In this document: positions 1 through 64,000 of the stretch, one piece after another
Numbering within the stretch: position 1 is the stretch's first letter
How the letters are laid out: every line of letters starts with the position of its first letter
Sequence record: MZ311864.1
Reading direction: 5' to 3' (one strand)
DNA from: Escherichia phage vB_EcoM_LNA4
Length of the DNA stretch: 64,000 nucleotides
Program-made: the position numbers and the translations under genes
Notes under the pieces: generated by a model
Databases searched by the model: none
What the model was told of the DNA's origin: nothing
Seen by the model: only the letters and a program-made list of their open reading frames with translations

Positions 1-284
1 ACCGTATGTTTGTTCACAAGAACGTAACTTACATCGAGGATATCTCCAACTACATCCCTGATGGTGAAGCTTACATTCTGCCGCAAGGAATCGACGACAT
101 GTTCCAGATTCACTATGCACCAGCAGATGACGTTCGTGAAGCGAACACTCCTGCACAGGAACTGTACCTGTGGTACAAATCTTCTGCATACCTGCGTGAA
201 GAAAAGGTTGAGTCCGAAACTTCCTTCCTGACTGTTAACACCCGTCCGGAACTGGTTGTTCGCTCTACTGGTACTTTCGCATAA
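1..284 (+). CDS. structural protein, C-terminal fragment (5' end outside window; possibly major capsid protein)
   Basis: ORF open from window edge, ends 284, followed directly by a strong hairpin terminator; sits upstream of the head/tail module. Confidence 0.4.
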   Translation, partial: RMFVHKNVTYIEDISNYIPDGEAYILPQGIDDMFQIHYAPADDVREANTPAQELYLWYKSSAYLREEKVESETSFLTVNTRPELVVRSTGTFA

Positions 285-306
285 GATAGCGTAACTGCTA
301 CCTCTA

Positions 307-347
307 AGAGGGGGAGGTGATTATTCACCTCTCCCTTTTTCTTTTTC
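307..347 (+). terminator. rho-independent terminator
   Basis: GC-rich inverted repeat (gggggaggtga / tcacctctccc) followed by tttttcttttt. Confidence 0.7.
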
Positions 348-417
348 GTCACCTTAATAATAGCCACTTCATCAATGGTGTCAAGTGGTTTTTACTAAGG
401 TAACCAATGGAGATTTT

Positions 418-942
418 ATGGCTAATCAAAACTATCGTATTTTCCCGAACAAAGTAGAACTGTTCAAATTCTTCGGCACTTATGCTCCGGAACTGAATGT
501 TGGTGTTTCCTCACGTCTTCCTCTGAATGGATTTTGTGTTGGAAAAGAGCATAAGGCTTTCCGCAACTCTGTTGAGTTCTTCAAGGCACTAGCAGAGATC
601 TCTGGCCTAGATGTAGATGCTGAACATTCAACGCTGCGTATGGGTACATACATCGTATTTTTCAACAGTGCTCTTCCAAACCCTAACCGTCGCGGTAAGG
701 CAGTTGAGGCGACTGTGGCTCCGAAGGTTGATGCTCCGGTGGTTGAGGTTAAGTCTGCGAGTTATGAAGCAATCCTAACAGAAGCAGAAGCCCTCAATGA
801 TGAATCTGACAAAAAAGGAAGCAAGGATAAACTTGCTGACCTGGCAGCAACCAAAGGCATCACCCTTGCGAAAAACAAATCTTTCGAAAACATGATGGCT
901 GACTTCAAGGCTGCTCTTGAAGAACTAGAGCCTGCAAAATAA
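418..942 (+). CDS. hypothetical structural protein
   Basis: ORF with GGAG 5 nt upstream of ATG at 418 (preferred over ATG at 385); stop abuts next gene. Confidence 0.55.
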   Translation: MANQNYRIFPNKVELFKFFGTYAPELNVGVSSRLPLNGFCVGKEHKAFRNSVEFFKALAEISGLDVDAEHSTLRMGTYIVFFNSALPNPNRRGKAVEATVAPKVDAPVVEVKSASYEAILTEAEALNDESDKKGSKDKLADLAATKGITLAKNKSFENMMADFKAALEELEPAK

Positions 943-951
943 GGGGTAAAA

Positions 952-3573
952 ATGGCAGATTACAATGATAAGGTCGTTAACGCCGAACTGATCCTCCCAG
1001 AGGGCGGTGCGGGGGAGACCTTTGTTGATGATGGTCAATTCCACACGGAAGACACGACCACCGTCACACTTCTCGGTAATGGTACATCCACTACCCCACT
1101 GAAGGCAACTGTTATTGTAGATCCTGCTTCCGGAAACGCACTTGTAGCTGGCTCTGACGGTCTTTCCGTTGGTGTCAGTACAATCAGTGACAACCTGCTT
1201 GTATTGGCGGGTGGAAAGCTGTATGTTGCTCCTCCTCAGATCGTCATCCCAATTTCTACTAAGACTGGAAACACTCTAGTAGAAGTCACCGACCCAGGTG
1301 AAGAGGGGCTATATGTCCCGCCGGGTGAAAAGGGTGATAAAGGGGATCAGGGGCCGCAAGGTGAACCGGGTGTCGGTATTTACATCCAAGGTATTGTTGG
1401 AGATCCATCCCAACTACCGCCTGCATCAACAATGCAGGAAGGCGATACATACGTTATTGGAACACACTACTGGACTGTTGTAAACCAGCAATGGGTTGAC
1501 CTTGGTGACTTCGCTGGTCCACAGGGACAGGACGGTATCGGCTTGGTAATCAAAGGATCTTTCACCGACACTGCATTCCTTCCGCAAGATGGGAACACCG
1601 AAGGTGATACCTACATCATCCAGGAACAGATGTGGGTTTGGACAGGAAATGAAGACGGCTGGCAACCAGTTGGGCAAGTTGGACCAACAGGCCCACAGGG
1701 TGCTACTGGTGCTACAGGCCCACAGGGTCCTCAAGGTTTAAAAGGCGACAAGGGTGACAAGGGTGACCAAGGCCCTCAAGGTATTCAAGGCCTCACCGGA
1801 GAACAGGGTCCTCAAGGACCTAAAGGTGATAAAGGTGAAGATGCTGCCATTGTTAAACTGAAAGGTACTAAAGCCACTGAAGCTGATCTTCCGGCTTTCG
1901 GTAATGCTGTCGCTGATGCTTGGGTTGTACAGGAAAACAACCACGTATGGGTTTGGACATCAGATGGTGCCTGGGAAGATATTGGCCCTGTACAGGGTCC
2001 GAAGGGTGATCAAGGTGATGTTGGCCCTCAAGGACCACAGGGACAGAAAGGCGACCAAGGTCCAATCGGCCCTGATGGTGCCCCTGGCCCAGCAGGTGCT
2101 GAAGGCCCTCAAGGTATTCAGGGTCCAATCGGCCCTAAAGGTGACAAAGGCGATACAGGTCTAACTGGTCCAGTAGGCCCACAAGGTCCAGTTGGACCAA
2201 AGGGTGACCGTGGCGAAACAGGTTATGGTGCTCGCGTTCTTGGTACTAAAGGCTCAACCGTCGATCTTCCAGCTACAGGAACACCTGGTGACGCATGGAT
2301 CATTGTGCCTAACCTTTACGTCTGGAGTCAGTCTGATGCTCAATGGATCAACGTAGGTCCTTATGTAGGACCGAAGGGTGATAAAGGCGATACTGGGGAT
2401 GTTGGTGCAACAGGCCCTAAAGGTGATACTGGCGCTGATGGGCCGCAGGGTCCACAGGGTGATGTTGGCCCCCAAGGACCAGCAGGTGCTGATGGAGCAC
2501 AAGGACCAGAGGGACCTATGGGTGTTGCTCTTGTTCCGAAAGGTACTGTAGCTAGCCAAGCTGCATTGCCGACAGGTGCATCGCACGGGGATTATTACAC
2601 AACTGATGACACCGGGGAAGGCTTTGCTTTTGATGGTTCCGGTTGGATTAATCTTGGTGTTATGAGAGGTCCTCAAGGGGATCAAGGTCCACAAGGGCTA
2701 CAGGGCGACACGGGGCCACAAGGTCCGAAGGGCGACACAGGACTTACAGGACCAACAGGACCGCAAGGCCCTCAAGGTGAAATGGGTCCTGGTGTAGAGA
2801 TCATCGGCAAACTGGACAACAGTTCTGAACTACCTTCAACAGGTACATTAGGCCAGGGATACCTGATCAATGGTGACTTCTGGGGGTGGACAGGAACAAC
2901 CTACGAAAACCTTGGACCTATTCAAGGACCTCAAGGTGATGTTGGTCCAGCAGGACCAACTGGTCCACAGGGTAGCCAAGGGATTCAGGGTGTTAAGGGA
3001 GACCAAGGTACACTTTGGTTAAACTTTGCACGTAACCCAGGCCCTGCTGATGGTCGTGTTGGGGATTACTTCATTAACAAATCTACACTTGAATATTTCC
3101 AGAAAACCTCTGCTACGGTATGGGCTTCTCTCGGATATATGGGTGGTGGTAACGTTTATGATACCTCCTCTACCACACCACAAGCTCGTACAAGTTCAGG
3201 TTGGGTGGATGTTCCAGTTCTTGAAGCACCTACTGATAGCGGTTATTATGTTCGTGTAAACAGCGCATGGAAGAAGCTTGATCGTTACGATCTTCTTGTT
3301 ACCTCCACGACTGGTGCAATGGACGTTAACGTATCACAAGTGTTCAAAGTCGATGGTACTGCAAACAAGACCATGAGCTTTACAAACCTCCCTGCTGACC
3401 GAGCGATGACAATCGTGATCGTGTTTACTGGTTCCGGTGCGTCACTGACGTGGCCTGGAAACCTTGCATGGTCAAACGGTACGTCAGTAACTCTTGGAAC
3501 AACCCGTACAGTGGTGACTATCCTTTGGGATGGCACAAACCTGACAGGTACTACATCCTTAACGGTTAACTGA
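952..3573 (+). CDS. collagen-like repeat protein (Gly-X-Y tracts), putative fibre/decoration protein
   Basis: 873 aa; long GPQGxxGxKGDxG runs alternating with seven Trp-containing modules; AAGGGG RBS. Confidence 0.85.
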   Translation: MADYNDKVVNAELILPEGGAGETFVDDGQFHTEDTTTVTLLGNGTSTTPLKATVIVDPASGNALVAGSDGLSVGVSTISDNLLVLAGGKLYVAPPQIVIPISTKTGNTLVEVTDPGEEGLYVPPGEKGDKGDQGPQGEPGVGIYIQGIVGDPSQLPPASTMQEGDTYVIGTHYWTVVNQQWVDLGDFAGPQGQDGIGLVIKGSFTDTAFLPQDGNTEGDTYIIQEQMWVWTGNEDGWQPVGQVGPTGPQGATGATGPQGPQGLKGDKGDKGDQGPQGIQGLTGEQGPQGPKGDKGEDAAIVKLKGTKATEADLPAFGNAVADAWVVQENNHVWVWTSDGAWEDIGPVQGPKGDQGDVGPQGPQGQKGDQGPIGPDGAPGPAGAEGPQGIQGPIGPKGDKGDTGLTGPVGPQGPVGPKGDRGETGYGARVLGTKGSTVDLPATGTPGDAWIIVPNLYVWSQSDAQWINVGPYVGPKGDKGDTGDVGATGPKGDTGADGPQGPQGDVGPQGPAGADGAQGPEGPMGVALVPKGTVASQAALPTGASHGDYYTTDDTGEGFAFDGSGWINLGVMRGPQGDQGPQGLQGDTGPQGPKGDTGLTGPTGPQGPQGEMGPGVEIIGKLDNSSELPSTGTLGQGYLINGDFWGWTGTTYENLGPIQGPQGDVGPAGPTGPQGSQGIQGVKGDQGTLWLNFARNPGPADGRVGDYFINKSTLEYFQKTSATVWASLGYMGGGNVYDTSSTTPQARTSSGWVDVPVLEAPTDSGYYVRVNSAWKKLDRYDLLVTSTTGAMDVNVSQVFKVDGTANKTMSFTNLPADRAMTIVIVFTGSGASLTWPGNLAWSNGTSVTLGTTRTVVTILWDGTNLTGTTSLTVN
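1285..3010 (+). repeat. Gly-X-Y codon repeat region inside collagen-like gene
   Basis: Repeated ggtccNcaaggt / aaaggtgataaaggcga units visible at DNA level. Confidence 0.7.
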
Positions 3574-3575
3574 CA

Positions 3576-3597
3576 AAAGGGGCTTCGGCCCCTTCTA
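3576..3597 (+). terminator. GGGGC-UUCG-GCCCC stem-loop, weak terminator or RNA stability element
   Basis: Perfect 5-bp GC stem with UUCG loop after collagen-like gene; short T tract (ttct). Confidence 0.45.
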
Positions 3598-3608
3598 AAG
3601 GAGAACAA

Positions 3609-4253
3609 ATGGTAGTATATTCCTACACACCGATGATCAGGTCTTCTGACGGTAAATACCCAGTATATCTTACTGATTTCAGGGCAGACAACCCTAACGT
3701 CAGCATTGGTACTTGGGTTTACTCAGAGAACATTGCAGAGTTCGGATATTTTCCGGTGATCCCTGTGACACCGCCAACTGGTGATGTTGTCATGGAAGGA
3801 CCTCCTGAATTTAACGACCAAACCCAGCAATGGGAACAGACATGGACATCTCGTGATTTCTTACCTGAAGAAATTGCTGCGAATCTCGAATCTGCAAAGC
3901 AGAGTAAGAAAGCAGAGGCACAGAACGTCCTCTCCCGCGATGTTGATTTAGGTATTCCATACCCGGTTGGTAACGTTGAGTATAAAGTCAGAGTGAAAAG
4001 CTTCGACCTCGCAACCCTTCTTACAATCAAATCGGTGCTGGATTCAGATGGTGACCAAAGCTCTGAAGTATATCCGTTCAGATTCCTTGATGGATATAAA
4101 TCAGACTTTACACACGCTGAAATGAAAGACCTTGTGATTCAGGTTTCTCGTGCTCAGTATGGTTTAATGAAGTCTTACTGGGCGTATCTTGATCAGGTCG
4201 AGCAGGCAACTACTCTACAAAATATCCCTGCACTCCCAGATTCATTCCTGTAA
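3609..4253 (+). CDS. hypothetical structural protein
   Basis: 214 aa ORF with AAGGAG RBS, tightly packed in structural block. Confidence 0.55.
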   Translation: MVVYSYTPMIRSSDGKYPVYLTDFRADNPNVSIGTWVYSENIAEFGYFPVIPVTPPTGDVVMEGPPEFNDQTQQWEQTWTSRDFLPEEIAANLESAKQSKKAEAQNVLSRDVDLGIPYPVGNVEYKVRVKSFDLATLLTIKSVLDSDGDQSSEVYPFRFLDGYKSDFTHAEMKDLVIQVSRAQYGLMKSYWAYLDQVEQATTLQNIPALPDSFL

Positions 4254-4262
4254 GGAGTTGTC

Positions 4263-4814
4263 ATGGTAGCTGCAACAACGGGTGTTGGTGGTATAGTTTA
4301 TGGTAGGACTCTTGTTAGCCAAAAAACTGGCAAGAAAATAGATTTTGATGATATTGGTGTGATGACCAGCAGGGTTAAGTCAGAATGTTATTTCACTGGT
4401 CTTAACCTTGTTATTCAAACAACCCCTGTAAATCTGATAAGTCTTATAAAATCTTTACCGCATACAGGTTCGTTATCCCCATTCTTTAATACAACAACCA
4501 ATAAGTTGAATGTTTTTAATGAGGATGCGACCTGCGACTTCAAATTGAACGTTGCCGGATCTTGGGGAGGCTCTACAGGCAATAGAAGCATGACCGTAGA
4601 TTTCCCACAGACAAACGGCAACTCACTGACAAAGACAAGAGATGCTCAAGTAACCTCTGACATCCTTTCTTTCCCTACCTTCTTCAGTGTTGACAAAGGT
4701 GGTAACATTGCGACTAACGGTACAGACATAACAATAGTCTCTAACGGGTCCAATTTTACGATCACATCGCTGTTGATTATAGCTGAACAAATCATACCGA
4801 CCACAATGGTCTAA
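4263..4814 (+). CDS. hypothetical structural/fibre-like protein
   Basis: 183 aa ORF, RBS AAGGAG, Thr/Asn/Gly-rich. Confidence 0.5.
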   Translation: MVAATTGVGGIVYGRTLVSQKTGKKIDFDDIGVMTSRVKSECYFTGLNLVIQTTPVNLISLIKSLPHTGSLSPFFNTTTNKLNVFNEDATCDFKLNVAGSWGGSTGNRSMTVDFPQTNGNSLTKTRDAQVTSDILSFPTFFSVDKGGNIATNGTDITIVSNGSNFTITSLLIIAEQIIPTTMV

Positions 4815-4834
4815 CCTCTAAAGGAGAAATAAAT

Positions 4835-5134
4835 ATGGCAACTTCTGGTGTAGCTGGTCTGCTTTACGCAACTAAACTCATCGACCTCGGTACTGGACAA
4901 TCCATCAGCGTTGCTGATATTATCTCAGGATCTGGTGGCGGTGGTTCAGTAGCTTGGGCCGACATCACAGGTAAACCAACCACTTTCGCACCTGTGGCAG
5001 CAACCACAAGCGTAGTTGGTGGTGTTAAGATGGCAGCAACCCAGGCAAACAGCACAGCAACTGATGCCGCTGGTCTGGTTACTGACTTCAACGCCTTGCT
5101 TGCAAAACTTAAAGCCGCTGGTATTATGGCGTAA
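4835..5134 (+). CDS. Gly-rich small fibre-like protein
   Basis: 99 aa; AAGGAG RBS; motif WADITGKPTTFAP resembles fibre proteins. Confidence 0.5.
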   Translation: MATSGVAGLLYATKLIDLGTGQSISVADIISGSGGGGSVAWADITGKPTTFAPVAATTSVVGGVKMAATQANSTATDAAGLVTDFNALLAKLKAAGIMA

Positions 5135-5138
5135 TCAA

Positions 5139-5164
5139 GAGGCCCTTCGGGGCCTTTTATTTTA
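5139..5164 (+). terminator. rho-independent terminator (UUCG loop)
   Basis: GGCCC-TTCG-GGGCC followed by ttttatttt. Confidence 0.7.
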
Positions 5165-5561
5165 GGAGTGGCCTAACACCCGCTTCCATGTTCACGTTTA
5201 CCATTGGCTCTTTACCATCTTTGTAATATGTGCAGATGTATGCCCCCTTAAAACCTTGGGTCCCATACAGGATTGCAACATCATTCAAATATTGATACCC
5301 CTCTGTTTGTTCCGTGATTTCATTCATCTCTCCGGTCTGCACTACAGATACACCGGGTTTAAATGCCTTACGAAATGCTTGATCGCAAGAGAGCCGCACA
5401 AGACGATGAATGCTCGCTGTCTTTTCTTCTTTTGATAACCAGCTTGTCTCGATAGATCTTAGGTTGTCTTGGTCTGGGTGCTTCATGATATAGGTGGTAG
5501 TGACCAAAGCTGCAACAACAGCACCAACAACCAATGCAACAATTCCCTTAGTATTCTTCAT
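5157..5561 (-). CDS. membrane-anchored protein encoded opposite to the structural genes (moron-like)
   Basis: 134 aa ORF on minus strand with N-terminal hydrophobic helix (IVALVVGAVVAALV), flanked by terminator and AT-rich promoter region. Confidence 0.5.
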   Translation of the reverse strand: MKNTKGIVALVVGAVVAALVTTTYIMKHPDQDNLRSIETSWLSKEEKTASIHRLVRLSCDQAFRKAFKPGVSVVQTGEMNEITEQTEGYQYLNDVAILYGTQGFKGAYICTYYKDGKEPMVNVNMEAGVRPLLK

Positions 5562-5630
5562 AAAATGTTCTCCTGTATTCGTTAATTACCATTACGATAA
5601 CACGTTAGATCAGTCTGTCAAGCGTTTTTA

Positions 5631-5659
5631 ATGACAAATAGAATCTTTTATGATAAGAT
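5631..5659 (+). promoter_or_regulatory. sigma70-like promoter candidate (ATGACA-N17-TAAGAT with TG extension)
   Basis: -35 TGACA, 17-nt spacer, TGaTAAGAT extended -10, about 40 nt upstream of gene at 5696. Confidence 0.4.
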
Positions 5660-5695
5660 ATTGATTAATAGAAGAGCAATCCAACAGGAGCGAAA

Positions 5696-6214
5696 ATGAC
5701 AGACCAAGAAATTATTGATTACATTCGACTGCTCCTTGGGTCAATTCCTCCAGAGGTCTTGCCTGATGAAACCATTTTGGCATTCCTTGCAATCGAAAAG
5801 GTAAAGGCTAATTGGCCTAACCCTGATGCAACCCCTTGCGACATGTGGCGTGTTATTTATAACACAATGGTCGATGTCGTTCGTTGGTTAATTCTGCAAG
5901 AAGTTAACTCTGGTGAAGCATCTATCACAGAACGTCTGGAAAAGATCGGTGACGAAACAATCCAGGTTAAGGGTGGTTCCACATACCAGAACTGGAAAGA
6001 CTTCCTGGACTGGCTGCAAGCTAACCCTGATTATGTGAATGATTGCCTCAGCGCGGTATCAAGTTTAGTCATTGTTGGCGGTGTCCGTCAAGATGAATAT
6101 CTTCGCGTTAAAAGGAATCCAAACTCAAGAGGTCCTTTCGATGTTGCAGGCATTGTACCCCAGACTGGTGTACCGGGAATCCCTCGTAGATACCCTCACC
6201 GCTGGCCTCGTTAA
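5696..6214 (+). CDS. hypothetical head-tail joining region protein
   Basis: 172 aa ORF, CAGGAG RBS. Confidence 0.55.
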   Translation: MTDQEIIDYIRLLLGSIPPEVLPDETILAFLAIEKVKANWPNPDATPCDMWRVIYNTMVDVVRWLILQEVNSGEASITERLEKIGDETIQVKGGSTYQNWKDFLDWLQANPDYVNDCLSAVSSLVIVGGVRQDEYLRVKRNPNSRGPFDVAGIVPQTGVPGIPRRYPHRWPR

Positions 6215-6232
6215 TTATCCTTCGCTTGATCG

Positions 6233-6261
6233 TTGATTTTGCTAAGATAATGTGGTAAAAT
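6233..6261 (+). promoter_or_regulatory. sigma70-like promoter candidate (TTGATT-N17-TAAAAT, extended -10 TGg)
   Basis: Read directly; lies in the 59-nt gap before the gene at 6274. Confidence 0.45.
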
Positions 6262-6273
6262 ACCTAAACGGAT

Positions 6274-6756
6274 GTGGCTATGAGACCAAAATTCACAAGT
6301 AAGCAAGATCTGAGCCAGTTAGAGAACTTCTTCAAAGCTACCAAAGTGCTTGATTATCGTCAAGTATCATATGGTTACTACGACGACCCTCACTACTCAG
6401 GTCTTAATACTGCGACTCTCGCAGCGATTCACCAAGAGGGCTGGAACGGGCTACCTGCTCGCACATTTATGACCAGCGCCGCAGTTGCTTTCAATAAGGA
6501 ACTGAACAAACTACAACAAGATCTGTTTGCATATCTCGCAATGGGCGGTCAGAACCTGACCCCGATTCTCAACAGGATCGGTAAAGCCGGGGCGAGAAAA
6601 ATCCAATTCGTGATCGATACCGGACTATTCCCTCACAACACAGTATCTGATGCCTGGGCTGATGTCAAGGGATTCAAAGAGGCTATGTTCCACTATGGAG
6701 ACCTCAAAGAGTCCACAACATTCAGAATTTCAAAAGGTAAGGATTCGGGGGTATAA
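6274..6756 (+). CDS. hypothetical protein (head-tail module)
   Basis: 160 aa ORF (GTG at 6274 or ATG at 6280). Confidence 0.55.
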   Translation: MAMRPKFTSKQDLSQLENFFKATKVLDYRQVSYGYYDDPHYSGLNTATLAAIHQEGWNGLPARTFMTSAAVAFNKELNKLQQDLFAYLAMGGQNLTPILNRIGKAGARKIQFVIDTGLFPHNTVSDAWADVKGFKEAMFHYGDLKESTTFRISKGKDSGV

Positions 6757-7190
6757 TGGCAGGTTACAAACTTATTGGTAAGAACAAACTGATCCCACGC
6801 CCAACATTTGTTGGACGACACAGAGAATACGCCAAAGTGGATATGGACAACCCGTTTGAAAACCAAGGCATCCAAATCAACTATGAAGAGTTCGATGTCC
6901 TTGAATGCGTTGTTCAGCCGCTTACTGGTAAGGCCGCACGAGACTATACTTCTCAACTGATGCAGGAAGGTGGGAGACAATATGACTCCTTCACCGTGTA
7001 TTCCTCAGTGATGTTACGTGGCCCGGTAGAGGGTTCTAATGAACTTGCTGACCAAATTAAGCTGATGAATTCCCGTGGGGAAATGGTGTGGTTCACCGTG
7101 ATAAAGTCTGATCCCTATCAGACCACAGGTGTTGCACGTTTCCGCGCTTACGTGGTGTCTGTTCCTGAAGGGACAAACGGAGGAATTTAA
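6756..7190 (+). CDS. hypothetical protein (head-tail module)
   Basis: 144 aa ORF, start overlaps upstream stop. Confidence 0.55.
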   Translation: MAGYKLIGKNKLIPRPTFVGRHREYAKVDMDNPFENQGIQINYEEFDVLECVVQPLTGKAARDYTSQLMQEGGRQYDSFTVYSSVMLRGPVEGSNELADQIKLMNSRGEMVWFTVIKSDPYQTTGVARFRAYVVSVPEGTNGGI

Positions 7191-7720
7191 TGGCAGGATT
7201 CACCAATTCCGATGAGATCTTTGATGCCCTGACAAAAACTGTAGGTTCTTTCTGCAAAGAAACAACAGGCCGAAAAGTTGTACTGGCAGGTGAAGATGAG
7301 ATCCCAAAAATTGATGGTGAATTCATTCTTGTAGACCTTACAGCAGTTGACCAGATTGACTGGCAGGCTGATGAAGGTTTGGATGCTAACGGCAATGCAA
7401 CGACGATTCACAACTATGAGGTTGTGTATACGCTCACAGCATATCGTGGAAAAGCTCCAAGCGCTCTTAGTAGGGTTTTACAGGCGATGAACTTACCATT
7501 CATTTACGATAAATATTTTCCGACCAATTCTCCTTTTGCATACTCATCCTCTTCGACGATTTCTCGTCTGAGAGTGCCTCTGAATGTGCAGAAGTTCGAA
7601 AACCGTGCTGTGGTGCTGATTACGTTCAACGTATGCTTCATCGAAACAGACACCGGAGCTTTCGAGGACCTGGAGAAGATCAACGCTCAACTCGTTTATC
7701 ACTTTCCGGATCAAGACTAA
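7190..7720 (+). CDS. hypothetical protein (neck/tail completion region)
   Basis: 176 aa ORF, start overlaps upstream stop. Confidence 0.55.
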   Translation: MAGFTNSDEIFDALTKTVGSFCKETTGRKVVLAGEDEIPKIDGEFILVDLTAVDQIDWQADEGLDANGNATTIHNYEVVYTLTAYRGKAPSALSRVLQAMNLPFIYDKYFPTNSPFAYSSSSTISRLRVPLNVQKFENRAVVLITFNVCFIETDTGAFEDLEKINAQLVYHFPDQD

Positions 7721-7768
7721 AGAAAACCACTCGGTTATTGATAAGCATTCGCTTATTAGTGATCGTAT

Positions 7769-7788
7769 AAGAGGGCTTCGGCCCTCAT
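7769..7788 (+). other. GAGGGC-UUCG-GCCCUC stem-loop without T tract
   Basis: Perfect hairpin with UUCG loop upstream of sheath gene; no U run, so likely processing/stability element rather than terminator. Confidence 0.4.
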
Positions 7789-7850
7789 AATACAGCACAA
7801 AGAGGTGCTGGTCAATAACTGTATGTACAGAAATAAAGAAGAGGAAACCG

Positions 7851-9263
7851 ATGGCTTATAATGATAAGGTGGTTGACGTTACGGTCACGCTTGGTACTCA
7901 ACCAATCGACACCAAAGGGTTTGAAACCCCGCTGTTCCTGGCTATCCACAACGTCTTCCCTGAACGTTTTCGCGCCTATACCGAACTCGATCAGCTAGTA
8001 GATGATGGATTCGCTCCAGGTTCCCCAGCTTATGTCTTCGCAACAAAAGCATTCGCTGGTACATTCCGTCCTCAGTACCTGATGGTTGGTCGTCAAGGCT
8101 TCACTAATACCATCGTGGACTTCACTGGACAGGTAAATACCGACCCTGAAGCGCCTGTAGCCCTGAACGTAGTTTCCGGTGCTTATCAGACCAGCGTTAT
8201 CGTGGCGGTAACTGGTGCATCCACCCCAACCAGTATTGCTACCGCTCTGGCAGCATCTCTGAATGGTGATGCAACACTGACCACTGTTTTAACTGCAACC
8301 GCCAGCGCAGGTGTGGTAACAATCGCTCCTAAGAATGGTGGTGCATTCAGCGTCGGTCGCGATAGCGGAAACATGACTATCAGCAACACCTCTGGTGAAA
8401 CTGTGTCCTCTGTTCTTCCTCAGATCCTGACTGCAACTGAGAACTGGTACTTCCTGAGCACCGAGTCTCACACCAACGCATCCATCCTGGCTGCTGCTGC
8501 ATTTGCTTCTGCTAACTACAAGCTGCATGTGTATGCAACCGCCGATGAACTGGTTAAAACTGCTGGTAGCAACTCCATTGCTAACCAACTGAAAGCCCTC
8601 CAGTACGATACTTCTATCGGTATGTATGATCCGCTTGCGGATAGCGCATTCTCTGAAGGTGGTATCATCGGTGCAATGGCTTCCAACGATCCTTCTTACG
8701 GTGACTCTATTCACCTGAAGACAATGGAAGGTGTGATTGCTCCTACCCTGAGCGCTACCGACCGTATGACCATTTGGGGACAAAACTTGAACTTCTACCG
8801 TATGATTAACGGTGTTGGTTCCTTCTACGAAGGTAAGTGTGCTTCTGGCAACTACGTAGACGTTGTTCGTTTCGGTCACTGGCTGAAGTTCCGCACAGAA
8901 GAGAGCGTGTTTGGTTACATGTCTCGTCGTTCTAACATGGGTCTCTCCATGAAGATGAGTGATGACGATCTGCCAAACCTGAAGTCCGTGATGATGAACA
9001 ACCCAATCAACGTTGGCATCACCAACGGCTCTATCCTGACGGGATATGATGACGTAAACAAAGTGTTCTACGATCCGGTGATCACAATCCCGCTTCGTGC
9101 AAACATCCCGACTAACGATCTGGCTGCTCGTACTCTGAACAATGTGAAAGTGGAACTTGTGTACAACACACCACTGCACTTCGTTAAGATCCGCATGACC
9201 GTTCTGTTAGATAAAACAGGGTCTAGTTCCGGAAACGGTCAGACTGTAACAGCAGGAGTGTAA
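7851..9263 (+). CDS. tail sheath protein
   Basis: 470 aa ORF first in the order sheath-tube-chaperone-tape measure typical of myoviruses. Confidence 0.6.
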   Translation: MAYNDKVVDVTVTLGTQPIDTKGFETPLFLAIHNVFPERFRAYTELDQLVDDGFAPGSPAYVFATKAFAGTFRPQYLMVGRQGFTNTIVDFTGQVNTDPEAPVALNVVSGAYQTSVIVAVTGASTPTSIATALAASLNGDATLTTVLTATASAGVVTIAPKNGGAFSVGRDSGNMTISNTSGETVSSVLPQILTATENWYFLSTESHTNASILAAAAFASANYKLHVYATADELVKTAGSNSIANQLKALQYDTSIGMYDPLADSAFSEGGIIGAMASNDPSYGDSIHLKTMEGVIAPTLSATDRMTIWGQNLNFYRMINGVGSFYEGKCASGNYVDVVRFGHWLKFRTEESVFGYMSRRSNMGLSMKMSDDDLPNLKSVMMNNPINVGITNGSILTGYDDVNKVFYDPVITIPLRANIPTNDLAARTLNNVKVELVYNTPLHFVKIRMTVLLDKTGSSSGNGQTVTAGV

Positions 9264-9266
9264 TAA

Positions 9267-9740
9267 ATGAATACAGCTATCCTAACACCGTATGCTTACG
9301 ACCCTAAAAAAGTCAAGCTATACCTGATGACTCAGCGTGTTACTGGATTTGCCGCAGATACCAAGATCGTCGTTGCTCGTAACGAAGATAACATCATCCC
9401 CCACATGGGGGTTGATGGTGAGCTATCCGCTGCACTGTCCCGTAACCAATCTGGTGTTATGACAGTTTCCCTCCAGAACACCGCTTCTTGGAACGGAAAC
9501 TTCGCAAACTGGCAGAAACAAGCCTCCATCACCGGGCTGATCTTCTTCCCTGTCCTTCTTGAAGGTTCTCAGGGTATGGGTCTCAGCACTATCGGTTGGA
9601 TTCAGAAACAACCAGACCTGACCTACGGTACAGAAGTGGGCCAGATGGACTGGGAAATCGGTATCCTCGACGCTTGGTTAAGCCCAGATACTCTGTCTTC
9701 CGCAGGCTTCGGTCTTGCTGGTCTTGCAGGTATCGTATAA
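9267..9740 (+). CDS. tail tube protein
   Basis: 157 aa ORF immediately after sheath gene, GGAG RBS. Confidence 0.55.
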   Translation: MNTAILTPYAYDPKKVKLYLMTQRVTGFAADTKIVVARNEDNIIPHMGVDGELSAALSRNQSGVMTVSLQNTASWNGNFANWQKQASITGLIFFPVLLEGSQGMGLSTIGWIQKQPDLTYGTEVGQMDWEIGILDAWLSPDTLSSAGFGLAGLAGIV

Positions 9741-9815
9741 GTGTTTCGTGTGCCACATGGACGTGGCCTTTCACACACGTAAGGATCTCTCAATCTCAAA
9801 GACGCAGGAGCGTAC

Positions 9816-10289
9816 ATGAATATCAGACCAACAACTGAAATCGACCTCGCAGGTCACAACTTTGTTATCACGCACTGGTCTCCTTCCAAGGTTATGAAAA
9901 ACCTTCCGAAGATCGGTCGTTATGTAGCAGTCCCTATGGCAACCATCTCTGGTTCCATGATGACTGGAGGCCAGAACCTATCTGACGCCCTCCCAACTGC
10001 TATTCTATACCTCTTTGAACAGATGGAGCAAGATGATATCGAAAAACTTTTCGCATTGATTCTTGAGGATGTATCCGTTGATGGTATGGCGGGTAAAGTA
10101 GATATTGACGCTCTGTTCCAAGATAAAATGTTAGACCTCATTAAGCTTGTTGCTAAAGTTCTGGAGATTAACTACGGCTGTTTTTTCACGAAAGACGGTT
10201 TCGCAGACCTTCAGGGACTTCTGGGACGCCTGGGACAGACCCATCAAGTGAATACGGTGGATCAGGCGACGGAAGTGGCAGCGGAGTAA
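9816..10289 (+). CDS. tail assembly chaperone (G-like, zero-frame product)
   Basis: 157 aa ORF just upstream of tape measure gene; contains slippery heptamer near 3' end. Confidence 0.6.
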   Translation: MNIRPTTEIDLAGHNFVITHWSPSKVMKNLPKIGRYVAVPMATISGSMMTGGQNLSDALPTAILYLFEQMEQDDIEKLFALILEDVSVDGMAGKVDIDALFQDKMLDLIKLVAKVLEINYGCFFTKDGFADLQGLLGRLGQTHQVNTVDQATEVAAE

Positions 10290-10567
10290 CACCGTCCAAA
10301 ATTTCGAAAGTCGTCCTGAGAGCTATGGAGTATGCAAAGAAAAATAGCTCACTGACTTGGTTCGATTACTTGTGGTGTCGTGCTCTGAAAAATTTCAAAG
10401 GGGAATCTTATATGTCCCTTGAACATGCGGATATGGCCTATCTGCTCAGGCTGAATGAATTTCTTGATGTGGAAGAGTTTGTCAACGATGTCCACGAGAG
10501 AGAGGAAGATAGTAAAGCAAAAGCTGCTCAAGCCGCTAACAAGCCGCGCCGTGGTAGAAGAGGTTAA
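10172..10567 (+). CDS. -1 frame extension of tail assembly chaperone (GT-like fusion product, about 250 aa)
   Basis: Frame is open 150 nt upstream of its first ATG (10325), overlapping the chaperone 3' end; ATG at 10325 lacks a good RBS. Confidence 0.5.
   Translation, partial: LRLFFHERRFRRPSGTSGTPGTDPSSEYGGSGDGSGSGVTPSKISKVVLRAMEYAKKNSSLTWFDYLWCRALKNFKGESYMSLEHADMAYLLRLNEFLDVEEFVNDVHEREEDSKAKAAQAANKPRRGRRG
10181..10187 (+). other. candidate -1 programmed ribosomal frameshift slippery site T_TTT_TTC
   Basis: X_XXY_YYZ heptamer in frame 0 of chaperone gene; -1 frame open from 10172 to 10567. Confidence 0.5.
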
Positions 10568-10570
10568 TCT

Positions 10571-10609
10571 CAAGCCGGGTTCCTTTTCGGGAACCTGGCT
10601 TTTTTATTG
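10571..10609 (+). terminator. rho-independent terminator
   Basis: aagccgggttcc-ttttc-gggaacctggctt hairpin followed by tttttatt. Confidence 0.7.
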
Positions 10610-10620
10610 AGAGGAAATCA

Positions 10621-13014
10621 ATGGCGAACATTATTGTTACCCAGACAGTCAACAAGGTTGTTTGGGATGTTGATAAGACATCCTACGGACGCGCTCTGAA
10701 AGCCGTCAAGTCTTTGAAGACAGAATGGGAAAAAGCTGGTAAGGCGTTCTCTGCCAGCAAGTCCGACCCCGCAGCAGCACTAAAGCGTTCAGCAATGCAA
10801 GCTCGCCTTGTCAACAAAAGACTGCAACAGACTGAACGTGCTGAACAAGCAAAGACCACAGCCCACAATATCGCGATGGCGAAGAAAGAGGCTCGTGCTC
10901 GTGAAGCAATTGATAAGATCCAAAGAGCACGTAGGAAACAAGCTGTAGCCCAGCTTACAGCAAAACGCTCACCAGAGTCTCAGGCTGATTATAATGGACT
11001 AAAAGCTCGTCTGCGTCAAATGGAAAAAACAGGGGGTGGTTACGGTACTAATCCTGCAATTTCCGCTGCACGTCAAGCTGCACTGCAAGAAGAACTGGCT
11101 CGCCGTTCTAAATCAGGAAACGCTTCAGGTATGGTTGGTAGTGGTACTGCCTCTGATCCGGCACTGATTGCTCGTCAAAACCGTGCAATGCAACAGCAGG
11201 TCCAGCGTCAACAGCAGAAAGCATCCAGAGAGCAACTTCGTGCTCGTGAACAAGCTCGTAAGAAACAAGAGGCAGAAGACCTTCGTTACTCTCGTTATCT
11301 TGCAGGTAAAGAATCTACCGTAGCCAACGCTGCTGTACGTCTTCGTGCAAAATATGGTGATAACTACGCAACGAAACTCAAGGGTTTCGACTCCTTGAAA
11401 GAAAGATTCCTTGACAGCAACACAATGAAGTCTTCTAACTTCCGTGCTGAACTTGCTGCTATGGAGACCGGGCTTCGTAAAGCAAATCAGAACACCCTCT
11501 CCCTGACAGATGGGCTGAAGAACCTGCGTAGCACACTAGTCAGTGTCACTGCTGCTTACGGAGCATTCAACGCTGCTGCAAGTGTTGTAAGAACAGGTCA
11601 GTTCTTCCAGGGTATGGAGGCCACTATGTTGATGGTTTCTGATAACTCAGAGGAGGCTGGTAAGCGCATGAAGTTTGTCCGTGACCAGTCCTACCGTTTA
11701 GGTCTTGATCTTAAGGTAGCGGCACAGGGTTACACGCAGATGGCTATCGCTGCTGACGGTGTTCTGAGTAAATCACAGAACGATGAGTTGTTCAAGTCTT
11801 TCTCTGAGTATGCAACAGCCCTACAGGTTGACCCGGTTAAATACCAACGTGGTATTACCGCGATTCAACAGATGATGGGTAAGGGTCAGATCATGGCTGA
11901 AGAACTTAAGCAACAACTTGCGGAAGGTATTCCGGGTTCTTTACAGGTGTTCATTAAGGCTTCTCAAGAAGCATTCAATGACTCCACCATCGACGTAACC
12001 AAGATGCTCGACATGATGCAGAAGGGTGAGTTGAAGGCTGCTAAAGTTCTACCGTTCGTTGCCAAGTATTACTCTCAAGCTGCAAATAAGGGTGGCGCTC
12101 TACAGACCGCTCTGAAAGGTAACCGTGTTGCAATGCAGCGCCTGACGCTGACATGGATGGACTTCCAGAACAAGGTGTTTGCAAGTGGTTTTGGTGACTC
12201 ATTAACTGAAGCTTTCAACGAACTCTCAAAAATTCTTGACTCCAACGGGCCTTTGGCTCAGAATCTGGGTCAATTCTTCAAGGGGTTCACTGATGGGTTC
12301 ATGTTTATGGTCTACACTGTCTACAACACCTTTGTCCTCATCCAGGGGATCATGGAGCGCTACATCCCGATCTTCCGTAAAAACGGTGAAGAACTTTCCT
12401 CTGCATGGAAATGGGTTGGATGGGGTCTTGGTGCTCTGTTCTTTGCTTCTGCACTTTTCCGTGTGTTCAACATTCTATCCAAAATTGCTGGCCTTTCCGG
12501 AGCACTCGGCTTCCTGAAGACCATCTTTGGTGGCCCTGATGATGAGGAAGGCGGTGGCGGCGATGGTAAGAACAAGAATCGTAAAGGCCCTCGTTTCGGT
12601 AAGTTTGGTAAGGCTGCTCGCTGGTTTGGTCTTTACGGACTAATTGCCGGGGAGAGTATGCTTGCTGGTGATTGGGTGTTCGACCAAGCCCAGGACTACA
12701 GCGACAAGACCTACGGAACTGAGACCACCGCAGGTGGTAACCTTAAGAAAAACTCTTGGATGGGTCAGACGTGGGACTTCATCACAGGACAGAGATCAAT
12801 GACTGACCAGCGCAGACTTGATTATCTGAACCAGAATGGTATGGTTCCTGGACCAGCAGGGGCAGCAACACCTCCGATGGTCATTCCGACAGAACCTGTT
12901 AACGGTGAGATTACGATCAAAATCGACGCAGGCGAAATGAAGAACATGATTGACCAGCAGATTGAAGCTGCGAACATGGGTAACATCAACCTAATCCTTG
13001 GTGTTCCTCAATAA
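10621..13014 (+). CDS. tail tape measure protein
   Basis: 797 aa; Ala/Gln/Arg-rich coiled-coil N-terminus, hydrophobic Gly-rich segment, position after chaperone pair. Confidence 0.8.
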   Translation: MANIIVTQTVNKVVWDVDKTSYGRALKAVKSLKTEWEKAGKAFSASKSDPAAALKRSAMQARLVNKRLQQTERAEQAKTTAHNIAMAKKEARAREAIDKIQRARRKQAVAQLTAKRSPESQADYNGLKARLRQMEKTGGGYGTNPAISAARQAALQEELARRSKSGNASGMVGSGTASDPALIARQNRAMQQQVQRQQQKASREQLRAREQARKKQEAEDLRYSRYLAGKESTVANAAVRLRAKYGDNYATKLKGFDSLKERFLDSNTMKSSNFRAELAAMETGLRKANQNTLSLTDGLKNLRSTLVSVTAAYGAFNAAASVVRTGQFFQGMEATMLMVSDNSEEAGKRMKFVRDQSYRLGLDLKVAAQGYTQMAIAADGVLSKSQNDELFKSFSEYATALQVDPVKYQRGITAIQQMMGKGQIMAEELKQQLAEGIPGSLQVFIKASQEAFNDSTIDVTKMLDMMQKGELKAAKVLPFVAKYYSQAANKGGALQTALKGNRVAMQRLTLTWMDFQNKVFASGFGDSLTEAFNELSKILDSNGPLAQNLGQFFKGFTDGFMFMVYTVYNTFVLIQGIMERYIPIFRKNGEELSSAWKWVGWGLGALFFASALFRVFNILSKIAGLSGALGFLKTIFGGPDDEEGGGGDGKNKNRKGPRFGKFGKAARWFGLYGLIAGESMLAGDWVFDQAQDYSDKTYGTETTAGGNLKKNSWMGQTWDFITGQRSMTDQRRLDYLNQNGMVPGPAGAATPPMVIPTEPVNGEITIKIDAGEMKNMIDQQIEAANMGNINLILGVPQ

Positions 13015-13017
13015 TTT

Positions 13018-13043
13018 AAAGGGGCTTCGGCCCCTTTTTTATT
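13018..13043 (+). terminator. rho-independent terminator (GGGGC-UUCG-GCCCC)
   Basis: Perfect hairpin followed by tttttt. Confidence 0.8.
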
Positions 13044-13070
13044 GTTTTATCTCAAGATTTATGATAAAAT
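13043..13070 (+). promoter_or_regulatory. sigma70-like promoter candidate (TTGTTT-N16-TAAAAT with TGa extension)
   Basis: Motif tatgataaaat shared with the promoter candidate at 22299. Confidence 0.45.
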
Positions 13071-13095
13071 CGTAACATGTATAATGGGAGGACTT

Positions 13096-13968
13096 ATGGC
13101 ATTTGTATCCAACAACCAGTCCAAACCGCAACAGGGCAAGGCCACGGCTAACGTCGAGAAAAAGGTCAGTACAGCCCAGGAAGCCAGCGGTGAGGTGCAA
13201 TATACGCTCTTCGCCAGTGGTCTTAACTACGGCGGTAGAAACGTAGAGCTAAAGGACAAAAACTACACCAACGACCTCGCGATCATTTTCGACGTTGTTG
13301 AACAACACTCTTACACACGCACAGTTGATAAGACATCGTATGCTGTTGAAGAAAAGGTAAAATTCAGTGACCACGGTGTTATTGAGGATGGTAAATTCTC
13401 TTTCAGTGCCAGAGTTAACTCATCTCCTGTTTACCTGATCGAAAACAACTACCTTGACAAAGATACTGACGATCAAAACCCGGTTGCATCTCGTCGTCCA
13501 GAGAAGGCTCTGGAGATCCTTGAGAGACTGATTACTGACCGTCAGATTGTTACCCTTGTCACTGAAGACAAAATCATTGAGAACTATATCCTTACCTCGA
13601 TGGAGGCCGCTCGCAGCAACTCTGATGGTGCTGCTCTGGTATTCCAGCTTGAATTTACAGAGTTCCGTACATTCACCCTCGGTAAGACAGCCCTCGCAAC
13701 GGTGTACTCAGACCCTAAAAAGTCTGGTGGTAAGACCAAGCAGAAGGGTTCTCAACAATCTTCAGCAACAGACAACGAGGTTGAAGTAACAGCCCGACGC
13801 ACTAACTTTGCAGGCCCAAACAAAGATGGCTGGCAGAAGATTGCAGAGGGAATGGACTCAGGCAACTTCACCAAACAAGACCAGGTTATCGGCACACTTA
13901 CCCCGGATGGTAAAATCCGTGGTGCTGACGGGTCTATCATGGACTACAACAAAGCAGTGGGGAACTAA
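13096..13968 (+). CDS. tail/baseplate-associated protein
   Basis: ATG at 13096 with GGGAGG RBS preferred over ATG at 13042, which would overlap the promoter. Confidence 0.5.
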   Translation: MAFVSNNQSKPQQGKATANVEKKVSTAQEASGEVQYTLFASGLNYGGRNVELKDKNYTNDLAIIFDVVEQHSYTRTVDKTSYAVEEKVKFSDHGVIEDGKFSFSARVNSSPVYLIENNYLDKDTDDQNPVASRRPEKALEILERLITDRQIVTLVTEDKIIENYILTSMEAARSNSDGAALVFQLEFTEFRTFTLGKTALATVYSDPKKSGGKTKQKGSQQSSATDNEVEVTARRTNFAGPNKDGWQKIAEGMDSGNFTKQDQVIGTLTPDGKIRGADGSIMDYNKAVGN

Positions 13969-14318
13969 TGTCAGCTATTACTTTCTCATGGGACATTGAC
14001 GGGTTCGCTGACCAGACCATGCGTGTGGTTCTGGACAGTCAGACCTATGAAATGCGCTTCCAATGGAACGAGCGAGATGAGTCTTGGCTCGTTTCCTTTG
14101 GTGATGTTGGTCAAACGCCAACAATCTCTTTTAAACTCACAACAATTTTCGACATCTTTGCCCCTTTTAAATATCTGGAGAACATCCCCTCCGGGCAACT
14201 GCGTGTCTTTTCTTTTACACAGTCAACCAAACGCGTTGGTAGATACAATATCGGATTCCTGTCTGACTTGCAACTCCTTTATTCATCTCCTGACGAAGAG
14301 TTAACTGGCGAGGAGTAA
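13968..14318 (+). CDS. hypothetical tail/baseplate protein
   Basis: 116 aa ORF, start overlaps upstream stop. Confidence 0.5.
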   Translation: MSAITFSWDIDGFADQTMRVVLDSQTYEMRFQWNERDESWLVSFGDVGQTPTISFKLTTIFDIFAPFKYLENIPSGQLRVFSFTQSTKRVGRYNIGFLSDLQLLYSSPDEELTGEE

Positions 14319-14320
14319 TC

Positions 14321-15310
14321 ATGCCTTCTTACAGAACACGAACATTCAAACTCACAATCGGCAAGCCCGTGTACATCGGGCAAAAGCCGACTAACATCTC
14401 TGACTACACCAACCAAAACACGAAAGATGCGTATGTCGTTAGTAATGAAACTGGCGCTGCAAACATCGAGTTTGAGGTGAAGAAAGATAACTCAAAAGAC
14501 CCTAACAAGGGGTATGTTACCCTTTACAACCTGTCTGATGAAACAGTAAGTTATCTCGATGCTAACCAGCGTGAGTCAATTGCCATTGTTCTGGAGGCAG
14601 GTTTTGATGGGGAAAACCAGACAATCTTTTCCGGGACAGTTGAATTTGTTCAGGATAAGTGGGATGGTCATACTCGCCAGACGAAGATGATCCTTGGTGA
14701 TGCAACGACCAACATTATGACGGCTAAGACTGCGAGATCTTACAAGAAGGGTACACCTATGGACACGGTGCTTAATGACCTTATTTCCGACTTGAAACTC
14801 CCTATTGGTAAGGTGGTTAAGTTCGGTAATCAAACTCTCCAGCAGTCAATGGCTTTTACCGGGAACGCTGCAAACAACCTTGAACGCTTGGCAAAGAACA
14901 CAGGTTCTACTTTCAGCGTTCAGGACGGTGCTGTGTATTGGACCACACAGGGGAAGCGTTTCCGTAATGCTGTTTTTGAAATCAGCGCGGAATCTGGGAT
15001 GCACGACTCACCAACCCCACAAAACCCGGAACCAGCAAAGCGCCGTCTTGAGAAAAAGAAGAAGTCTAAGAGCAAGCCAAAGACTAATAAGGGTCCTAGC
15101 CGTGCTGAGATCAAGGAAGACGCAGGTCTTGTTGTGGTAACAGAACTGAACGGTGCGATCATTCCTGAAAGCACGATCTATTTAAAAAGCCAGAAGTACA
15201 CAGGCTTCTACAAGGTAGTTTATCTTACCCATAAAGGCCAACTTGAAGGTGGTGATTGGGTGTCTGAAATCGGCCTTGCTGAAACCCGTGGCGGCATTGT
15301 GGAGGAATAA
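14321..15310 (+). CDS. putative baseplate hub protein
   Basis: 329 aa ORF in baseplate block; Lys-rich segment; assignment by position only. Confidence 0.45.
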   Translation: MPSYRTRTFKLTIGKPVYIGQKPTNISDYTNQNTKDAYVVSNETGAANIEFEVKKDNSKDPNKGYVTLYNLSDETVSYLDANQRESIAIVLEAGFDGENQTIFSGTVEFVQDKWDGHTRQTKMILGDATTNIMTAKTARSYKKGTPMDTVLNDLISDLKLPIGKVVKFGNQTLQQSMAFTGNAANNLERLAKNTGSTFSVQDGAVYWTTQGKRFRNAVFEISAESGMHDSPTPQNPEPAKRRLEKKKKSKSKPKTNKGPSRAEIKEDAGLVVVTELNGAIIPESTIYLKSQKYTGFYKVVYLTHKGQLEGGDWVSEIGLAETRGGIVEE

Positions 15311-16011
15311 TGGCATCAATTCAACGTATGGATGCTGCACTAAACCAATGGTTTGCTCGTCAGGCTCGTGATATCCACACAGGCCTGAGAGCCAGGGTTG
15401 TGGATGTGGATTATAATGTACCATCAGCAACCGTACAACCACTGGCTTCAACTAACTTCGATGATGGCACCGTAGACGCTTATCCTGCTGTTTTTGACGT
15501 CCCCCTGTCCATGCCTTCGGCTAACGGGGGAAAGGCTCGCCTGACGCTTCCTGTGAAGCCTGGTGATGTTGTAGGACTATCATTCTCTGAACGTAATGAG
15601 GGTGATGCAAATGACACGACAACCCACGGACTTTTTCCTGGTTGGTCAATCATTGGTGTACACAGTGATGGAAACGCGATGACCATTCACCCGGACAACG
15701 TGGAGTTATGGAACGACACTGTTCATTTCTCAATGACTCCGGAGGGGGACTTTACTTTAACAGGTCCACAAGGGACTTTCAAGGTAGATAAATCTGGTCA
15801 AATGCAATTCACAAACGGTGCTGCAACCTTGACAGCAAAGAGTGATGGGAATATCGAAATGAATGGTGCAAAGATCACCCCTGACGGGAACTTAATCACC
15901 GCCCGTGGTGTTAACATGAACGATTTCTATGATTACTTCATGCGACACACCCACCACTACACCTGGACGGACGGCTCTGGTCAGAGCGATACTGCCCGAC
16001 CTAACGCATAA
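15310..16011 (+). CDS. putative baseplate spike/assembly protein
   Basis: 233 aa ORF preceding the gp25-like gene. Confidence 0.4.
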   Translation: MASIQRMDAALNQWFARQARDIHTGLRARVVDVDYNVPSATVQPLASTNFDDGTVDAYPAVFDVPLSMPSANGGKARLTLPVKPGDVVGLSFSERNEGDANDTTTHGLFPGWSIIGVHSDGNAMTIHPDNVELWNDTVHFSMTPEGDFTLTGPQGTFKVDKSGQMQFTNGAATLTAKSDGNIEMNGAKITPDGNLITARGVNMNDFYDYFMRHTHHYTWTDGSGQSDTARPNA

Positions 16012-16020
16012 GGGGAATAA

Positions 16021-16638
16021 ATGGCAACTCTTTATTCTGACCTTCTAATGGACCCGGTTACTGGAGACCTTGATGTCTCCACGGGTCTTCAGATCATTGA
16101 GTCCAACCAGACAAGCCTCCGTCAAAGACTATGGCTTCGCTTCAACATCTGGGCTGGAAACTGGTATTTCGATGAGACTTTTGGTTTCCCATACCGAACA
16201 TATCTGAGCAAGAAGGTAATGAAAACTGTCCTTGACAACAAGATCAAGGAAGTGACCCGTCTTGAGCCTGACGTGCTTGAGATCACCTCATTCCACTCTT
16301 CAATGGATCGTACAACACGTAGTTACCAGGCCTTCTTCGAAGTAACAACTAAAGAGCAAGAGGTTGTAAGACTTGCTTTCGTAGGGCAGGATGAGTATTA
16401 TTACCCAATCCCTGATGAAGGTGCAACGGTTCTTTGTGACGACGATGGTTGGATTACGTGGGCTAACAAGCTTTACTACCTGATCAACTTCCGTCTGCCT
16501 CGCACTGGCGATGCTACATGGTGGAACACTTGGGCTGGTACGGATATTGATAACCCAATTCCGGTCGGTAGCCTGATGGATGACAAGAACAACGTCATCA
16601 CCACTGAAGATGGCAAGTCCATTAACCGTAACCACTAA
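16021..16638 (+). CDS. baseplate wedge protein (gp25/W-like)
   Basis: N-terminal pattern GDLDVSTGLQIIESNQTSLRQRLWLRFNIWAGNWYFDETFGFPY resembles gp25/W-family baseplate proteins. Confidence 0.5.
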   Translation: MATLYSDLLMDPVTGDLDVSTGLQIIESNQTSLRQRLWLRFNIWAGNWYFDETFGFPYRTYLSKKVMKTVLDNKIKEVTRLEPDVLEITSFHSSMDRTTRSYQAFFEVTTKEQEVVRLAFVGQDEYYYPIPDEGATVLCDDDGWITWANKLYYLINFRLPRTGDATWWNTWAGTDIDNPIPVGSLMDDKNNVITTEDGKSINRNH

Positions 16639-16648
16639 GGGGTAAATA

Positions 16649-17323
16649 ATGGCAGATGTTGCATTTCCAACAGTGAAGGTCTCTGACCTTCCTACTGCCG
16701 TCACCGTTTCCGGTGGCGATTTTGTTGTTACCGATCAGTCAGACACAACCAGAAAAGCTTCGCTGGACACAATTGTTTCCAAAATGAGCTTGACAAGAGT
16801 TGTGTTTTTTGCTGAGGGGGGTTATCTTGAGTCCAAAAAAGACCTCGCCTTCTTCGCAACTGATGGAAAATATTACACATGGAATGGGACTTACCCGAAG
16901 ACAATTCCAATGTCTTCATCCCCTGCGACAACCGGGGGAATTAGTTCTAATGCTTGGCAAGAGTTTGGTGCAAGTGGTGGAGGTAGCTCTACAGGTAAGG
17001 TTGTTAATTTAGGGAGCGTCCAGGGGACTGCAACCTGTAACCTTTCTCTTGGAGATACTTTCGTTGCTAATCTTACCTCCGGGCAGTGTGTGGTTGGTAT
17101 CACCAACCCATCTACCGCCCAAGGTATTTCCCAGACTTTCCAGTTATCTTTGACCCAAGGGACAGGTGCAAATCTCGTTTCATGGCCTAGTAACATTAAG
17201 TGGAACTATGGGCGAGAGCCAGTTCTTTCATACAAAACCGGAGTACGAGACATCTTCCAGTTCGTCACCTATGACGGGGGGAATACGTGGTTCGGCTCCC
17301 TCATTATGGCAGGAGTTGAGTAA
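16649..17323 (+). CDS. tailspike N-terminal anchor-domain protein
   Basis: First ~100 aa homologous to N-terminus of the 20122 tailspike (PTVKVSDLPTA...GDFVVTDQSD.TRK...WNGTYPK). Confidence 0.55.
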   Translation: MADVAFPTVKVSDLPTAVTVSGGDFVVTDQSDTTRKASLDTIVSKMSLTRVVFFAEGGYLESKKDLAFFATDGKYYTWNGTYPKTIPMSSSPATTGGISSNAWQEFGASGGGSSTGKVVNLGSVQGTATCNLSLGDTFVANLTSGQCVVGITNPSTAQGISQTFQLSLTQGTGANLVSWPSNIKWNYGREPVLSYKTGVRDIFQFVTYDGGNTWFGSLIMAGVE

Positions 17324-20112
17324 TGGCAAAGTTAAGCCACAACATTGATAATGTGTTTCAGTTGATCGACGGACACATTCAGTTTCTTCAGAGAAACACC
17401 GGAGAGACAATCGATCCTACGGTTCAGCACTATATCCTGAACTTACAAAATGTTCTGGCTAACAACCGCCACTTCATCAACTGGACGGCGCAGGAAGCCC
17501 AACCAAATGGTGACGCAACAACCGAGGGTCAGTCAGTGCTGATCCTCGGCTGTGCTTATGCGTATCTCGCGTCTAATGACCCGAAATACCTTGAACTCGC
17601 AGAGGCCTATTGGCAGGCATATATCGACTGGTTCTTTGCGGGTCAGCCAATTCCTGATCCCCCTGCGGTATATCGCCCTAACTGGATCATTAATGGAAAA
17701 GAACCCCGCCTTGCTCACTACCCTCTTACCGATGATGGGTATCCAACCCACGGTGGTTTTAAGGGAAGTGTAATGTCATGGACAAACGGAAGAACCCTGA
17801 TCCCGCATGGCGCTCCTAATTGGGGTGAGTACCTTGACAAAGCTTGGTTTGCTTTTGACGGCAACCTTGGGTGGAACTCTGTCAACGCCACGGTGTATAA
17901 AGAAAACCCAGATGGAAGCACCAACTGGAATGAGTACGGTTCACAGTGGGATGTAGACTGGATCATTGATCGTCTGGGACGCAAGGTTGACTGGGATGGT
18001 AACATTCTCGAAGAGGGTCTTCCTGAATCCCAGTGGGGAACTGTTCAACTGAAGGATACCACAATCACGGGCAATTACAAGTTCAACTATGCGACATGTA
18101 ACCCTGTTGAGCATGGTGGATATCTGATGGGTAGAAATACCATGTGGCACAACCGCCCGGTTAACGTACCTATTGAAATGGGCTTCCAGGATAATGCCTC
18201 TGACGCAGAAACTTGGTGGTGCGATGCAAACTACGTGATGTATCAGATCACCGGGGAAAGAAAATACTGGCTTTGCTGGCAGTCTTCACTAATCGTCTGT
18301 GATAACTATTCAGATATCGACCGTTTTGACAAGTTCTTCCGTAAGTCAACATTCGCGACAATCCCATTCACCGACGGGATCAGTTATGACTACTCATATC
18401 CGTCAACGGCAATTCCTCAGTATTCTCGTGATTCTGATGGGTATATCGGTATTCGCCAAACTGTAGCAGCGCAAACTACCCTTGAGCAACAGGCAATCTG
18501 GTTCCGTGTTGACGGCACTTCAAAGCTCCGTGTTCAGTTCTCAGGGAAAGATGATGCTGGCAATGGGCTGCTATTCAGGCCAGAGCTTGATCTTAATAAA
18601 ACAAAATCTGAAACCGGAAGAGTAACCTATCGTTGTGGTCTTCCACGCGGTACAGACTCTATCGTTTCTATGGATATCCCCCTCTCAAACTTCGTGAGAC
18701 TAACCCCTCCGGGGGGCGGCAGTTACATTGTAGCAGACCCGCGTATTGTTGTTGATTGGGGATCTAACACGGTTATTGACTTCCAGTACCAGACAGGTAT
18801 CCTTGGAAGAATCAATGACCAAGCTTGTACGCTTGTGACCGATGCAGATGGTGGATGCACTATTGGTTTCTGGTTAACAGATACCGAGACCGCCGATCTT
18901 TCAGCGTTCACATACCGTTCTTATGCAGACAATTTTAACATTACCATCACCGACGACAACCTGTGGAGATGGTGGGCTATGGTTCCTGCGACCAACGGGG
19001 ATTGGACAACGCTCCAGTTGTCTCCGTCAAACTTTGTACTCAGCAGTTACCAACCCGACCACCCGGAAACAGATCCTAAACCAAACCAGATCAGTCTTCA
19101 CAATCTGAAGCAGATCAACTTGGCACCGGACACAGATCCGGTTGATGGTGTTAGCGCGAAGATCGACTGGTACTGTATCAACGCAGTTCCTGAGTTATAC
19201 ACCTCCACAGGTGGTGATGACTACACGATGTATTTCCGTATCACCGTGTCCGGGGACAACGCGTACAATGCTAAACTGGGCGACTGCACGATCATCGACT
19301 ACAAGACTAACAGCCTGTATTACACCCCAGGGTTGATTCCATTCTCTAACATTAGTGACCCTAACACGGCACTTTATGATGGGTGGCGAGGTCTTCCATA
19401 CCCAGGATATCAGTACCCAACCCTGTACTGCTTCAAAGGCCAGAATATCGACTGGACAAGGTTGAATAGTACGATTGATTTCCTGTACGACTCACAGATG
19501 TGGTTTTATAACACATTCCACCCTGTTATGCCGGGGCCTATGGCACAGGCATTTGTATGGGATCGATGGGATGCCCGTAAATATGGTCAACCAAACACCT
19601 TCACCATGAAACACTGGAACGAGAAGGCTTGGGACGGCTATGAGGCTCGTGCTTTCTTCTGTGTGTGTCGTTGCATCTATGAACTCTCTCAGCGTGGTGA
19701 GTCCATTCCTAGCAAGCTATTTACTGTTGCGAAGAACTGGGTTGATTATCTGAAGTGGTTCCAAGACAACAACGAGGGCCGTACCCCAACAATCTTTAAC
19801 CCTGACGGTACTGTTCTGGCACCAGAGGATGACTTTACAAGCCACATGTCAGCGTTGTTCATGGGTGGTTGCTCCATCCTCGGAATGGCGGGGATGCGTA
19901 ACCGTATTCCTAATATTGACATTGTGGCGGAGCGTTGTTTCAGTCTGATCCAAGAGAACTACATCATTCTTACTGCCAATCACCCTATGAATGGTAGCTG
20001 GTCTGTTGCCCCTCGTGCAGATACTGACAATGGGATGTTCTTTGGCTTCCATGCTGGGGAACTGTTACGAGGATTTGGACTGTATGCTATGTACAGAAAC
20101 CTTACAAGATAA
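17323..20112 (+). CDS. large tail-associated protein, possible polysaccharide-degrading receptor-binding protein
   Basis: 929 aa; ATG overlaps stop of anchor-domain gene (TAATG); Trp/Tyr-rich. Confidence 0.55.
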   Translation: MAKLSHNIDNVFQLIDGHIQFLQRNTGETIDPTVQHYILNLQNVLANNRHFINWTAQEAQPNGDATTEGQSVLILGCAYAYLASNDPKYLELAEAYWQAYIDWFFAGQPIPDPPAVYRPNWIINGKEPRLAHYPLTDDGYPTHGGFKGSVMSWTNGRTLIPHGAPNWGEYLDKAWFAFDGNLGWNSVNATVYKENPDGSTNWNEYGSQWDVDWIIDRLGRKVDWDGNILEEGLPESQWGTVQLKDTTITGNYKFNYATCNPVEHGGYLMGRNTMWHNRPVNVPIEMGFQDNASDAETWWCDANYVMYQITGERKYWLCWQSSLIVCDNYSDIDRFDKFFRKSTFATIPFTDGISYDYSYPSTAIPQYSRDSDGYIGIRQTVAAQTTLEQQAIWFRVDGTSKLRVQFSGKDDAGNGLLFRPELDLNKTKSETGRVTYRCGLPRGTDSIVSMDIPLSNFVRLTPPGGGSYIVADPRIVVDWGSNTVIDFQYQTGILGRINDQACTLVTDADGGCTIGFWLTDTETADLSAFTYRSYADNFNITITDDNLWRWWAMVPATNGDWTTLQLSPSNFVLSSYQPDHPETDPKPNQISLHNLKQINLAPDTDPVDGVSAKIDWYCINAVPELYTSTGGDDYTMYFRITVSGDNAYNAKLGDCTIIDYKTNSLYYTPGLIPFSNISDPNTALYDGWRGLPYPGYQYPTLYCFKGQNIDWTRLNSTIDFLYDSQMWFYNTFHPVMPGPMAQAFVWDRWDARKYGQPNTFTMKHWNEKAWDGYEARAFFCVCRCIYELSQRGESIPSKLFTVAKNWVDYLKWFQDNNEGRTPTIFNPDGTVLAPEDDFTSHMSALFMGGCSILGMAGMRNRIPNIDIVAERCFSLIQENYIILTANHPMNGSWSVAPRADTDNGMFFGFHAGELLRGFGLYAMYRNLTR

Positions 20113-20121
20113 GAGGAATTA

Positions 20122-22260
20122 ATGGCAGAACTATTACCTACCGTCAAGATTTCGGACCTGCCGACTGCGACGGATTCTTTCGAGGGAGATTTTCTGGTTG
20201 TTGACCAATCGGATGCTACACGTAAATCCACATGGTCAAGCCTGTTTTCCCGCTTCGGTGTTATGCGTATGTTCTCATTCCAGGATGGTGGTACGCTGAC
20301 CTCCGCTAAGGACCAGGTAATTGACCGAACAACCAACAAGGTATACCAGTGGACGGGGACTTACCCTAAGCTGGTCCCTGCTAACTCAACCCCGGAAAGC
20401 ACCGGGGGTGTTGGCACCGGAGGGTGGTCAGTTAACGATCCTTCTCTCCGTGGAGACCTTGCCGGGATCAACGGATCAACCTACGTTGGTGGCCCTGCGG
20501 GTACGGTGGCACAATCCCTTGATGGGTTTGTAACACCCTCTCAGTTTGTTGGGAAATACCCATCAACAAGTGAAGCAGTAACTGCAATGGTTGCTTATGC
20601 GAAAACCAACAAGAAAGCTATTCTGGCTTGGGGCTGGGAACTGACACTAGAGACAAGTGTTTACATCGACGGTGTAGAGTGGTATGGTGGTGCATTCAAC
20701 CAGTCCGGCGGTAACCGCTATATGTACTTGTCAAACAGTACATTCCGTTGGACTACCTTTACTGGGGTTTGTACCCGCCACTACGGTGGGCGACTGATCA
20801 TCACTGATTCTGCTTGGTTAAACAACACAAACACAGCAGCAATGCTGATTCAGGCACTCCCTGTTGATGGTACAATTGACATTCTTGACAGTGATTTCCG
20901 TGGGTGTAAATACGGTATCCTGCAACAAGGTACTGGCGCTCTGATCACCCGTGCTCGTTTTGCTCGACTGAACTTCAATGATTTGACAGGCGATGCGATT
21001 GAGTGTAACGTTGTTAACCGTCACTACAAAGCGGGTGGTTTGACAATCGAAGATATCAACATTGACAATATCAACAACACAGACAACTCTCCTAACTGGG
21101 GTATCGGTATCGGTGTTGCTGGTCAGGGTCCATACGGTGCCAACGCTTCCGATGACCAGTACGTCAGTGGGATCATCATTCGTAACGTCAAGATGCGCCG
21201 TGTACGTCAGTGTATCCACTTCGAACTTTGCCGAGATTTCAAGGTAGAGAACGTAGAGGTTTACCCGGACGCTTCCGTTTCTAACGGTACACTTCTGGCA
21301 TCGGGCGGTGTTGTTTGCTACGGCTCTAAAGACTTCATCATTGATGGTGTTCGTGGAGAGATGGTTAATGGTGCAACACGCTTCATTTACTTTGGTTGGG
21401 GTGTTAACGCCGGAACATATGCTGCTCCGTGTCGTGACTTTACGTTGAGAAACGTTAGAACCCACACTGGGCTGGTAGACATCCCTGTGAGTGCCAGAGA
21501 TGACTGGACTAACACTGTGACGGTTGAGGATGTCGAGTGCGACACCTTCAAATACCGTGGTCTTGTTTCACGTCTTCGTCTTGCAGACATCCGTTGCAAT
21601 CTCTTTGATGGTATCGGTGACTACGAGGCAGGCCAAGGTGAGGCAGGTGGGGCTATGAAACGCTGGGCTTGGTGTTCTGCCGAGATCCTGAATATCAACA
21701 GCCTTGATGCTAACGGTGTTGCGAACGGTAGTTTTGGACAGGTTGGCTTCGACCATGTTACGACATACGGTTGTAACTTTGACGTAGTTCAACACTCCAA
21801 GACAAATGGTAACCGTGGTGTTACACTGTTGAACGCTGGGAACATTTACATCGCTGATAACGACCTTTTCCCACAAGGTAAAGAGTTCGTGAAAGGTGAC
21901 ATCATTCTTAAAAAGACTGGTGGTTTATTCGTTGTTGAAACTGGAGGTTCCTACATTGAAGCAAATGACTTTATCCGTGCTACAACAGTCGGATCTAAGA
22001 CCATTCAATGTGCTGCCGATTCCGGAGTAAGTCAGCCTTGGGCGACTCGTGCGTTTAAATCCGCAGGTCTCCAGTTGACCATCCCAGGAGCAGGCGCTGG
22101 AGGTACAGACCTGAAGACAACCGTCATTCGCGCTCCATATCAAAACGGGGCCTGGACAACACCGTTCTATCTGGATATTGCTGATCCTATTCAGACAGCC
22201 ACTCCTGATAATACGGCTCTTGTTTCAACAAACCCGGTAGTATACAGCGAAAGGACTTAA
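20122..22260 (+). CDS. tailspike protein with beta-helix-type repeats
   Basis: 712 aa; conserved N-terminal anchor domain then Asn/Gly/Val-rich repeats typical of parallel beta-helix depolymerases. Confidence 0.65.
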   Translation: MAELLPTVKISDLPTATDSFEGDFLVVDQSDATRKSTWSSLFSRFGVMRMFSFQDGGTLTSAKDQVIDRTTNKVYQWTGTYPKLVPANSTPESTGGVGTGGWSVNDPSLRGDLAGINGSTYVGGPAGTVAQSLDGFVTPSQFVGKYPSTSEAVTAMVAYAKTNKKAILAWGWELTLETSVYIDGVEWYGGAFNQSGGNRYMYLSNSTFRWTTFTGVCTRHYGGRLIITDSAWLNNTNTAAMLIQALPVDGTIDILDSDFRGCKYGILQQGTGALITRARFARLNFNDLTGDAIECNVVNRHYKAGGLTIEDINIDNINNTDNSPNWGIGIGVAGQGPYGANASDDQYVSGIIIRNVKMRRVRQCIHFELCRDFKVENVEVYPDASVSNGTLLASGGVVCYGSKDFIIDGVRGEMVNGATRFIYFGWGVNAGTYAAPCRDFTLRNVRTHTGLVDIPVSARDDWTNTVTVEDVECDTFKYRGLVSRLRLADIRCNLFDGIGDYEAGQGEAGGAMKRWAWCSAEILNINSLDANGVANGSFGQVGFDHVTTYGCNFDVVQHSKTNGNRGVTLLNAGNIYIADNDLFPQGKEFVKGDIILKKTGGLFVVETGGSYIEANDFIRATTVGSKTIQCAADSGVSQPWATRAFKSAGLQLTIPGAGAGGTDLKTTVIRAPYQNGAWTTPFYLDIADPIQTATPDNTALVSTNPVVYSERT

Positions 22261-22263
22261 ATA

Positions 22264-22288
22264 ACAAGGGGCTTCGGCCCCTTTTCTC
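22264..22288 (+). terminator. rho-independent terminator (GGGGC-UUCG-GCCCC)
   Basis: Hairpin followed by ttttctc. Confidence 0.75.
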
Positions 22289-22298
22289 ATTATAAGCC

Positions 22299-22327
22299 TT
22301 TATAATTAAATCACAATATGATAAAAT
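22299..22327 (+). promoter_or_regulatory. sigma70-like promoter candidate (TATAAT and TGaTAAAAT -10-like elements)
   Basis: AT-rich region between terminator and GTG-start gene. Confidence 0.4.
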
Positions 22328-22368
22328 AGCAACATCTTAGAGCAAAAATCTAGCAAGAGGAGGCGTTC

Positions 22369-23862
22369 GTGGCTGCTCAATATGGATTAAACGACTACGG
22401 CTTTGCGATCCCATCCCTTGATGATCTAATCGCAGATACAAAGCAGTCACTAATCCGAACTTTCGGTGAGAACTTCAACACACAGTCAAACACTATTGTT
22501 GATAAGCTTACCACAATTTTGAATGAAAGGGAGTACCAGTTAATCCTTCTGGCTGCGGCTGTGTATTCTGCACAGACCCTTGCAGGTGCTGAAGGTATTT
22601 ACCTGGATGAACTGCTTGGTCGTCGTGGTATTTATCGTCGTGGGAAAACAAGAGGCTCCGGTACGGTACAGATGGTTGTAAACAACACTGTGCCATACAA
22701 CATGATCTACAGTGCTGCAACATATAGCATCGACAGTGGCAACTTCGTACTTAACCAAGACACCCCGGTAGCTGGTAATATCCTTGCACAGCAAATCCTG
22801 AACCCGGACTGGGTGCTTGGTAACTACACCTTCCAGATGATGAACCAGAATGATGGTACAACTAAGACAATGGCCCTGACCCTGAGCAACAAAACGCCTA
22901 ACAGCGCTCAGATGAATGCCTTTATGTCTTCCATCAAAGACTTTATCATCCAGAACACCACGCAGTTAAACGAAGACAGAATCTTCATTGATTCTGCCAA
23001 CGGTGCTCTGTATATTGGTTATGATGCCAACAAAAAAATGATCGGTCTTAACAGCCGTGTTGATTTTCGTTCCTCCCCAGTTATCGGGCAGAGAACGATC
23101 ACGATGGATGTTATTGCCGCTGAAGCTGGTGAGATCTCTCGTGAAGCAAACACCGTAACAAACATCAGCCCAACCCCAAGTGGCTTTATCAGTATGACGA
23201 ACATGGCTGCATTTAACGATGGGTCAGACGTTGAAACCGATACAGACTACAAGGTCCGTGCTGCTAACAGTACAGCCGCTGGCGCTGCTGCTACCCGTCC
23301 TGCTGTCATCTCTGCTGTTCTTAACGTAGAGGGTGTCAGCAAGGTCCGTGTGTTCTCTAACAACACCGGATCAACGGATCAGTATGGTGTGCCTGCATAT
23401 AAGTTCGAAACTGTTGTGTATGGTGGTTCAACTGAGGATATCAGTCAAGCGCTTTATAACACAATTGCATTATCCAACGCAACCTATGGTAATGTCTTCT
23501 ATGATATCACCACAGAGGATGATCAGACAGAACGAATTTTCCACAGTAAGGCTCAGGCCCGTGAACTCGCACTTCGCGTTCGTTACAAAGGGAAACTTCT
23601 CTCAGTCACAGAGCAAAACACAATCAAAGATGCTTTGAAGGCAGTTGTTGATCCTTTAAACATCGCAGACACCCTGTACAACATTCAGTTGGTATCTGCG
23701 GTAGGTTCTTCAATCTCTCCTGGTCGATTCACTCAACTGTTTGTTGATGTAAAGAATGTTGGTCAACCAGACAGTTCCTACACAAACAGCGATGTGGTGG
23801 CCGGGATGACACAAGTCTTCGCACTGGATACAGACGACATCACCTTCCAGCAAATCATCTAA
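22369..23862 (+). CDS. baseplate J-like protein (gp6/gpJ family)
   Basis: GTG start with AGGAGG RBS; segment AEGIYLDELLGRRGIYRRGKTRGSGTVQMVV matches baseplate J-type pattern. Confidence 0.55.
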   Translation: MAAQYGLNDYGFAIPSLDDLIADTKQSLIRTFGENFNTQSNTIVDKLTTILNEREYQLILLAAAVYSAQTLAGAEGIYLDELLGRRGIYRRGKTRGSGTVQMVVNNTVPYNMIYSAATYSIDSGNFVLNQDTPVAGNILAQQILNPDWVLGNYTFQMMNQNDGTTKTMALTLSNKTPNSAQMNAFMSSIKDFIIQNTTQLNEDRIFIDSANGALYIGYDANKKMIGLNSRVDFRSSPVIGQRTITMDVIAAEAGEISREANTVTNISPTPSGFISMTNMAAFNDGSDVETDTDYKVRAANSTAAGAAATRPAVISAVLNVEGVSKVRVFSNNTGSTDQYGVPAYKFETVVYGGSTEDISQALYNTIALSNATYGNVFYDITTEDDQTERIFHSKAQARELALRVRYKGKLLSVTEQNTIKDALKAVVDPLNIADTLYNIQLVSAVGSSISPGRFTQLFVDVKNVGQPDSSYTNSDVVAGMTQVFALDTDDITFQQII

Positions 23863-23872
23863 CGAGGTAAGC

Positions 23873-24505
23873 ATGGCAGATTATCTAAAGGATGTCAACC
23901 ACATCCATACTCTGCCAGATTTCGTACAGGGTGGTATTGATTACCTCCCTGGCGATTTTCTGAAAGAGAAAGAAAACCTTGTCAAGTTCATGACGGTATA
24001 TCTCGAAAGACTTAAAGCAATTGACGAAATGTGGGTCAATCTGTCTGAAGGTAGATTACTGAAGAATGCAACTGGTGTCAACCTCGATGAGATTGGCAAG
24101 CAGGTGGGGATTGAGCGTAACGGTCTTAGCGATATGAACTATCGTGCGATCATCATCATCCTCCTTGCGAGTGCTGCGAAGCACGGTACAAGACCAGAGG
24201 TTATTGACACACTTGACCAACTGTTCGGGACAGGAAATTTCACCACGTATAAGGGTGACAACTACCGTTTCGACATTAACATTTCAAAGACGTGTTTTGA
24301 ATTGGAGACAGCCCTCCAGGAAATCCAAGACATGTTGCCTATGCCTACCCACCTGAGACTCACAGAGTCCAGCGGTACGGCTTTTGGTTTCTCAGGCGAT
24401 AAGTATGCACTTGGGTTTGGTTCAGTCCACTCAGGTGGTCGTACAGGTGAAGGTGGCCTTGCACACCTGACATATACGTCTGATGAAGAGAATACCTTGA
24501 TTTAA
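23873..24505 (+). CDS. putative baseplate wedge protein (P2 gpI-like position)
   Basis: 210 aa ORF between baseplate J-like gene and tail fibre gene. Confidence 0.4.
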   Translation: MADYLKDVNHIHTLPDFVQGGIDYLPGDFLKEKENLVKFMTVYLERLKAIDEMWVNLSEGRLLKNATGVNLDEIGKQVGIERNGLSDMNYRAIIIILLASAAKHGTRPEVIDTLDQLFGTGNFTTYKGDNYRFDINISKTCFELETALQEIQDMLPMPTHLRLTESSGTAFGFSGDKYALGFGSVHSGGRTGEGGLAHLTYTSDEENTLI

Positions 24506-24516
24506 GGGAGATAGCA

Positions 24517-25629
24517 ATGGCAGCGCCAACAGTACCTATTGAAATTTGGGCCTATGGGAACATTGTCCTCCCTAATACCCACGAGTTAAACAAATCCCGT
24601 CCTATTGATGACCTTTGGAACAAAGGTTGGGACATGGGTGAAAAACCTTCTTGCGAAGAGTTCAACTATGTGCTAAACATGGTTACGGCATGGGCCAAGT
24701 ACATCACTGGTGAACAGATCCCCGCTCTTGATAGCCGATTCCTACGTGTTACTCAGAACTTGGCTGATGTACCCAACAAGGCCACTGCTCGTACAAACCT
24801 CGATGTGTGGAGCAAGGGAGAGTCCGACACGCGTTATGTGAATGTGTCTGGTGACACCATGACCGGGAACCTTTCTGTTCCTCGTTTAGATTTGCAGGCA
24901 TCTTCTTCTGACTTTGCCTACATCACCACAACTAACCCAGCATCTGACTGGACATACTTTGATTTTGTTCTTGGTGATAATCCAGGGACGGCAGGGTCTT
25001 CCGGTGTTGATACAATGCGTTTCCGCTTCACACCTTCTGGTGGCAGCATCTTTAACATGATGGAGCTGAACGCTATCAGCGCCACTGCTGCCCTGTGTCG
25101 TGTAACAGGTAACATCATCGCGAGCGGAAGTATTCAGGGTTCTTCAATGACAGCAACCTCTGCAACTTTCACGAACGGTACAGTAAGCAACACCTGGACG
25201 GTAAACACCCTCCAGTCAACAACAACCCGTGCGACCAACGTTGTGGCTACAAACAACGTATCCACCGGGACACTGAACGTAAGCTCAACAACCACAACTG
25301 CTAACCTTGTTGTCCAGAACAACAGTGCAACGGTTGGTGGTCGTCACGTTGTCCGTGCTGTGAACGGTAACACTGCTGATGGTAACGGTAACGTAACAAT
25401 CTCCCTGCCTCCGCAAGGTGTTCAGGATGTTCGTCTGGGTTCAGAGATCTCTACGAACCGTTATTCTCTTGGTGGTGAATCCTTTGTGTATCGTGCGCCT
25501 GGGGGATGTGTTGTGACAGGTTTCAACATCTGGTCAAAATCTGGTAACAACGATGAATTCCGCGATATGTATTCTCGCCCAATCCAGAAGTATATCAACG
25601 GCGGTTGGTACACAATCGGACAGCTCTAA
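24517..25629 (+). CDS. tail fibre protein
   Basis: 370 aa; N-terminal fibre-type motif (DDLWNKGWDMGEKP...EEFNYVLNMVTAWAKYI), Thr/Asn/Val-rich shaft. Confidence 0.6.
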   Translation: MAAPTVPIEIWAYGNIVLPNTHELNKSRPIDDLWNKGWDMGEKPSCEEFNYVLNMVTAWAKYITGEQIPALDSRFLRVTQNLADVPNKATARTNLDVWSKGESDTRYVNVSGDTMTGNLSVPRLDLQASSSDFAYITTTNPASDWTYFDFVLGDNPGTAGSSGVDTMRFRFTPSGGSIFNMMELNAISATAALCRVTGNIIASGSIQGSSMTATSATFTNGTVSNTWTVNTLQSTTTRATNVVATNNVSTGTLNVSSTTTTANLVVQNNSATVGGRHVVRAVNGNTADGNGNVTISLPPQGVQDVRLGSEISTNRYSLGGESFVYRAPGGCVVTGFNIWSKSGNNDEFRDMYSRPIQKYINGGWYTIGQL

Positions 25630-25640
25630 CAGGAGGCTAA

Positions 25641-26156
25641 ATGGTACACCTTAAGAATGTGGAGATCTATACTCCTGAGAAAGTACCTGAAGAACTCGCA
25701 ACCTACGGGGTGATGTTCTTTAGATCTGAGGATGGTCAGGATTTCTACGAGGCCATCAAAGACATGAAAGAAGACACAATGAAGGTCTTATACGCAGATG
25801 GTATTGTAACAGGGTTTTCCCTTGATGCAAGCTCTCTGTATCCACCGGGTGCCTCTCTCGTTGAGGTCCCTCTGGATAAAGTCCCTGCGGATCTTGAACT
25901 TGGTCGGAAATATCTCTTTGATGCAAAGACTCTCAAATTCAAAGTCAACCCTGACTTCTTGACAAGAGATCTTGACATCCAGAAGCAAAACCTACTGGCG
26001 CTGGCGAACGATAAGATCGCCCAGTATCAGGATAAGGTGGATCTGGAGACCGCTACCAAGGGAGAGGTAACCGCCCTTAAGAACTGGAAAGCCTATAGAA
26101 TCAAAGTTCGTGAAGCGACTGACGTGGGTTCTCTACCAAAACAACCACGCGTGTAA
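25641..26156 (+). CDS. tail fibre assembly protein (Tfa-like)
   Basis: 171 aa after fibre gene; C-terminal pattern ALKNWKAYRIKVREATDVGSLPKQP typical of Tfa chaperones. Confidence 0.6.
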   Translation: MVHLKNVEIYTPEKVPEELATYGVMFFRSEDGQDFYEAIKDMKEDTMKVLYADGIVTGFSLDASSLYPPGASLVEVPLDKVPADLELGRKYLFDAKTLKFKVNPDFLTRDLDIQKQNLLALANDKIAQYQDKVDLETATKGEVTALKNWKAYRIKVREATDVGSLPKQPRV

Positions 26157-26165
26157 GGAGCTACC

Positions 26166-26480
26166 ATGTCCATTGATCTATTTGCTATCCTGAAAGCTGT
26201 CTGGGGCGTTGTCACGTTTGTCCTGATTGGTGTCCTTAGAATCACATACTCCGATTACAAAAAAACGCAAGAACGCCTTGATGAACTTGATAAAGATATC
26301 ATAAGGATTAAGGCAGAGATGGTCACAAAAGAGAAACTGGATGAGATTCTGGATAAGAAACTCAAGACTGTTCGTGATGACGTTTCAGAATTGCGTAAGG
26401 ACATCAAAGAAGACGTGGGTGATCTGAGAGCAGACCTGAGCAATCAGTTTAAAATGCTCATGGAGCGTCAACTTAGATGA
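26166..26480 (+). CDS. membrane protein with coiled-coil domain
   Basis: 104 aa; N-terminal helix LFAILKAVWGVVTFVLIGVL then charged coiled coil. Confidence 0.5.
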   Translation: MSIDLFAILKAVWGVVTFVLIGVLRITYSDYKKTQERLDELDKDIIRIKAEMVTKEKLDEILDKKLKTVRDDVSELRKDIKEDVGDLRADLSNQFKMLMERQLR

Positions 26481-26950
26481 TAAGTTCAGCACTGTATTTT
26501 ATTTGCTTTGCAGTGCTGCTGCTTAACGCTGACAAGGGAATACGGATCATGTCGATTTTTGGTATGATCCATATTCTTTTAGAGAATGCACTGTACTGGT
26601 GGTTCTCTGCTCACGGCGTTTATTTTGATTTGTCGTTGTATATGACCCTGTGTTGGTTGCTCGACATCGCCCTTTTATTCGGTACAGCGTGTGTATTGTC
26701 GGGATGGAAGAAGAAGTTGACACTTTCAGTGTCAGTTCCGATACTCTTCTGCCAGATAATAGTCATGCAATTTCCATTCCTCTTACCCTTTGCATTGAAC
26801 TTTGTCATCAACTCGTCATATCAGTCCTTAATGGAAGTGCTGATCCTTTGCGCCTCTTTCAAGGATAACACAATCAAAGAGTGGATAAAAACTGCAACAG
26901 TGGTAAGCCTCGTGGTTCTTGCAAGGTTCCTACCCATGTTAGTTCATTGA
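26477..26950 (+). CDS. polytopic membrane protein
   Basis: 157 aa with 4-5 hydrophobic segments; ATGA overlap with upstream gene. Confidence 0.5.
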   Translation: MISSALYFICFAVLLLNADKGIRIMSIFGMIHILLENALYWWFSAHGVYFDLSLYMTLCWLLDIALLFGTACVLSGWKKKLTLSVSVPILFCQIIVMQFPFLLPFALNFVINSSYQSLMEVLILCASFKDNTIKEWIKTATVVSLVVLARFLPMLVH

Positions 26951-26965
26951 GAATCTTGAGGAAAT

Positions 26966-27235
26966 ATGTTAAAATCAATAATGAAATTTTTGAAGGATCT
27001 CGTTAGGTCACCAGTTGATCCGGCGAAGGCCTCACACACAAAGTTCTGGAGCAATATCGGCCTGGCATCTATGACCGCAGTATTCCTCTATTGGGGATTC
27101 AAAGGCACGTTGACAGAGTGGTACATGTGGGTTTATGCACCCACTGTTGCTGCACCGCAACTTATCAGCAAACTCATCTCTCTCCGCTGGGGCGTAACAG
27201 AAGCCCAGCGCGAAGATCAAAAGTCAGACCAATAA
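26966..27235 (+). CDS. small membrane protein
   Basis: 89 aa with hydrophobic segments. Confidence 0.45.
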   Translation: MLKSIMKFLKDLVRSPVDPAKASHTKFWSNIGLASMTAVFLYWGFKGTLTEWYMWVYAPTVAAPQLISKLISLRWGVTEAQREDQKSDQ

Positions 27236-27245
27236 GGAGACTCTT

Positions 27246-29054
27246 GTGGCAGATATGACTCAATTTGAACAGGCTGTTGATCAGGTCATCGAAGACTCTG
27301 AACGCCTGCACAAAGTTGTCAACGGAACGGCTTCTGAAACTGTTGTTACTGAAGATGGTAGCACCATCCCAACAGTTCGTAAAGCACTTCTCGACAACTT
27401 ATTTTTCAAGACACCGCCTATTCCTTGGGTAGCCGGGTCTCAGGCAACGGTCTTTAACCAGCTTTACGCATTCAACGGTACAAATGGTATCCAGTGGTGG
27501 TATGCACCTGGTGCAACAGCAACCACCCCTGTAACCCTGCCTGCAAACCCATCTACCAGTGTAAGCTGGAGACTGTATAATGATGCGGCTGCGATGGCTT
27601 CCATCTATGCCCCTATCAACAGCCCGATCCTGACTGGTAACCCGCAGGCACCTACCCCTGCTGCTAACAGCAACAGCACCACGATTGCAACAACAGCCTT
27701 TGTGACAACAGCAATTGCAAGCGCACTGTCCAGCATCTCTGGTGGTAGCGTTACTTTTGCAAACGTAACTGTCTCTGGGGCAACAACACTGAATACCCTT
27801 ACCGTCAACGGCACAACTACGTTAAACGGTCCGGTGAACGCAGACAACTCTACGGGTCGTTTCCAGAACCTGATCTTGACTAAGCAGGCCTCCAGCCTGA
27901 CATTTGTCTACACAGATGCTGCTAACCCGACATTCTTCAAGACACGTCTTGATCCTTACGCGATCCAGACCCATAACCTGCAAACAGACATTATTGTCAA
28001 CGGTACAGTTTCCGCTGATGACACCACAATGTCAATGACGGGTGTTGGTAACAACGTCTTCGATTATGTTTATATTCGCGGTAATAACGCGAAAGATATC
28101 TCTGCTCCACGACTGAAAGTTTCAGGGATGACTGAGGTAGAGAACCTTCACATCACAGGCTCTGTAACTGGTTTAAGCTTCAGTGTAAATGGCTTAGATA
28201 TCAGCCCTAACTCTGTAACAACCACAGCAGGTATCACCGTAGGTTCCGATCTGCAAGTGAACGGGTCTGCAACGCTGGGGAACACCACGGTTTCAAGTCT
28301 TGAAGTGATCAATACCCTGAAGGTAGATGGTTCTACAACGCTTGTTGACTTCACAGCTTCAAGTGGTACAATCACAGGGCCTTTCACTGTCGGGGGACTA
28401 AGCAACCTGAATGGTGGTTTCACTACAGGATCAGCCAACGGTACAATCGGCGGCAACCTTTCTGTAACCGGATCAACAGAGCTTCTTTCTGGTCTGAATG
28501 TAACTGGCGATGTTGCGATCACTGGTAACCTATCAGCGACTGGCGATGTCAACCTGAATAACGGTTCCGGAACAACAACTGTCAACAACCTTGTGATCCA
28601 AGGTACTGTGACAGGGCTTACTGTTGACCTGACCGGACAATCCATCAGTGTGGCATCCTTGACCGCAACAGGATCTGTGACGACAGCAACACTGACTGTT
28701 CAGGATAGTGCAGACCTTCCTAATGCCCGTGTTGGATTCTTGACGCTGGTTGCGGAAGATGTTGAGAGTTCCACTGCGAACTGGACCCCAAGCGGGACAT
28801 CCAACATCTATACGGTTCTGGTTGACGCAGACCTGACAATCGGTGCATGGCCTTCTCCACCTAACGCATTCTCTGCAATGATTTACCTGACGCAGGATGC
28901 AACCGGAGGACACACGGTAACACTCGACCCTAACTATCTGGTGCTTAACAGCGAAACAATTAACCAGACAGCAGGGTCTGTGACTATTCTTCAACTTACC
29001 TACAACGGGGTTGAAGATGGGGTTATCGACACAGTGATTGTTCGTCGTCCATAA
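27246..29054 (+). CDS. long tail fibre protein
   Basis: 602 aa; GTG start with AAGGAG RBS; fibre repeat motif SPILTGNPQAPTPAANSNSTTIATTAFV; Thr/Asn/Gly-rich. Confidence 0.7.
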   Translation: MADMTQFEQAVDQVIEDSERLHKVVNGTASETVVTEDGSTIPTVRKALLDNLFFKTPPIPWVAGSQATVFNQLYAFNGTNGIQWWYAPGATATTPVTLPANPSTSVSWRLYNDAAAMASIYAPINSPILTGNPQAPTPAANSNSTTIATTAFVTTAIASALSSISGGSVTFANVTVSGATTLNTLTVNGTTTLNGPVNADNSTGRFQNLILTKQASSLTFVYTDAANPTFFKTRLDPYAIQTHNLQTDIIVNGTVSADDTTMSMTGVGNNVFDYVYIRGNNAKDISAPRLKVSGMTEVENLHITGSVTGLSFSVNGLDISPNSVTTTAGITVGSDLQVNGSATLGNTTVSSLEVINTLKVDGSTTLVDFTASSGTITGPFTVGGLSNLNGGFTTGSANGTIGGNLSVTGSTELLSGLNVTGDVAITGNLSATGDVNLNNGSGTTTVNNLVIQGTVTGLTVDLTGQSISVASLTATGSVTTATLTVQDSADLPNARVGFLTLVAEDVESSTANWTPSGTSNIYTVLVDADLTIGAWPSPPNAFSAMIYLTQDATGGHTVTLDPNYLVLNSETINQTAGSVTILQLTYNGVEDGVIDTVIVRRP

Positions 29055-29057
29055 TAT

Positions 29058-29088
29058 CAGGGGCTGTCTTCGGACAGCCTTTTCTTTA
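29058..29088 (+). terminator. rho-independent terminator (UUCG loop)
   Basis: GGCTGTC-TTCG-GACAGCC followed by ttttcttt. Confidence 0.75.
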
Positions 29089-29098
29089 GGAGGTTTTA

Positions 29099-30802
29099 AT
29101 GTTTCCTATTCCAAGCCTGTTCCTGCTAATGGCGGGTGGTGGTACAACACCCCTACCTCCTGGCGGGGTGAAAAAGATCGCTTTCTCCAGAGAACAAACA
29201 ACTGGTGTAAAAAGGTCTATGGCTATTCTTCTAACAGACGGAAGACTATACACCCAAGGTGATAACGCGTGGGGTGAATGTGCAGACGGAACAACAAGCC
29301 CGTTCTACGACCACTGGAAACTCGCTGCAAGTAATGTAGCAGATGTTTTCGGTGTTGGGAAGGCTTTTGTAGTAAAATATAATAATGGTGGCTGGCAGTA
29401 TGCGGGGGACCAAGGACAATTTACAGGTGTCACCTCTAACATGATGGCGTGGACAAGTTTCCCATCCTCAATCACAGGGACTGTGAACCTTGCAAACCTC
29501 TCCAGTGTTATTGGTGGGGGTGGTAACACGTTGTGGTTGATGAACAATGGAACGCTGTATGGTAGCGGGTCCAATGCGAATGGGTGCCTTGGGTCAGGAA
29601 ACAGTAACTCAATCTCTATCCCAAGAACCATCAGCACCTCTTGTGTCAGGGCATACGGTCTACAGGCCTGTACTACATACCTCAACAACGTCGGTGTTCC
29701 TCGTGTCTGCGGTTCTCCATACGGGATCAATGGCTCGTTTGTTGCTATTATGAGTTATGCAAACGTAACGTTCCCAGGTGCCACAGGAACAATCTACGCA
29801 AAAGAGTGGATGTGTAACGAATCAAACACCATCGCCATTGCCTCCACCGGGGCATCAGACACAGATCACTATCTGTATACTCGTGGTATCACAACCAGTA
29901 ATGGTGCATACGAGAAAGTTGCCGGGTTTGGGCCTTTCACAACCTTCCGTGTGATCGAGGGCGGTCAGTCAAGATTCTTTATCGCTGATGATGTTTTATA
30001 TGCTCTTGGTGATTCACAGCGTACCCTTGGGCTTGGAGACACCACAACAGCGGTAACTGTGCCGACTGTTATCCCTGTGCCTACCGGGGCAGATTGGGAC
30101 CTTAGCAAGCTGACTTACGTGGCTGACATGAAAGGCGATAACCTGTCACAAGGTGGGACTATCGGGCACTGGATAGTTTATGATGGGAACCTATTCTACA
30201 CTGGGAGCGCAAAAGGATTCTTCGGGACCACAACCTCTGTCGGTAAGTTCACCAACGTTCCAGAGAACTCTTTCGAGGGTATCCGTGCCGACTCTATCAC
30301 AACAGGATCAATTGGCGTGGCGATTGTTGGTACTACGAAACAGCTTACGTGGTCTATTGATCCACCGGGGGCTGAAATCTATGACCTACAGTTTAGCTCA
30401 AGTCATCCAGAGTTTGCAACAATTGATGCGAATGGGCTTATGACCTTCGTTGCTGAGGGGGGTTTTGACATCACCATGACGGCGAAGACAGGGACAAGCG
30501 CAACAACCTTGACAGATACTTCAGGGGGTTATGCTTCAACACTTGGAATGGCTACTGATAGCCTTTCTGCGATGACTGTCGGTGAGACAAAACAGCTTGT
30601 TTATACGGTAACACCAGCGGGTGTTGAGAACCTTGACGGGTACTCTATCTCCTTCTCCAGTGAAGACCCAACGGTTGCGACAGTAAGCTCTACCGGGCTG
30701 ATCACAGCAGTTGCTGATGGTGGGACTCGTATCCATGCGACGGCAGCGGTCCAGACCGTAACAGCAGACGATAGCTCTTATCTGTCAGTGAACGCACCAT
30801 AA
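29099..30802 (+). CDS. RCC1-like repeat protein with two C-terminal Ig-like (Big_2-type) domains
   Basis: 567 aa; repeats like YTQGDNAWGECADG and LYGSGSNANGCLGSG; two similar Ig-like modules at C-terminus; AGGAGG RBS. Confidence 0.55.
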   Translation: MFPIPSLFLLMAGGGTTPLPPGGVKKIAFSREQTTGVKRSMAILLTDGRLYTQGDNAWGECADGTTSPFYDHWKLAASNVADVFGVGKAFVVKYNNGGWQYAGDQGQFTGVTSNMMAWTSFPSSITGTVNLANLSSVIGGGGNTLWLMNNGTLYGSGSNANGCLGSGNSNSISIPRTISTSCVRAYGLQACTTYLNNVGVPRVCGSPYGINGSFVAIMSYANVTFPGATGTIYAKEWMCNESNTIAIASTGASDTDHYLYTRGITTSNGAYEKVAGFGPFTTFRVIEGGQSRFFIADDVLYALGDSQRTLGLGDTTTAVTVPTVIPVPTGADWDLSKLTYVADMKGDNLSQGGTIGHWIVYDGNLFYTGSAKGFFGTTTSVGKFTNVPENSFEGIRADSITTGSIGVAIVGTTKQLTWSIDPPGAEIYDLQFSSSHPEFATIDANGLMTFVAEGGFDITMTAKTGTSATTLTDTSGGYASTLGMATDSLSAMTVGETKQLVYTVTPAGVENLDGYSISFSSEDPTVATVSSTGLITAVADGGTRIHATAAVQTVTADDSSYLSVNAP

Positions 30803-30836
30803 CAAAAAGGCTCCCAATCGGGAGCCTTTCTTTTTA
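30803..30836. terminator. bidirectional rho-independent terminator
   Basis: aaaaa-GGCTCCC-aatc-GGGAGCC-tttctttttat between converging + and - transcription units. Confidence 0.8.
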
Positions 30837-31265
30837 TACAGCGTTCTTTGCTTCGCCGTGTTGCCTGTGCCACTCTTCATGATGAATAGGGCATAGCCAC
30901 ATAACCTCTAAAGGTTTATCATAATCACAATGATGAGCCTGTACATCTTCACTTCCGCAAACCCCACAGGGCTGTTTTAATAGCTTGCCGTCACGGATTG
31001 CGTTACCTGTTTTTATATGCACAGATCTCTTCTTCGGATTCTTCTCAATATACTTCCGTTTTGCACGAGTCGCAGCCTCTTTCCCGATACCTTTAACGTA
31101 TCGCTCTTTCATTGCTTTACGCTCAGGATTTTGGTCCCTTACCCGATCACGCTCTCTGAGACAAACCCTACACGAAGCGGTTAAGCCATCTCTCGATGCT
31201 GCCCTTTTTCCAAACTCTTGCGGGGATTTAAGCTCCCCGCAATTGCTACAATGCTTATAAGTCAT
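30834..31265 (-). CDS. HNH endonuclease
   Basis: 143 aa; Cys pairs and HH motif (CGVCGS...AHHCDYD...WLCPIHHEEWH). Confidence 0.75.
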   Translation of the reverse strand: MTYKHCSNCGELKSPQEFGKRAASRDGLTASCRVCLRERDRVRDQNPERKAMKERYVKGIGKEAATRAKRKYIEKNPKKRSVHIKTGNAIRDGKLLKQPCGVCGSEDVQAHHCDYDKPLEVMWLCPIHHEEWHRQHGEAKNAV

Positions 31266-31270
31266 TGATT

Positions 31271-32407
31271 CTAAAAGGGAATATCGTCATCGAAGTCCAT
31301 TGGGGGAGTGTCGTCGAAGTCAACAGGCGGTGCCTGAACTGTACCGCTCAGAGGCTCCTGTACGGGCTGTGACGGCTTCTGACCTTCTTCCTGTGCAGTT
31401 GCACTAGCATAGGCATAGAACGTCGCTGCAAGGGCATACGCTTCGCGTGTTGCCTTCTCAAGTTCATCTGCGTCGATAGTCTTGCCTTTAACAGCAATTG
31501 TCGTTACAGCAAACTTAACCGCATTGCCAACTGTCTGGCCTACATCCTTACCTTCAACCTCTGACAGTTCTTTAATCAGCTTGGTTGTGACATCATGTAC
31601 CACCTTACCAGCAGCCTCTACATCACCTTTAAAGCCGGAAAGCTTCAGGTTAACGAGGGCATTCATGGCATGACCAGCAGACACACCGACAGGATCATAA
31701 GGTGTACGCTTACCTTTTCCCCCTGCTCCACCACCCTGACCAGCAGGGCCATAGGCCTTGAAGCTGTTGATGATGTTACCAGTTCCCAGATCAACGAATG
31801 CCGCCAGACGACCACCTACAGATACCTCTGCCAGTTGCTCATCAGAGAGAACTACACGACCCTCACCTTGTTTCTCATCGTTCACAACTGCAACGTTGCC
31901 TTCGATAGACAGGATTTCGCCGTAGATCTTAGCACCCTTTCCACCACCAACCTGTGCAGGAGCACTTGACTGCGGAGGTGCGGCATCTGCCGGGGCATCA
32001 ACCAGGATCTTGATGTCCTTCTTCTTACCCTGATAAGAGGTATTGGTTTTGCCGTCTTTCTCATAGGTCTGTTTCTGGACCGGGTAGATGGAGATCTCCG
32101 CACCCGGTAACAGGTCTTTATAGCTACCGTCAGCCTGCTTCACCTGGAACTGGTTTTCGTATTTCAGGTTCTTAACTTCACCTTCACCGAAAGACACAAA
32201 CTCATCAACGCCACCTGCGGTAAGCAGGATAGAGTAACGGTGAGTTGAGGAAATAGTTTTCCCCGCATTAGGACCCTTGTTGATGTGGGTAACCTTGGCA
32301 GAACCATCAGCGTTGATACGCTTGATGAATACACGCTTGATCACGCCTTTAGCTTTCAGTGCAACGGAATCATCAGCCGGGTTCACTACTTCAGTAATTA
32401 CGCTCAT
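31271..32407 (-). CDS. SSB-like replication protein with host-SSB-type acidic C-terminal tail
   Basis: ATG at 32407 with AAGGAG RBS; Gly-rich linker; C-terminus ...VDFDDTPPMDFDDDIPF. Confidence 0.6.
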   Translation of the reverse strand: MSVITEVVNPADDSVALKAKGVIKRVFIKRINADGSAKVTHINKGPNAGKTISSTHRYSILLTAGGVDEFVSFGEGEVKNLKYENQFQVKQADGSYKDLLPGAEISIYPVQKQTYEKDGKTNTSYQGKKKDIKILVDAPADAAPPQSSAPAQVGGGKGAKIYGEILSIEGNVAVVNDEKQGEGRVVLSDEQLAEVSVGGRLAAFVDLGTGNIINSFKAYGPAGQGGGAGGKGKRTPYDPVGVSAGHAMNALVNLKLSGFKGDVEAAGKVVHDVTTKLIKELSEVEGKDVGQTVGNAVKFAVTTIAVKGKTIDADELEKATREAYALAATFYAYASATAQEEGQKPSQPVQEPLSGTVQAPPVDFDDTPPMDFDDDIPF

Positions 32408-32420
32408 TCTCTCTCCTTTA

Positions 32421-32768
32421 TTACTTAGTTTCTTCAGTCTGGGTTTCAGCATTCACACCCAGAAGTCTATCAACAATCAGGTCTTCAACCTGGCTCAACA
32501 GGTTCATCGCGAAGGACGATGCACCGTTCAGTTGCAGCAGGTTGTTACGATGACCACGAACCCATGCTAAAGCCTCTTCAACAGTGCCGTACTGACCACT
32601 GTTGATAACTTTTAGCATTTCATCACGCATACGATCAGACCCGATGAATTGGCTCATCTGAGCGCCAGCGCTTGAAAGGAATACAACAGTTCCAAACTGA
32701 GCCTCATCGAGGTCAAGGAAGTGTAGTTGTTCAGGTTGTTTGTCGATAGGGGTTACTTCTTCAGTCAT
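32421..32768 (-). CDS. hypothetical protein
   Basis: ATG at 32768 with GGAGG RBS; acidic 115 aa. Confidence 0.5.
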   Translation of the reverse strand: MTEEVTPIDKQPEQLHFLDLDEAQFGTVVFLSSAGAQMSQFIGSDRMRDEMLKVINSGQYGTVEEALAWVRGHRNNLLQLNGASSFAMNLLSQVEDLIVDRLLGVNAETQTEETK

Positions 32769-32830
32769 CAATCCTCCATTTATGAGTGAACGGGTATCTT
32801 ACCCGTTTACACTCGGTATGTCAATAGCTT

Positions 32831-33037
32831 TTAGCGATTTTTCTTCAGCTTTTCAATGATGCTCGAAACACCAGCCACCCCAAAAACACCAAGGATGAAG
32901 AGCACGATCACACCAACAATAAAGGCAATACCGAAATAGAGCGGTAGAAGAACAAGCCACCAAGACCAGGTGATCACACCACACAGTTTTAGTGTGATGA
33001 ATACCAGCGCTAATAGCGCCATAAAACCAATTTTCAT
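32831..33037 (-). CDS. small membrane protein (two hydrophobic helices)
   Basis: 68 aa, strongly hydrophobic. Confidence 0.45.
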   Translation of the reverse strand: MKIGFMALLALVFITLKLCGVITWSWWLVLLPLYFGIAFIVGVIVLFILGVFGVAGVSSIIEKLKKNR

Positions 33038-33052
33038 TTTATCTCCCGTAGG

Positions 33053-33274
33053 TTATGAGTGCATCCACGATGGTATGGCTGAAGAGCCACCCATGAATAC
33101 AGTGCCTGAAGCAGCAAATGTGTCCAGTGTGCTATCGAGGCCGTTATCAAAATCAACAGCCTGTGGCTTATGCGTCGTCGCTGGAAGCCCACAACATGAG
33201 CATTCAAGTGTTGATACATAGCCCTCAACCACAGCGTCTGTCTTATGTCCGTGAGGACACCAGAACGATGTCAT
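33053..33274 (-). CDS. small Cys-rich protein
   Basis: ATG at 33274 chosen to avoid overlap; CxxH and CSCCG motifs. Confidence 0.3.
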   Translation of the reverse strand: MTSFWCPHGHKTDAVVEGYVSTLECSCCGLPATTHKPQAVDFDNGLDSTLDTFAASGTVFMGGSSAIPSWMHS

Positions 33275-33279
33275 CTGTT

Positions 33280-33786
33280 TCAATCGCAACTCCCACTGAA
33301 AGAAGAGCTTGAATCGCAAGACGAATACGAGTCGTGACTACTTGATGAATGACTCGGTGTATGATGGGAATACGTGTCGCTGATCGTTGTTGTGTTGATG
33401 AACACAGCATCATCATTTCGACGACGATAACTATCATCATCAGAAACAACACGACTCCGTGGTGGTGCCGGAGGAGCAGGTGGTCGGCTCTTAGACGCAG
33501 TTACTGCCCTCTTCAACTCTTCTGCCTTCAATGGCTTTGCATTGGGTCCAGGAGATGTCTTCGCAGGTGATCGTTCCACAGCAATAGCTTTGGTAACGAT
33601 CTTCTGTTCTGCAACAGTATTCACGGCTTTTGTTGCAATCTCCGAGATCTCTTCCTTTGTCAGGGGAGGGATCTTTGTGACCGTTGTGGTTGTTTGCGAA
33701 ACAAACGTTGTGTTGCCGTTACCGACAGTTACAACCGTGTTGTCGGAAGAAAACAGACTCGCCAACCATTTGAAAAATTTACGCAT
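33280..33786 (-). CDS. hypothetical protein with Ser/Pro-rich low-complexity tail
   Basis: 168 aa ORF. Confidence 0.4.
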   Translation of the reverse strand: MRKFFKWLASLFSSDNTVVTVGNGNTTFVSQTTTTVTKIPPLTKEEISEIATKAVNTVAEQKIVTKAIAVERSPAKTSPGPNAKPLKAEELKRAVTASKSRPPAPPAPPRSRVVSDDDSYRRRNDDAVFINTTTISDTYSHHTPSHSSSSHDSYSSCDSSSSFSGSCD

Positions 33787-34057
33787 AAAATTCCTCCAGT
33801 ACCTTCCAGATTGTGTTCAGTTCCCCGCCAGACATCAGGCTCCAGATCACCATGTCCTGATAACCCTTTCGGCAAACATCCGTCTGACGGAATGCTTTGT
33901 GGAAGCTCGTTGGATTATCCCAATCAACCGGGAGATCGTCAACGTTCTTTTTGAAATAAGAGAGAACGAGTTTCTCTTCCATGTTTGGATTTTCACCCAA
34001 ACTCGCTTCGTACATCTCTACAAACTTCTGCCCGGTACGTTCTGACTTCATAACCAT
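33779..34057 (-). CDS. hypothetical protein
   Basis: 92 aa ORF. Confidence 0.45.
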   Translation of the reverse strand: MVMKSERTGQKFVEMYEASLGENPNMEEKLVLSYFKKNVDDLPVDWDNPTSFHKAFRQTDVCRKGYQDMVIWSLMSGGELNTIWKVLEEFYA

Positions 34058-34419
34058 TCGCCAGTCTCCATTTGTTTTGGTGTCAGGGTTTTAACCTGGT
34101 TGTCGTCAACTGGTGCGAACCCAACCACAGGTTTGAAGCAACGCTCTTTCTGTGCATCGAACACATAGAACGCCTCTACCGCCGCTGGCTTGGTACACGT
34201 TGTCCAGTGACGCTTATACATCCCGTACCCGTCAAGGTATGTTGAAAGGTAGTTAAATAGCGTACCGCCACCACCAACCATAAGTGCAATAGCGATCACA
34301 TAGGTCTTCCATGAAGATCTGAAAGAAATAACCAGCGCCCAGATCAACATCATTACATACATCATAACCGCTGGAACCCAGTTATTGTGCATGGTAAGCC
34401 ATTCCCAAAATCCAATCAT
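34048..34419 (-). CDS. membrane protein
   Basis: 123 aa with 2-3 hydrophobic segments. Confidence 0.45.
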   Translation of the reverse strand: MIGFWEWLTMHNNWVPAVMMYVMMLIWALVISFRSSWKTYVIAIALMVGGGGTLFNYLSTYLDGYGMYKRHWTTCTKPAAVEAFYVFDAQKERCFKPVVGFAPVDDNQVKTLTPKQMETGEWL

Positions 34420-34422
34420 TCC

Positions 34423-34992
34423 TTACCCTCCAAAAGATGAGCGACTGCTCACAGAGCTACCAAAACCACCACGAGAAGATGTGGTGCTACGAGAAACCGT
34501 TGTACGAGGAGACTGCACTGTCGGCTTTGCAGCAGAGCTTGTCACCTTGAACGTTTGACCAGGACGTGCATTGTAGCTACGGAACTTATTGTCCATATAC
34601 TGCCCTGAACGATCCTGATACAGCGGTGCTGAATGATAACCGGAGTTCATGCTGTTACCCATCATGTACCCCATCATCAACGGCATCCATGAAGAACCGC
34701 TGTCTGAACTGCTTGGGTTGTGTCGGCACTGATCACCGAACTCAGCGTAGCAGTCAGAGTAAGTAGCATAGCGTGGCGCTGTTTCATTTGCAACCTTTTC
34801 TGCTTCCTGTCTTGCTGCACGACACTGATCTGGTTTGTGCGTATCTGCAATACACTCATCAACATTTTTGTACATCTTCATGTCGATGTCTGCTTGCTCA
34901 CAACCTGCAACTGTGATTGCTACCGCAAAAGGCAGGGCATAGCGCCCCACCTTCCGGAAAGCATTCTTATTGATATGCTTTGTTCTTTTCAC
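34423..34992 (-). CDS. lipoprotein, YgiB/DUF1190-like
   Basis: Signal peptide with lipobox TVAGC; motifs APRYATYSDCYAEFGDQC, SWMPLMMGYMMG, RGGFGSSV. Confidence 0.45.
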   Translation of the reverse strand: MKRTKHINKNAFRKVGRYALPFAVAITVAGCEQADIDMKMYKNVDECIADTHKPDQCRAARQEAEKVANETAPRYATYSDCYAEFGDQCRHNPSSSDSGSSWMPLMMGYMMGNSMNSGYHSAPLYQDRSGQYMDNKFRSYNARPGQTFKVTSSAAKPTVQSPRTTVSRSTTSSRGGFGSSVSSRSSFGG

Positions 34993-35182
34993 TTATCCAC
35001 CTTTACCTAAACTAACGAGGGCATCACTGCAACCAGTGCGCCTGCGACCATCCCGATAAACATTCCGCCACCAACTAACCAACCAAAATCCCCTGTTCCA
35101 AACTTGAGGCCACCGCAAAATGCTGTAAGCACAGAACAGACAGTGATTAAAAGAAATACACTTATGAATACCAGTACCTGTT

Positions 35183-35890
35183 TCATTTTGATTCCTCTTT
35201 ACGCCACTTGTAAGCACCATACACAGAGTTTAGCAGGAAAGTGACCCACATTGCAAGGTTTGCTGCTCCAGCACCTTCGTGGTGTAACGTCAGGTTAACC
35301 CACATACCTACCGCAACGATATTCACAATGATCCACACATACCACTGTTCAGCATAACGAGTCATCATTAAGTATGTTGCCAGTACAGACAGGATAGCTG
35401 TCGCTGCATCTGGACCTGGAAGTGAGCCTTTCAGCAGGGAGATCCCTTCGGCATACAAACCAATCACAATCAGTGTACTAATACCCACCAACCAACGTTG
35501 TTTTGTGGTCAGATAGTTCTTGATGACATCTGCACGTTCACCGTCAGCAGAAACGTTCAGCTTACGCGCCCAGATAATACCACCAATGACCTGCATAGGG
35601 GTGAATAGGACGGTGTACATGATCGTTTCGCCATACAGTTTATATGTGAATGACACATACGCATACAGCACTGTCGCGATGAAGCCCCAATAGTAGCTGG
35701 AAAGTTTACCTTTCGCAACCAAAATTGCACCGACGATACCTGTCACGGAAGAGATAAACTCCACCATAGTACCACCAGTGACGATAGAAACTGTCGCGAT
35801 GGATGCGGAACAGATCAGAAGCCAGAGGTATTCGAGTTTTGTCCAACCATAGAAGTCTGTCCAGGTTGTTTTTACGTATAGATTCATCAT
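35183..35890 (-). CDS. pnuC: nicotinamide riboside transporter PnuC-like
   Basis: 235 aa polytopic membrane protein; C-terminal LMMTRYAEQWYVWIIVNIVAVGMWV matches PnuC signature region. Confidence 0.75.
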   Translation of the reverse strand: MMNLYVKTTWTDFYGWTKLEYLWLLICSASIATVSIVTGGTMVEFISSVTGIVGAILVAKGKLSSYYWGFIATVLYAYVSFTYKLYGETIMYTVLFTPMQVIGGIIWARKLNVSADGERADVIKNYLTTKQRWLVGISTLIVIGLYAEGISLLKGSLPGPDAATAILSVLATYLMMTRYAEQWYVWIIVNIVAVGMWVNLTLHHEGAGAANLAMWVTFLLNSVYGAYKWRKEESK

Positions 35891-35914
35891 GTAATCTTTT
35901 CTCCTGTGCCTAAT

Positions 35915-36142
35915 TTATAAGGTTACTTGCTCTAACGTTAAAGAGGTTAACCCATATTTTTCTGGTTGTCCAGCAAATTCTTCTTCTGTGTAAGAAAAAG
36001 ACCAGGAACTCCCACGAGCGTCAAACATATCGAACCGTGCAGTGTTCATGTCCGGTGCTTCGATGCAGACGTAGAAGTTGCCGAGAGACATTCCATCCTT
36101 CGTCTGTTGGTTCATCCCGAAGGTGAAGTAGTATTTGTTCAT
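35915..36142 (-). CDS. hypothetical protein
   Basis: 75 aa ORF. Confidence 0.4.
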   Translation of the reverse strand: MNKYYFTFGMNQQTKDGMSLGNFYVCIEAPDMNTARFDMFDARGSSWSFSYTEEEFAGQPEKYGLTSLTLEQVTL

Positions 36143-36387
36143 AGAATGCTCTCCAGCCTTTTCAGAAGCACTTCGATCTTTGGATTCGCTGCACCGTTAC
36201 CGTACAACTTATACTTAAGATCCAGTACAGCGTCAAGCAATTCTGGTGCTGCTGCGATCAGTTTTGCATTTGCACGGGCCTCTTCGTAATCCGTCCCGTA
36301 ACACTTAGCAACCTTCACATCATGCAGAATACCAGTCCCGACTTCTGTGCCGTCATTAGTCCAAGGACCAGGGGAATATTTAACCAT
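36139..36387 (-). CDS. Ead/Ea22-like small protein
   Basis: Motifs SPGPW and ANAKLIAAAPELLDAV. Confidence 0.4.
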   Translation of the reverse strand: MVKYSPGPWTNDGTEVGTGILHDVKVAKCYGTDYEEARANAKLIAAAPELLDAVLDLKYKLYGNGAANPKIEVLLKRLESIL

Positions 36388-36718
36388 TTTGGCTCCTTTG
36401 TTTAGCCCATTCAATTGCCGCAAGTATCACATCGCAATGACATGCTACTTCTTTGTTCGGCTGTTTACAAAAGCATACAAGGTCTTTACCGTCCAAGTCA
36501 AGCAGATCTTGAATAGTTATTTTGCCTGCGCGGATCTGTTGCCATAACCAGACACGATATCTTTCAATTGTGGCCCCACGAGGCTCATCCTTCGACAACT
36601 TATATGGGTTAGCGAATTTAGACTGCTTCAGACCAAGGTGGGGCATTGCTCGCCCCATGTACTCAGCATTCTCAGGTATCACTTTACCGATGTGGTAGAA
36701 GTTGAGCACCTTAGCCAT
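36380..36718 (-). CDS. DUF4326-like protein
   Basis: 112 aa; pattern FYHIGKV...YMGR...NPY...ERYRVWL...GKDLVCFC...CHCDV. Confidence 0.45.
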   Translation of the reverse strand: MAKVLNFYHIGKVIPENAEYMGRAMPHLGLKQSKFANPYKLSKDEPRGATIERYRVWLWQQIRAGKITIQDLLDLDGKDLVCFCKQPNKEVACHCDVILAAIEWAKQRSQNG

Positions 36719-37143
36719 TAGAAATCCATCCTACTATGAAGCTCCGCTGACATCTCCTTCACCCACTGGGTGATTGGAATATCCTCGTAAACATCGTCGA
36801 GCAAAGAGTCCGTCAGCAACCAAATGATCGCATTGCGAAGATGCTCATCCGACATGCGGGTGATCCGGACAACATTACCTTCCTGTGTTTTCCAGACGAG
36901 AATCTGCTCTTTCTTTTCAGGCCTTGGAAGCATATCATACCCAGCAGGAGCAATCATAATACCATTACAACCGCACAGGCAACGTGTGATCATCTTTTCC
37001 CGTTCTAGGAACATCAGGGCATTATCAACCACGTCAGTGCTTAGGTTCAACGCCTCTTCGATCACGTAGTGAAAGGTCCATGCCTCAGTTCTCTCCAAAT
37101 CCTCACTCAGGAACTGTAGGATTGCCAGATTAGTTTGATCCAT
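36718..37143 (-). CDS. hypothetical protein
   Basis: 141 aa ORF, start overlaps upstream stop. Confidence 0.45.
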   Translation of the reverse strand: MDQTNLAILQFLSEDLERTEAWTFHYVIEEALNLSTDVVDNALMFLEREKMITRCLCGCNGIMIAPAGYDMLPRPEKKEQILVWKTQEGNVVRITRMSDEHLRNAIIWLLTDSLLDDVYEDIPITQWVKEMSAELHSRMDF

Positions 37144-37495
37144 CTTTATCCCCTTTCAGGTACGAGATAATCCAGTCTGCCGCCTCTTCGTACTTCTCAT
37201 AACCAAAGTATTTACGACGAGAAAAATATGTGTCGTCATCAGGAACATTGGTCTGATAGTTGAAGTTCCCTGGTTGTCCCCAGTACACATTGATCTGGTC
37301 ACTGTTACGGCATTCAGAGAAAGAAACTTGCTTCGAAAGATCATTCTCACAACTGTGATTCCATTTGGTGATGGAGAACCCTTGTTCACGACAGTTTGCG
37401 TATGCCTGAAGTCCTTCTGATAACTCTGGGGCCTTTTCCAGAATAACCTTCAAGATTCCAAAAGCCTGCTTCATGCTTGAATTACTTACGTTCAT
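37130..37495 (-). CDS. hypothetical protein
   Basis: 121 aa ORF. Confidence 0.45.
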   Translation of the reverse strand: MNVSNSSMKQAFGILKVILEKAPELSEGLQAYANCREQGFSITKWNHSCENDLSKQVSFSECRNSDQINVYWGQPGNFNYQTNVPDDDTYFSRRKYFGYEKYEEAADWIISYLKGDKDGSN

Positions 37496-37496
37496 C

Positions 37497-38570
37497 TTAT
37501 TCTCCTTTGATATTCAGCAAGTTACGGACAGCTTCTTCGGCCTTTTGAATACGATCTTCGTAATCACTGCCGGAGATAACCACCACCTTGCTTGTATCGT
37601 AAGATGCTCTGATCATTGTGTCAAGCAAAGAATGTGTTTCTTTACGCTTTTCTGGAGTATCCTGCAAGCGAAGAGGATCAGCAACCCACGGAACCTCTGG
37701 GGTGAGGAACAAGAACAAGTCATAGAAATTGTAGCCCTCTTCACGGCTCAGTGTCCGGAACAGCAGATCTGAGTAATCGATCTTGTCTGCACAAACACCA
37801 GAGAAGTGTGTGATCAGATTTGTGGTGTCGGAGAACATTACCCCACGGTCACCCCAACCTGCCACCTCCATCTCCTTCAGGCGGTGCTCCATTGCAATAC
37901 GCAGGTAATCCTCACGGGTCATTGCAAACTCGCTTGAATGATACTCACGCTCACAGATCAGCCTTCCGATCTCAGGAATCCAGGCAGCACCGAACGTGTG
38001 TGCCAAGTGTTCGGTCATGGTCGTTTTTCCTGTGCTCTCTACACCAATGATAGCCACCTTCTTAATGAAGCGCTTACGTGCAGGCCACGACAAGTGGTAG
38101 AAATTCTTGTACGGGTCATTACGGATCATTGTGGCTGAGACAGGAACAGCTTTACGTTCTGCGTCGATAACAACATGCTTCGCTTCAGGGAAGAACTCAC
38201 TGAAGTAAGACTCGTACTCCGGCTCAGAAGAGAAAGCAAAGTCGTACTTAACGAAAGGTTGTTTTTCACGGATCAGTTTTGCATAAGCAGCACCGCCTTC
38301 AGGGTATCCGGGGATATTCGACTCATCAACGTAGTCAACCTTCACGTTATCCAGACCCTCATCGGCAATAACATCCAGCAGGTCACGATAGCGGTCAGCA
38401 AGGCCCAACTTTGGACGAATCCACTCTGGTTGAGCGTCAACAAATTTCTGGTCATACGACAGGAACAGATACAGGCAACTTACCTGCGAGGCCGCCTGGC
38501 GAATGAACTCAATATGCCCGTTGGTCAGCGGTGCAAATTTTCCGAAGATAAGGCCGCGAGTCATAGTCAT
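37497..38570 (-). CDS. nadR: NadR-like bifunctional NMN adenylyltransferase / ribosylnicotinamide kinase
   Basis: ATG at 38570 with AGAAGG RBS; nucleotidyltransferase motif GKFAPLTNGHIEFI; P-loop IGVESTGKTT in C-terminal half. Confidence 0.75.
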   Translation of the reverse strand: MTMTRGLIFGKFAPLTNGHIEFIRQAASQVSCLYLFLSYDQKFVDAQPEWIRPKLGLADRYRDLLDVIADEGLDNVKVDYVDESNIPGYPEGGAAYAKLIREKQPFVKYDFAFSSEPEYESYFSEFFPEAKHVVIDAERKAVPVSATMIRNDPYKNFYHLSWPARKRFIKKVAIIGVESTGKTTMTEHLAHTFGAAWIPEIGRLICEREYHSSEFAMTREDYLRIAMEHRLKEMEVAGWGDRGVMFSDTTNLITHFSGVCADKIDYSDLLFRTLSREEGYNFYDLFLFLTPEVPWVADPLRLQDTPEKRKETHSLLDTMIRASYDTSKVVVISGSDYEDRIQKAEEAVRNLLNIKGE

Positions 38571-38571
38571 A

Positions 38572-38892
38572 TTATTGATCCTTCTGGCATTTGTAGACTT
38601 GTGACACACGGGTCACAGACTTTTTGGTTGGGTTGATAGATGACCCCTGATACCAGCGAGACTCTTCGCTCAGAACATTCCCCACCTGAGCATCCTTTTT
38701 AGGGATCACTGTGTCGATGCAGGTCTCACCCATACTATCCTTCATATGGGACCAAATGCTCAGAGAAAAACGCTCGATCTTGTTGCACACCTCGACCTTG
38801 CACATAGGTTCGGTCTGGAAATCATCATCTTCTTCCGCATGGGCGGCTCCAACAAAAGCCATAGCCAGCAGAGCAATCGTTAATTTTTTCAT
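38572..38892 (-). CDS. secreted small protein
   Basis: Signal peptide MKKLTIALLAMAFVGAAHA; several Cys. Confidence 0.5.
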   Translation of the reverse strand: MKKLTIALLAMAFVGAAHAEEDDDFQTEPMCKVEVCNKIERFSLSIWSHMKDSMGETCIDTVIPKKDAQVGNVLSEESRWYQGSSINPTKKSVTRVSQVYKCQKDQ

Positions 38893-38925
38893 TTGAATCT
38901 CCTCTTGAGATTATTTGTTCAGGAT

Positions 38926-39132
38926 TTAGTAACGAGACCACTTCACGCGACCACCGTCGCAGATCAGTTTGTTCTCAACGACAACACCATCAGCACTGTT
39001 TGCGAGGCGTTGTTCACCGTTAGGCTTACAATTATGGGTGACGGTATCTGCGATGTCAACAACAATAAACACCGCAACAACAATTATTCCGACAACCACC
39101 AAGGGTTTAATCCAAGGCATGTGACCACGCAT
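38926..39132 (-). CDS. small membrane protein
   Basis: ATG at 39132 with GGAGA RBS; one hydrophobic helix. Confidence 0.4.
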   Translation of the reverse strand: MRGHMPWIKPLVVVGIIVVAVFIVVDIADTVTHNCKPNGEQRLANSADGVVVENKLICDGGRVKWSRY

Positions 39133-39142
39133 TTTATTCTCC

Positions 39143-39337
39143 TTACCAGTTTGAGGCATCAACAATCATTGCACCGAAAATCAGCACAAAGACTTCAAAC
39201 ATGAACATACACAATCCGCCGCCCAGAATGTCGTTAGTTTGTTGCTGGTAGTCTGCTGTATAAGCAAGACCAAGCGTGGTGAGCATTGTCAGTGCCATAA
39301 GGCACAGGACGGCACAAATAAAGTGCGAAAGTTTCAT
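39143..39337 (-). CDS. small membrane protein
   Basis: ATG at 39337 with GGAGG RBS; two hydrophobic helices. Confidence 0.4.
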   Translation of the reverse strand: MKLSHFICAVLCLMALTMLTTLGLAYTADYQQQTNDILGGGLCMFMFEVFVLIFGAMIVDASNW

Positions 39338-39403
39338 AGGTCCTCCGTTATTAACTCCCATAACAATAAAGCCCCTCAACCGTGAAGTCAAGGGGCTTTA
39401 AAA

Positions 39404-39802
39404 TTATTTTTTCAATCCAACAATCCAAGTTAACACGTTGTCTGGTAATTTGGTGATGGTTTTGTACATCTTCACTTCGTCCTTAGTGAGGACACGGATA
39501 TTCTCATCAACACCCACATTATTGTGGTAATCGAAATCAGCATCTCTCTCAATTAAGGTTAGATAATTCCCCTCGCCGGACTCTGGAACATTTCGATGAT
39601 GTTTAGACCAGTAGCGTTCAGCGATAAATAGATCCCCTTTTCGATCCCCCGCTAACTTGACGATAAACTTATTCATAAGCTTATCACGAAGAATTATAGA
39701 CAGGGCATGGGGGTCCAAACTATCAGCCACCCGGAGGACCTCAGCATCGCCCAGCTCCACATCCACGGTTTGCACCGTGGTTTGTGTGCCTTTTACCTTC
39801 AT
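39404..39802 (-). CDS. hypothetical protein
   Basis: 132 aa ORF. Confidence 0.45.
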   Translation of the reverse strand: MKVKGTQTTVQTVDVELGDAEVLRVADSLDPHALSIILRDKLMNKFIVKLAGDRKGDLFIAERYWSKHHRNVPESGEGNYLTLIERDADFDYHNNVGVDENIRVLTKDEVKMYKTITKLPDNVLTWIVGLKK

Positions 39803-39999
39803 GCCTTATCTCCAAGCAGACCTGGGGGGACAGGAAGGTCCTGCCAGTGTGTGACTGTGAGATTATTTCTGAAATCCCCATCATCCCAGCGTCCATCTTC
39901 TGAGCGGAAGGCGATCCACAGGTTCTCACCATCAGTGACCAGAACGTATTTACCCACTGAAGGCAACCAAACTTTGCATGAAACCCAATCAGTAAACAT
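39799..39999 (-). CDS. hypothetical small protein
   Basis: 66 aa, start overlaps upstream stop. Confidence 0.35.
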   Translation of the reverse strand: MFTDWVSCKVWLPSVGKYVLVTDGENLWIAFRSEDGRWDDGDFRNNLTVTHWQDLPVPPGLLGDKA

Positions 40000-40001
40000 A
40001 A

Positions 40002-40475
40002 TTAAATCCTCGCTTTGTTATTTACAATAGTGGAGATAACCGACTGATTAACTCCGTATAACCTTGCTAACGCTCTCGTTCCACGATCCCTTGAATACGG
40101 AACATATGCATCTCTGATCTCAGCCACTTGTAAATCTGTAAGCTTATGATGAGGATGCTCCTCATTCTTAACAGGCTTCAAAAGTCCGGTCTCTGAGGCA
40201 TGTTCCATATTCTCTTTTACGGTTGACCATTCGAGATTATCAACATGGTTGTTCTCTTTGTTACCGTCCTTGTGATTAACAAAGGGTTTGTCATCAGGGT
40301 TGGGAATATACTGCATTGCTACCAGTCTGTGAACAAGAAAGTTCCTAATCTTCCCATCTATAGTTGTATGAACCTTCATGTACCCATTTTTAAGACGGGT
40401 TTGTTTTATGACATTGCCCGTCTTTACCCTGGTAACAACCTTTCCGTCAACACTAACAACGAACAGGCTGTTCAT
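40002..40475 (-). CDS. HNH homing endonuclease (HNH_3-type)
   Basis: HRLVAMQYIPNPDDKPFVNHKDGNKENNHVDNLEWSTVKEN; C-terminal HTH-like region; AAGGAG RBS. Confidence 0.75.
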   Translation of the reverse strand: MNSLFVVSVDGKVVTRVKTGNVIKQTRLKNGYMKVHTTIDGKIRNFLVHRLVAMQYIPNPDDKPFVNHKDGNKENNHVDNLEWSTVKENMEHASETGLLKPVKNEEHPHHKLTDLQVAEIRDAYVPYSRDRGTRALARLYGVNQSVISTIVNNKARI

Positions 40476-40501
40476 AAAACTCCTTATAAATCAATAACCT
40501 G

Positions 40502-43216
40502 TTAATGGCACTCGGCCCAGTTGCGGCCTGTTAAGTAAGCCCCAGTAATCATGACCGGAGAACCCATCATCTTAGCGGCTTTCTCGACACATTTCACAAC
40601 CATCTCACCAACAGGGCAATACTGGATCTTGATCTTGCCGTCTTCACCAAAGATACCTTCGTAAACGGTGTTGCCTTCAGCATCTTTGACCTTTTCCCCA
40701 TTCTCATCCTTGACAGCTTTTCTCCACTCGTGACCGTCGAATACACGGCCCTTTGCTTCCCACTCTGTGACAAAGGCGGTAGCCTCTTCAAGAGTATCGA
40801 ACTTCCATTTCTTCAGGTACTTTTTAGGGACCTGAAGCTGGTATTCATCGTGGTAGTAAATCAGGCGACGAACATCGTCATCATACCATCCACGCTTGAT
40901 CAGTTCCCAGTGCAGCAGGATACCAACCAAGTCGAACAGAGAAGCACCACCATTCTGCTGGTAAGCATTCAGAAGTGAGTGCTTGGAGCGGGTCCAGATT
41001 TTACGACCATCTAAACCAGGAATGTAACGTTTTCCGGTTGCTTCCCAGAAGTTTTCAAGCCACTCTTTACGACCTTTCAACCCAAAGTTACTATCCCAGA
41101 AAGCATCAATTACCGCCTGTGCTTTGTCAAGCGAGATGTTCAGCATTGCTGCAATCTTCGCTGCCTGAGCACCGTACATGATACCGTATGTTACACCCTT
41201 ACCACCGTTACGAGTAACGAGAGTTCCGGACGCTTTGGTGTACGCCTCGGCGTTTCGTGCGTGAGCATCTCCACTTTCCATGATGCGGAGATATTCACCG
41301 CCGTCAAATTGATATGCACCCCATGCGGCGATCATACCTTCCAGGTTGGAACCGTCAATACCTACCTGATAGTATTCATCGGTGACACCCCAAAGCCCTC
41401 GCATCTCTTTACCCAGCAACACCTTAGGATCAGGTTTAGGCATGTTTGCACAAATGGTGTGCTTACAGCGGCCTGTGTTCGTGATCCCAGAGAACCTTGC
41501 TGGAAGTTTACCATCAATCGCCAGGCGAGGGTGGTTCAACAATCCAGTGTCGTTCTTATCCTCGTCGATAGGGTCGAGAACAGAGCGACGGTTACGCAGT
41601 GACAGCCACTTAACAATCTGTTTAGCCAAGTGAACATCAATGCGTTCAAGGTTCGGACATAGCTTACCAAAGTTATCCTTCAACTGTGGTGAGGTAGGCA
41701 ACTGTCGTGCCTTACGTCTGAACTTCTTGAATACCTCAGCATAACCCTTATCAGAGGCATGACGCAAGTCAAATTTTCGCTCAGAGATATTAAATTTTTC
41801 ATCAGAGTTATTCAAGTGCTCAAGGATCAAAGACTTGTACTCAGATTCAGCAAGCTCTTCGATGTATTTACGAACTAGTTCATCCTGTTCCTCATCAGAA
41901 CGGGCTTTTTTGAACTGGTCCTTGGACACATCCTTCACACGCCACAGCGTAGGCTTCCAGCCTGCGTCCCTGATCAGGTATTTCTTGATGTCGTCCTGGT
42001 TAGAGATCTTCATCGGAACCATCAGGTCAGGCATCTTCCCGTTTCGCAAATCCTCTTTAGCCTTCTCCATCAGGTCAGGAGGCAACGGAACAAGGGTGTT
42101 TTCCTTGTTAAGTTGAGACCGGATGAAGTCTGCAAAGTGCATAGGGTCTTCAACACCATTTGCAATGCAGTAGCGCTCTCCCGCTGCACTCACTTCTCCG
42201 TTGGTCTTAAAGGCGGTCTTAGGTGGTCCTTTGAACTCCAAAGCTTCACGATTTACCGGATAACCCAACTTGAATTCTAGCCAGTTCCAGCCGTGGTGTG
42301 AGATGTTTCCTGCACCATCAAACGGGTTAGCTGGGAACTTTGGCTGTTGAGATTTTGTCATCTCTTTCATAGGAAGTAAAGGTTCAACCTCCTCTTCGAT
42401 CTCGTGCATCATAACATCAATGCGATCACGAAGTTTCTCAGCCTCATGCTTGTTGAACGGAACACCCTGAATCTCTTGCTCAATCATCAGGTAATCCGTC
42501 AGCATACGGCGACGAAGAGCGTTTTTCCAGTTAATCTGACGCATACCTTCGGGTTTATCCGTATACATAAACTGCTTATCATCAGGCCAACGAGCACCAG
42601 TGGATTCATCAATCAATGCTTTCCACGTCAGTTCGTTGATCAGAACGTCTTCCCACACACGGTTAACGTACTCCCAGAGTGGTTGGTTACGCCAGTCATC
42701 AATCTGAACTTTCTTGTTCGCTACACGATAACCCCATGCAAGTAAGCCATGCGGCCCCACACGGTCACGCTTCCCTGTCACAGGGTTCAGTACAGAATCA
42801 GGACAACCATTTGGTAACGGGCGGTCTGGGTACAGAACACGACTCATTGACAACGTATCGTACAGGTTGACCTGGGTGTCCCCGATAGTCCCCAGGCACT
42901 TAGGGTCTTTGAACATATCGTATTCAATGCCGGACAGCTTCTTCCAGAGGCGCAGGTCGTAACCAAAGAGGTTATGACACGCAATCCCACGGCAAGTTTT
43001 AAGGAACGCCTCAAGCTCGTCATAAGAGCGGATCGTGAGATTGGCTTCCGTCTTGCTTCGTGCGTATGTTACCGCACTTTCGTACTCTGGGTGTGCAGGA
43101 TCTAAAAACAGATTCCAGTTGTTAACACCATACTCCTTTAACAGGGTGCAGTGGTACTTCGTTACCTCTTCTAACAGGCCATCGGCCTCGTTATCGAGTA
43201 TAAATAAACCTTTTAT
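40502..43216 (-). CDS. DNA polymerase, family A, T7 gp5-like with 3'-5' exonuclease domain (non-canonical start)
   Basis: Motif A DGSNLE, motif B RNGGKGVTYGIMYG, motif C YHDEYQ; frame open upstream of first ATG (42916) and encodes ILDNEADGLLEEVTKYHC Exo I region after an AGGAGG RBS. Confidence 0.8.
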   Translation of the reverse strand: MKGLFILDNEADGLLEEVTKYHCTLLKEYGVNNWNLFLDPAHPEYESAVTYARSKTEANLTIRSYDELEAFLKTCRGIACHNLFGYDLRLWKKLSGIEYDMFKDPKCLGTIGDTQVNLYDTLSMSRVLYPDRPLPNGCPDSVLNPVTGKRDRVGPHGLLAWGYRVANKKVQIDDWRNQPLWEYVNRVWEDVLINELTWKALIDESTGARWPDDKQFMYTDKPEGMRQINWKNALRRRMLTDYLMIEQEIQGVPFNKHEAEKLRDRIDVMMHEIEEEVEPLLPMKEMTKSQQPKFPANPFDGAGNISHHGWNWLEFKLGYPVNREALEFKGPPKTAFKTNGEVSAAGERYCIANGVEDPMHFADFIRSQLNKENTLVPLPPDLMEKAKEDLRNGKMPDLMVPMKISNQDDIKKYLIRDAGWKPTLWRVKDVSKDQFKKARSDEEQDELVRKYIEELAESEYKSLILEHLNNSDEKFNISERKFDLRHASDKGYAEVFKKFRRKARQLPTSPQLKDNFGKLCPNLERIDVHLAKQIVKWLSLRNRRSVLDPIDEDKNDTGLLNHPRLAIDGKLPARFSGITNTGRCKHTICANMPKPDPKVLLGKEMRGLWGVTDEYYQVGIDGSNLEGMIAAWGAYQFDGGEYLRIMESGDAHARNAEAYTKASGTLVTRNGGKGVTYGIMYGAQAAKIAAMLNISLDKAQAVIDAFWDSNFGLKGRKEWLENFWEATGKRYIPGLDGRKIWTRSKHSLLNAYQQNGGASLFDLVGILLHWELIKRGWYDDDVRRLIYYHDEYQLQVPKKYLKKWKFDTLEEATAFVTEWEAKGRVFDGHEWRKAVKDENGEKVKDAEGNTVYEGIFGEDGKIKIQYCPVGEMVVKCVEKAAKMMGSPVMITGAYLTGRNWAECH

Positions 43217-43242
43217 GATTCCTCCTATGCAAGGCTGCTTGA

Positions 43243-43866
43243 CTATACTGTCGCAGCGTCTTGTCTCATTTTATAAGCAATGCCTTTTAATCTCGCAACA
43301 AGATCGGGATTGGCATAATCCTTCTCTTCGTATTCCTCAACCATCTCGGCCAGCAATTTAGATTTTGCTAGCAACCATGCTTTATGGGCCTCCAACGCAG
43401 TCGAAAATCTACCCAGTGTTTTGGAAGATATCTGTGCTCGATAAAGCCCCCTATCTAAAGAAACACCCATTGGCAATCCATTCTTACTTATGGAACAGTT
43501 AACCAATAAGGAATTTAGTTTTTTAGGGACAAAGACACAAGTATCTGGACCATAGACCTTGTTTCCCTCCACCAAGAGGTCTTTATCAAGGTCTAATCCT
43601 TCTCCGTTGAGCCATGCCTCGTGGCATGGTTGTAACTGGACCCACTTTTTAAAACGCGAAAATACTAACCACTCTTCACAGACATAGACATCGGCATATG
43701 TTTTCCTCCTGGTTTTGAATTTTTTAGAAATACCCCTTTCCAACATACTCCTCCAAAGAGTGTGGTACGGGCATCTCCACAAGGTTACCTTTTTTCCCTC
43801 TATTGTTACTGATTTGGTAACGGGATAGTCAGCATCGTTTATACCCATGCCACACTTATTGGTCAT
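43243..43866 (-). CDS. AP2-domain protein, putative homing endonuclease
   Basis: AP2-like segment GVSLDRGLYRAQISSKTLGRFSTALEAHKAW; lies between primase-helicase and polymerase genes. Confidence 0.5.
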   Translation of the reverse strand: MTNKCGMGINDADYPVTKSVTIEGKKVTLWRCPYHTLWRSMLERGISKKFKTRRKTYADVYVCEEWLVFSRFKKWVQLQPCHEAWLNGEGLDLDKDLLVEGNKVYGPDTCVFVPKKLNSLLVNCSISKNGLPMGVSLDRGLYRAQISSKTLGRFSTALEAHKAWLLAKSKLLAEMVEEYEEKDYANPDLVARLKGIAYKMRQDAATV

Positions 43867-43877
43867 AATAATCGTCC

Positions 43878-45893
43878 TTAGAACGGGGTATCATTCTCGA
43901 ATTCTGCGGGGTTAGGAAGCTGAACAGGAGAATCCATAACAGGCGCTGGCACGTTGACCTTGCCTACCGGAGTCTCAAGTTGCAGAGATTGAATCATACC
44001 TTCAGGGCGGAGCATAACCACCCCATCAAGTTTGAACATCCCGTCTTCCCATACCCAACCAGACGCATCAGTGAATTGTCCGTTTTCATCCATGATCATA
44101 GTGTCAGCAACACCAAGTTTTTTGTGTGGGCGGTTCTTCATTACAACCACACGCACACGTCCACGAGAACGGTCTGGCAGTTCTTCTGGTTCAACACCTA
44201 ATACAATCCAGGATAATTGCTCCAGTGCAGCAGAACCACGCAGGTCTTCTTTACGTACAGGATACCAGAAAGGCAACATGTTGCCGTCTTTGTCCTTCGG
44301 TAGCTGAAGTTCCTTACGCTTCATGTGGCTAATGCTGAGAATGAACACATCGTACTGCTTACAGAATGCCGCAAGCTCGGTCATGATGTTGTCCAGATCT
44401 CGACGTTCGTTATCCGACTTAAGGCCAGAGATAACCATGCTGAGGTGGTCAAGGATAATCCACTTACAACCATCCAGGAATACCATCTGCTTCAGCTTCT
44501 GAATCAACTGGTCCGTAGGGATAGAGCCGAAGTGATCAAAGATCTTGATCTTGTCTTCCTTAATCCATCGTTGGTGAATCTCCAGGTGCTGCTCTTCGGT
44601 CAGGAACTGCTCAGGGTCTGCCACGAAAGCTTTAGGGTCAACCTTCAACTCCTCAGCGTACAAGCTGTTTACAGATTCTTCCTCGTCCTCTTCCAGACGG
44701 ATGATCGCAACCTTTTCATGTTCAGTCCAACCATCAAGACGAGGGATGCTCATATCTCGAAGGTAGTTCACAATGGCATACTCGATCTTACGTGAGATTG
44801 TTGACTTACCACCACCAGAAGGGCCAGTTAGTGTCCACAACTCACCAGTACGAGGACCTTTTGTTAACTCATAAAGACGAGGCATACCAGGTAACGGGAC
44901 ACCATCTTTCTTCTTCTTGCGAAGGTTTTCGATGGTAATGTTGCTCAGGCTGATCAGTTTGTCAGGGACATAGCGATCTTCTGCCTTGGAGAACATGTTC
45001 CAGATCTCACGACCCTTACCCGCATCGTACATGTCACGAACGTCTTTAACCCCGGAAGGATCATTTCGTTCATTGGGGTAACGTGCCACAAAGATGTTGT
45101 CTGTCAGCAGGAATGCTGCCACATCGTCTGTTGCTTCTTTACCTTTCTTGACCTTACGTTCCTTTTCCAGAGCGGTTGCTTCATCGTTATCAAAACCGAG
45201 AACAACCTTCTCATAGCCACGAATGAACTTCTCGTTATTGGCAAAGGTATCTACTGCGTTGGCTGTGCCACAGTTTAATCCGACAAACGGTAATGTCGGA
45301 ACACCTGCAATCTCTTCACCGTTCTGAATAGAGGCGATACCTTTCAGAACGCTTGCAGCCCAATCCTTAACACCCTTCGGTGCATTAGGGCTTGCTTGCA
45401 GAGCTTTCACGAACTCAAAACCTGCCTGCCAACCAGCGGTAACATCCCCCTCGCCCTCTACAATGAAGATCTGTTTACGACCTGCGCCCATAGCGGCTTC
45501 GTGTTGACCGAAGAACTGTGAAGCGGCCTTAACAGTCCCCACAACAGAAAAGTGACCTTTCTTCTCTTTCGGCAGGGTCCAGTCACGTTTTTTATATCCA
45601 GTCAGCTTACCGTACTTGTCGTAATATGGCAAATAGGTGGCTGTGATCGTCACACCGTCACTTGGGGATACGGATGAACGGATCTTAAAATACTTTGCTG
45701 CGTCGAGAGAGAGGCTCATTTCAGGAACTGGCAGAATGCGGGTGCCATTGACTACAGATTCCAGGGTCTCTTCTTCACGTTGCTGATAACTCACTCTTCC
45801 TCCACGATTGCCTTTACTTCCAAAATTCTGCGCTTTCGGGTTCTCCTGTCCACCTTGTCGGTAAGCAGCCCAATCCGGACCATTTCCCATCAT
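43878..45893 (-). CDS. DNA primase/helicase (TOPRIM + DnaB-like, T7 gp4-like)
   Basis: TOPRIM IFIVEGEGD and GFDNDEA; Walker A TGPSGGGKST; Walker B WIILDHLS; C-terminal ...EFENDTPF. Confidence 0.85.
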   Translation of the reverse strand: MMGNGPDWAAYRQGGQENPKAQNFGSKGNRGGRVSYQQREEETLESVVNGTRILPVPEMSLSLDAAKYFKIRSSVSPSDGVTITATYLPYYDKYGKLTGYKKRDWTLPKEKKGHFSVVGTVKAASQFFGQHEAAMGAGRKQIFIVEGEGDVTAGWQAGFEFVKALQASPNAPKGVKDWAASVLKGIASIQNGEEIAGVPTLPFVGLNCGTANAVDTFANNEKFIRGYEKVVLGFDNDEATALEKERKVKKGKEATDDVAAFLLTDNIFVARYPNERNDPSGVKDVRDMYDAGKGREIWNMFSKAEDRYVPDKLISLSNITIENLRKKKKDGVPLPGMPRLYELTKGPRTGELWTLTGPSGGGKSTISRKIEYAIVNYLRDMSIPRLDGWTEHEKVAIIRLEEDEEESVNSLYAEELKVDPKAFVADPEQFLTEEQHLEIHQRWIKEDKIKIFDHFGSIPTDQLIQKLKQMVFLDGCKWIILDHLSMVISGLKSDNERRDLDNIMTELAAFCKQYDVFILSISHMKRKELQLPKDKDGNMLPFWYPVRKEDLRGSAALEQLSWIVLGVEPEELPDRSRGRVRVVVMKNRPHKKLGVADTMIMDENGQFTDASGWVWEDGMFKLDGVVMLRPEGMIQSLQLETPVGKVNVPAPVMDSPVQLPNPAEFENDTPF

Positions 45894-46054
45894 CTCTCCT
45901 TAAAATGGCTTAACTACCACAGCTACATACCAATTACCGTCAACGGTGATTCCACCACTAATGTGGTAACCCTTTTCAAAATAGGCATTCAGTCGGTCTT
46001 CAAGATCCTTGATGTCACGACACTGAAGGATTTGTACATTTTTCAACTACCCTC

Positions 46055-46747
46055 CTACTTGTTTTCTTGATAGAAAGCCTCTGCAAAACCACGAGGCGTA
46101 CAGCTACGGATGTTCTTAGTCTTGATAGACTTGCCACCACACTTCTTCCATCCGGGATTATCTTTGTGCAATTCCTTCACAGGAAGCTTTGTGGGCTGTT
46201 TTGCACCATTACCCATCCAAATACACGTCTTCTTGTTGTAAGCGTCTTGTGGAGGGTATACATGCGGATACAGAGGGTGTACGTCATCAGGAGGAAGATA
46301 CCCGCCGTAATCCTTTGGATCAAACATGTAATCTGGTTTGCGATACATCGACGAGAGAACTCCAACCGGGTTCTCAAAAGCCCAAGGAACGCCGCATTCA
46401 TTACCCAATTTCTCTACCAGCAGGCATAACTCCATCGCTTCCTTCTGGAAGTTAGGGTTAGCGGCGCGTTTTTTAGCCCAATGTCTTGAACCTGCATTGG
46501 TTAGGTGAGTACACTCTGGGAAGCCAAAGACGAGGTGAACACCTTCACCAACCATCTCTGCGATCTCTGATGCTTGTTCGTTGGTTTTGTCATGGAAAAA
46601 CCACATACCAACCTTAACCAGATTCCCTTCCCGGTGAATGCCGGGGGAATGCTGACCATCAAATGTCCAGACTTCATAGCCAGCCCTTAACCAGGGCTGT
46701 GCCATTACAGAGGTGTAATCATAAAGAATTATGATCTTCTTTGTCAA
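46055..46747 (-). CDS. C5-cytosine methyltransferase-like protein (divergent, function uncertain)
   Basis: GFPEC (cf. motif IV GFPCQ) and AFENPVG (cf. motif VI ENV) at MTase-like spacing; no glycine-rich motif I. Confidence 0.35.
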   Translation of the reverse strand: MTKKIIILYDYTSVMAQPWLRAGYEVWTFDGQHSPGIHREGNLVKVGMWFFHDKTNEQASEIAEMVGEGVHLVFGFPECTHLTNAGSRHWAKKRAANPNFQKEAMELCLLVEKLGNECGVPWAFENPVGVLSSMYRKPDYMFDPKDYGGYLPPDDVHPLYPHVYPPQDAYNKKTCIWMGNGAKQPTKLPVKELHKDNPGWKKCGGKSIKTKNIRSCTPRGFAEAFYQENK

Positions 46748-46757
46748 TCAACCTCCA

Positions 46758-47021
46758 TCAATGAAGAACTCGGACAACAGTCCCGTTCTCAATTTTATAT
46801 TTTGCCTCTGCGGTAACCTGATGGTCTGGCTCGCCATTGATCATCATCGCGATGTTATGGGTTGTTCTGACTAGGGTGTAGTTCAGATACCCGTCTGCTT
46901 CATGCTGTGATACGATGGTAAAACCTTCGTCCAGCAGTTCAGCCAATTCTGATTCGATATCCGCTTTTTCTCGCTCACTGATCTTGAACTCAACCAGACG
47001 GACAGTGTTCTTTCCAGCCAT
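46758..47021 (-). CDS. hypothetical protein
   Basis: 87 aa ORF. Confidence 0.45.
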   Translation of the reverse strand: MAGKNTVRLVEFKISEREKADIESELAELLDEGFTIVSQHEADGYLNYTLVRTTHNIAMMINGEPDHQVTAEAKYKIENGTVVRVLH

Positions 47022-47302
47022 TAAAAGCTCTCCTCTCGTTCAAAGCAACCTTCAATTTCTGCATTACGCAGATGTTCACGTAGGTGATGGTACAGGACAT
47101 CATTTGGAATGTCAACGTAGATCTGGGCGGTGCTTTTGAATACAGCATAATACTCTAAATCCTGAAAACCGTTATAGTCCCAGTCGCTCTCTTTACTGTA
47201 GAAATCTGGCTTCTGAACAGTATAAAGTGCTTCGACCACCACAGCACCGTGATCAGGATGATCGTACTCAAACTCAATCTCTACTTTCTGTGGTTTAATC
47301 AT
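47021..47302 (-). CDS. hypothetical protein
   Basis: 93 aa ORF, start overlaps upstream stop. Confidence 0.45.
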   Translation of the reverse strand: MIKPQKVEIEFEYDHPDHGAVVVEALYTVQKPDFYSKESDWDYNGFQDLEYYAVFKSTAQIYVDIPNDVLYHHLREHLRNAEIEGCFEREESF

Positions 47303-47796
47303 ATTGCCATCTCCAGATCTGACTTCAGTTGCTCATTCTCTTCAATCAGTGCCTTGATGAAGTAAATCAGGTGAGTTGCTGCACTGTTGCAACCATCCCG
47401 GTTAAGCTCGTCGCTTACTCGTTCTTTTACTTCCTTCCCGTATCCGCTGAGGTCTTCCTTTAAATAGGTACTCACAGCCTTCCACGCATTGCTTTGGCTA
47501 ACGCGAGAGTCTAACTCTTTCAGCAAACGCAAGATATTCTCAGGACAAGCCGTGGCGATGTAGGTTGCATCAACATCGTTATTCCACTGGGACAGATTAC
47601 CTGTGCTCGCATGACGTACAGCAGGCCCCATGTTCGGATCAGTAATGAAGACAGTCTCCATATTCTTATCATCGGAGAAAGCCACCATTGAATGACCGTG
47701 CGAATCGATCCACCACTGCCCCGGTGTTGCATCCTTTGCCAGACGCTCAAGGTCTTCACGGAGCTTCTCGATTGAACGTTCCTTATTCATTATCAA
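47299..47796 (-). CDS. Ead/Ea22-like protein
   Basis: N-terminal coiled coil then ATPGQWW motif. Confidence 0.4.
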   Translation of the reverse strand: MIMNKERSIEKLREDLERLAKDATPGQWWIDSHGHSMVAFSDDKNMETVFITDPNMGPAVRHASTGNLSQWNNDVDATYIATACPENILRLLKELDSRVSQSNAWKAVSTYLKEDLSGYGKEVKERVSDELNRDGCNSAATHLIYFIKALIEENEQLKSDLEMAI

Positions 47797-48106
47797 CGCC
47801 CTCGTAACGGGACATCGTTAATTGTGTGATGCCAAGAGCCACAGGCTCAGTAGTATCCACCACGAAGGTAACAGTCAGGTTATCTGTAGATTTAGAATCA
47901 CTCAGATCCACAACGATAAAGTCACCCACTTCCGGTGCGTCAGCGCCCATGTCGAGGAAAACAACAGCCTCAGCATATTCACCATCACCGATCACACGGA
48001 GCGTGATATCGTTACCAGGCCCACGGGTGGTAAAGTCGTATACACGCACCTGCTTAGGCGCTTCATCTTCTTTGGCAAACAGCCAGTTAAACAGCTTTTT
48101 CAGCAT
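47783..48106 (-). CDS. hypothetical protein
   Basis: 107 aa acidic ORF. Confidence 0.45.
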   Translation of the reverse strand: MLKKLFNWLFAKEDEAPKQVRVYDFTTRGPGNDITLRVIGDGEYAEAVVFLDMGADAPEVGDFIVVDLSDSKSTDNLTVTFVVDTTEPVALGITQLTMSRYEGVDNE

Positions 48107-48267
48107 TCTTCCGCTCCTTCAGTTCATTCTCGATATCGTTCAAACGATTCCATGCCTCAAGCTCTGCCTGTTGCATCTCGTCGTGATAATCGCGAGCAAC
48201 GTCACGCAGTTTTAATAGCTTCTCTGTGGAAACCTTGCTCAGGTCAGTAAAGTCTTCAACCTGCATT

Positions 48268-48777
48268 TTATTCTCCTTCTTTGTTTACAAGACCATCATC
48301 AAATGGAATACCGAAGTATTCACTATTCAGGTCATCGCAGAATTCTACCCATTTCTTCTGGGATTTAATACCGCTACCATCGTTGCCCCATTTCTTGTCA
48401 CGCTGGATAGCGACTTGCTGGACAATGCGGTTAGTCAAGGCGAACGCCATACGATTGCTCATACGACGAAGTGGGTTGCCACGATAATCACCAGCATTGT
48501 GCATATGCACCGCATCTTCCAAGGAAAAGTGCATCGGAAGAGAGGTGATATCGTTGTTGAATGCACGGACGTAGCCGAAACGACCATCGGTGATGTTTGG
48601 GTACTCAGGCAAGCGACGAGGGACGTAACCAAAGGCAGACATCATCTCGTCAAGAGAGGCCATTTGGATGTGAACGGTGTCCATTGCCTTTTCTGCACGG
48701 AGACCGGACATTGAGTTCCAGTCTTCAATTTCCTTACGGAATTTTTTAGCCAACTCTAAACGAGAAAATGATGCCAT
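48268..48777 (-). CDS. hypothetical protein
   Basis: 169 aa ORF. Confidence 0.5.
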   Translation of the reverse strand: MASFSRLELAKKFRKEIEDWNSMSGLRAEKAMDTVHIQMASLDEMMSAFGYVPRRLPEYPNITDGRFGYVRAFNNDITSLPMHFSLEDAVHMHNAGDYRGNPLRRMSNRMAFALTNRIVQQVAIQRDKKWGNDGSGIKSQKKWVEFCDDLNSEYFGIPFDDGLVNKEGE

Positions 48778-48788
48778 GATTTTATCTC

Positions 48789-50096
48789 CTATTTGCCAGG
48801 GAAAGTTCTTTCGTAGAAGTCTACAATACGTTGGTCAACAATGATATCTTTTTCTTTGACCTTACGCAAGAGTCTTAAACCGTTTGCAGTCGTAGCACGG
48901 CTAAAGGCGACGTATGCCATACCGGGTGCGAATGCTCCATACCCAAAGTCTACATTAAGGAGCGGCAATGTCAAGCCCTGTGCCTTATGAATTGTCACCG
49001 CCCATCCTAAACGGATAGGGAGTGCTCGATATTCACCAATGGTGATCTTCTCAAGCTCTTCGGTGATAGTCCCATCAGTATTACGGACCTTGATCGGGTT
49101 GTACTCAACGTTCTCCCACACATGCGGTTCAACATCAACAACTTTACCACACTCAAGGCGCACCTTAACACTCTCTTTTCCAAGCTCAATCACCTCACCG
49201 CGCGAGCCGTTAACATACTCTGGCTCTTCAAACCCCTTCGGGTCGTTCACGGTGATCATTACCTTGGCACCCTCCTTCAGATATAACTCCTCCGGGACAG
49301 GTTTTTGGGTGAAATCGCCAGTCTTTTTCGCAGAATAAAGCACAGGAAGTCCCGGAATTTCTTCAAAGCGCTTCTTGTTTACCTTATCCGCAGCAGCGTT
49401 GGTGGATGTGATCGTAATCGCATCTGGGATTGCCTGACCACCACGGTAACAGACACCGTTAAGTTCCCTCACAATATCAGGAATACGCTGTCCACGACGA
49501 AGACAGTTAAGCAACCCTGAGAAACGCGTGCTGTTCTGGCGATAAACCTTCTCAAGAATAACCGGGTAAGGGTTAAGCTCTTGCCACGTATCGGAGAAGC
49601 AACACAATTCCGTTGGGTGGAACTGGAAGTACATTTCCTTTTCCGCCTCTGTGAGGACAGGTGGGTTCTGGAAGAAGTCCCCAAACATGCAAATCTGCAA
49701 ACCACCGAAAGGTTTGTTTGGTTCTCTACGTGCAATACGGCACTTCATATCCATTTCCCAAAGCTTATCAGCACGAAACATACTGATCTCATCAATGATT
49801 ATGATCTTTAATGCTTTGCTTTTCAAAAGTTTTTTTACTTTAGGCTTTAATTCTTCCGCTTCTTTCTTTGTCGCAACACCCATTGATAATCTAAACGCAC
49901 GGTGAGCCGTCATACCATCAACGTTAATGGCAGCAGCCCCCGTAGGGGCTACAGTTAGAACGGAACCTGCGTAAAGAGATTGGATGGTCTTAATGGTGTA
50001 GCTTTTGCCACTACCTCCGGGACCCGTAACGAATACGTTGTCACCGGACATGATAGCACCAAGGGCTGCTTCAACGCCCACGCCAAAATCAGACAT
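48789..50096 (-). CDS. SF1 DNA helicase, Dda/RecD-like
   Basis: Walker A VTGPGGSGKS; Walker B IIIDEISM; GDFFQNPPV; motif VI TIHKAQGLT; ATG at 50096 with GGAGG RBS. Confidence 0.8.
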   Translation of the reverse strand: MSDFGVGVEAALGAIMSGDNVFVTGPGGSGKSYTIKTIQSLYAGSVLTVAPTGAAAINVDGMTAHRAFRLSMGVATKKEAEELKPKVKKLLKSKALKIIIIDEISMFRADKLWEMDMKCRIARREPNKPFGGLQICMFGDFFQNPPVLTEAEKEMYFQFHPTELCCFSDTWQELNPYPVILEKVYRQNSTRFSGLLNCLRRGQRIPDIVRELNGVCYRGGQAIPDAITITSTNAAADKVNKKRFEEIPGLPVLYSAKKTGDFTQKPVPEELYLKEGAKVMITVNDPKGFEEPEYVNGSRGEVIELGKESVKVRLECGKVVDVEPHVWENVEYNPIKVRNTDGTITEELEKITIGEYRALPIRLGWAVTIHKAQGLTLPLLNVDFGYGAFAPGMAYVAFSRATTANGLRLLRKVKEKDIIVDQRIVDFYERTFPGK

Positions 50097-51376
50097 CAAT
50101 CCTCCTTAGTTTCTTCTTCCAGGTAGATTTGTTCCAAGATTTCACCTGCTGCACCAATTACCAGAATATCTGGTGCGCCCACTGGCTTGTCCACACCCGT
50201 CAACACCTCATAACGACAGCAACGGCACTTCTGCTGGTTGTAGTCGTAAGGAACACTTACAACGTCAGCCGGGTTAACAGCTACCTCGATAAGGCTGTTA
50301 CCAACAAAGCCGCCTGCGTATTCCAGAGAGGCAATGTGCAGACCTTGGCTACAGGAGACACTTGGATTATCTTCAACCATGTTTCGTGGCATAGAAATAA
50401 TCTGGCCTTTGTAGTTTGGAACCTTCTTGGTGCGGGTATCGCGAGGACCATCAGCAGTGTTGGTGATCTTCTTGTACGCCTTAACGTCACCATTTTCAAG
50501 GATCTCAAGGTCGTTGTGCTGAATAAAATCATACAGCATCTTCACAGAGGCATAAGACGGGTTGTGCATCAGCTTCTGCATGAACTTCACATAACGCTCA
50601 TCGAAAGTATCATTGTTGATATCGTTGAGGATACGTTTTGCAAGAGTGGTCTCTTGCTTCTGCCCGTGCCAGTACAGAACACCATCCAATAGCTTCAGGT
50701 CTGGACCGAGATCAACGACCTTCTCTGCCTTCGCTTCCTTCCCTGCTTCGATCAGGGCGATAGCCCCATCAATGTCGCCCTCAATCAACAGCAGACCGAC
50801 ATCCGGGAAGATATCGTTGTCACGGTTAATCGTGTGCTGAGTACCATCAGGCATAGAGATGCAGACGTTACCGGGAGTCATGATGACCACAGGGTCTTTC
50901 TTCTCGGTGACCTCTTCGTCGAAATATGTTTTCGGTGCAGACTCTTCAACAACCACACTCACAGGGACCTTGTAAGGCTCCGGCAATAGTGTGACCGTTG
51001 CTTCGATATGCAGGTCGGTTACTTCGAAAGTGACTTCCCAGCGTTTTCCCTGCTTACCAAGATCCTTAACAACACCGTAGTTTACCCCCCGGTCACCCTG
51101 GGCGTGGTCAATAATCTTAGCATTCTTTTTGCCCTTTGCAAAGTCACGGGCCTCACCACGACTTCCGAAGAACATAGAAGACCGAGCAGGAACGGCTTCA
51201 GAGGTGAAGCTCATGTCAACTTCTGGGGGCTTAGAAGCCCCTTGACTATCTTTTGGTACAACCATCCAACGGCCTTCTGCCAGCACCGCTGGTGATACAC
51301 CACGGTCTACAACCTTCATACCGTTGAGGGATGCGTACTCACGCGCCTTACTGCGGGATTCAAAAAGATTACTCAT
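50096..51376 (-). CDS. rIIB: rIIB-like protein (tentative)
   Basis: 426 aa ORF translationally coupled (ATGA) downstream of the rIIA-like gene; assignment by synteny only. Confidence 0.4.
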   Translation of the reverse strand: MSNLFESRSKAREYASLNGMKVVDRGVSPAVLAEGRWMVVPKDSQGASKPPEVDMSFTSEAVPARSSMFFGSRGEARDFAKGKKNAKIIDHAQGDRGVNYGVVKDLGKQGKRWEVTFEVTDLHIEATVTLLPEPYKVPVSVVVEESAPKTYFDEEVTEKKDPVVIMTPGNVCISMPDGTQHTINRDNDIFPDVGLLLIEGDIDGAIALIEAGKEAKAEKVVDLGPDLKLLDGVLYWHGQKQETTLAKRILNDINNDTFDERYVKFMQKLMHNPSYASVKMLYDFIQHNDLEILENGDVKAYKKITNTADGPRDTRTKKVPNYKGQIISMPRNMVEDNPSVSCSQGLHIASLEYAGGFVGNSLIEVAVNPADVVSVPYDYNQQKCRCCRYEVLTGVDKPVGAPDILVIGAAGEILEQIYLEEETKED

Positions 51377-53367
51377 TTATTTTCTCCTTTGCTATCAATA
51401 AGTTGTCTATACTCAACCATCTCTGGTGAGTTAAAGTACTTCAGGTCAATGTATTTCAGAAGAGGATATTTTGCCTTTTTAGCAGCAAGCAAATTCTTCC
51501 CGATTCGCATACGTGCCTTGACGATGCGCTCCGCTTTTCTTTCAATATCATAGTAACCCATGATGTTAGAGAGGGCTGAAGACATATTGACCTTTTGTAC
51601 ATATTCAGGGTCTTCTTTCACTCCAATCCCAAAGACAGCAAGACAACTTACCATGTACCGATAATCAGTTGTCTTAGTAAATTGTTTGAGATGATACTCC
51701 ATAAGATTTGTTTTAGCAAGCTCATAAAGGTCATCACGGTCAATGATTCGCGTTTCTTCTGGCAACCAACCTGAACGATTCAATGGAACGATGTACAGTT
51801 TTCCTGTTACACCAAGTTCTTTCAGGAAGGTTTCAGACTGTGTATAGCGATGAGTCAGCGAGGAAACAGACCCCAGTGGACAATCACCTTTCACCTGACC
51901 ACCGCTGTAAATCATAGCTGCGTCAATGTCATCAAACTGAGCACGAGAAATCCTTGTTTTGTGGACAGACCCATCTTGTTCAATAATCCAAACAGCGTGA
52001 CCAGGCTCATACAGGCTGTAGCCACCATACTTTCTATCACCCTTCTCTACAGGCCGTTTTTCAAGCTCTGATAACTTAAAGACCATTCCCTCGAAGAAGG
52101 GATCTTTCAGAATATCTAAGGCTTCATAGCGTTCAGTAACAAATACACGCATATTTCTTTTTTCAGACAACCACTGACACTTAGACCGGATGCACCTATG
52201 ATCATCATCATAAACCAAAGGGTATCCGTTCATAAGCTCAGAATAGCCGTAATTTTGTTCTTTTAGCCGTTTGCTACCTTTTCCACCAAAGGTGATGCAG
52301 TCTTCTATTCTGAATGTTCCAAAATGCTCTTTGAACTTGTCAGCGATGAAACCAGAACCAAATCGGTTAGAGAAATATCCGCCGACACGGTTCATATAAT
52401 CCAAAACTTCTTTTAGGGTCGTGAATTGTTGAAGTTCTTTAACCACCTGTTCCCCACGCTTTTCAATTGCCTGGGTAACAAATCTCTCAAGGCGGTCACG
52501 AAATCCGCGATCATTCTTACCTTCAATAGTCCATTCACGCCCAGGGTTTACGTCACAATCCCCAATAGGAATGGAAACCATCATCATAGGCCATTCTTTG
52601 TTAGTGGACAGGAAATTAGACAGATAAGGTTGTTGCCCCATAACCACAACGCTGTCGGAGTTTTTGGATACAGACCCATACATTTCCAGCAGCCAACCAC
52701 TATCTTTATCTTCATAACGGTACTGCACCGGGTAGGTACGGTCGTTAAGTTCAGACGTGACGAATGGGTCATTGATCTCAAACGGAAACTTAGCGTAACG
52801 CAGGCATTTTACAATGGCCTGACGATATTTGTAAGTCTCAGAAGGATCGACGTTGAATTTGATTTCAACACCATTTTCTTCTTCTGTTTGTGATTCGTGC
52901 AGAGGAACAACCTCCGGGATACCCTCGTTTTTGTGGACAGAGTAAACAGTTTTAATTCCGTCCTTAATCGACGTGACCGTAAACATATCCGTCACAGTAA
53001 ACGGGGCTTTAGACCCGATACCTTTTGCGCCAATCAGATCGTTAGAATCACGCTTGGTGGAAGACCCCAACATCATAAAGGTCTGGGTGACCATATTGAA
53101 ATCCATACCAAGCCCTGAATCACGCACAGAATACCACGGTTCGAGATCGGTTGGAGAGTGGATGACAATCGCTTTCTCACGGCACCCAGCCTCCGTGTGT
53201 GAGTCTACAGCGTTGAACAGCGGTTCACGCACCGCAGCCAGAACTTTATCATTGTAAATACCGTCGATCAGGATGCTGAAAGTCTCAGCATTGATTGCGA
53301 TCCCTGCCTGATAGCGCTGTACGCTACCCGTTACCTGGACCTTCTCTTCGGCACGTTGGATTATCAT
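51373..53367 (-). CDS. rIIA: rIIA-like protein with GHKL-type ATPase domain
   Basis: 664 aa; N-box AVREPLFNAVDSH, G1 VRDSGLGMD, G2 GAKGIGSKA; no TOPRIM; followed by coupled second gene. Confidence 0.55.
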   Translation of the reverse strand: MIIQRAEEKVQVTGSVQRYQAGIAINAETFSILIDGIYNDKVLAAVREPLFNAVDSHTEAGCREKAIVIHSPTDLEPWYSVRDSGLGMDFNMVTQTFMMLGSSTKRDSNDLIGAKGIGSKAPFTVTDMFTVTSIKDGIKTVYSVHKNEGIPEVVPLHESQTEEENGVEIKFNVDPSETYKYRQAIVKCLRYAKFPFEINDPFVTSELNDRTYPVQYRYEDKDSGWLLEMYGSVSKNSDSVVVMGQQPYLSNFLSTNKEWPMMMVSIPIGDCDVNPGREWTIEGKNDRGFRDRLERFVTQAIEKRGEQVVKELQQFTTLKEVLDYMNRVGGYFSNRFGSGFIADKFKEHFGTFRIEDCITFGGKGSKRLKEQNYGYSELMNGYPLVYDDDHRCIRSKCQWLSEKRNMRVFVTERYEALDILKDPFFEGMVFKLSELEKRPVEKGDRKYGGYSLYEPGHAVWIIEQDGSVHKTRISRAQFDDIDAAMIYSGGQVKGDCPLGSVSSLTHRYTQSETFLKELGVTGKLYIVPLNRSGWLPEETRIIDRDDLYELAKTNLMEYHLKQFTKTTDYRYMVSCLAVFGIGVKEDPEYVQKVNMSSALSNIMGYYDIERKAERIVKARMRIGKNLLAAKKAKYPLLKYIDLKYFNSPEMVEYRQLIDSKGENK

Positions 53368-53378
53368 CCGTTTCTCCT

Positions 53379-53552
53379 CTATTTGCAGTTATTTATGGGG
53401 TTTCTTTTGCGAGCCTTCCGCACGATGTAGATACCTGCCAGCAGGCCAAGAGCGTAAGCTCCAGACACTTGCTCCCAGAACATCCATTGAGTTAAAGACA
53501 GTATCACAAGATATGGGATAATGCAAACACAAAGTAGCAAAATACTCTTCAT
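53379..53552 (-). CDS. small membrane protein
   Basis: ATG at 53552 with AGGGAG RBS; hydrophobic. Confidence 0.35.
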   Translation of the reverse strand: MKSILLLCVCIIPYLVILSLTQWMFWEQVSGAYALGLLAGIYIVRKARKRNPINNCK

Positions 53553-53556
53553 ACGT

Positions 53557-54087
53557 TCAGGCTCCCTGGGATTCAGGCTTTTCTTTGTAGAAAATGTGGT
53601 TATCAATCCTTACAGTGCGAATCATAACTTTCGTCCAGTATGGCTTAACCTTCTTTGAGTGATAATACGTAGAACCCTTAGTGATGTCAAGGGCATCGTA
53701 AACAATTTTATTGGTCGTGTGGACTTTGATCAGAAATGAGGCGAACTCCTTTGCCTTTTCCCAGCGTTCCTTTTCATACACTTTGAAAGAAGAACTTCCG
53801 GATGTCCAGGAGAATTGTCCAGACTGATAAACGATCTTCTTCACGGTGTGTGGGAACTTATCGTTGTCCTTGCGGTTCAGGGTAACAAAGGCGATAGACA
53901 TCATCCCAGAGTCGCTCTCACCACGGGCTTCACGATACATATTACATGCCAAGATATTTACCGCTGAGTCATCTTTTTTGCAGAGATGAATCACCTTGGG
54001 CTTCTTTGCGTTGTCTTTAGCCAGTACAGGCGTGGTGGCTAGAGAAAAAGCACAGGCGGTTGCCAGAATAAGGTTCTTTACTTTCAA
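53557..54087 (-). CDS. secreted SleB/CwlJ-like cell wall hydrolase (candidate endolysin)
   Basis: TTG start at 54087 with GGAG RBS; signal peptide KVKNLILATACAFSLATTPVLA; motif NMYREARGE...MMSIAFVTLNR...YQSGQFSWTSG. Confidence 0.65.
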   Translation of the reverse strand: MKVKNLILATACAFSLATTPVLAKDNAKKPKVIHLCKKDDSAVNILACNMYREARGESDSGMMSIAFVTLNRKDNDKFPHTVKKIVYQSGQFSWTSGSSSFKVYEKERWEKAKEFASFLIKVHTTNKIVYDALDITKGSTYYHSKKVKPYWTKVMIRTVRIDNHIFYKEKPESQGA

Positions 54088-54101
54088 ATTACGCTCCAAA
54101 T

Positions 54102-54124
54102 TAAAAAGCCCCAGGGTAGGGGCT
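54102..54124 (-). terminator. rho-independent terminator (minus strand)
   Basis: AGCCCC-tacccu-GGGGCU followed by UUUUU on the minus-strand transcript. Confidence 0.6.
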
Positions 54125-54129
54125 ATCAA

Positions 54130-54486
54130 TTAACGGCGGGAGATGTCGCCTGAGACAGTTTTTACATTGCCTTCTATTGTTTTTGCAAGTACATCTCCGG
54201 ACACAGTGGTAACGTCACCAAGTGCGCCGTTTTCGACATGAACATCACCAGAGGTGGTTTTGATATTACCAGCTACTGTGCCGTATACGTTGACATCGCC
54301 AGATACCGTGCTGACCCCTTTAACGTCGCCGTTAATCACGACAGTGATGTTCTTTTCTTGTGTGGTGTGGATGATCTGTCCGTTAAGGATAATGTTATCC
54401 CCGTCAGACGTGATATGAACATCCCCGGCCACAATACTACCATTGAGAATCTTGCCGTTAATGGTAATAACATTAGAGTTTACCAT
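54130..54486 (-). CDS. bactofilin-like beta-helix repeat protein
   Basis: ATG at 54486 with AGAGGAG RBS; periodic SGDV.V.G / V.G.V repeats across about 110 aa. Confidence 0.45.
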   Translation of the reverse strand: MVNSNVITINGKILNGSIVAGDVHITSDGDNIILNGQIIHTTQEKNITVVINGDVKGVSTVSGDVNVYGTVAGNIKTTSGDVHVENGALGDVTTVSGDVLAKTIEGNVKTVSGDISRR

Positions 54487-54514
54487 ATTTTCTCCTCTTA
54501 ATAAATCCTTAAGC

Positions 54515-54694
54515 TTATCCACGCATCGGAACAATTGGCTCTAAATCCTCTTCTGGGTACAACCGCCAGCCCAGCATATCAAAAGAATAACACCAACCAT
54601 CTTGCCATTGCACATCGGTGATTCTCATAACCCTGCCAGTGTGTTTGTCACGAACAAAGTGATTAACTTCGAACTTCGGTTGTGTCTGCTGCAT
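54515..54694 (-). CDS. hypothetical small protein
   Basis: ATG at 54694 with GAGGA RBS. Confidence 0.35.
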   Translation of the reverse strand: MQQTQPKFEVNHFVRDKHTGRVMRITDVQWQDGWCYSFDMLGWRLYPEEDLEPIVPMRG

Positions 54695-54848
54695 GAATGA
54701 TCCTCGCTTTTTGAACTGAGAAGACAAACGTACCATGTTCCTCTACGTATTGTCTACCCATTTCTTCATCTTCGAAGATAAGAGTATCAACCTCAGACTT
54801 CACTGGCCTGTCCTTAACAGGCCGTGAGGTGCATACGATTAGCGCCAT
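54663..54848 (-). CDS. hypothetical small protein
   Basis: ATG overlaps RNA ligase stop (TAATG coupling). Confidence 0.35.
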   Translation of the reverse strand: MALIVCTSRPVKDRPVKSEVDTLIFEDEEMGRQYVEEHGTFVFSVQKARIIHAADTTEVRS

Positions 54849-55894
54849 TACAGAGGACTCTCGTTCAGCTTCTGCATGTACCAACCACGAGATTTGTTGC
54901 TGATGAACTTCGCAACATCCTTCATGGTCAGGGAGTTAGCTTCCAGAACATCGCCTTCTTCCTTGTTGATGTCACGGCTAACCCAGGCAATGAACTCACC
55001 GATCTTAGATTGGTCGAGACCAACTTCACCAAGAGCCTGCTCAAGGCGGTTCTCAGTCACAGCGTACTCAACGAACTCACGCATGTTCTGGAGCCGTACC
55101 GGGTCAACCTCTGCCAGGGTTTTAACCTTGGATACAGAGTGCTTCTCACCCTTCACTTTGAACCACAGGCCGGAGTCTTTAGCCAGTTCTGGTTGCAGCG
55201 GGGACCAAACGATACCCTCACCTACACCCTCAACACCAAAGTGTTTACCAACCGGGCAGGATGCTTCCACCTGCATCGTCAGGGTTGTCAGATCGTTCTG
55301 TACCTGCTCAGGTTCATTGAACGGAATATTCACGGACCAGAAACCAAAGTCAAGAACACTGAAGATCCGCTCTTGTGGCAGGCCAATGCCGTACTGGAAG
55401 TTTGGTGGCATCCAGTTCAGGGCGTTGCCCTCTTCATTGCGACCAACAGCAACACGGAAGATCGTGAAGAAAGGTTCAACCTCACTTACAGCCACACCTT
55501 TCTGGATACCACGACCAGCCCACTCACCAGCGATCTCAACCGGGAAGGAGAACGGTGTGCCGTTGCATTCGCATAGGTATTTAACCTGCTCCAGAAGTTC
55601 TTTGGTATCTTTACGCACCATGAACGCAGCAAAGCCGTTGTTGTCGTCACCGACTTGGACGATACGTTCTTTGGACTGGAAAACAACCTCATCTTCAGAG
55701 TGGAAGACAATGCTGCCATTGGTCCCGTGGATCTTAACCGTACCAATGTACGGGATCAGGTACTGATCCGGCGCAACAACCTTACGCTTGATGTTACCAT
55801 TCTCATCAATCCCGTCAAAGGTCAGACGATCATGGATTGCCTTAATCACTTGGCGGAACTGGTGAGTGCTTGGGTATTTAATAGGTTTAGTCAA
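54848..55894 (-). CDS. ATP-dependent RNA ligase, Rnl2 family
   Basis: Motif I KIHGTN, motif FGEWAGRGIQKGV, motif V WFKVKGEKH; TTG start at 55894 with AAGGAG RBS 7 nt upstream. Confidence 0.75.
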   Translation of the reverse strand: MTKPIKYPSTHQFRQVIKAIHDRLTFDGIDENGNIKRKVVAPDQYLIPYIGTVKIHGTNGSIVFHSEDEVVFQSKERIVQVGDDNNGFAAFMVRKDTKELLEQVKYLCECNGTPFSFPVEIAGEWAGRGIQKGVAVSEVEPFFTIFRVAVGRNEEGNALNWMPPNFQYGIGLPQERIFSVLDFGFWSVNIPFNEPEQVQNDLTTLTMQVEASCPVGKHFGVEGVGEGIVWSPLQPELAKDSGLWFKVKGEKHSVSKVKTLAEVDPVRLQNMREFVEYAVTENRLEQALGEVGLDQSKIGEFIAWVSRDINKEEGDVLEANSLTMKDVAKFISNKSRGWYMQKLNESPL

Positions 55895-56276
55895 CTTTAG
55901 ACTCCTTTTTAGGTGCAATCGCTTGTGTGATCAGGTTGTCGATGTCGTCAACCCACTCTGGGGTGCGTAGGAACAGCATCAGATTCATTGTCTGAAGCAA
56001 ATACGCACTGTTTTGTGTGATCGCATAGATATCGTAACCATCTACCAGCAGTCGTTCAACTGTCGATGTACGGATGGGCTTATTATCAAAGCCACGGCCT
56101 TGATGATCACGACCATCTAAAAAACCACAAATACAACGAGGCCAGACCTCTACGTGGGGACGGGCATTAACCACCACCCCAGCAAAGAGCTTACCACCGA
56201 TGAATTTTGGTTCAGGAACAGTCTGTGCCAGACGAATTGGATCACCAACACCAACCTCAGATTTACTCATTGTCAT
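55887..56276 (-). CDS. hypothetical protein
   Basis: ATG at 56276 with GAGGGG RBS. Confidence 0.4.
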   Translation of the reverse strand: MTMSKSEVGVGDPIRLAQTVPEPKFIGGKLFAGVVVNARPHVEVWPRCICGFLDGRDHQGRGFDNKPIRTSTVERLLVDGYDIYAITQNSAYLLQTMNLMLFLRTPEWVDDIDNLITQAIAPKKESKVD

Positions 56277-56535
56277 TACTTTTCCCCTCAAATATGTATC
56301 GTACAAGAAGTTCACTAATCTGAACTATGACATAACGCGTTTGTTCATCGAACTTAACCTTCACCGGGCGATCCCCGTTATTCGGATCATAGACAGTCTT
56401 GGAGCAAAGATTCCATGCGTTCTTAGCCGCCCCGGTGGTGACCCACCCAATCTTTGTACCGTTCGAGTTCCAAAGCTTACCCTCTTGAGTATCGTATATG
56501 ACGAATACTGAGTCAAGGTGTTTTTTAGACTTCAT
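56263..56535 (-). CDS. small protein, paralog A of tandem pair
   Basis: Shares ...G.AK.A......KF.EQTR..IV... pattern with adjacent ORF. Confidence 0.4.
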   Translation of the reverse strand: MKSKKHLDSVFVIYDTQEGKLWNSNGTKIGWVTTGAAKNAWNLCSKTVYDPNNGDRPVKVKFDEQTRYVIVQISELLVRYIFEGKSNDNE

Positions 56536-56767
56536 GAGCAACAATTCCGTCTGGTGTGATCGCCACCCGGACAATCTTAAAGCGTGTTTGCTCACCGAAC
56601 TTACAGCGAAGCGGATTCTTCGCACTGGAAGAAAATGCGGTCTTAGCAATCCCAGAGGATGAATATGCTACACGGTTCATACCAGAGAACCAGAAAGAGT
56701 TGCTTTCAGTATCAAGAATAGCAAATAGCTCTTTCTGTTGCTCTGCGGATTTATGCTTGTAGTACAT
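56525..56767 (-). CDS. small protein, paralog B of tandem pair
   Basis: 80 aa; similar to paralog A. Confidence 0.4.
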   Translation of the reverse strand: MYYKHKSAEQQKELFAILDTESNSFWFSGMNRVAYSSSGIAKTAFSSSAKNPLRCKFGEQTRFKIVRVAITPDGIVAHEV

Positions 56768-56967
56768 TATTCCTCCAGTTTCCAGCCGCGTTTATTAAGC
56801 CACTCGTCGATTTGAATCCCGTTGCCATCACCACTTGGCTTCTCAGCACCAAGCAATAACACAACAAAACTCTGTCCACGAGGGGCTGTATATGAGAACA
56901 CTGTGTTCCCAACATGAAGATCGATCTTTTTGGTATGTGCAACCATACCGTCTTTTAGTTCAATCAT
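56767..56967 (-). CDS. hypothetical small protein
   Basis: ATG at 56967 overlaps upstream stop (ATGA). Confidence 0.35.
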   Translation of the reverse strand: MIELKDGMVAHTKKIDLHVGNTVFSYTAPRGQSFVVLLLGAEKPSGDGNGIQIDEWLNKRGWKLEE

Positions 56968-57149
56968 TTCCAGTTCCCATTGAAAAGCCGCAGCACCAAG
57001 AGGTTCATGAAGTACAGGGGCCAAAGCAGGCCCATGAACACACCACCAAGAAGATCCATAGTGTCTAATCTCCAGAATTGCTGCGCTCTTTTCATGAAGA
57101 TATAAAACCCTACAAATGCGAACAGAAGATAGGTAATCCCAACCATCAC
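56964..57149 (-). CDS. small membrane protein
   Basis: 61 aa, two hydrophobic helices. Confidence 0.35.
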   Translation of the reverse strand: MMVGITYLLFAFVGFYIFMKRAQQFWRLDTMDLLGGVFMGLLWPLYFMNLLVLRLFNGNWK

Positions 57150-57637
57150 TTTTTCTCCGGAAGGATATAAACTGTTACATCACAATCCCAGAAAACAGAT
57201 TTGATCATCGCTTCAATGACGTTCCAGTCACCACCTGCAAGACCAGCACCGATTTTCGGGAAGCCGATTTTGTAGTCAGCCATAGAGCCGTCTGTAAAGC
57301 TCTGTAAGGCCTTCTTCATCTGATCCAACGAATCATACAGGGCATTGTAATCGAGGTCACGTAGGCCCTGTTTACGGCGATTATAACCATATTGCGAATA
57401 CAGATTAAATCCTGCGAGAGATCCGTCCTTCATGAAGGCCACAGTGAAGGTCCCAAGTTTGGCTTTATCACCTTTCTCGGTCTTCAGATCCGCAGCGTAC
57501 ATTTTAGGGAACGCTTCTTTGATCAGTGGAGCTATACCGCTACCCATTGTGCAATAACAATTGCAGCCATGCGCAAAAACATTAACCTCACCAGATTTCA
57601 CAGCCTCAATTAGGTCGCCTACTTTATACTTAAGCAT
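57146..57637 (-). CDS. macrodomain protein, TARG1/DarG-like ADP-ribosyl hydrolase family
   Basis: NVFAHGCNCYCTMGSGIAPLIKEAFP and KIGFPKIGAGLAGGDWNVIEAMIKSVF resemble TARG1-type macrodomain core motifs; GGAGGA RBS. Confidence 0.6.
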   Translation of the reverse strand: MLKYKVGDLIEAVKSGEVNVFAHGCNCYCTMGSGIAPLIKEAFPKMYAADLKTEKGDKAKLGTFTVAFMKDGSLAGFNLYSQYGYNRRKQGLRDLDYNALYDSLDQMKKALQSFTDGSMADYKIGFPKIGAGLAGGDWNVIEAMIKSVFWDCDVTVYILPEKK

Positions 57638-58140
57638 CAGTCCTCCACTATAATATCATGAATCGTTTTTACGTATGCTTGATAACATTCACTCGCTTCC
57701 TCAGCGGAGTCGAATGTTCCAAGGTGGATCTTACTATACACAGCATGGTATCTTAACCTAGTCCACCTTTTGTCTACGAATACACCACGGAATCCTGTTT
57801 GGTTCTTCTTTCCTCTGCTGTAATTGTAGACGTTTACAAACTTCTGGACATCCCTGAGGTTAGTAATACGATTGTTATCTTTTTGTCTGTCCTTGTGGTC
57901 AATAAAATAAGTGGGCCACACGCCGTAATAAAAAGCCCAGGCCACTCTGTGTGCCAAGAAGTAAAAACCTTTACCTTCAATCTTAACACCAAGCCTTACG
58001 TAACCGTCTTTTCTTTTTGTGCCTGCAACCTTTCCAAAATGACGACGAGCGAGAGGATTGATACACGTAAACAAACCTGTCTCAGGGTCATATGAGAAGG
58101 AAGATTTAAGCGCCTGTAATGCCTCTTCACTCTCCTTCAT
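57637..58140 (-). CDS. HNH endonuclease with AP2 domain
   Basis: LAHRVAWAFYYGVWPTYFIDHKDRQKDNNRITNL plus AP2-like GFRGVFVDKRWTRLRYHAVYSKIHLGTFDSAEEA. Confidence 0.75.
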   Translation of the reverse strand: MKESEEALQALKSSFSYDPETGLFTCINPLARRHFGKVAGTKRKDGYVRLGVKIEGKGFYFLAHRVAWAFYYGVWPTYFIDHKDRQKDNNRITNLRDVQKFVNVYNYSRGKKNQTGFRGVFVDKRWTRLRYHAVYSKIHLGTFDSAEEASECYQAYVKTIHDIIVED

Positions 58141-58358
58141 CAGTAATCCTCTTTCAGTATACTCATGATAGGCTCGATAAGATATTGAGCCTTAACCTTT
58201 TTATAACCACCAGGGTCAGGAACCTTCATTGTGATAACGTGATGTTCGCCAATGATCTCTATATCAAAGTCATCACATGAGAATGTTGCAACCCGCCCAA
58301 CAACTGTCAGGATTGATACCTGTTTTGGTCTTGAATCATCAAGAATCGTCATGCACAA
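58140..58358 (-). CDS. hypothetical small protein
   Basis: 72 aa ORF, start overlaps upstream stop. Confidence 0.4.
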   Translation of the reverse strand: MCMTILDDSRPKQVSILTVVGRVATFSCDDFDIEIIGEHHVITMKVPDPGGYKKVKAQYLIEPIMSILKEDY

Positions 58359-58579
58359 CTCCTTTCTATGAAAGCAGTCATGCTCTCACGAGCTTCTGCT
58401 TTGGTTTTAGCACAGACAACGAACACTCGATGCCCTTTATAGGTGTATCCTCCCATAACAATGTTGGCGGTGTCAAGCCACCAACGCTCGTTTAGTTCAG
58501 ATTTTGGGAATTTAAACTTAGCCATTAGCGATTGTACCATGCAACATGTGTGGCCCACTCTGGACGTGGTTTCCAGCAA
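58349..58579 (-). CDS. hypothetical small protein
   Basis: 76 aa ORF. Confidence 0.4.
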   Translation of the reverse strand: MLETTSRVGHTCCMVQSLMAKFKFPKSELNERWWLDTANIVMGGYTYKGHRVFVVCAKTKAEARESMTAFIERSCA

Positions 58580-58722
58580 CTTAGGTTCGACTCATACTTG
58601 TCGTTTTTGCACCAGTAACCGTCCCCATCGTCAGGGATGAATGCCCCGACCCTAACACAGTTTGTCCAGTCCTCCACGGACATAACATCAGCATAGTCCG
58701 GGATGGGTTTGAATTCTACCAT
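58525..58722 (-). CDS. hypothetical small Trp-rich protein
   Basis: 65 aa ORF. Confidence 0.35.
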   Translation of the reverse strand: MVEFKPIPDYADVMSVEDWTNCVRVGAFIPDDGDGYWCKNDKYESNLSCWKPRPEWATHVAWYNR

Positions 58723-59009
58723 AACTCCCCCTTCATTAAGACAATATGGTTGCGTTGAGCAAAGTCACGAACAAAGTGAACATACTCTTTGTCGTGTTCA
58801 GAAATCTTAGCCAGAATCGCCCCGGCAGATTCACCAGCAGTCCAAGAAGACTGGCAGAAACCACTGTCTTCTCGAATGTGACAGTTCTTTGCATCAGGAC
58901 CGTACTGGTCTTTCACGTAGTCGATATCGAGGGAGCCAAGACGAACAAGGCGATCATCGCCCTCTTTATCAACGATGTAAATATAACCGAAACCAGGTCT
59001 ACGACTCAT
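58716..59009 (-). CDS. hypothetical protein
   Basis: 97 aa ORF. Confidence 0.4.
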   Translation of the reverse strand: MSRRPGFGYIYIVDKEGDDRLVRLGSLDIDYVKDQYGPDAKNCHIREDSGFCQSSWTAGESAGAILAKISEHDKEYVHFVRDFAQRNHIVLMKGELW

Positions 59010-59154
59010 GCTTTGCTCTCCACGTAATATGGTAGGCGTCTGATCAGGTCTTCAGGAGCACCGTTCTCTGTCCAGGTAAGGCCCTGGTCACCAGACACAT
59101 AGCCTTTCCCGTTGACAAACTTGCGCCAGACATTGCGGAACTGGTTTTTGTAGA

Positions 59155-59376
59155 TCATTCGATCACGCTCCAGCCTTCATCCTGCCAGGATTCTCCACGA
59201 TACCAACCTGCCATAGGGCAACCGTCTTCTGCGTAGATACGACCACCAACCATTTCAAACCACTCATCACTGGTGAAATATTGGTTGCGTACACGCTTAC
59301 CTTCGCGCATGGCCTGCTGTGCTTCTTTCCAGGTTAATTTAGACACGGAATTGCCCCTTCTTGTTCTTGAAGCCAT
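59155..59376 (-). CDS. DUF2829-like small protein (possible Tad2-type sponge; tentative)
   Basis: 73 aa; pattern LTWKEAQQAMREGKRVRNQYF...GWYRGESWQDEGWSVIE recalled as resembling DUF2829. Confidence 0.35.
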   Translation of the reverse strand: MASRTRRGNSVSKLTWKEAQQAMREGKRVRNQYFTSDEWFEMVGGRIYAEDGCPMAGWYRGESWQDEGWSVIE

Positions 59377-59680
59377 TAGAGATCTTCTGACCAGCCAAGA
59401 ATTTCGGATTTGTCAGACGAGATTCAAAAGACTGACGGACCTTGTGTGCCAGCTTAGAGCAGTAATCCACATCGGACAGTGCTTCTTGGTTCGCTTTAAC
59501 ACGGATACGCTTCACACTCGGAACGATGGTCAGACCACCAAAGCCGTCAACGTAATAGAACTCGACCTCATAACCGTCAGTGGTCAGTTCGTTGAAGATT
59601 GGGAATGTCTGTTGCAGTGCCTCTTTATGTGCAAGAGACATCAGACGTTGTTGGTCGTTCAAAGTTTCAGTGATTTGCAT
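59339..59680 (-). CDS. hypothetical protein
   Basis: ATG at 59680 with GAGGA RBS. Confidence 0.4.
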   Translation of the reverse strand: MQITETLNDQQRLMSLAHKEALQQTFPIFNELTTDGYEVEFYYVDGFGGLTIVPSVKRIRVKANQEALSDVDYCSKLAHKVRQSFESRLTNPKFLAGQKISNGFKNKKGQFRV

Positions 59681-59738
59681 TGAGTTTATCCTCGTTTTGT
59701 TTGGTATGCACAAAGATTAACAGCCTCCGAAGAGGCTG

Positions 59739-60428
59739 TCAAATGTTTTTCGCAGGTTTTTTAGATGATCCTCGGTTGTAGGGTATTCCTCCCCACTCCA
59801 TGTTCTCAATTATATATCCATTGAAGCATGTCTCATCCCCACACTCGTGCTGTGTTTTTGTCAGGAATGTTATGTAATTTCGATCTTCTGTTACCATGTG
59901 TACACTGTACATTTCCCTGAACCTGTCACATCGCAAGATAGTTCCGGGGATGCTTACCTTATCCCTTGAAGGTTTGTAATAATTAGCCCGATCCTGGATA
60001 GACAGGTACGCACCAAGACAGGCGGCCTTCAGAGAGCAAGAGACCTTCAGATTATCAAAATCACCCCCGCTGATATACCACAGCAGGAGGGGTGGAGGAC
60101 AATCCTCAAACGCAACACCCGCCCATTCACCGAAGGGGAATATTCCCCTTTCGATAAAATTGAGGTGCCTGCGCTGTGTGTCTGTCTCCACATCAACATA
60201 ACTTCTTTTCTGCTTCAGGTCTATGCTTCTGTCGTAACTCTCCTCTCCCAACAAAGGTAAAGACCTTTTAAAGTAGTCTTCAGCAGCAAATTCAGGACTG
60301 TAGCTCTCCGAACCAAGGGAGATAACAGAGGCATAAGCCCATTCATCTCCACTGTTGATGCAGAGTTTAAGCTCATAAAACCCAAGCTCATGTTGTTGAC
60401 GATACAGAATCCAGCGATCTACAGACAC
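59739..60428 (-). CDS. hypothetical protein
   Basis: 229 aa ORF immediately downstream of AAA+ ATPase gene. Confidence 0.5.
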   Translation of the reverse strand: MSVDRWILYRQQHELGFYELKLCINSGDEWAYASVISLGSESYSPEFAAEDYFKRSLPLLGEESYDRSIDLKQKRSYVDVETDTQRRHLNFIERGIFPFGEWAGVAFEDCPPPLLLWYISGGDFDNLKVSCSLKAACLGAYLSIQDRANYYKPSRDKVSIPGTILRCDRFREMYSVHMVTEDRNYITFLTKTQHECGDETCFNGYIIENMEWGGIPYNRGSSKKPAKNI

Positions 60429-60437
60429 AAAGCCCCC

Positions 60438-61646
60438 TTAGTTCACGATTGCATCAACACCATCAGAGAAGTTCTTACGGTATTCTGTGATGATCTCCAT
60501 GACAACCGGGTATTTCTGGAGCAGTTTAGCAGGTAAACGCTCACGGTTCCCGGACATTAAGATCGCTTTACCGAAGGAGTTCTCCTGGATGAACGACATG
60601 AACACAGAACTAACGAAGTCGCGGTTGGATGCCGTATCATGCTGACCGAAGTTATCATACATATACTTCAGGAAGTTCGCAGCGAACGCGATTACCTCAT
60701 CGTCGGTATACTCTTTGTTCTGGATCGCCTTGCGTAACCAGATAGACCCCTGAGAGCCTAGAGTCCACAGGATATCCGAAGAGTCAGCACCCGTATGTTT
60801 GGTGAGTTTGCCACTCATAACATCTTGGATAGAGACCATTTTGGAGATACGGGTATGGTATTCCCACAGTTCGTTAGCCAGAGGCTTACCGATACTGCCC
60901 TGCAACGATGCCAGAGCCAGACGAGCAGACAACAGGCCAGCGTCATAATCGTACAGAATATCACTTGCCGTTACCCAGGTGCGTGGTGTGGCGTATGAAG
61001 GGGAGTTAATCTCCAGCATCTCTTCATAGTTCTCAATCTTACCTGGGTTTGCGCTCACAAAACCAACAACCGATGGATGGACATCGTTGTGCATGGCGTA
61101 GTCCTGCAACCAGACAGTCGTGTCGTAATCCAGTTCGACGAGGATCATACGGTTAGCTAGCGGAGCTTCCAGCATACTTACCGCAGTACCATCACCAGGG
61201 CGGTTGCCTGCACCTGCAAACACCGCACCTGCCGGGAATTTGTATGTACCGATCTTGTGATCAAGCATGATCTGATAGGCAACTTTCTGGAGATATGGTT
61301 CCGCGTGTAGCAATTCATCCAGGAATACAATACCCTTCCAGTTCGGGTCATCAGGCCAGAAGCTTGGAATAGCATACACAGTGCGTGTAATACCATTGTC
61401 GTCGGTTACGGGGATCTGCACCCCAACAACGTCAGACGGTTCTTTATCCGCAAGACGGAAGTCGATCAGGTTATCGTCGCGGTCACCAAACATCATGTTG
61501 GCTACCTGCTTCATTGCCTGGCTCTTGCCAAGACCTGCACCGCCAAACATCATCAGGGCGCGTCCACGACGCTGACAGAACTTCATCAGATCAGGCACAT
61601 CCCGAAGCGTGATACGGTTCTCGTCAAAAATGTTACGACTCGACAT
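60438..61646 (-). CDS. AAA+ ATPase (MoxR/AAA_5-like)
   Basis: Walker A MMFGGAGLGKSQ; Walker B IVFLDELLHA; ATG at 61646 with AAGGAG RBS. Confidence 0.6.
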   Translation of the reverse strand: MSSRNIFDENRITLRDVPDLMKFCQRRGRALMMFGGAGLGKSQAMKQVANMMFGDRDDNLIDFRLADKEPSDVVGVQIPVTDDNGITRTVYAIPSFWPDDPNWKGIVFLDELLHAEPYLQKVAYQIMLDHKIGTYKFPAGAVFAGAGNRPGDGTAVSMLEAPLANRMILVELDYDTTVWLQDYAMHNDVHPSVVGFVSANPGKIENYEEMLEINSPSYATPRTWVTASDILYDYDAGLLSARLALASLQGSIGKPLANELWEYHTRISKMVSIQDVMSGKLTKHTGADSSDILWTLGSQGSIWLRKAIQNKEYTDDEVIAFAANFLKYMYDNFGQHDTASNRDFVSSVFMSFIQENSFGKAILMSGNRERLPAKLLQKYPVVMEIITEYRKNFSDGVDAIVN

Positions 61647-61875
61647 TAGTTTGTCTCCTTTGTTCAAGATAGTTTTCGATTATCCCCTCTACATCTCCGG
61701 GGTCGATATCATTGTATAGGGTATGGATTCTCTCTGCAAGGTCTTTCGGCAATAACTTATCTGTTTGATGCACCCTACCAGCACCAAAAACCACATACCA
61801 TGCACGACGACTCAGGCGGTGCCGTTGACGAGGAACGTCCCTGTTAAAATCTAAAGGCTTCACTTCTCCACCCAT
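61633..61875 (-). CDS. hypothetical small protein
   Basis: 80 aa ORF. Confidence 0.35.
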   Translation of the reverse strand: MGGEVKPLDFNRDVPRQRHRLSRRAWYVVFGAGRVHQTDKLLPKDLAERIHTLYNDIDPGDVEGIIENYLEQRRQTNVES

Positions 61876-62231
61876 ACTCGATTCTCATCACACCAGTTGT
61901 AAAGATCTTTCATGATGTCGTTGAACTCCCGCATCGGTGTATAATGCCGGATCGGATCTGCATCATGCCCCTCTGCCTCACATTCCGCAATGGAAGCCTG
62001 CCACTCAAGATATGTAGGGACATCCCGGAAATAGATTATAATATCAACAAGGTCTGCATCACACTGAACGCTGTCGTAGCTTGCCTTGTTCGGGAATTTA
62101 AATTCCAGACGACGAGCAATCTCTTTCGCAAGCTCATGAACTGTTTTATCAGTCCAATCTTCAGGGCCACACTCGCCGTTTCGCTTTCTCCACACATCAT
62201 CAATGCGGAGGGTTTGTTTCCACTCAGCCAT
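61860..62231 (-). CDS. hypothetical protein
   Basis: 123 aa acidic ORF. Confidence 0.45.
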   Translation of the reverse strand: MAEWKQTLRIDDVWRKRNGECGPEDWTDKTVHELAKEIARRLEFKFPNKASYDSVQCDADLVDIIIYFRDVPTYLEWQASIAECEAEGHDADPIRHYTPMREFNDIMKDLYNWCDENRVWVEK

Positions 62232-62712
62232 TGGTTATTTTCCTCAATTCAAATTCGTCACCATACCCGATCATATGCCCTTTGGCAGTGATCACCTTTT
62301 CTCCGAACACGCTGCCAGTGCATTTACCAATGAAAACTTCCGGCATATCTTCCTCAGACAGGAGAATATCTACCTTGAACTTGCCTTGATAATGTCTAGC
62401 ATTGTAATGTGGCCCTTTATCATCTGTCTTGTGCCAGCATTTGCCGTTCCAGCGATATTTATTGTGCTTGTACCATGTATATGATACCCAGTTATCCTGC
62501 GCTATATGGTCCACCTGAACAGTAATCAGTCGTCCTGTGCTGCGAAGTAGATCGTCATATTGCTTTTCGTATAACTTCGCACGATTTTTCATATCGTTGT
62601 AATACTGTTGATAGCGATCCGCCCTGTTGACCATAACCTTGAGGATACTCTCGATTGGTGTGCCTTTCTCAAGATGTTCTTCATAAAGCTGTTTGCTTGA
62701 TTTGATATTCAT
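62224..62712 (-). CDS. hypothetical protein
   Basis: 162 aa; AAGGAG RBS. Confidence 0.5.
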   Translation of the reverse strand: MNIKSSKQLYEEHLEKGTPIESILKVMVNRADRYQQYYNDMKNRAKLYEKQYDDLLRSTGRLITVQVDHIAQDNWVSYTWYKHNKYRWNGKCWHKTDDKGPHYNARHYQGKFKVDILLSEEDMPEVFIGKCTGSVFGEKVITAKGHMIGYGDEFELRKITNG

Positions 62713-62921
62713 TTAAGCTCCTTAATGGATTCCAGGTCAAGGTAGTCATCACCACCCACCACTTTCCCGTCAGTTTTGCGATACTTTACGACTTTTCCGG
62801 TCTCTGAATGCTGGTAAGACATCCAGTAACGAGGCGTTTCGCGAAGTTTCTCAGTCCACGCCCAGCCGAGGCGGGGTTTTTTGACTGTACCTTTGTGGGT
62901 GTAACCTTGATTTCTGGACAT
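62709..62921 (-). CDS. hypothetical small basic protein
   Basis: 70 aa; AGGAG RBS; stop overlaps downstream start (ATGA). Confidence 0.45.
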   Translation of the reverse strand: MSRNQGYTHKGTVKKPRLGWAWTEKLRETPRYWMSYQHSETGKVVKYRKTDGKVVGGDDYLDLESIKELK

Positions 62922-63142
62922 TCTTTGCTCCTGTATAGAGTCACTTTGTAAAGATTCTGATCGTAAATCAAAAAAGGCCTTGACACCGGACCGACAGACC
63001 TGTATCTACGATTCACCTGAATGTAGCCGCGCTCCTCCAACTTGAGAACGAGCTTACTTACTTTCCATGAAGGAATTCCCAGCAGGAACCCCATCTGTTT
63101 CTGAGTATACTTGTTTGTGCGGAGCAGTGTCAATAGATTCAT
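62786..63142 (-). CDS. putative HTH DNA-binding protein (3' extent uncertain)
   Basis: N-terminal helix-turn-helix-like segment LRTNKYTQKQMGFLLGIPSWKVSKLVLKLEERGYI; C-terminal half overlaps another ORF. Confidence 0.35.
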   Translation of the reverse strand: MNLLTLLRTNKYTQKQMGFLLGIPSWKVSKLVLKLEERGYIQVNRRYRSVGPVSRPFLIYDQNLYKVTLYRSKECPEIKVTPTKVQSKNPASAGRGLRNFAKRLVTGCLTSIQRPEKS

Positions 63143-63648
63143 AATTGCGACAGCATGTTGATTGCTTCGTGATGTTCTTTCATCTTTGTCAGACGAAGAT
63201 ACATGTCATGGTACTTACGAATACGAAGCAAGTCTTTATCGCTAAGTCCTTTCAGACGACGAACATCAGAGTTGTGTCGCAGGTCTGCGAGCTTAACACG
63301 GATTGCATCGTAGTTTCTTGCAATACCCTGGAAATACTCCTCCGGTGTCTGATTTGGTGTTTTCGTCAAAAGAACCACAGCATCTTTAACACGATTAGAG
63401 AAGCCCAACAGCACTAGGTCAGCAGCCGTCACATCGGTATCTTCCACCACATCGTGAAGAGCCGCGATAGCCATAAGCTGAAAATCATCGCTCTTCAGGT
63501 AGTGCATCACCTTTAGCGGGTGGAGGATGTAGGGGTTACCACCCTTATCTTTCTGATTCAGGTGTCCTTCTGCTGCAATCTTGATAGCCAGGGCAAGTTC
63601 TTGCGCCGGGGTTAAAACTGGAATCGTGGAATTGTAAGTTCGTACCAT
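63139..63648 (-). CDS. HD-domain small alarmone hydrolase (SpoT/Mesh1-like (p)ppGpp hydrolase family)
   Basis: EGHLNQKDKGGNPYILHPLKV...AIAALHDVVEDTDVT matches HD-domain ppGpp hydrolase pattern; GGAG RBS. Confidence 0.65.
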   Translation of the reverse strand: MVRTYNSTIPVLTPAQELALAIKIAAEGHLNQKDKGGNPYILHPLKVMHYLKSDDFQLMAIAALHDVVEDTDVTAADLVLLGFSNRVKDAVVLLTKTPNQTPEEYFQGIARNYDAIRVKLADLRHNSDVRRLKGLSDKDLLRIRKYHDMYLRLTKMKEHHEAINMLSQL

Positions 63649-63986
63649 CTTTGTTGCTCCATCATGTTAAAAGGTTTGATCTTGAGTGTATCAAAACCAT
63701 CAATGTTGTCAAGCCAGAATTCATCTTTATATCCAGCCATTTCCATCATCATTAACTCTTCCGGGCTGGGTGTCTCCCCTGCCATCATGTTTCTGAGTCT
63801 TTCATCCCAGCGGAAAGTGAATAATGTCTCATTTTTATTGCAAATTAATAGTGCTTCACGGGCATTTTTAATCTTAACACTACGATCACGTAGATGAAAC
63901 ACACTGTGACCAATGTGATTACACTGGACATCAAAGTTATCCCTGTCTCTGAAGTCACAAAACACCAGGAGATCACCGATAGACAA
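63612..63986 (-). CDS. hypothetical protein (start uncertain)
   Basis: 124 aa ORF overlapping start of hydrolase gene. Confidence 0.35.
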   Translation of the reverse strand: MSIGDLLVFCDFRDRDNFDVQCNHIGHSVFHLRDRSVKIKNAREALLICNKNETLFTFRWDERLRNMMAGETPSPEELMMMEMAGYKDEFWLDNIDGFDTLKIKPFNMMEQQRWYELTIPRFQF

Positions 63987-64000
63987 GGATATACCGAGAA

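Follow-up and report, generated by a model that had tools for sequence, protein, structure and literature searches.

The product of the gene at 46055..46747 (minus strand) of the window, by which we mean the whole 64,000-nt stretch of DNA analysed here, is a small cytosine-C5 DNA methyltransferase of divergent sequence; its family is very widespread among phages, and the finding is genuine though ordinary. Taking sequence comparison, a structure model and analogy together, we put at about 80% the probability that the protein is an active orphan SAM-dependent DNA cytosine-C5 methyltransferase of a compact, Dcm-like phage and prophage family. Its fold, its family membership and the conservation of its catalytic residues under strong purifying selection are established here; the activity, cofactor and biological role of the window protein are inferred. 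An earlier note, made from the letters of the DNA, had described a divergent C5-methyltransferase-like protein, and this description agrees with both the fold comparison and the weak, in-register profile alignments presented below.

The gene lies within a leftward-transcribed replication block, between primase/helicase and helicase genes, in a region of the window that is 84-96% identical in DNA to Seunavirus genomes (Vequintavirinae), namely Cronobacter phage GAP31, Enterobacter phage EC152 and Escherichia phage 4MG. With GAP31_259, named 'DNA methyltransferase' in RefSeq, the window protein shares 99.6% identity. The gene and its surroundings are as follows:

46055..46747, minus strand: coding sequence of 230 aa with a TTG start (from the ORF list), compact Dcm-like cytosine-C5 DNA methyltransferase, orthologue of GAP31_259
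46752..46756, minus strand: Shine-Dalgarno sequence GGAGG, four bases 5' of the TTG start (read from the sequence)
43878-45893: primase/helicase, neighbour of the methyltransferase gene in the replication block
Between primase/helicase and methyltransferase gene: a 48-aa ORF
Between methyltransferase gene and helicase: several small ORFs
48789-50099: helicase, neighbour in the replication block

TTG is the true start of the coding sequence, since GGAGG stands four bases upstream and the LTKKIIILYDYTSV codons are kept in relatives, although the GenBank records annotate a later ATG (Met15). These codons encode strand 1 of the predicted fold. The stop codon of the preceding ORF (46758-46760) falls just past GGAGG, ten bases before the TTG. 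Three deposited orthologues (L009 1356-2060, L010 2005-2709 and L007 1524-2246) are annotated from an internal ATG that corresponds to Met15 of the window protein (the equivalent position in Enterobacter phage FENT2), an annotation that removes strand 1 and the motif I loop; because the upstream codons are conserved, the non-ATG start is real in these orthologues as well.

Some further features of the locus were recorded. Two of the small ORFs, 46758-47021 (GAP31_260) and 47783-48106 (GAP31_262), carry the RefSeq label 'DNA ligase', which looks implausible at approximately 90-107 aa; other records call them hypothetical. Cronobacter phage EspYZU15 has an extra 642-nt hypothetical ORF (L010 1359-2000) between the methyltransferase and the primase/helicase, absent at that place in the window and in GAP31; this ORF is possibly a mobile element, for instance a homing endonuclease. 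At 46718-46747 (minus strand), running from the TTG start into the gene, there is an 11/12 match to the sigma-70 consensus (TTGACA, 18 nt, TATGAT). This is probably a chance match, because promoter-like sites are no commoner than in shuffled sequence (9 sites vs 8.7 expected); the promoter and terminator scan as a whole was at chance level.

Membership of the family is clear. PHROG 757 ('DNA methyltransferase'; pVOG VOG4567) matches residues 1-230 with an E-value of 2.1e-79 which, together with the C5-methyltransferase fold of the model, places the likeness beyond chance. All family residues are found in the query: F-P-x-C-T (F76/P77/C79/T80), E-N-P (E125/N126/P127), D-x-Y-x-K-x-T-x-x-W (D168/Y170/K172/T174/W177) and R-S-x-T-P-R-G-F (R214/S215/T217/P218/R219/G220/F221). 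Homologues were detected by tblastn in 1,545 of 50,697 phage records, approximately 3% of deposited phage genomes, including phages of Escherichia, Klebsiella, Salmonella, Campylobacter and Vibrio; Drexlerviridae, Vequintavirinae and P2-like prophages are among the carriers. Many homologues go by Dcm, C5 methylase or 'Dcm-like C5 cytosine methyltransferase' in their records. Searching 1.84 billion cluster representatives with a profile returned 1,877 clusters at E <=1e-3, nearly all of 200-260 residues.

Curated domain libraries give a different picture. Pfam has no match to the query even at E <=10, PF00145 (DNA_methylase) included, none of the 120 homologues listed (0/120) has a precomputed Pfam domain, and the NCBIfam search of the query gave nothing meaningful. 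Searches of PDB sequences, whether with the query alone or with family profiles, likewise produced nothing significant, the best match being Dnmt2 (E 0.62) in the correct register; in the profile search, the family's fPpCtdL aligns with SPPCQPF of Dnmt2. Because Pfam and NCBIfam miss the family, readers working from sequence alone and pipelines built on these libraries can be expected to go on marking it as odd or hypothetical. The protein is nevertheless a routine member of an annotated, partly characterised phage family that these libraries miss. It is also already recognised: RefSeq and several papers call it a DNA or cytosine methyltransferase, and Vequintavirinae phage papers term a homologue a cytosine methylase from HHpred evidence.

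Several homologues have unusual architectures. Inteins favour sites such as the catalytic cysteine of motif IV, and a 548-aa homologue (P0263) carries a Hint and LAGLIDADG intein exactly between residue 78 and the catalytic cysteine, with the junctions ...FGFPP / CFTGDTLV...IVHN / CTNLSVSG...; given its insertion directly before the cysteine, the catalytic residue doubles as the +1 splicing residue. Three others (P0253, P0255 and P0259; 401-453 aa) look eukaryotic or giant-virus-like and have N-terminal low-complexity extensions of approximately 180 residues, rich in Ala, Pro, Ser and Glu and without a Pfam match; P0259 lacks the catalytic cysteine (APPGRDL). In BFVD, the compact methyltransferase fold occurs inside proteins of 1,100-1,400 residues from uncultured Caudovirales phages (A0A6J5SE15 and A0A6J5NPY6), one of which is annotated with a helicase/UvrB N-terminal domain.

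We obtained an AlphaFold2 model from 41 homologues with a mean pLDDT of 91 and a pTM of 0.89, and this model has a SAM-methyltransferase fold with C5-methyltransferase topology. Foldseek against the PDB places the catalytic domains of DNMT3A, DNMT3B and DNMT1 first (E approximately 1e-6, probability 1.0), and predicted viral structures agree with the PDB fold matches. The fold comparison scored as follows:

DNMT3B: 13.6
Carboxymethyltransferase CmoX (8yf3): 12.3
DNMT3A: 11.8
Prophage methyltransferase 3g7u: 11.6
M.HhaI: 10.7
M.HaeIII: 10.4
M.MpeI: 10.4
DNMT1: 10.0
Unrelated Rossmann-fold dehydrogenases: 9.9 or lower

Alignments with hhalign, in which M.HhaI, M.HaeIII and DNMT3A entered as single sequences and the Dcm profile came from a database search, match residues 3-88 weakly and in register to motifs I-IV of M.HaeIII (E 7e-5) and DNMT3A (E 2.4e-4). 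M.HhaI as a single sequence reached E 0.16 against the family profile, and the profile of E. coli Dcm orthologues aligned weakly (E 0.017), over motifs IV-VI only. The in-register matches and the methyltransferase fold, predicted by AlphaFold2 and recognised by Foldseek, support the structural part of the earlier note's reading, for which it had proposed a remote homology search as a check.

Within this fold, the motifs could be assigned as listed here (all on the minus strand):

46691..46738, minus strand: residues 4-19, KIIILYDYTSVMAQPW, strand 1 and loop, degenerate motif I without glycine
46649..46675, minus strand: residues 25-33, EVWTFDGQH, last part of strand 2, with Asp30 as candidate acidic residue of motif II
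46508..46525, minus strand: residues 75-80, GFPECT, motif IV with the predicted nucleophile Cys79 and Glu78 for the usual Pro
46361..46381, minus strand: residues 123-129, AFENPVG, ENV-type motif VI, in which Glu125 is the candidate donor of a proton to cytosine N3
46211..46246, minus strand: residues 168-179, DAYNKKTCIWMG, motif VIII-like strand with Lys172/Lys173 for R-x-R
46139..46210, minus strand: residues 180-203, short variable segment in the place of a target-recognition domain
46070..46138, minus strand: residues 204-226, GGKSIKTKNIRSCTPRGFAEAFY, conserved C-terminal block, motif IX and/or motif X

Conservation was counted in two sets, 122 diverse representatives of the family and 130 PEC-type cluster representatives sharing 45-88% identity with the query (the PEC clade). 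The catalytic core stands out in both. GFPEC occupies residues 75-79 (46511-46525 of the window), and motif IV of the family reads F-P-x-C-T, with Pro77 in 113 and Cys79 in 115 of the 122 representatives; at position 78 there are 89 Pro, 15 Glu, 11 Val and 4 Asp, and Thr and Ser also occur. In the alignments Cys79 falls on C71 of M.HaeIII, on the PC cysteine of DNMT3A and of Dcm and on the cysteine of PPCQ in Dnmt2, and 129/130 PEC-clade members keep it. The query retains the conserved Pro at -2 from the cysteine (P-x-C) and has Glu at the Pro position of the Pro-Cys dipeptide. Since F-P-E-C-T lines up with G-P-P-C-Q in M.HaeIII and with S-P-P-C-Q in Dnmt2, the cysteine is not displaced, and PEC is PPC with its second Pro replaced by Glu. 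The PEC that the earlier note gave in place of PCQ is present as described. In motif VI, E-N-P (125-127) aligns with ENV of E. coli Dcm, E125 is found in 120/122 family representatives, and E125, N126 and P127 are each present in 130/130 of the PEC clade. The spacing of motifs IV and VI, also remarked on in the note, is 46 residues from Cys79 to Glu125, as against 47 from PCQ (176) to ENV (224) in E. coli Dcm.

On the cofactor side, the query has Y-D-Y-T-S-V in place of the F-x-G-x-G loop, and residues 1-22 contain no glycine at all. The earlier claim that motif I is lacking nonetheless goes too far: strand 1 and the loop are there, with KIIILYDYTSVMAQPW in register with ISLFSGAGG of M.HaeIII and LSLFDGIATG of DNMT3A in the hhalign alignments, and in the model residues 4-8 form a strand and residues 17-21 a helix. 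The family consensus for this motif, SLFDxTG.M..PW, itself contains a single glycine and is similar to SLFDGIATG of DNMT3A. That glycine, at position 13, is present in 88/122 family representatives and kept in 115/130 of the PEC clade; the GAP31 subclade has Ser13. Each of D10, T12, P18 and W19 is kept by at least 123 of the 130 PEC-clade representatives. Further along, the model has a strand at residues 25-30, and D30 occurs in 111/122 family and 129/130 PEC-clade representatives; judged by its position, Asp30 is a candidate for the acidic residue of motif II, which would contact the ribose of the cofactor.

Rather than the Q-x-R-x-R of motif VIII, the query has Y-N-K-K-T (family Y-x-K-K/x-T-x-x-W), in which Y170, K172, T174 and W177 are near-invariant (K172 in 128/130) and which leads into a model strand at residues 174-179. 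Y-N-K-K-T is probably the functional analogue of Q-x-R-x-R, as the homologous lysines are among the four residues mutated together in the inactive control of phage K42 'Dcm', a relative discussed below. The segment that follows is the least conserved, and the model is least confident in this part (pLDDT 68 at residues 201-210). From K172 to T217 (TPRG) there are only 45 residues, compared to 125 from R278 to TPRE in E. coli Dcm, so that the stretch from motif VIII to the C-terminal block is approximately 80 residues shorter than in that enzyme; the note had rightly judged the protein too short for a target-recognition domain. We found no GN[AS]V of motif X in the query, and the protein ends 10 residues after TPRG (217-220). 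The C-terminal block, with model helices at 208-214 and 219-229, is strongly conserved: G204, G205, S207, R214, S215, T217, P218 and R219 each occur in at least 126 of the 130 PEC-clade representatives (R214, S215, T217, P218 and R219 in 127). Longer hhalign alignments forced over this block gave unreliable registers for motifs IX and X.

From these assignments a reaction of the usual C5 type can be proposed. Cys79 would attack C6 of a flipped-out cytosine while Glu125 of the ENP motif would protonate N3, with Lys172 and Lys173 standing in for the motif VIII arginines, after which the methyl group would move from the cofactor to C5. The cofactor may be held by the degenerate motif I loop (Asp10), Asp30 and the C-terminal Arg214/Ser215 block. 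As Glu replaces Pro and the motif I loop is free of glycine, the enzyme may depart from canonical ones in how it binds the cofactor and in the geometry of its catalytic loop. The gene's place in the replication block means that the protein probably methylates replicating phage DNA; it would be co-expressed with the replication genes, and its role would most plausibly be to block host restriction enzymes.

Selection on the gene is strong, with dN/dS of 0.014-0.07 at dS of up to 1.6 (Nei-Gojobori; window gene versus orthologues of Seunavirus and other Vequintavirinae). In the window itself, tblastn detected neither a D12-class Dam nor a canonical Dcm, and ARAGORN found no tRNA genes. CCWGG occurs 110 times, an observed/expected ratio of 0.62 under a Markov model and approximately 1.07 from base composition, which is uninformative on the target. 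CTAG is scarce in the 64,000 nt, with 25 sites observed against 74 (Markov) or 247 (base composition) expected.

The contexts of relatives are also of interest. Enterobacter phage FENT2 (Seunavirus, L007 1524-2246) has a PPC-type allele at the syntenic locus, which is 58% identical to the homologue of Warwickvirus atuna (Drexlerviridae) and 45% identical to the window protein. Because this allele sits at the same locus, it suggests that PEC and PPC types are interchangeable, in a cassette-like exchange within one phage genus. A PEC-type homologue (P0119, 61% identical) is encoded in a P2/186-like prophage, where it directly follows a D12-class Dam gene and precedes replication gene A; in the P2/186-like prophage recorded on a Rahnella/Rouxiella contig (RQVU01000026; L011 7138-8696) the stop codon of the D12-class Dam gene overlaps the start of the PEC-type Dcm-like gene, the two genes together lying upstream of replication gene A; and one 563-aa protein (P0237) is a fusion of a Dcm-like domain and a Dam domain. 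Vsr and restriction enzyme genes, which would have been indirect evidence for 5mC, were sought beside bacterial homologues and not found, the contexts being one prophage and one mobile-element-like region.

The departures from canonical motifs do invite other readings, and the earlier note had itself offered an inactive protein with the methyltransferase fold. This might be a DNA-binding or regulatory factor, or a DNMT3L-like partner, that has lost cofactor binding, as could be imagined from the glycine-free motif I loop with Ser13 for the usual Gly, from the Glu for Pro before the catalytic cysteine and from the failure of every curated methyltransferase model to match. We consider it improbable, because a degenerate enzyme is not expected to keep its catalytic residues, whereas Cys, ENP, K172 and the R/S/T/P/R block are near-invariant in the 130 PEC-clade representatives down to 45% identity. 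Most of that clade (115 of 130) also retains Gly13, in a sister phage the locus is occupied instead by a PPC-type allele close to the tested enzyme, and the low dN/dS indicates selection, though alone it is no proof of catalysis. The same peculiarities could be taken in another direction, with the PEC clade as functionally distinct C5 transferases that use another cofactor (host carboxy-SAM) or have little or no sequence specificity; the Glu for Pro, the glycine-free loop of the GAP31 subclade and the near-absent recognition domain could then reflect a remodelled active site or cofactor pocket. This is unlikely in our judgement; if true, it would mean an unusual pattern of phage genome modification rather than ordinary Dcm-type CCWGG methylation.

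A non-canonical modifying enzyme had been suggested as well, and here the most concrete version would be a C5 transferase that adds a non-methyl group, e.g., carboxymethyl as in CmoX, or that performs the first step of a cytosine hypermodification. Enterobacterial hosts make carboxy-SAM via CmoA, so a phage synthase would not be needed for this. The CmoX match reflects the common C5-methyltransferase fold, M.HhaI, M.HaeIII and DNMT3 matching equally well, and none of the annotated neighbours of the window gene resembles CmoA or another cofactor synthase, a ligase or CmoY-like protein, a TET or other dioxygenase, a glycosyltransferase, Vsr or a restriction enzyme. Moreover, the 45%-identical K42-type homologue, which has the same C-terminal block, raised 5mC in DNA in E. 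coli, a host that supplies carboxy-SAM. The idea of a non-methyl transfer is thus very unlikely to be correct. We give very little weight to a methyltransferase acting on another substrate, be it tRNA or other RNA (Dnmt2-like), single-stranded DNA or host DNA for takeover. Dnmt2 does turn up in both the structural and the profile comparisons, a protein with next to no target-recognition domain would suit a structure-specific rather than a sequence-specific substrate, and the sole substrate reported for a family member is the stem-loop of a retron msDNA (bioRxiv 10.1101/2023.08.16.553469); the Dam linkage and the order of the structural matches fit an RNA substrate less well. The reading of an active, orphan DNA cytosine-C5 methyltransferase is the one we retain; the unusual or dead enzyme proposed in the earlier note finds no support.

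The wider relevance is chiefly practical: such methyltransferases influence sensitivity to restriction systems, which makes the family relevant to phage therapy, and at least one member triggers abortive infection by retron Ec86. The remaining curiosities of the window protein are the Pro-to-Glu change beside the catalytic cysteine, the glycine-free cofactor loop and how a target is chosen with 230 residues. Answers on target choice or on the effect of the Pro-to-Glu change would not overturn present understanding.

Compared to known enzymes, the likeness to the catalytic domains of DNMT3A and DNMT3B is at the level of fold, with 12-17% sequence identity, and does not imply the same subfamily; the DNMT3 enzymes differ in their canonical Pro-Cys, motif VIII arginines, longer recognition region and regulatory domains. 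Where E. coli Dcm, M.HhaI and M.HaeIII have F.G.G, P-C-Q and Q.R.R, the window protein has Y-D-Y-T-S, P-E-C-T and Y-N-K-K. CmoX (PDB 8yf3) is a 333-aa protein with a full-size recognition domain that uses carboxy-SAM via Arg350, and its genes typically stand beside those for CmoA and the ligase CmoY (PMC12783734); neither of these is annotated beside the window gene. The criteria used to search for CmoX were an SPPC motif and Arg350, in a setting of CmoA and ligase linkage (PMC12783734), and in the window protein the motif reads FPEC.

The closest characterised system is phage K42 (Drexlerviridae, a relative of KarlJaspers), whose 'Dcm' is the trigger of retron Ec86 (bioRxiv 10.1101/2023.08.16.553469; published as Cell Rep 43:114857, 2024). 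All K42 mutants that escaped the retron had a disrupted 711-bp 'dcm' gene, and expression of this gene raised 5mC in msDNA as measured by LC-MS, while a C82A/E128A/K175A/K176A quadruple mutant used as control gave no such rise (bioRxiv 10.1101/2023.08.16.553469). These assays were done in E. coli MG1655, a host with its own dcm gene, and CCWGG as the target was assumed from the name 'Dcm' and tested only via mutation of the msDNA site (bioRxiv 10.1101/2023.08.16.553469). The assay data in the family belong to this K42 type, a PPC-type enzyme 45% identical to the window protein. We took the gene of Warwickvirus atuna to be of the K42 type indirectly, from its length of exactly 711 bp and its residue numbering, with C82, E128, K175 and K176 all present. 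Copies with 89-100% DNA identity occur in 101 phage records, nearly all from Escherichia phages of approximately 50 kb; one of these is the BASEL phage FritzSarasin, in which the gene is labelled 'Dcm-like C5 cytosine methyltransferase'. The two types differ in motif IV (PPC versus PEC), in motif I (SLFDGSG with two glycines versus LYDYTS) and in the region from strand 2 to motif IV, where insertions and deletions separate them. The atuna protein (236 versus 230 aa) is 45% identical to the window protein over its full length (E 1e-65), C82, E128, K175 and K176 correspond to C79, E125, K172 and K173, and both proteins share the C-terminal block GGKS..TK.IRS.TPRGFA.

Follow-up and report, generated by a model that had tools for sequence, protein, structure and literature searches.

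The small alarmone hydrolase (SAH) gp220 of phage PVP-SE1 neutralized five toxSAS toxins, namely CapRel, PhRel2, FaRel2, PhRel, and FaRel (PMC7229694). In T4, rIIA and rIIB are known anti-RexAB genes, and tk.4 encodes AdfM, which is needed against DarTG2 and dispensable on laboratory hosts. The MoxR ATPase of Bas54 (bas54_0063) is likewise dispensable on laboratory hosts and is needed against the predicted system DS-28 (bioRxiv 10.1101/2025.11.20.689424), and NARP3 restores NAD+ against Sir2-HerA (PMC13464706). Clustered anti-defense genes and accessory early regions are familiar from large lytic phages, examples being the T4 accessory genes, the SPbeta anti-Gabija locus, and jumbo-phage counter-conflict suites.

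The locus described here resembles them in its co-directional small genes, its mixture of enzymatic erasers with putative sponges, its mosaic alleles, its presence/absence variation, and its position beside rIIA/rIIB. Within the window, the whole 64,000-nucleotide stretch of Escherichia phage vB_EcoM_LNA4 (MZ311864.1) that was analyzed, 27 minus-strand genes, all co-directional, fill positions 53557-63648, from the stop of a SleB-like hydrolase gene (53557) to the start of an HD alarmone hydrolase gene (63648), with rIIA/rIIB adjoining. The phage is a PVP-SE1-like Seunavirus (Vequintavirinae) whose nearest relative is Cronobacter phage GAP31. The minus-strand features that a preliminary description had placed within about 10 kb are present at the positions it gave, and the many small ORFs that it called unknown behave as genes: 26 of the 27 match PHROG families at E = 5e-10 or lower (the exception is g14), their orthologues are kept in related phages, and third codon positions take most of the substitutions. 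Unlike clustered anti-defense loci, this arm is no compact, exchangeable island. It is the rIIA-proximal part of an early region of ~40 kb rich in small ORFs, into which it runs on; in GAP31, ~30 kb of further small ORFs follow past a divergent promoter. We put at about 60% the probability that this is an early accessory arm in which small ORFs with rapid turnover surround several independent counter-defense effectors. As an anti-defense cluster it is plausible and of a mostly familiar kind. Most functions identified in it have already been published for relatives. Three genes, encoding the alarmone hydrolase, the macrodomain, and the MoxR-like ATPase, have anti-defense relatives with experimental support, from which their roles in this phage are predicted.

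The gene that starts at 63648 (g28, 63139..63648) encodes the alarmone hydrolase that had been proposed, a small PbcSpo/Aph1-like enzyme with an HD domain. The protein matches the Aph1 (p)ppApp hydrolase (PDB 7SMG) with E = 4.5e-26 over 142 residues and Rel/SpoT hydrolase domains with E of about 1e-10; its Pfam HD_4 score of 21.3 bits lies under the gathering cutoff of 27.2. Like PVP-SE1 gp220, to which it is 92.9% identical, it is a single-domain HD hydrolase of ~170 residues at the identical genomic position, although it represents another allele in another phage. This 93% identity suggests anti-toxSAS activity: the enzyme would strip adenosine 3'-pyrophosphates off (pp)pApp and off pyrophosphorylated tRNA CCA ends, an action that would undo abortive infection by toxSAS of the CapRel/FaRel type. 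Its candidate substrates are (pp)pApp, tRNA-PP, and (p)ppGpp.

The predicted macrodomain (g12, 57146..57637) is likewise borne out by Pfam Macro (E = 1e-5; score 25.9 bits, cutoff 22). Comparison with NCBIfam and PADLOC gave a sole family match, the macro region of DarG (antitoxin_DarG, E = 1.1e-8; PADLOC DarG, E = 1e-10, macro part only), and structural matches in the PDB include BT1257, TARG1, and ADP-ribose 1''-phosphate phosphatases. A tblastn comparison identifies it as a homolog of T4-like tk.4 (34% identity, 96% coverage, E = 9e-19), and its family is represented in 3,021 phage records. Like Tk.4/AdfM, it stands alone as a macrodomain (~160 residues), albeit at an identity of only 34%, and unlike DarG2 it lacks the C-terminal DarT-binding domain. 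The catalytic Asp125 of TARG1 aligns with an Ala, the alignment near the catalytic Lys is ambiguous, and the GAGLAGGDW loop resembles that of BT1257. By analogy with AdfM, whose role was shown genetically, this orphan DarG/TARG1-like macrodomain may remove ADP-ribose from DarT2-modified DNA and so counter DarTG2.

The AAA+ ATPase of the preliminary description is a MoxR-like protein (g22, 60438..61646), assigned by phrog_1297 (E = 6e-107) and by Walker A (GGAGLGKS) and Walker B (VFLDEL) motifs read directly from the sequence; in Pfam, only bpMoxR was matched (E = 0.098), with no AAA family above threshold. The gene occurs in 13/13 compared Vequintavirinae arms, and 784 phage records contain a match, some of them from N4-like phages and cyanophages; among the 60 listed of these records, the V5-like ones have one match each, about 50% identical. 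Bas54, a V5-like phage, belongs to the same subfamily, and the gene lies in a rIIA-SleB-MoxR arm as in rV5; its putative orthology to bas54_0063 follows that gene's annotation. On the strength of the Bas54 genetics, the protein may counter DS-28. Its wide spread, together with a VWA-annotated gene nearby, is also compatible with a general chaperone role: in phiTE the MoxR gene adjoins an ortholog of PVP-SE1 gp216, which in EC152 is annotated as "VWA-like domain-containing protein".

A possible DUF2829 protein had also been proposed. The candidate (g19, 59155..59346), a minimal Tad2-like protein of 63 residues, gave no direct match to PF11195 (DUF2829), but 32/148 representatives of its family match this Pfam Tad2-like model, and its AF2 model (pLDDT 91.7) returned Tad2 structures as all of the best nine PDB matches in a fold search (probability 0.72-0.97, TMq 0.64-0.70, E 0.2-0.5). 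By sequence, a PDB profile search against Tad2 was not significant (E 0.36-1.2). As in SPO1 Tad2, ModTad2, and SptTad2, its N-terminal helix leads into an antiparallel sheet, and it carries the N-terminal "A..A.keGkkV" motif. It is, however, shorter than Tad2 (about 89 residues), and its beta2-beta3 and beta4-beta5 loops are much shorter than those of SPO1 Tad2, where they harbor alpha2 and alpha3 and take part in dimerization and in the ligand pocket. The fold makes it a candidate immune-signal sponge, which would sequester a nucleotide signal like those of Thoeris, CBASS, or Pycsar. The family comprises 455 phage records; among the matches listed, all are labeled "hypothetical protein" except one "tRNA methyltransferase".

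The RNA ligase (g06, 54848..55894) is confirmed as a member of the RNA ligase 2 family by Pfam RNA_ligase (E = 3.8e-8; score 34.1 bits, cutoff 27), phrog_548 (E = 9e-78), TIGR02307 (E = 8e-8), and the motifs KIHGTN, GEWAGRGIQ, EGIVWSP, and KVKGEK, which align with T4 Rnl2 (2HVQ); the family spans 349 phage records. Conceivably, the enzyme may rejoin RNA strands that attacking ribonucleases have nicked. The inspected 71 kb of GAP31 carry no annotated polynucleotide kinase/phosphatase, so anticodon-nuclease cuts could not be mended by Rnl2 on its own. The neighboring gene (g07, 55887..56276; 129 residues, a beta-barrel with two helices) ends in an overlap with the start of Rnl2, and 10/13 arms carry both. 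A "methyltransferase" label on g07 proved spurious.

Across relatives, the arm is clearly more variable than equally long structural or replication blocks: only five phage records span 80% or more of it, while 25 do so for the tail block and 15 for the replication block, and it is thus not a fully conserved core. All 13 compared arms share just 2 of the 27 genes, at least nine genes occur in seven or fewer arms, and alleles are mosaic. A conserved scaffold of SleB, Rnl2, macro, MoxR, and HD genes alternates with variable slots, and the enzymes are the best-conserved genes (identity to Mydovirus is 89% for HD and 86% for macro). The earlier proposal of an anti-defense or host-takeover island stands in part: three genes with tested anti-defense relatives, one Tad2-like fold, and the variability of the arm speak for it, but the arm is not discrete, the SleB, HNH, and bactofilin-like genes have no defense link, and the enzymes are the most conserved component.

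That conservation could also reflect a general host-takeover or metabolic early region, with co-localization due to shared early timing only. SAH would then lower host (p)ppGpp so that transcription and translation continue, phage RNA and ADP-ribose metabolism would be served by Rnl2 and the macrodomain, and MoxR with a putative VWA-type partner would act as an assembly or remodeling chaperone. SleB and MoxR are indeed core genes across the subfamily, HD, macro, and Rnl2 are 78-89% conserved between genera, MoxR extends to very different lineages with the gp216 ortholog beside it in phiTE, and a peptidoglycan hydrolase and a homing endonuclease are encoded alongside in the arm. We nevertheless consider this account possible but rather unlikely. 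PVP-SE1 SAH neutralizes toxSAS including tRNA-modifying toxins, which (p)ppGpp control fails to explain; T4 tk.4 and Bas54 MoxR are required only on hosts with specific defense systems; and the equivalent arm of rV5-like phages contains neither SAH nor Rnl2, so these are not essential for takeover.

A joint RNA-repair module at the core of the arm, in which Rnl2, the translationally coupled g07, and a Poa1p-like macrodomain mend tRNA that host ribonucleases have cleaved and remove ADP-ribose-phosphate by-products, seems improbable to us. The gene overlap and co-occurrence of g07 and Rnl2, the phosphatase structures matched by the macrodomain, and the ligase-macro repair schemes proposed for jumbo phages (PMC7824862) would suit such a module, but the modeled structure of g07, similar to a non-catalytic RFTS-like barrel, shows no end-healing fold, Pfam and PHROG matches revealed no kinase/phosphatase, Tpt1/KptA, or 2H enzyme in the arm, and the macrodomain sides with DarG and tk.4/AdfM in its family matches. 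We give very little credence to the idea that there is no functional cluster at all, with domains brought together by descent and chance in a long early run and many small ORFs not being genes. Sigma-70-like promoters show no excess (14 found against 15.5 +/- 4.3 in shuffled sequence), and the run of small ORFs in GAP31 continues well past the divergent promoter; against this stand the PHROG families and retained orthologs, the third-position bias of substitutions, and the presence, inside 6.5 kb, of at least three genes with anti-defense precedent and one Tad2-like gene.

The counter-defense reading leaves the SleB and HNH endonuclease genes as passengers with other roles. The former (g02, 53557..54087; Pfam Hydrolase_2, E = 6e-21; phrog_938 endolysin) fits the secreted hydrolase originally described, with an N-terminal signal-like segment, KVKNLILATACAFSLATTPVLA; it is present in 13/13 arms and is probably related to lysis or the envelope, not to defense. 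The latter (g13, 57637..58140), an HNH_3 (E = 1.5e-12) plus AP2 homing endonuclease, is 99% identical at the amino acid level to its PVP-SE1 and GEC_vB_MG counterparts and missing from GAP31, EC152, and 4MG; it is a selfish element occupying a variable slot. The bactofilin-like protein (g03, 54130..54486; phrog_3163) exists, in 11/13 arms, as a repeat-rich (SGDV) possible beta-helix, but its Pfam Bactofilin match is weak (E = 0.044; score 14.5 bits, cutoff 27.9).

The PnuC/NadR pair, said to lie in the neighboring early region, is present, but 15-18 kb downstream of the arm and beyond the replication genes, which makes "neighboring" generous. PnuC (35183-35890; Pfam NMN_transporter, E = 3e-37) and NadR (37497-38609; Pfam CTP_transf_like and AAA_28) recall NARP3 (Bas30_87/86) in pairing a PnuC-like transporter with a NadR-like enzyme, a likeness of domain content. 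The genes do not form a tight two-gene cassette but are ~1.6 kb apart; four small ORFs separate their orthologs in GAP31.

About 18 remaining small ORFs of the arm have no assigned function. Near Rnl2 lie g04 (59 residues; phrog_3261), a mosaic allele 98% identical to 4MG and 44% to GAP31, and g05 (61 residues; phrog_9816), at 54515..54848. Then come the tandem paralogs g08 and g09 (90 and 80 residues, both phrog_8277, 30% identical, E = 6e-13; 56263..56767), followed by g10 (66 residues, phrog_8770) and the 60-residue membrane protein g11 (phrog_15498; hydrophobic maximum 1.78) at 56767..57146. Five ORFs of 50-97 residues (g14-g18, 58140..59158) form a hypervariable sub-block, each in 3 to 11 of 13 arms, with no Pfam matches; apart from g14, they fall into PHROG families without an assigned function. 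The accessory ORFs g20 and g21 (113 and 229 residues, 59339..60428), separated by a terminator-like hairpin (59742-59717), are lineage restricted: g21 is confined to GAP31, EC152, and 4MG among 50,697 phage records and falls in a single cluster among 5.8e9 proteins. Upstream of MoxR (61633..62712) are g23, g24, and g25 (PHROG 17917, 6318, and 13383), of which g24 is acidic (net charge -10) and conserved out to rV5 gp006, and g25, with 98% identity to EC152 and 38% to GAP31, is another mosaic allele. Finally, g26 (70 residues) and the winged-HTH-like g27 (118 residues; 62709..63142), with weak HTH Pfam matches, overlap by 136 nt, where codon-position analysis places constraint on the g26 frame only.

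By megablast against 50,697 phage records, the arm at 53557-63648 on the minus strand matches Seunavirus (Vequintavirinae), with Cronobacter phage GAP31 (93% identity over 83% of the query), Enterobacter phage EC152, and Escherichia phage 4MG as its best matches, followed at lower coverage by PVP-SE1-like Salmonella phages and Mydovirus Klebsiella phages. In related genomes, it corresponds to the stretch between the divergent early promoter region and rIIA. The minus-strand order in the window, starting from about position 64000, runs from the arm into rIIA (51373-53367), rIIB, a helicase, a primase-helicase, the DNA polymerase, and, further on, NadR and PnuC. Start codons of the 27 arm genes were picked using ribosome-binding sites and orthologs; 26 of these genes match a PHROG family, and about 20 of the 29 open reading frames (ORFs) within the arm and at its borders lack a Pfam match at E 0.1. 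A PADLOC scan returned DarG for the macrodomain gene and nothing else. The features listed in the preliminary description are largely present on the arm, namely, a SleB-like hydrolase, an RNA ligase, a macrodomain, an AAA+ ATPase, and an HD hydrolase, but the bactofilin is weak. Likewise, the PnuC/NadR pair, described as neighboring, is real but lies at 35183-38609, 15 to 18 kb away and past the replication genes. The two genes correspond to the NARP3 pathway, which acts against Sir2-HerA (PMC13464706).

A presence and allele matrix, constructed by searching 13 Vequintavirinae arms with the window proteins (tblastn), separates a conserved scaffold from variable slots. The SleB-like hydrolase and the MoxR-like ATPase are found in all 13 arms, and the remaining scaffold is kept in 10 to 12 of them: g03 to g05 (beginning with the bactofilin-like gene), the RNA ligase (11 of 13), the ORF overlapping its start (g07), g08, the macrodomain, the small ORF g15, g24 upstream of MoxR, the HD hydrolase, and g29, whose full-length ortholog labeled "thymidylate kinase" gave no Pfam match. 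The homing endonuclease, the small ORF g14, and the accessory ORF g21 each occur in only 3 of the 13 arms; g16 and g20 occur in 5, g18 and g27 in 6, and g17 and g26 in 7. Retained genes can also be mosaic, as for g04 (98% identity to 4MG versus 44% to GAP31) and g25 (98% to EC152 versus 38% to GAP31), and none of the 13 relatives has a g07 above 65% identity. Nucleotide identities calculated over tiles reproduce the same patchwork. The rV5 arm consists only of the SleB-like gene, a single ORF, and MoxR plus six further genes, and GEC_vB_MG lacks the block that includes the HD hydrolase. Genes in the variable slots of the relatives have no informative Pfam domains.

Five records cover at least 80% of the arm, whereas blocks of equal length from the tail/baseplate and replication regions are covered to that extent by 25 and 15 records, respectively. 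The arm is not the fully conserved core that, according to the preliminary description, would have refuted the island reading, and by the matrix, the tile mosaic, and the coverage counts together, its gene content varies more among close relatives than that of core modules. Within the arm, conservation is highest in the recognizable enzymes: identity to the orthologs in the Mydovirus phage KB57 is 89% for the HD hydrolase and 86% for the macrodomain, while MoxR reaches only 62%. Such conservation fits erasers of universal small-molecule or nucleic acid marks, which need no co-evolution with a host protein, but a housekeeping role would account for it just as well. For the HD hydrolase and the macrodomain, it points to either unusually strong constraint or recent exchange between genera. 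We left aside the annotation of OY757067.1 (Klebsiella phage vB_Kpn_K23PH08C2) as unfit for synteny comparison, since in this region it is shifted relative to the deposited sequence and places Sir2, DNA ligase, and Nampt over arm-like DNA.

At the promoter-proximal end of the arm, g28 (63139-63648, minus strand) encodes a predicted small alarmone hydrolase (SAH). Its structural database matches are led by the (p)ppApp hydrolase Aph1 (E 4.5e-26), its best structural relative, with the hydrolase domains of Rel, RelA, and SpoT following at 3e-10 to 1e-7. It also matches TIGR00691 (E 4.5e-15), the Pfam HD_4 score is under the cutoff, and the metal-binding segments HPLKV and ALHDVVEDT (His...His-Asp...Asp) can be read in the sequence. 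Together, these features support the assignment of g28 to the SAH family, the HD hydrolase domain members of the RSH superfamily. PVP-SE1 gp220, which is 92.9% identical to g28, neutralized all five toxSAS toxins tried, CapRel, PhRel2, FaRel2, PhRel, and FaRel, and belongs to the PbcSpo subfamily, while PaSpo is the SAH of phage SSU5 (Jimmy et al., PMC7229694). Four of these five toxins pyrophosphorylate the CCA end of tRNA, a modification that some SAHs reverse, and FaRel makes (pp)pApp; Aph1, in turn, is specific for (p)ppApp. The most economical mechanism would be that g28 acts as an adenosine 3'-pyrophosphohydrolase. The family is found in 255 phage records, among them Seunavirus, Mydovirus, Certrevirus, Henunavirus, Aeromonas T4-like phages, and pneumococcal prophages, and is missing from the rV5 arm.

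The macrodomain gene g12 (57146-57637, minus strand) scores above the Pfam Macro cutoff, and both its sole NCBIfam match (antitoxin_DarG, E 1.1e-8) and its sole PADLOC match (DarG, E 1e-10) are confined to the macro part of DarG. Relatives in the PDB include BT1257, TARG1/OARD1, YmdB, and Poa1p-type enzymes, which supports placing g12 in the DarG-like macrodomain family with the predicted fold of the TARG1/DarG clade. It further matches phrog_335 (E 1e-62) and, by tblastn, tk.4 of the T4-like phage PP01 (34% identity, 96% coverage, E 9e-19), and its family extends to 3021 phage records. In T4, tk.4 was identified genetically as the single gene needed against DarTG2 and named AdfM (2025 preprint, bioRxiv 10.1101/2025.11.20.689424). 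Because of the DarG matches and the homology to tk.4, whose T4 counterpart is needed against DarTG2, g12 is, on the evidence of these alignments, a distant homolog of a validated orphan-antitoxin eraser. The active site is less readily traced: the TARG1 residues K84/K85, which include the catalytic lysine (K80 in DarG), fall opposite R88/K89 of g12 in a gapped, low-confidence stretch of the HMMER alignment, and TARG1 D125 falls opposite an alanine. Removal of ADP-ribose from DNA and protection against DarTG2 are putative functions of g12, drawn by analogy.

The AAA+ ATPase g22 (60438-61646, minus strand) displays a Walker A motif (GGAGLGKS) and a Walker B motif (VFLDEL), matches phrog_1297 "ATPase" (E 6e-107), and has bpMoxR as its sole Pfam match, below threshold (E 0.098); a PDB sequence search returned no match. 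Besides being kept in all 13 Vequintavirinae arms, it is widespread, with 784 phage records in total from very different lineages. In phiTE, MoxR adjoins an ortholog of PVP-SE1 gp216, and the corresponding gp216/rv5_gp012 ortholog, named "VWA-like domain-containing protein" in EC152 and "HNH endonuclease" in RefSeq records, lies past the end of the window. This neighborhood and the breadth of MoxR pointed toward a role as a general chaperone. However, in the V5-like Vequintavirinae phage Bas54, in which Tn-seq scored 146 of 227 genes as non-essential, two genes are needed specifically to overcome the predicted defense system DS-28, and one of them is the "MoxR ATPase" bas54_0063 (bioRxiv 10.1101/2025.11.20.689424). 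Among the matches listed, V5-like records each contain one match, about 50% identical to g22, and it is through these single matches and the shared annotation that we liken g22 to bas54_0063.

The preliminary description had also named a possible DUF2829 protein, now assigned to g19 (59155-59346, minus strand), for which the evidence is mixed. The PF11195 profile does not match this 63-residue protein directly at E 0.1 or 0.01, and PDB searches with the single sequence or a family profile returned only non-significant Tad2 matches confined to the N-terminal motif. An AlphaFold2 model based on 15 homologs (pLDDT 91.7), in contrast, has Tad2 structures (SPO1 Tad2, ModTad2, and SptTad2) as all nine of its best Foldseek matches in the PDB (probability 0.72 to 0.97, TMq 0.64 to 0.70), with the next matches below a probability of 0.13; for a protein of this small size, the E-values of the Tad2 matches (0.2 to 0.5) do not by themselves reach significance. 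A profile search with the g19 family against 1.84 billion representatives recovered 311 relatives, and 32 of the 148 that were scanned match PF11195 "Tad2-like" (best E 2.4e-7), with no other family recurring. The DUF2829 suggestion is therefore upheld through the fold and through relatives, not through a direct profile match, and on these two lines we place g19 in the Tad2-like superfamily, as a divergent branch of reduced length.

In the 89-residue SPO1 Tad2, the β2-β3 and β4-β5 loops, which carry helices α2 and α3, take part in dimerization and in the ligand pocket. g19 is 26 residues shorter, and its α2/α3 loops are much reduced; therefore, sponge activity cannot be assumed. It is conceivable, if somewhat doubtful, that g19 represents an unrecognized subclass of about 60 to 65 residues that acts as a sponge with a pocket and ligand specificity unlike those of the 89-residue Tad2, and that g14 to g21, the hypervariable ORFs around it, would then hold further inhibitors of unknown type. 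The family is present in 455 phage records, including Vequintavirinae, Klebsiella and Citrobacter T4-like, Felix O1-like, and T5-like phages, and 39 of the 40 matches listed are labeled "hypothetical protein." This minimal Tad2-like family, widespread and almost wholly unannotated, is the most novel element of the arm.

The RNA ligase g06 aligns with T4 Rnl2 (2HVQ) over residues 50 to 311, with KIHGTN, GEWAGRGIQ, EGIVWSP, and KVKGEK representing motifs I, III/IIIa, IV, and V. The alignment takes in the C-terminal domain as well. It scores above the Pfam RNA_ligase cutoff, and the TIGR02307 match covers positions 27 to 312 of 326 but stays under its equivalog cutoff; g06 is a genuine member of the Rnl2 family. 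A ligase of this kind could belong to a joint RNA-repair module, which we regard as improbable. An end-healing kinase/phosphatase (Pnkp) was not found in the arm, nor is one annotated in the 71 kb of GAP31 at 1-45 kb and 122-148 kb, and literature searches returned no experimental evidence for a phage Rnl2 countering a defense system.

We favor, with a probability of about 60%, reading the segment as an early accessory arm in which a conserved scaffold, interrupted by variable slots, carries several independent counter-defense effectors. Demonstrated activity in the cluster would come only via relatives, namely, the SAH ortholog, the AdfM homolog, and the MoxR of Bas54. A general host-takeover and metabolic early region is the strongest competitor, though clearly less probable. 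The housekeeping interpretation of enzyme conservation and the chaperone interpretation of MoxR are compatible with it. In GAP31, past the divergent promoter and outside the window, about 30 kb with about 75 further small ORFs follow, including a MazG-like pyrophosphatase. Because of these additional ORFs, the arm is part of a very large early region, not a discrete island. On its other side, it abuts rIIA/rIIB, which in T4 counter RexAB (bioRxiv 10.1101/2025.11.20.689424). The proposed anti-defense island thus survives in modified form, as relatives of the SAH, the macrodomain, and MoxR do have activity, but the segment belongs to a larger early region and includes passengers, namely, the secreted SleB-like hydrolase and the HNH_3 and AP2 homing endonuclease. 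Mere chance co-location of these genes seems very improbable.

This segment of about 10 kb joins a toxSAS-validated SAH ortholog, a DarG-like eraser, a DS-28-linked MoxR, and a candidate minimal Tad2-like protein. The concept itself is not new, as publications on relatives already cover most of its recognizable functions, nor is the arm a new system, being orthologous to that of sequenced phages. Its approximately 18 small ORFs with mosaic alleles are reasonable candidates for new inhibitors, making the arm a compact and tractable place to seek them. Seunavirus and Mydovirus are broad-host-range biocontrol and therapy candidates against Salmonella, Cronobacter, Klebsiella, and Enterobacter; hence, the set of strains open to killing by them depends in part on their counter-defense repertoire.

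A promoter scan of the arm did not rise above the shuffled background. Terminator-like sites are more frequent than in shuffled sequence (19 versus 7.5 ± 2.7), and two minus-strand hairpins are of note, one at 59742-59717 between g21 and g20 with a UUCG-type loop and one at 54124-54107 between g03 and the SleB-like gene. With these hairpins, the arm would comprise roughly three transcription units.

The SleB-like hydrolase g02 (53557-54087, minus strand) adjoins rIIA and combines a Hydrolase_2 match (E 6e-21) with a Sec-type signal-like N terminus. The characterized endolysin of PVP-SE1, which we take to be gp146, is a different gene, and given gp146, the SleB-like protein would be a second, exported peptidoglycan hydrolase. 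In g03, the Bactofilin match (PF04519, residues 54 to 107, E 0.044) reaches 14.5 bits against a cutoff of 27.9, a score that does not support bactofilin membership; repeated SGDV motifs suggest a β-helix. Orthologs of g07 (55887-56276) are named "methyltransferase" in RefSeq and PHROG, a name we rejected as there is no methyltransferase fold; the label appears to go back to the RFTS domain of DNMT1, which is non-catalytic and which g07 weakly resembles. The g07 allele is 100% identical over 98% of the query to a JGI metagenome contig protein (P0167).

Adjacent to g07, g08 and g09 (56263-56767) are tandem paralogs (30% identity, E 6e-13, both phrog_8277), of which relatives hold one or two copies with divergent alleles. 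The 229-residue g21 (59739-60428, minus strand) matches phrog_3628 (E 3.5e-58) and contains a weak QSregVF_b/DUF3820-like motif at residues 88 to 124; a PDB sequence search found nothing. Among sequenced phages, tblastn detects it only in GAP31, EC152, and 4MG, and it forms one cluster among 5.8 billion proteins.

The genes g26 and g27 (62709-63142) share 136 nt, read in different frames. When the window was compared with six relatives, the overlap contained 29 variable sites, of which 19 lie at the third codon position of g26 (the second of g27); in the part unique to g27, the third-position bias is normal, at 36 of 50. Because of this third-position bias in g26 within the overlap and in g27 outside it, both are coding, although g27 appears to be free of constraint over approximately its last 45 residues. 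Public annotations name g26, g27, or both.

The HNH_3 and AP2 homing endonuclease g13 (57637-58140, minus strand) is 99% identical in amino acid sequence to PVP-SE1 gp231 and to GEC_vB_MG and is absent from GAP31, EC152, and 4MG, where the slot is empty or contains an unrelated 170-residue ORF, a distribution suggestive of a recent homing event or lateral transfer. The replication block carries a second HNH_3 endonuclease ORF (40002-40475), an Ead/Ea22-like protein (47299-47796), and a DUF7390 protein (48268-48777).

Follow-up and report, generated by a model that had tools for sequence, protein, structure and literature searches.

A 118-residue protein of a Seunavirus-like phage (Vequintavirinae) is predicted to be a small, soluble, single-chain right-handed beta-solenoid of the PHROG 3163 family, and the location of this family, in early regions of phages and in the part of IncX4 plasmids that is transferred first, suggests a role in early establishment. 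We favour a joint explanation, which we hold to be a serious possibility somewhat short of probable. The protein would be an early cytoplasmic establishment factor that neighbours a SleB-like cell-wall hydrolase by lineage synteny, accompanied by an attenuator hairpin and an accessory lysis module.

The stretch of 64,000 nucleotides that we analysed (hereafter, the window) shares ~92% identity with phages 4MG and GAP31, and orthologues of the solenoid and hydrolase genes are annotated in such 4MG/GAP31-type (PVP-SE1-like) phages. Both genes are on the minus strand, the repeat protein being encoded directly upstream of the hydrolase as the sequence-only reading had described (Table 1). The neighbours of the solenoid gene are rIIA/rIIB, RNA ligase and phosphatase genes, outside the morphogenesis module. 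No paralogue of either gene was found elsewhere in the window, and sigma-70-like promoter matches are not enriched between 53 and 56 kb (5 found, 3.7 expected).

Table 1. Features of the solenoid-hydrolase locus (window coordinates)
Feature	Position	Strand	Basis
118-aa right-handed beta-solenoid CDS (predicted), PHROG 3163 family	54130..54486	-	ATG 54486 to TAA 54130
Shine-Dalgarno GAGGAG of the solenoid gene	54492..54497	-	5 nt upstream of ATG 54486; read from sequence
Intrinsic-terminator-like hairpin and T-run between the solenoid and hydrolase genes	54098..54124	-	Terminator scan, fold, conservation
GGAG ribosome-binding site of the hydrolase	54094..54097	-	6 nt before TTG 54087; invariant in five genera
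176-aa SleB/CwlJ-type cell-wall hydrolase CDS (Hydrolase_2)	53557..54087	-	TTG 54087 to TGA 53557; Pfam PF07486
Sec-type signal peptide (predicted), hydrolase residues 1-23	54087-54019	-	n/h/c layout, hydropathy
57-aa two-TM protein with basic C-terminus (RKARKRNPINNCK), holin-like candidate	53379..53552	-	ORF, phrog_24442 E = 9.4e-44, hydropathy
rIIA homologue, directly downstream of the 57-aa ORF	51373..53367	-	GAP31, Av-05 and MaxTheCat annotation; Pfam HATPase_c_3

A small beta-solenoid is predicted

The ATG start of the 118-residue protein is favoured over the TTG start of some GenBank records (134 residues) because GAGGAG precedes it. The protein is rich in Gly, Val, Ile and Thr (19 Val, 16 Gly, 14 Ile, 13 Thr and 12 Asn), contains a single Tyr and is devoid of Cys, Phe, Trp and Pro. 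It has a net charge of -4, with neither a signal peptide nor a TM segment. SGDV occurs three times and SGDI once, at residues 62, 79, 96 and 112, and the four T-x-SGD[VI] rungs lie in the C-terminal half. BLOSUM self-similarity peaks at offsets of 16, 17 and 33 residues (z = 3.2, 3.1 and 4.1 relative to 2000 shuffles), and the periodicity is therefore real. It spans the C-terminal ~60% of the protein, residues 1-47 following a different 'ING..' pattern; thus, the earlier description of a protein built almost entirely of repeats was right about the periodicity and slightly overstated its extent.

The sequence-only reading had proposed structure prediction as a check of a beta-helical fold, and a beta-helix was indeed predicted. 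The AF2 model (pLDDT 80.2, pTM 0.70) comprises 14 short strands, with a right-handed beta-helical core of about six windings. The conserved residues are those of the turn motifs, namely Gly and a stacked T-x-S-G-D ladder.

PHROG 3163 is very large: 9890 cluster representatives match at E <= 1e-3, and 2536 remain at the stricter E <= 1e-10. Its members are mostly 110-145 residues long, with C-terminal tails that mostly comprise 1-6 residues. A TM or signal segment is present in only three of 250 members, which rules out general membrane anchoring of the family; two of the 250 are membrane-anchored, with an N-terminal TM segment followed by a strongly basic stretch. A DNA mimic of the Ocr/ArdA type is ruled out by the net charge, both here and in the family (median -3). 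A Cys ladder (SGD[VI]xC) that might bind metal is found in 148 of 250 members, and we rejected it as essential to the function of the family since the window protein contains no Cys.

The 118-residue protein has no Pfam match at the curated cutoff, and neither it nor ten longer family members have one at E <= 0.01. Pfam matches are sporadic among other members, the best having an E-value of 6.7e-7 (judged by E-value, not by bits relative to the cutoff). In 221 scans, in which the query was counted twice, 13 sub-threshold matches were to DUF4097/Toastrack and 10 to Bactofilin; the family is about equally far from both. NCBIfam gave no meaningful match for the solenoid protein, and the PADLOC defence and anti-defence models gave a best E-value of only 0.075, no known model being matched. 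A Foldseek search of the PDB with the model returned nothing at E <= 0.001, beta-solenoids being of low complexity in 3Di, and the family alignment, used as a profile against PDB sequences, returned nothing below E = 0.09. Nothing on the family was found in the literature on phage bactofilins, phage Toastrack proteins, the Vequintavirinae transcriptome or the IncX4 leading region. Its public product names are inconsistent ('tail protein', 'tail-associated lysozyme', 'ADP-ribosyltransferase', 'integrase'), as is typical of annotation noise.

The family recurs in early regions of phages and on plasmids

Unrelated virulent phages and phage-plasmids have homologues of the solenoid gene among their genes for replication, nucleotide metabolism or early functions, 'early' being inferred from gene content. 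A DNA ligase gene lies within ~2.3 kb of the homologue in 21 loci, in several arrangements; a primase/helicase gene adjoins it in Acinetobacter phage-plasmids and an adenylosuccinate synthetase gene in other loci. One homologue is an opposite-strand moron in an Stx prophage. A profile search of genome contigs with a 22-sequence alignment yielded 12 loci of a single narrow pattern, which says little about bacterial distribution.

The family is also present in 145 plasmid records, of which 106 are conjugative. The family profile matches WP_000844303.1 of IncX4 with 99.5% probability (E = 1.9e-22), and two ORFs separate the gene of this protein (positions 3345-3719, plus strand, of a 7.2-kb locus) from the inferred nic site. 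We assigned this site on the assumption that the RP4/MOBP-type oriT consensus applies. The sole YATCCTG/Y match in the locus, for which 0.72 is expected by chance, is on the minus strand at 4724-4731, where it adjoins an inverted repeat (4732-4772) and precedes taxA by ~95 bp. Given this nic position, the homologue would lie in the leading region, ~1 kb from nic, and be templated by the T-strand, in accordance with the orientation rule reported for leading-region genes (PMC11541004). The IncX4 homologue thus appears to be a leading-region gene, on the first-transferred side of oriT. The supplements of the same leading-region study (PMC11541004) make no mention of the PHROG 3163 family.

IncI2 plasmids harbour the same gene, with the same 97-residue downstream neighbour and hicAB. 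Neither of the two genes that flank the plasmid homologue has a counterpart in the window or in any of the phage loci. Because of the strong clonality of both the IncX4 and the IncI2 backbone, the plasmids count for about two independent observations.

The early establishment role is proposed because of where the family is found, in early or replication regions and in the IncX4 leading region. Soon after the element has entered the cell, the solenoid would offer a rigid binding surface in the cytoplasm; there it would sequester or occupy a host protein, in host takeover or anti-defence, or self-associate. Association with early and leading regions does not identify the target or the activity. 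A far broader generalization is that the minimal beta-solenoids of PHROG 3163 are a class of 'establishment' proteins with a very wide distribution, first expressed on cell entry by virulent phages, prophages, phage-plasmids and IncX4/IncI2 plasmids. They would neutralize a conserved host barrier (immunity, or a checkpoint of the envelope or of division) through their rigid surface with its T-x-SGD ladder, and might do so as a polymer of self-stacked units. We offer it tentatively, as in this full form it is rather unlikely to hold.

A predicted exported hydrolase lies behind a conserved hairpin

The hydrolase matches PF07486 over the full model (positions 1-100) with 75 bits, relative to a gathering score of 27 (E = 7.7e-21), and also matches the endolysins of phrog_938. 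It belongs to a family that is widespread in phages (1161 records). In phmmer alignments with the SleB catalytic domains 4F55 and 4FET, the E-x-R-G-E motif is aligned, 'YREARGES' of the hydrolase corresponding to 'YGESRGEP' of SleB. The glutamates of the catalytic motif are kept, and we take the first of them to be catalytic, as in the SleB structures. A spore SleB orthologue was ruled out, as the protein is far below the cutoff of the SleB equivalog TIGR02869 (46.5 vs 236.5 bits) and matches model positions 82-201 only, that is, the catalytic domain.

The N-terminus of the hydrolase, MKVK-NLILATACAFSLATTPVLA/KD, is organized into n, h and c regions as in a Sec signal peptide, with a maximal Kyte-Doolittle value of 2.28 over 11 residues and V-L-A at positions -3 to -1, as read by layout and hydropathy. 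The protein is predicted to be a Sec-exported muralytic enzyme. A signal peptide and toxicity on expression were reported for its homologue CB7_83 (PMC7344957). The TTG start and the GGAG sequence (54097-54094) are invariant in five genera. In contrast with the invariant TTG-AAA at 54087, the upstream TTG at 54099, the start chosen by the GenBank annotators, is CTG in phage Av-05, which supports the start at 54087. The sequence-only reading was therefore borne out in identifying a SleB/CwlJ-type hydrolase with a TTG start after GGAG and a signal peptide at the N-terminus.

The 57-residue ORF begins 5 nt after the hydrolase stop codon; it is conserved in GAP31, PVP-SE1 and KB57 and absent in Av-05. 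In the Certrevirus CB7, a 65-residue two-TM ORF overlapping the SleB-like gene was proposed to code for a class II holin (PMC7344957). The hydrolase and the 57-residue protein would form an accessory peptidoglycan-remodelling or lysis module, as noted for Vequintavirinae.

The hairpin terminator that had been reported between the solenoid and hydrolase genes is present. It has the sequence AGCCCC-TACCCT-GGGGCT (54124-54107), followed by a TTTTTAATTT tail, with a 6-bp stem containing five G-C pairs and a 6-nt loop, and the region has a local fold of -18.7 kcal/mol (z = -2.65). The stem, T-run, GGAG and TTG are invariant and the loop is variable in five genera (the window, GAP31, PVP-SE1, Av-05 and KB57); the invariance of the stems means that they offer no covariation evidence. 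The hairpin and U-run are predicted to be a rho-independent terminator. Most likely, they would terminate or attenuate the upstream solenoid transcript, which would leave read-through as the sole, low-level source of the toxic exported hydrolase.

Solenoid and hydrolase genes are probably neighbours by synteny

The adjacency of the two genes is limited to Seuna-, Mydo-, Avuna- and Henunavirus-type phages. The hydrolase gene is preceded by unrelated genes in Vequintavirus and Certrevirus (as in MaxTheCat and CR9), and the succession of hydrolase and rIIA genes is kept more widely than that of solenoid and hydrolase. Among 72 IMG/VR loci with a solenoid homologue, a SleB-like ORF is present within 4 kb in only 10, all with at least 52% identity, and in none of the other 62. 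The solenoid homologues of Bestia, TL-2011b and GAP32 have no hydrolase gene beside them either. All-against-all clustering of the ORFs of 89 loci revealed no conserved partner gene beyond lineage synteny, except for the DNA ligase (21 loci). One product of the same clustering, an ORF antisense to the repeat gene and lying within it, was spurious.

The functional pairing of solenoid and hydrolase implied by the sequence-only reading is not upheld by these distributions, nor by the predicted locations, as the solenoid lacks an export signal and the hydrolase is predicted to be exported. We infer that the two are neighbours by lineage-specific synteny rather than a functional pair. The stability of their adjacency over four phage genera could reflect a functional link specific to this lineage.

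Alternative roles for the solenoid

The solenoid might instead be a minimal stand-alone Toastrack (DUF4097-like) protein, a flat beta-helical docking platform that would assemble or perturb sub-membrane envelope-stress complexes of the Psp/Lia type during infection. The T-x-SGD[IV] rung motif is in line with this explanation, as are the naming of three homologues as 'DUF4097 and DUF4098 domain-containing protein YvlB' by JGI, a precomputed PF13349 match on one close homologue, and the rank of DUF4097 as the commonest sub-threshold Pfam match among members (E <= 0.01). The two homologues with an N-terminal TM anchor and basic stretch imply a cytoplasmic, membrane-proximal domain, and the rIIA/rIIB and exported hydrolase neighbours concern the envelope. 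However, the 118-residue protein itself has no DUF4097 match at E <= 1, and the membrane anchor is restricted to those 2 of 250 members. Fusions or operons with PspC, LiaI-LiaF-TM, HAAS or two-component proteins occur neither in the window nor in the 72 viral, seven metagenome and plasmid loci. A hand-written Toastrack-like consensus retrieved no Toastrack chain from the PDB and so speaks neither for nor against this role. We consider this role unlikely, though it deserves to be kept in mind.

According to the second alternative, the solenoid would be a cytoskeletal scaffold, a polymer of the bactofilin type, that works together with the secreted SleB-like hydrolase encoded beside it, in the manner of the bactofilin/cell-wall-hydrolase pairs of bacteria. 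Bactofilin is the top Pfam match of the 118-residue protein, one homologue is called 'polymer-forming cytoskeletal protein' in UniRef, and the hydrolase adjacency is kept in four genera. The Pfam match is not significant, with E = 0.044 over a single stretch (residues 54-107); a bactofilin HMM search, the check that the sequence-only reading had named for its bactofilin-like protein, thus gave 14.5 bits relative to a gathering score of 27.9. In the 221 family scans, the 10 PF04519 matches at E <= 0.01 have a best E-value of 2.5e-5, and the NCBIfam bactofilin model does not match the 118-residue protein at E <= 1. With hhalign, the family profile gave probabilities of 1.9% with C. crescentus BacA (45-132), 1.2% with the T. 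thermophilus bactofilin (13-107) and 11%, over 25 columns, with a 20-sequence bactofilin alignment of low diversity.

Features of bactofilins are also missing. The protein lacks the C-terminal Phe interface for end-to-end polymerization, the Phe of 'GAFFQG' being invariant in the bactofilin alignment, and the MFSK-type N-terminal membrane-targeting tail, whose consensus was seen only in that alignment. Its model has no disordered tails, as the strands begin at residue 6 and only three residues follow the last rung. The cooperation itself is at odds with a predicted cytoplasmic solenoid and a predicted exported hydrolase, with the conserved hairpin between their genes, with the loss of adjacency in Vequintavirus, Certrevirus and all distant homologue loci, and with homologues on conjugative plasmids devoid of any hydrolase. 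On this analysis, such a scaffold seems improbable. The description as bactofilin-like could not be sustained: the 118-residue protein is not a demonstrable bactofilin, and it may yet self-polymerize in a bactofilin-like manner.

Even less probable is that the protein mimics the C-terminal domain of MinC, with binding to MinD or FtsZ and a block of host cell division early in infection. There is no MinC_C Pfam match for the query at E <= 1 or in the 221 member scans at E <= 0.01, and identity between Gly/Val-rich solenoids is inflated by composition. Finally, a virion or tail-associated beta-helix, the reading of automatic names ('tail protein', 'tail-associated lysozyme', 'baseplate hub subunit and tail lysozyme') such as the RefSeq/PGAP product names of GAP31_004, pEp_SNUABM_01 and the IncX4/IncI2 proteins, is hardly credible, as those names disagree between records, the gene is outside the morphogenesis module, the predicted 118-residue fold is single-chain and right-handed whereas the gp5-type helix is trimeric and intertwined, and conjugative plasmids make no virions.

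Implications

Part of this picture is already known, as PVP-SE1-like phages carry annotated orthologues of both genes, and the literature has dealt with the secreted SleB-like hydrolase of Vequintavirinae and its two-TM holin candidate. Our tests do not support the database labels 'bactofilin', 'polymer-forming cytoskeletal', 'tail protein' and 'tail-associated lysozyme' for the family. The lead is a very large family, with thousands of sequence clusters and no Pfam model, that recurs where mobile elements keep their first-expressed genes. Should the solenoid turn out to serve anti-defence or host takeover, it would bear on host range in phage therapy and on the spread of plasmids; the IncX4 and IncI2 backbones are common carriers of mcr-1.

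Comparison with known systems

Toastrack proteins are defined by an N-terminal cap, a seven-stranded intertwined region. Compared with the DUF4097/DUF2154/DUF2807 proteins (LiaG, the LiaF C-terminus and YvlB; 4QRK, 3LYC, 4YGU and 3PET), the solenoid is stand-alone and much shorter, and it is neither fused to nor encoded beside PspC or LiaF-TM. It has no significant sequence or profile similarity to bactofilins (PF04519; BacA 2N3D, 6RIA and H. pylori CcmA); of these, 6RIA is the T. thermophilus bactofilin as a non-polymerizing F105R mutant, according to the entry title. Both the T-x-SGD ladder and the N-terminal 'ING..Y.G..I.I.NG.V.IDG' half of the solenoid are absent from bactofilins. Moreover, bactofilins belong to chromosomal morphogenesis loci, whereas the solenoid family is found in phages and plasmids.

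The phage hydrolase is homologous to the catalytic domain of SleB/CwlJ (PF07486; 4F55 and 4FET), with alignment of the Y-x-E-x-R-G-E and LNR motifs. The N-terminal peptidoglycan-binding domain of SleB is replaced by a signal peptide and a short linker. SleB is a spore cortex-lytic enzyme, whereas the window hydrolase is encoded by a phage of a Gram-negative host. The Vequintavirinae loci CB7_83/CB7_82 and CR3_087 (PMC7344957) similarly have a signal peptide-containing hydrolase followed by a small two-TM ORF, homology having been tested for the hydrolase alone. Unlike the window, Certrevirus has neither a beta-solenoid gene upstream nor rIIA/rIIB downstream of the hydrolase.

Known anti-defence proteins have no sequence similarity to the solenoid, whose net charge of about -3 to -4 is unlike that of Ocr/ArdA. 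In its genetic setting, the IncX4 homologue resembles the establishment and anti-defence genes of leading regions, such as those for ArdA, PsiB, SSB and anti-CRISPRs (PMC11541004): it is likewise small, on the leading side of the inferred nic site and templated by the T-strand, and it has hicAB next to it and is one of several successive small ORFs on the same strand.

The 118-residue protein and its family

The 118-residue product of the solenoid gene contains 16% Val, 14% Gly, 12% Ile, 11% Thr and 10% Asn and is devoid of Cys, Phe, Trp and Pro. SGDV motifs are found at residues 62, 79 and 96, and an SGDI motif at residue 112. Self-similarity is maximal at offsets of 16, 17 and 33 residues (z = 3.2, 3.1 and 4.1; 2000 shuffles); as these peaks exceed those of the shuffles, the repeat is real. 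A reading of the sequence alone had described the protein as built almost entirely of periodic repeats; the periodicity stands, but it is limited to residues ~48-118, and the first 47 residues follow another conserved pattern, with the family consensus ING..Y.G..I.I.NG.V.IDG.

A structure was predicted following alignment of 90 homologues. The model (mean pLDDT 80.2, pTM 0.70) comprises fourteen short strands and no helix, in agreement with the beta-helix proposed in the sequence-only reading, and indicates a soluble right-handed beta-solenoid. The T-x-S-G-D turns form a conserved stacked ladder. Foldseek returned no significant match for the predicted structure. The fold comparison list included the Hbp and Hap autotransporter passengers, a Ca2+-dependent antifreeze protein, MinC C-terminal domains, a 'putative pectinase', several 'putative adhesin' structures, the CAP C-terminal domain, Ag43 and bactofilins, and left-handed hexapeptide-repeat helices aligned to the model only at ~10 A. 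For this predicted structure, the fold search points to no single family.

The proposed identity with bactofilins did not hold. Pfam Bactofilin matched the protein with E = 0.044 and 14.5 bits, under its gathering score of 27.9, and FapA with E = 0.52; the Pfam scan gave nothing beyond these two, and NCBIfam and PADLOC scans gave no meaningful match. With hhalign, the family profile aligned to Caulobacter crescentus BacA with 1.9%, to the Thermus thermophilus bactofilin with 1.2% (domain sequences from PDB alignments) and to an alignment of bona fide PF04519 proteins with 11% probability. The hallmarks of the PF04519 alignment, an MFSK-type N-terminus and an invariant Phe in the C-terminal 'GAFFQG', are both missing.

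The protein matches PHROG 3163 (function unknown) at 5.9e-29. With a threshold of E <= 1e-3, an exhaustive profile search retrieved 9890 cluster representatives, of which 2536 passed E <= 1e-10; stand-alone proteins of 110-145 residues make up almost the whole set. Ten longer members scanned against Pfam had no domain at E <= 0.01. In 221 individual Pfam scans (sets of 90 and 131, both including the query), DUF4097 (Toastrack) matched 13 times (best 6.7e-7) and Bactofilin 10 times (best 2.5e-5), with a few FapA and TamB matches besides. PHROG 3163 is a distinct beta-solenoid family, about equally distant from Bactofilin and Toastrack and a demonstrable member of neither.

The SGD[VI]xC motif is present in 148 of 250 members of the family alignment (P0001-P0250), with at least two copies in 73. 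Such repeats would place Cys residues one above another on neighbouring rungs, an arrangement for which the Cys-less protein of the window has no counterpart. The protein is mildly acidic (charge -4; family median -3) and is therefore not a DNA mimic of the Ocr/ArdA type. On the strand opposite the gene, a long open frame (54238-54501, +) clusters across 44 loci; it results from the composition of the repeats and is not a second gene, but could mislead ORF callers.

Organization of the locus

Transcription is on the minus strand throughout 44-64 kb of the window, which belongs to a Seunavirus-type phage (Vequintavirinae). Across the 1.6-kb region, identity is 92-93% with Escherichia phage 4MG, Cronobacter phage GAP31 and Enterobacter phage EC152; with PVP-SE1 and SSE121 it drops to 82-84%. 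In these records the hydrolase gene is listed as 'cell wall hydrolase SleB' or 'endolysin' and the solenoid gene as 'hypothetical protein' ('tail protein' in RefSeq). Both genes have orthologues already annotated in this known phage group.

Features of the locus and of related loci (L-numbers, viral or plasmid loci with solenoid homologues)
Feature	Location	Strand	Remark
RNA ligase 2 gene	54848-55918	-	two small genes upstream of solenoid gene
Shine-Dalgarno GAGGAG of solenoid gene	54497-54492	-	read from sequence
Solenoid ORF, 118 aa	ATG 54486 to TAA 54130	-	read from sequence
Hairpin AGCCCC-TACCCT-GGGGCT, then TTTTTAATTT	54124-54107	-	five bases past solenoid TAA
GGAG of hydrolase gene	54097-54094	-	read from sequence
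Hydrolase ORF, 176 aa	TTG 54087 to TGA 53557	-	TTG six bases after GGAG
57-aa ORF	53552-53379	-	ATG 53552 five bases past hydrolase stop
rIIA	53367-51373	-	followed by rIIB
DNA ligase loci	L005, L030-L041, L031, L050-L052, L054, L055, L058, L061, L062, L076, L081, L082, L087		
Adenylosuccinate-synthetase-like gene	L014-L017 (2919-3998 of L014); L031 1963-3102; L054 1915-3108		
IncX4/IncI2 cassette	L102 (IncX4) 2994-4027; L106 4506-5527; L103 3088-3842		

Product names under this locus differ from record to record among GenBank/RefSeq relatives. Solenoid orthologues are called 'tail protein' in the GAP31 RefSeq record and 'ADP-ribosyltransferase' in Salmonella phage 40, plasmid homologues go by 'phage tail protein' or 'tail-associated lysozyme', the match in pEp_SNUABM_01 is overlapped by a 'baseplate hub subunit and tail lysozyme', and 'tail sheath protein' and 'integrase' occur in other records. 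None of these names is backed by the present analyses.

The hairpin terminator noticed between the two genes was also picked up by a terminator scan (folding energy -18.7 kcal/mol, z = -2.65). When the window was aligned with GAP31, PVP-SE1, Av-05 and KB57, the stem, T-run, GGAG and TTG-AAA start proved invariant, with a different loop in every genus. Annotators place the hydrolase start at an upstream in-frame TTG (54099), a codon that reads CTG in Av-05; the ATG given as the start in the Av-05 record falls within the hairpin loop. TTG 54087, the start chosen originally, is therefore the conserved one.

In Klebsiella phage KNP2-type loci of IMG/VR (L022 4400-5523 and L025), a 200-residue ORF devoid of Pfam matches begins at the hydrolase's usual TTG, directly after the terminator. 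Downstream, the hydrolase reading frame resumes in a different frame; its signal-like segment (IKYLTILIALLTTLSTGPVIA) is also a different one, and no ATG, GTG or TTG stands ahead of 'MACNMYREARGES'. Possible explanations are a disrupted gene, an insertion, or an intron carrying a homing-type ORF.

The hydrolase N-terminus, MKVK-NLILATACAFSLATTPVLA|KD, has the n/h/c layout predicted for a classical signal peptide, with V-L-A at positions -3 to -1. Pfam Hydrolase_2 matches over the full-length model (E = 7.7e-21, 75 bits), which upholds the description of a SleB/CwlJ-type hydrolase. The protein also matches PHROG 938 'endolysin', and phmmer retrieved the SleB catalytic domains 4F55 and 4FET ('NMYREARGES...VTLNR' aligned with 'AVYGESRGEP...VILNR'). 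Homologues are found in 1161 phage records, including rV5-, phi92-, T5- and PaP1-like phages.

The 57-aa ORF matches phrog_24442 (E = 9.4e-44); it contains two hydrophobic segments, and its C-terminus (RKARKRNPINNCK) is basic. It is kept in GAP31, PVP-SE1 and KB57 and absent in Av-05, where rIIA directly follows the hydrolase gene. Within the hydrolase gene, in its 3' portion, a near-consensus sigma-70-like promoter (TTGACA-17-TATTAT, 11/12 consensus; 53662-53690, -) precedes the 57-aa ORF and rIIA by ~110 nt. GAP31 and PVP-SE1 retain this promoter, and its counterpart in Av-05 and KB57 is degenerate; since it is located in coding sequence, its conservation is no independent evidence.

Genomic contexts in phages

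The solenoid and hydrolase genes are adjacent in Seunavirus (the window, 4MG, GAP31, PVP-SE1), Mydovirus (KB57), Avunavirus (Av-05) and Erwinia Henunavirus-type phages. In Vequintavirus (MaxTheCat) and Certrevirus (CR9), the hydrolase is preceded by a gene for an unrelated 126-aa protein, and in a phi92-like phage likewise by an unrelated gene. Among 72 IMG/VR loci, a SleB-like ORF lies within 4 kb of the solenoid homologue in 10, only those with at least 52% identity (jackhmmer). No hydrolase is found near the homologues in Acinetobacter phage Bestia, jumbo phage GAP32 and Stx phage TL-2011b; in the latter, the homologue is a lone opposite-strand gene with terminase on one side and portal on the other. 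The pairing is best read as gene order inherited in one branch of the phage subfamily.

Clustering of all neighbouring ORFs revealed no universal partner gene. An ATP-dependent DNA ligase is encoded within ~2.3 kb of the solenoid gene at 21 loci, in at least four arrangements; among these, the ligase gene directly follows the solenoid gene, lies ~2 kb downstream of it, or precedes it by ~1.2 kb with two intervening genes. The ligase ORFs as called encode 338-472 residues, the 338-residue one being cut by the locus edge. In Acinetobacter phage-plasmids, primase and DnaB-like helicase genes adjoin the solenoid gene. In several uncultivated phage contigs, the direct or next-but-one neighbour of the solenoid gene is an adenylosuccinate-synthetase-like gene (Pfam Adenylsucc_synt), and these might be PurZ-type 2-aminoadenine (Z-genome) phages.

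Plasmid homologues

tblastn unexpectedly located the family on 145 plasmids, of which 106 are conjugative. The IncX4 protein WP_000844303.1 (124 residues; PGAP name 'tail-associated lysozyme') matches the family profile with 99.5% probability (E = 1.9e-22), and in pBS512_33 its gene lies 1.1 kb upstream of taxA-taxC. The MOBP nic consensus YATCCTG|Y has a single match in the 7.2-kb IncX4 locus, on the opposite strand, adjoining an inverted repeat ~95 bp before taxA. By itself the motif would be expected 0.72 times by chance in the locus; the informative point is its position. If this match is nic, the transferred strand runs from it towards the solenoid gene, which is then the third ORF into the recipient and has the T-strand as its template. 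Anti-defence and establishment genes of leading regions are reported to be oriented in this way (PMC11541004).

On IncI2 plasmids the gene again occurs with hicAB and is located at the non-relaxase side of mobC and the relaxase gene. IncX4 and IncI2 share a small cassette, with a hypothetical protein of ~95-109 residues encoded upstream of the solenoid gene and, in IncX4 and the HKE9 IncI2 plasmid (not in pRHB09-C13_3), a 97-residue one downstream that is nearly identical in both; hicA/hicB follows within ~1-4 kb. Homologues of the two flanking proteins were absent from the window and from all phage loci examined.

Possible role and comparison with known systems

We tentatively favour a composite reading, to which we give somewhat less than an even chance. 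Because the family appears to turn up repeatedly among the genes that widely differing mobile elements express first, the solenoid would most likely be an early cytoplasmic factor that offers a rigid surface for binding; it would occupy a host factor, for host takeover or anti-defence, or self-associate. The hairpin would terminate or attenuate the transcript from upstream, so that the toxic, predicted-exported hydrolase would be produced only by read-through.

A Toastrack-like sub-membrane platform, to which the DUF4097 matches might point, is unlikely; membrane anchoring is rare in the family (3 of 250 members). The sequence-only reading's own model, a bactofilin scaffold working with the hydrolase, is improbable: their adjacency breaks down in Vequintavirus, Certrevirus and 62 of the 72 IMG/VR loci, a conserved terminator-like hairpin separates the genes, and the solenoid has no export signal whereas the hydrolase is predicted to be exported. 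The observation made from the sequence alone is confirmed and its interpretation partly supported: the predicted fold, the hydrolase, its start codon and the terminator stand, the bactofilin identity and the functional pairing do not. A MinC-like division inhibitor is less probable still, and a virion protein, as the 'tail' names would have it, is very improbable. The remaining probability falls to something else.

Compared with spore SleB, the phage hydrolase lacks the N-terminal peptidoglycan-binding domain and scores far under the spore-SleB equivalog cutoff. A SleB-like gene is present in all Vequintavirinae genera, and the Certrevirus homologue CB7_83 has a reported signal peptide and is toxic when expressed in E. 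coli (PMC7344957). Other endolysins are encoded elsewhere in these genomes (PVP-SE1 gp146, experimentally characterized; rV5 gp89, predicted), which makes the SleB-like hydrolase an additional predicted muralytic enzyme. In Certrevirus, a small two-TM ORF overlapping the end of the SleB-like gene is a class II holin candidate (PMC7344957); the 57-aa ORF resembles that of CB7 in its small size, its two hydrophobic segments and its place beside the hydrolase gene. The hydrolase, its signal peptide and the small two-TM neighbour add nothing new to the literature. The interest lies in a very widespread solenoid family outside known assignments, whose early-region and leading-region distribution is a lead for anti-defence screening rather than a result.
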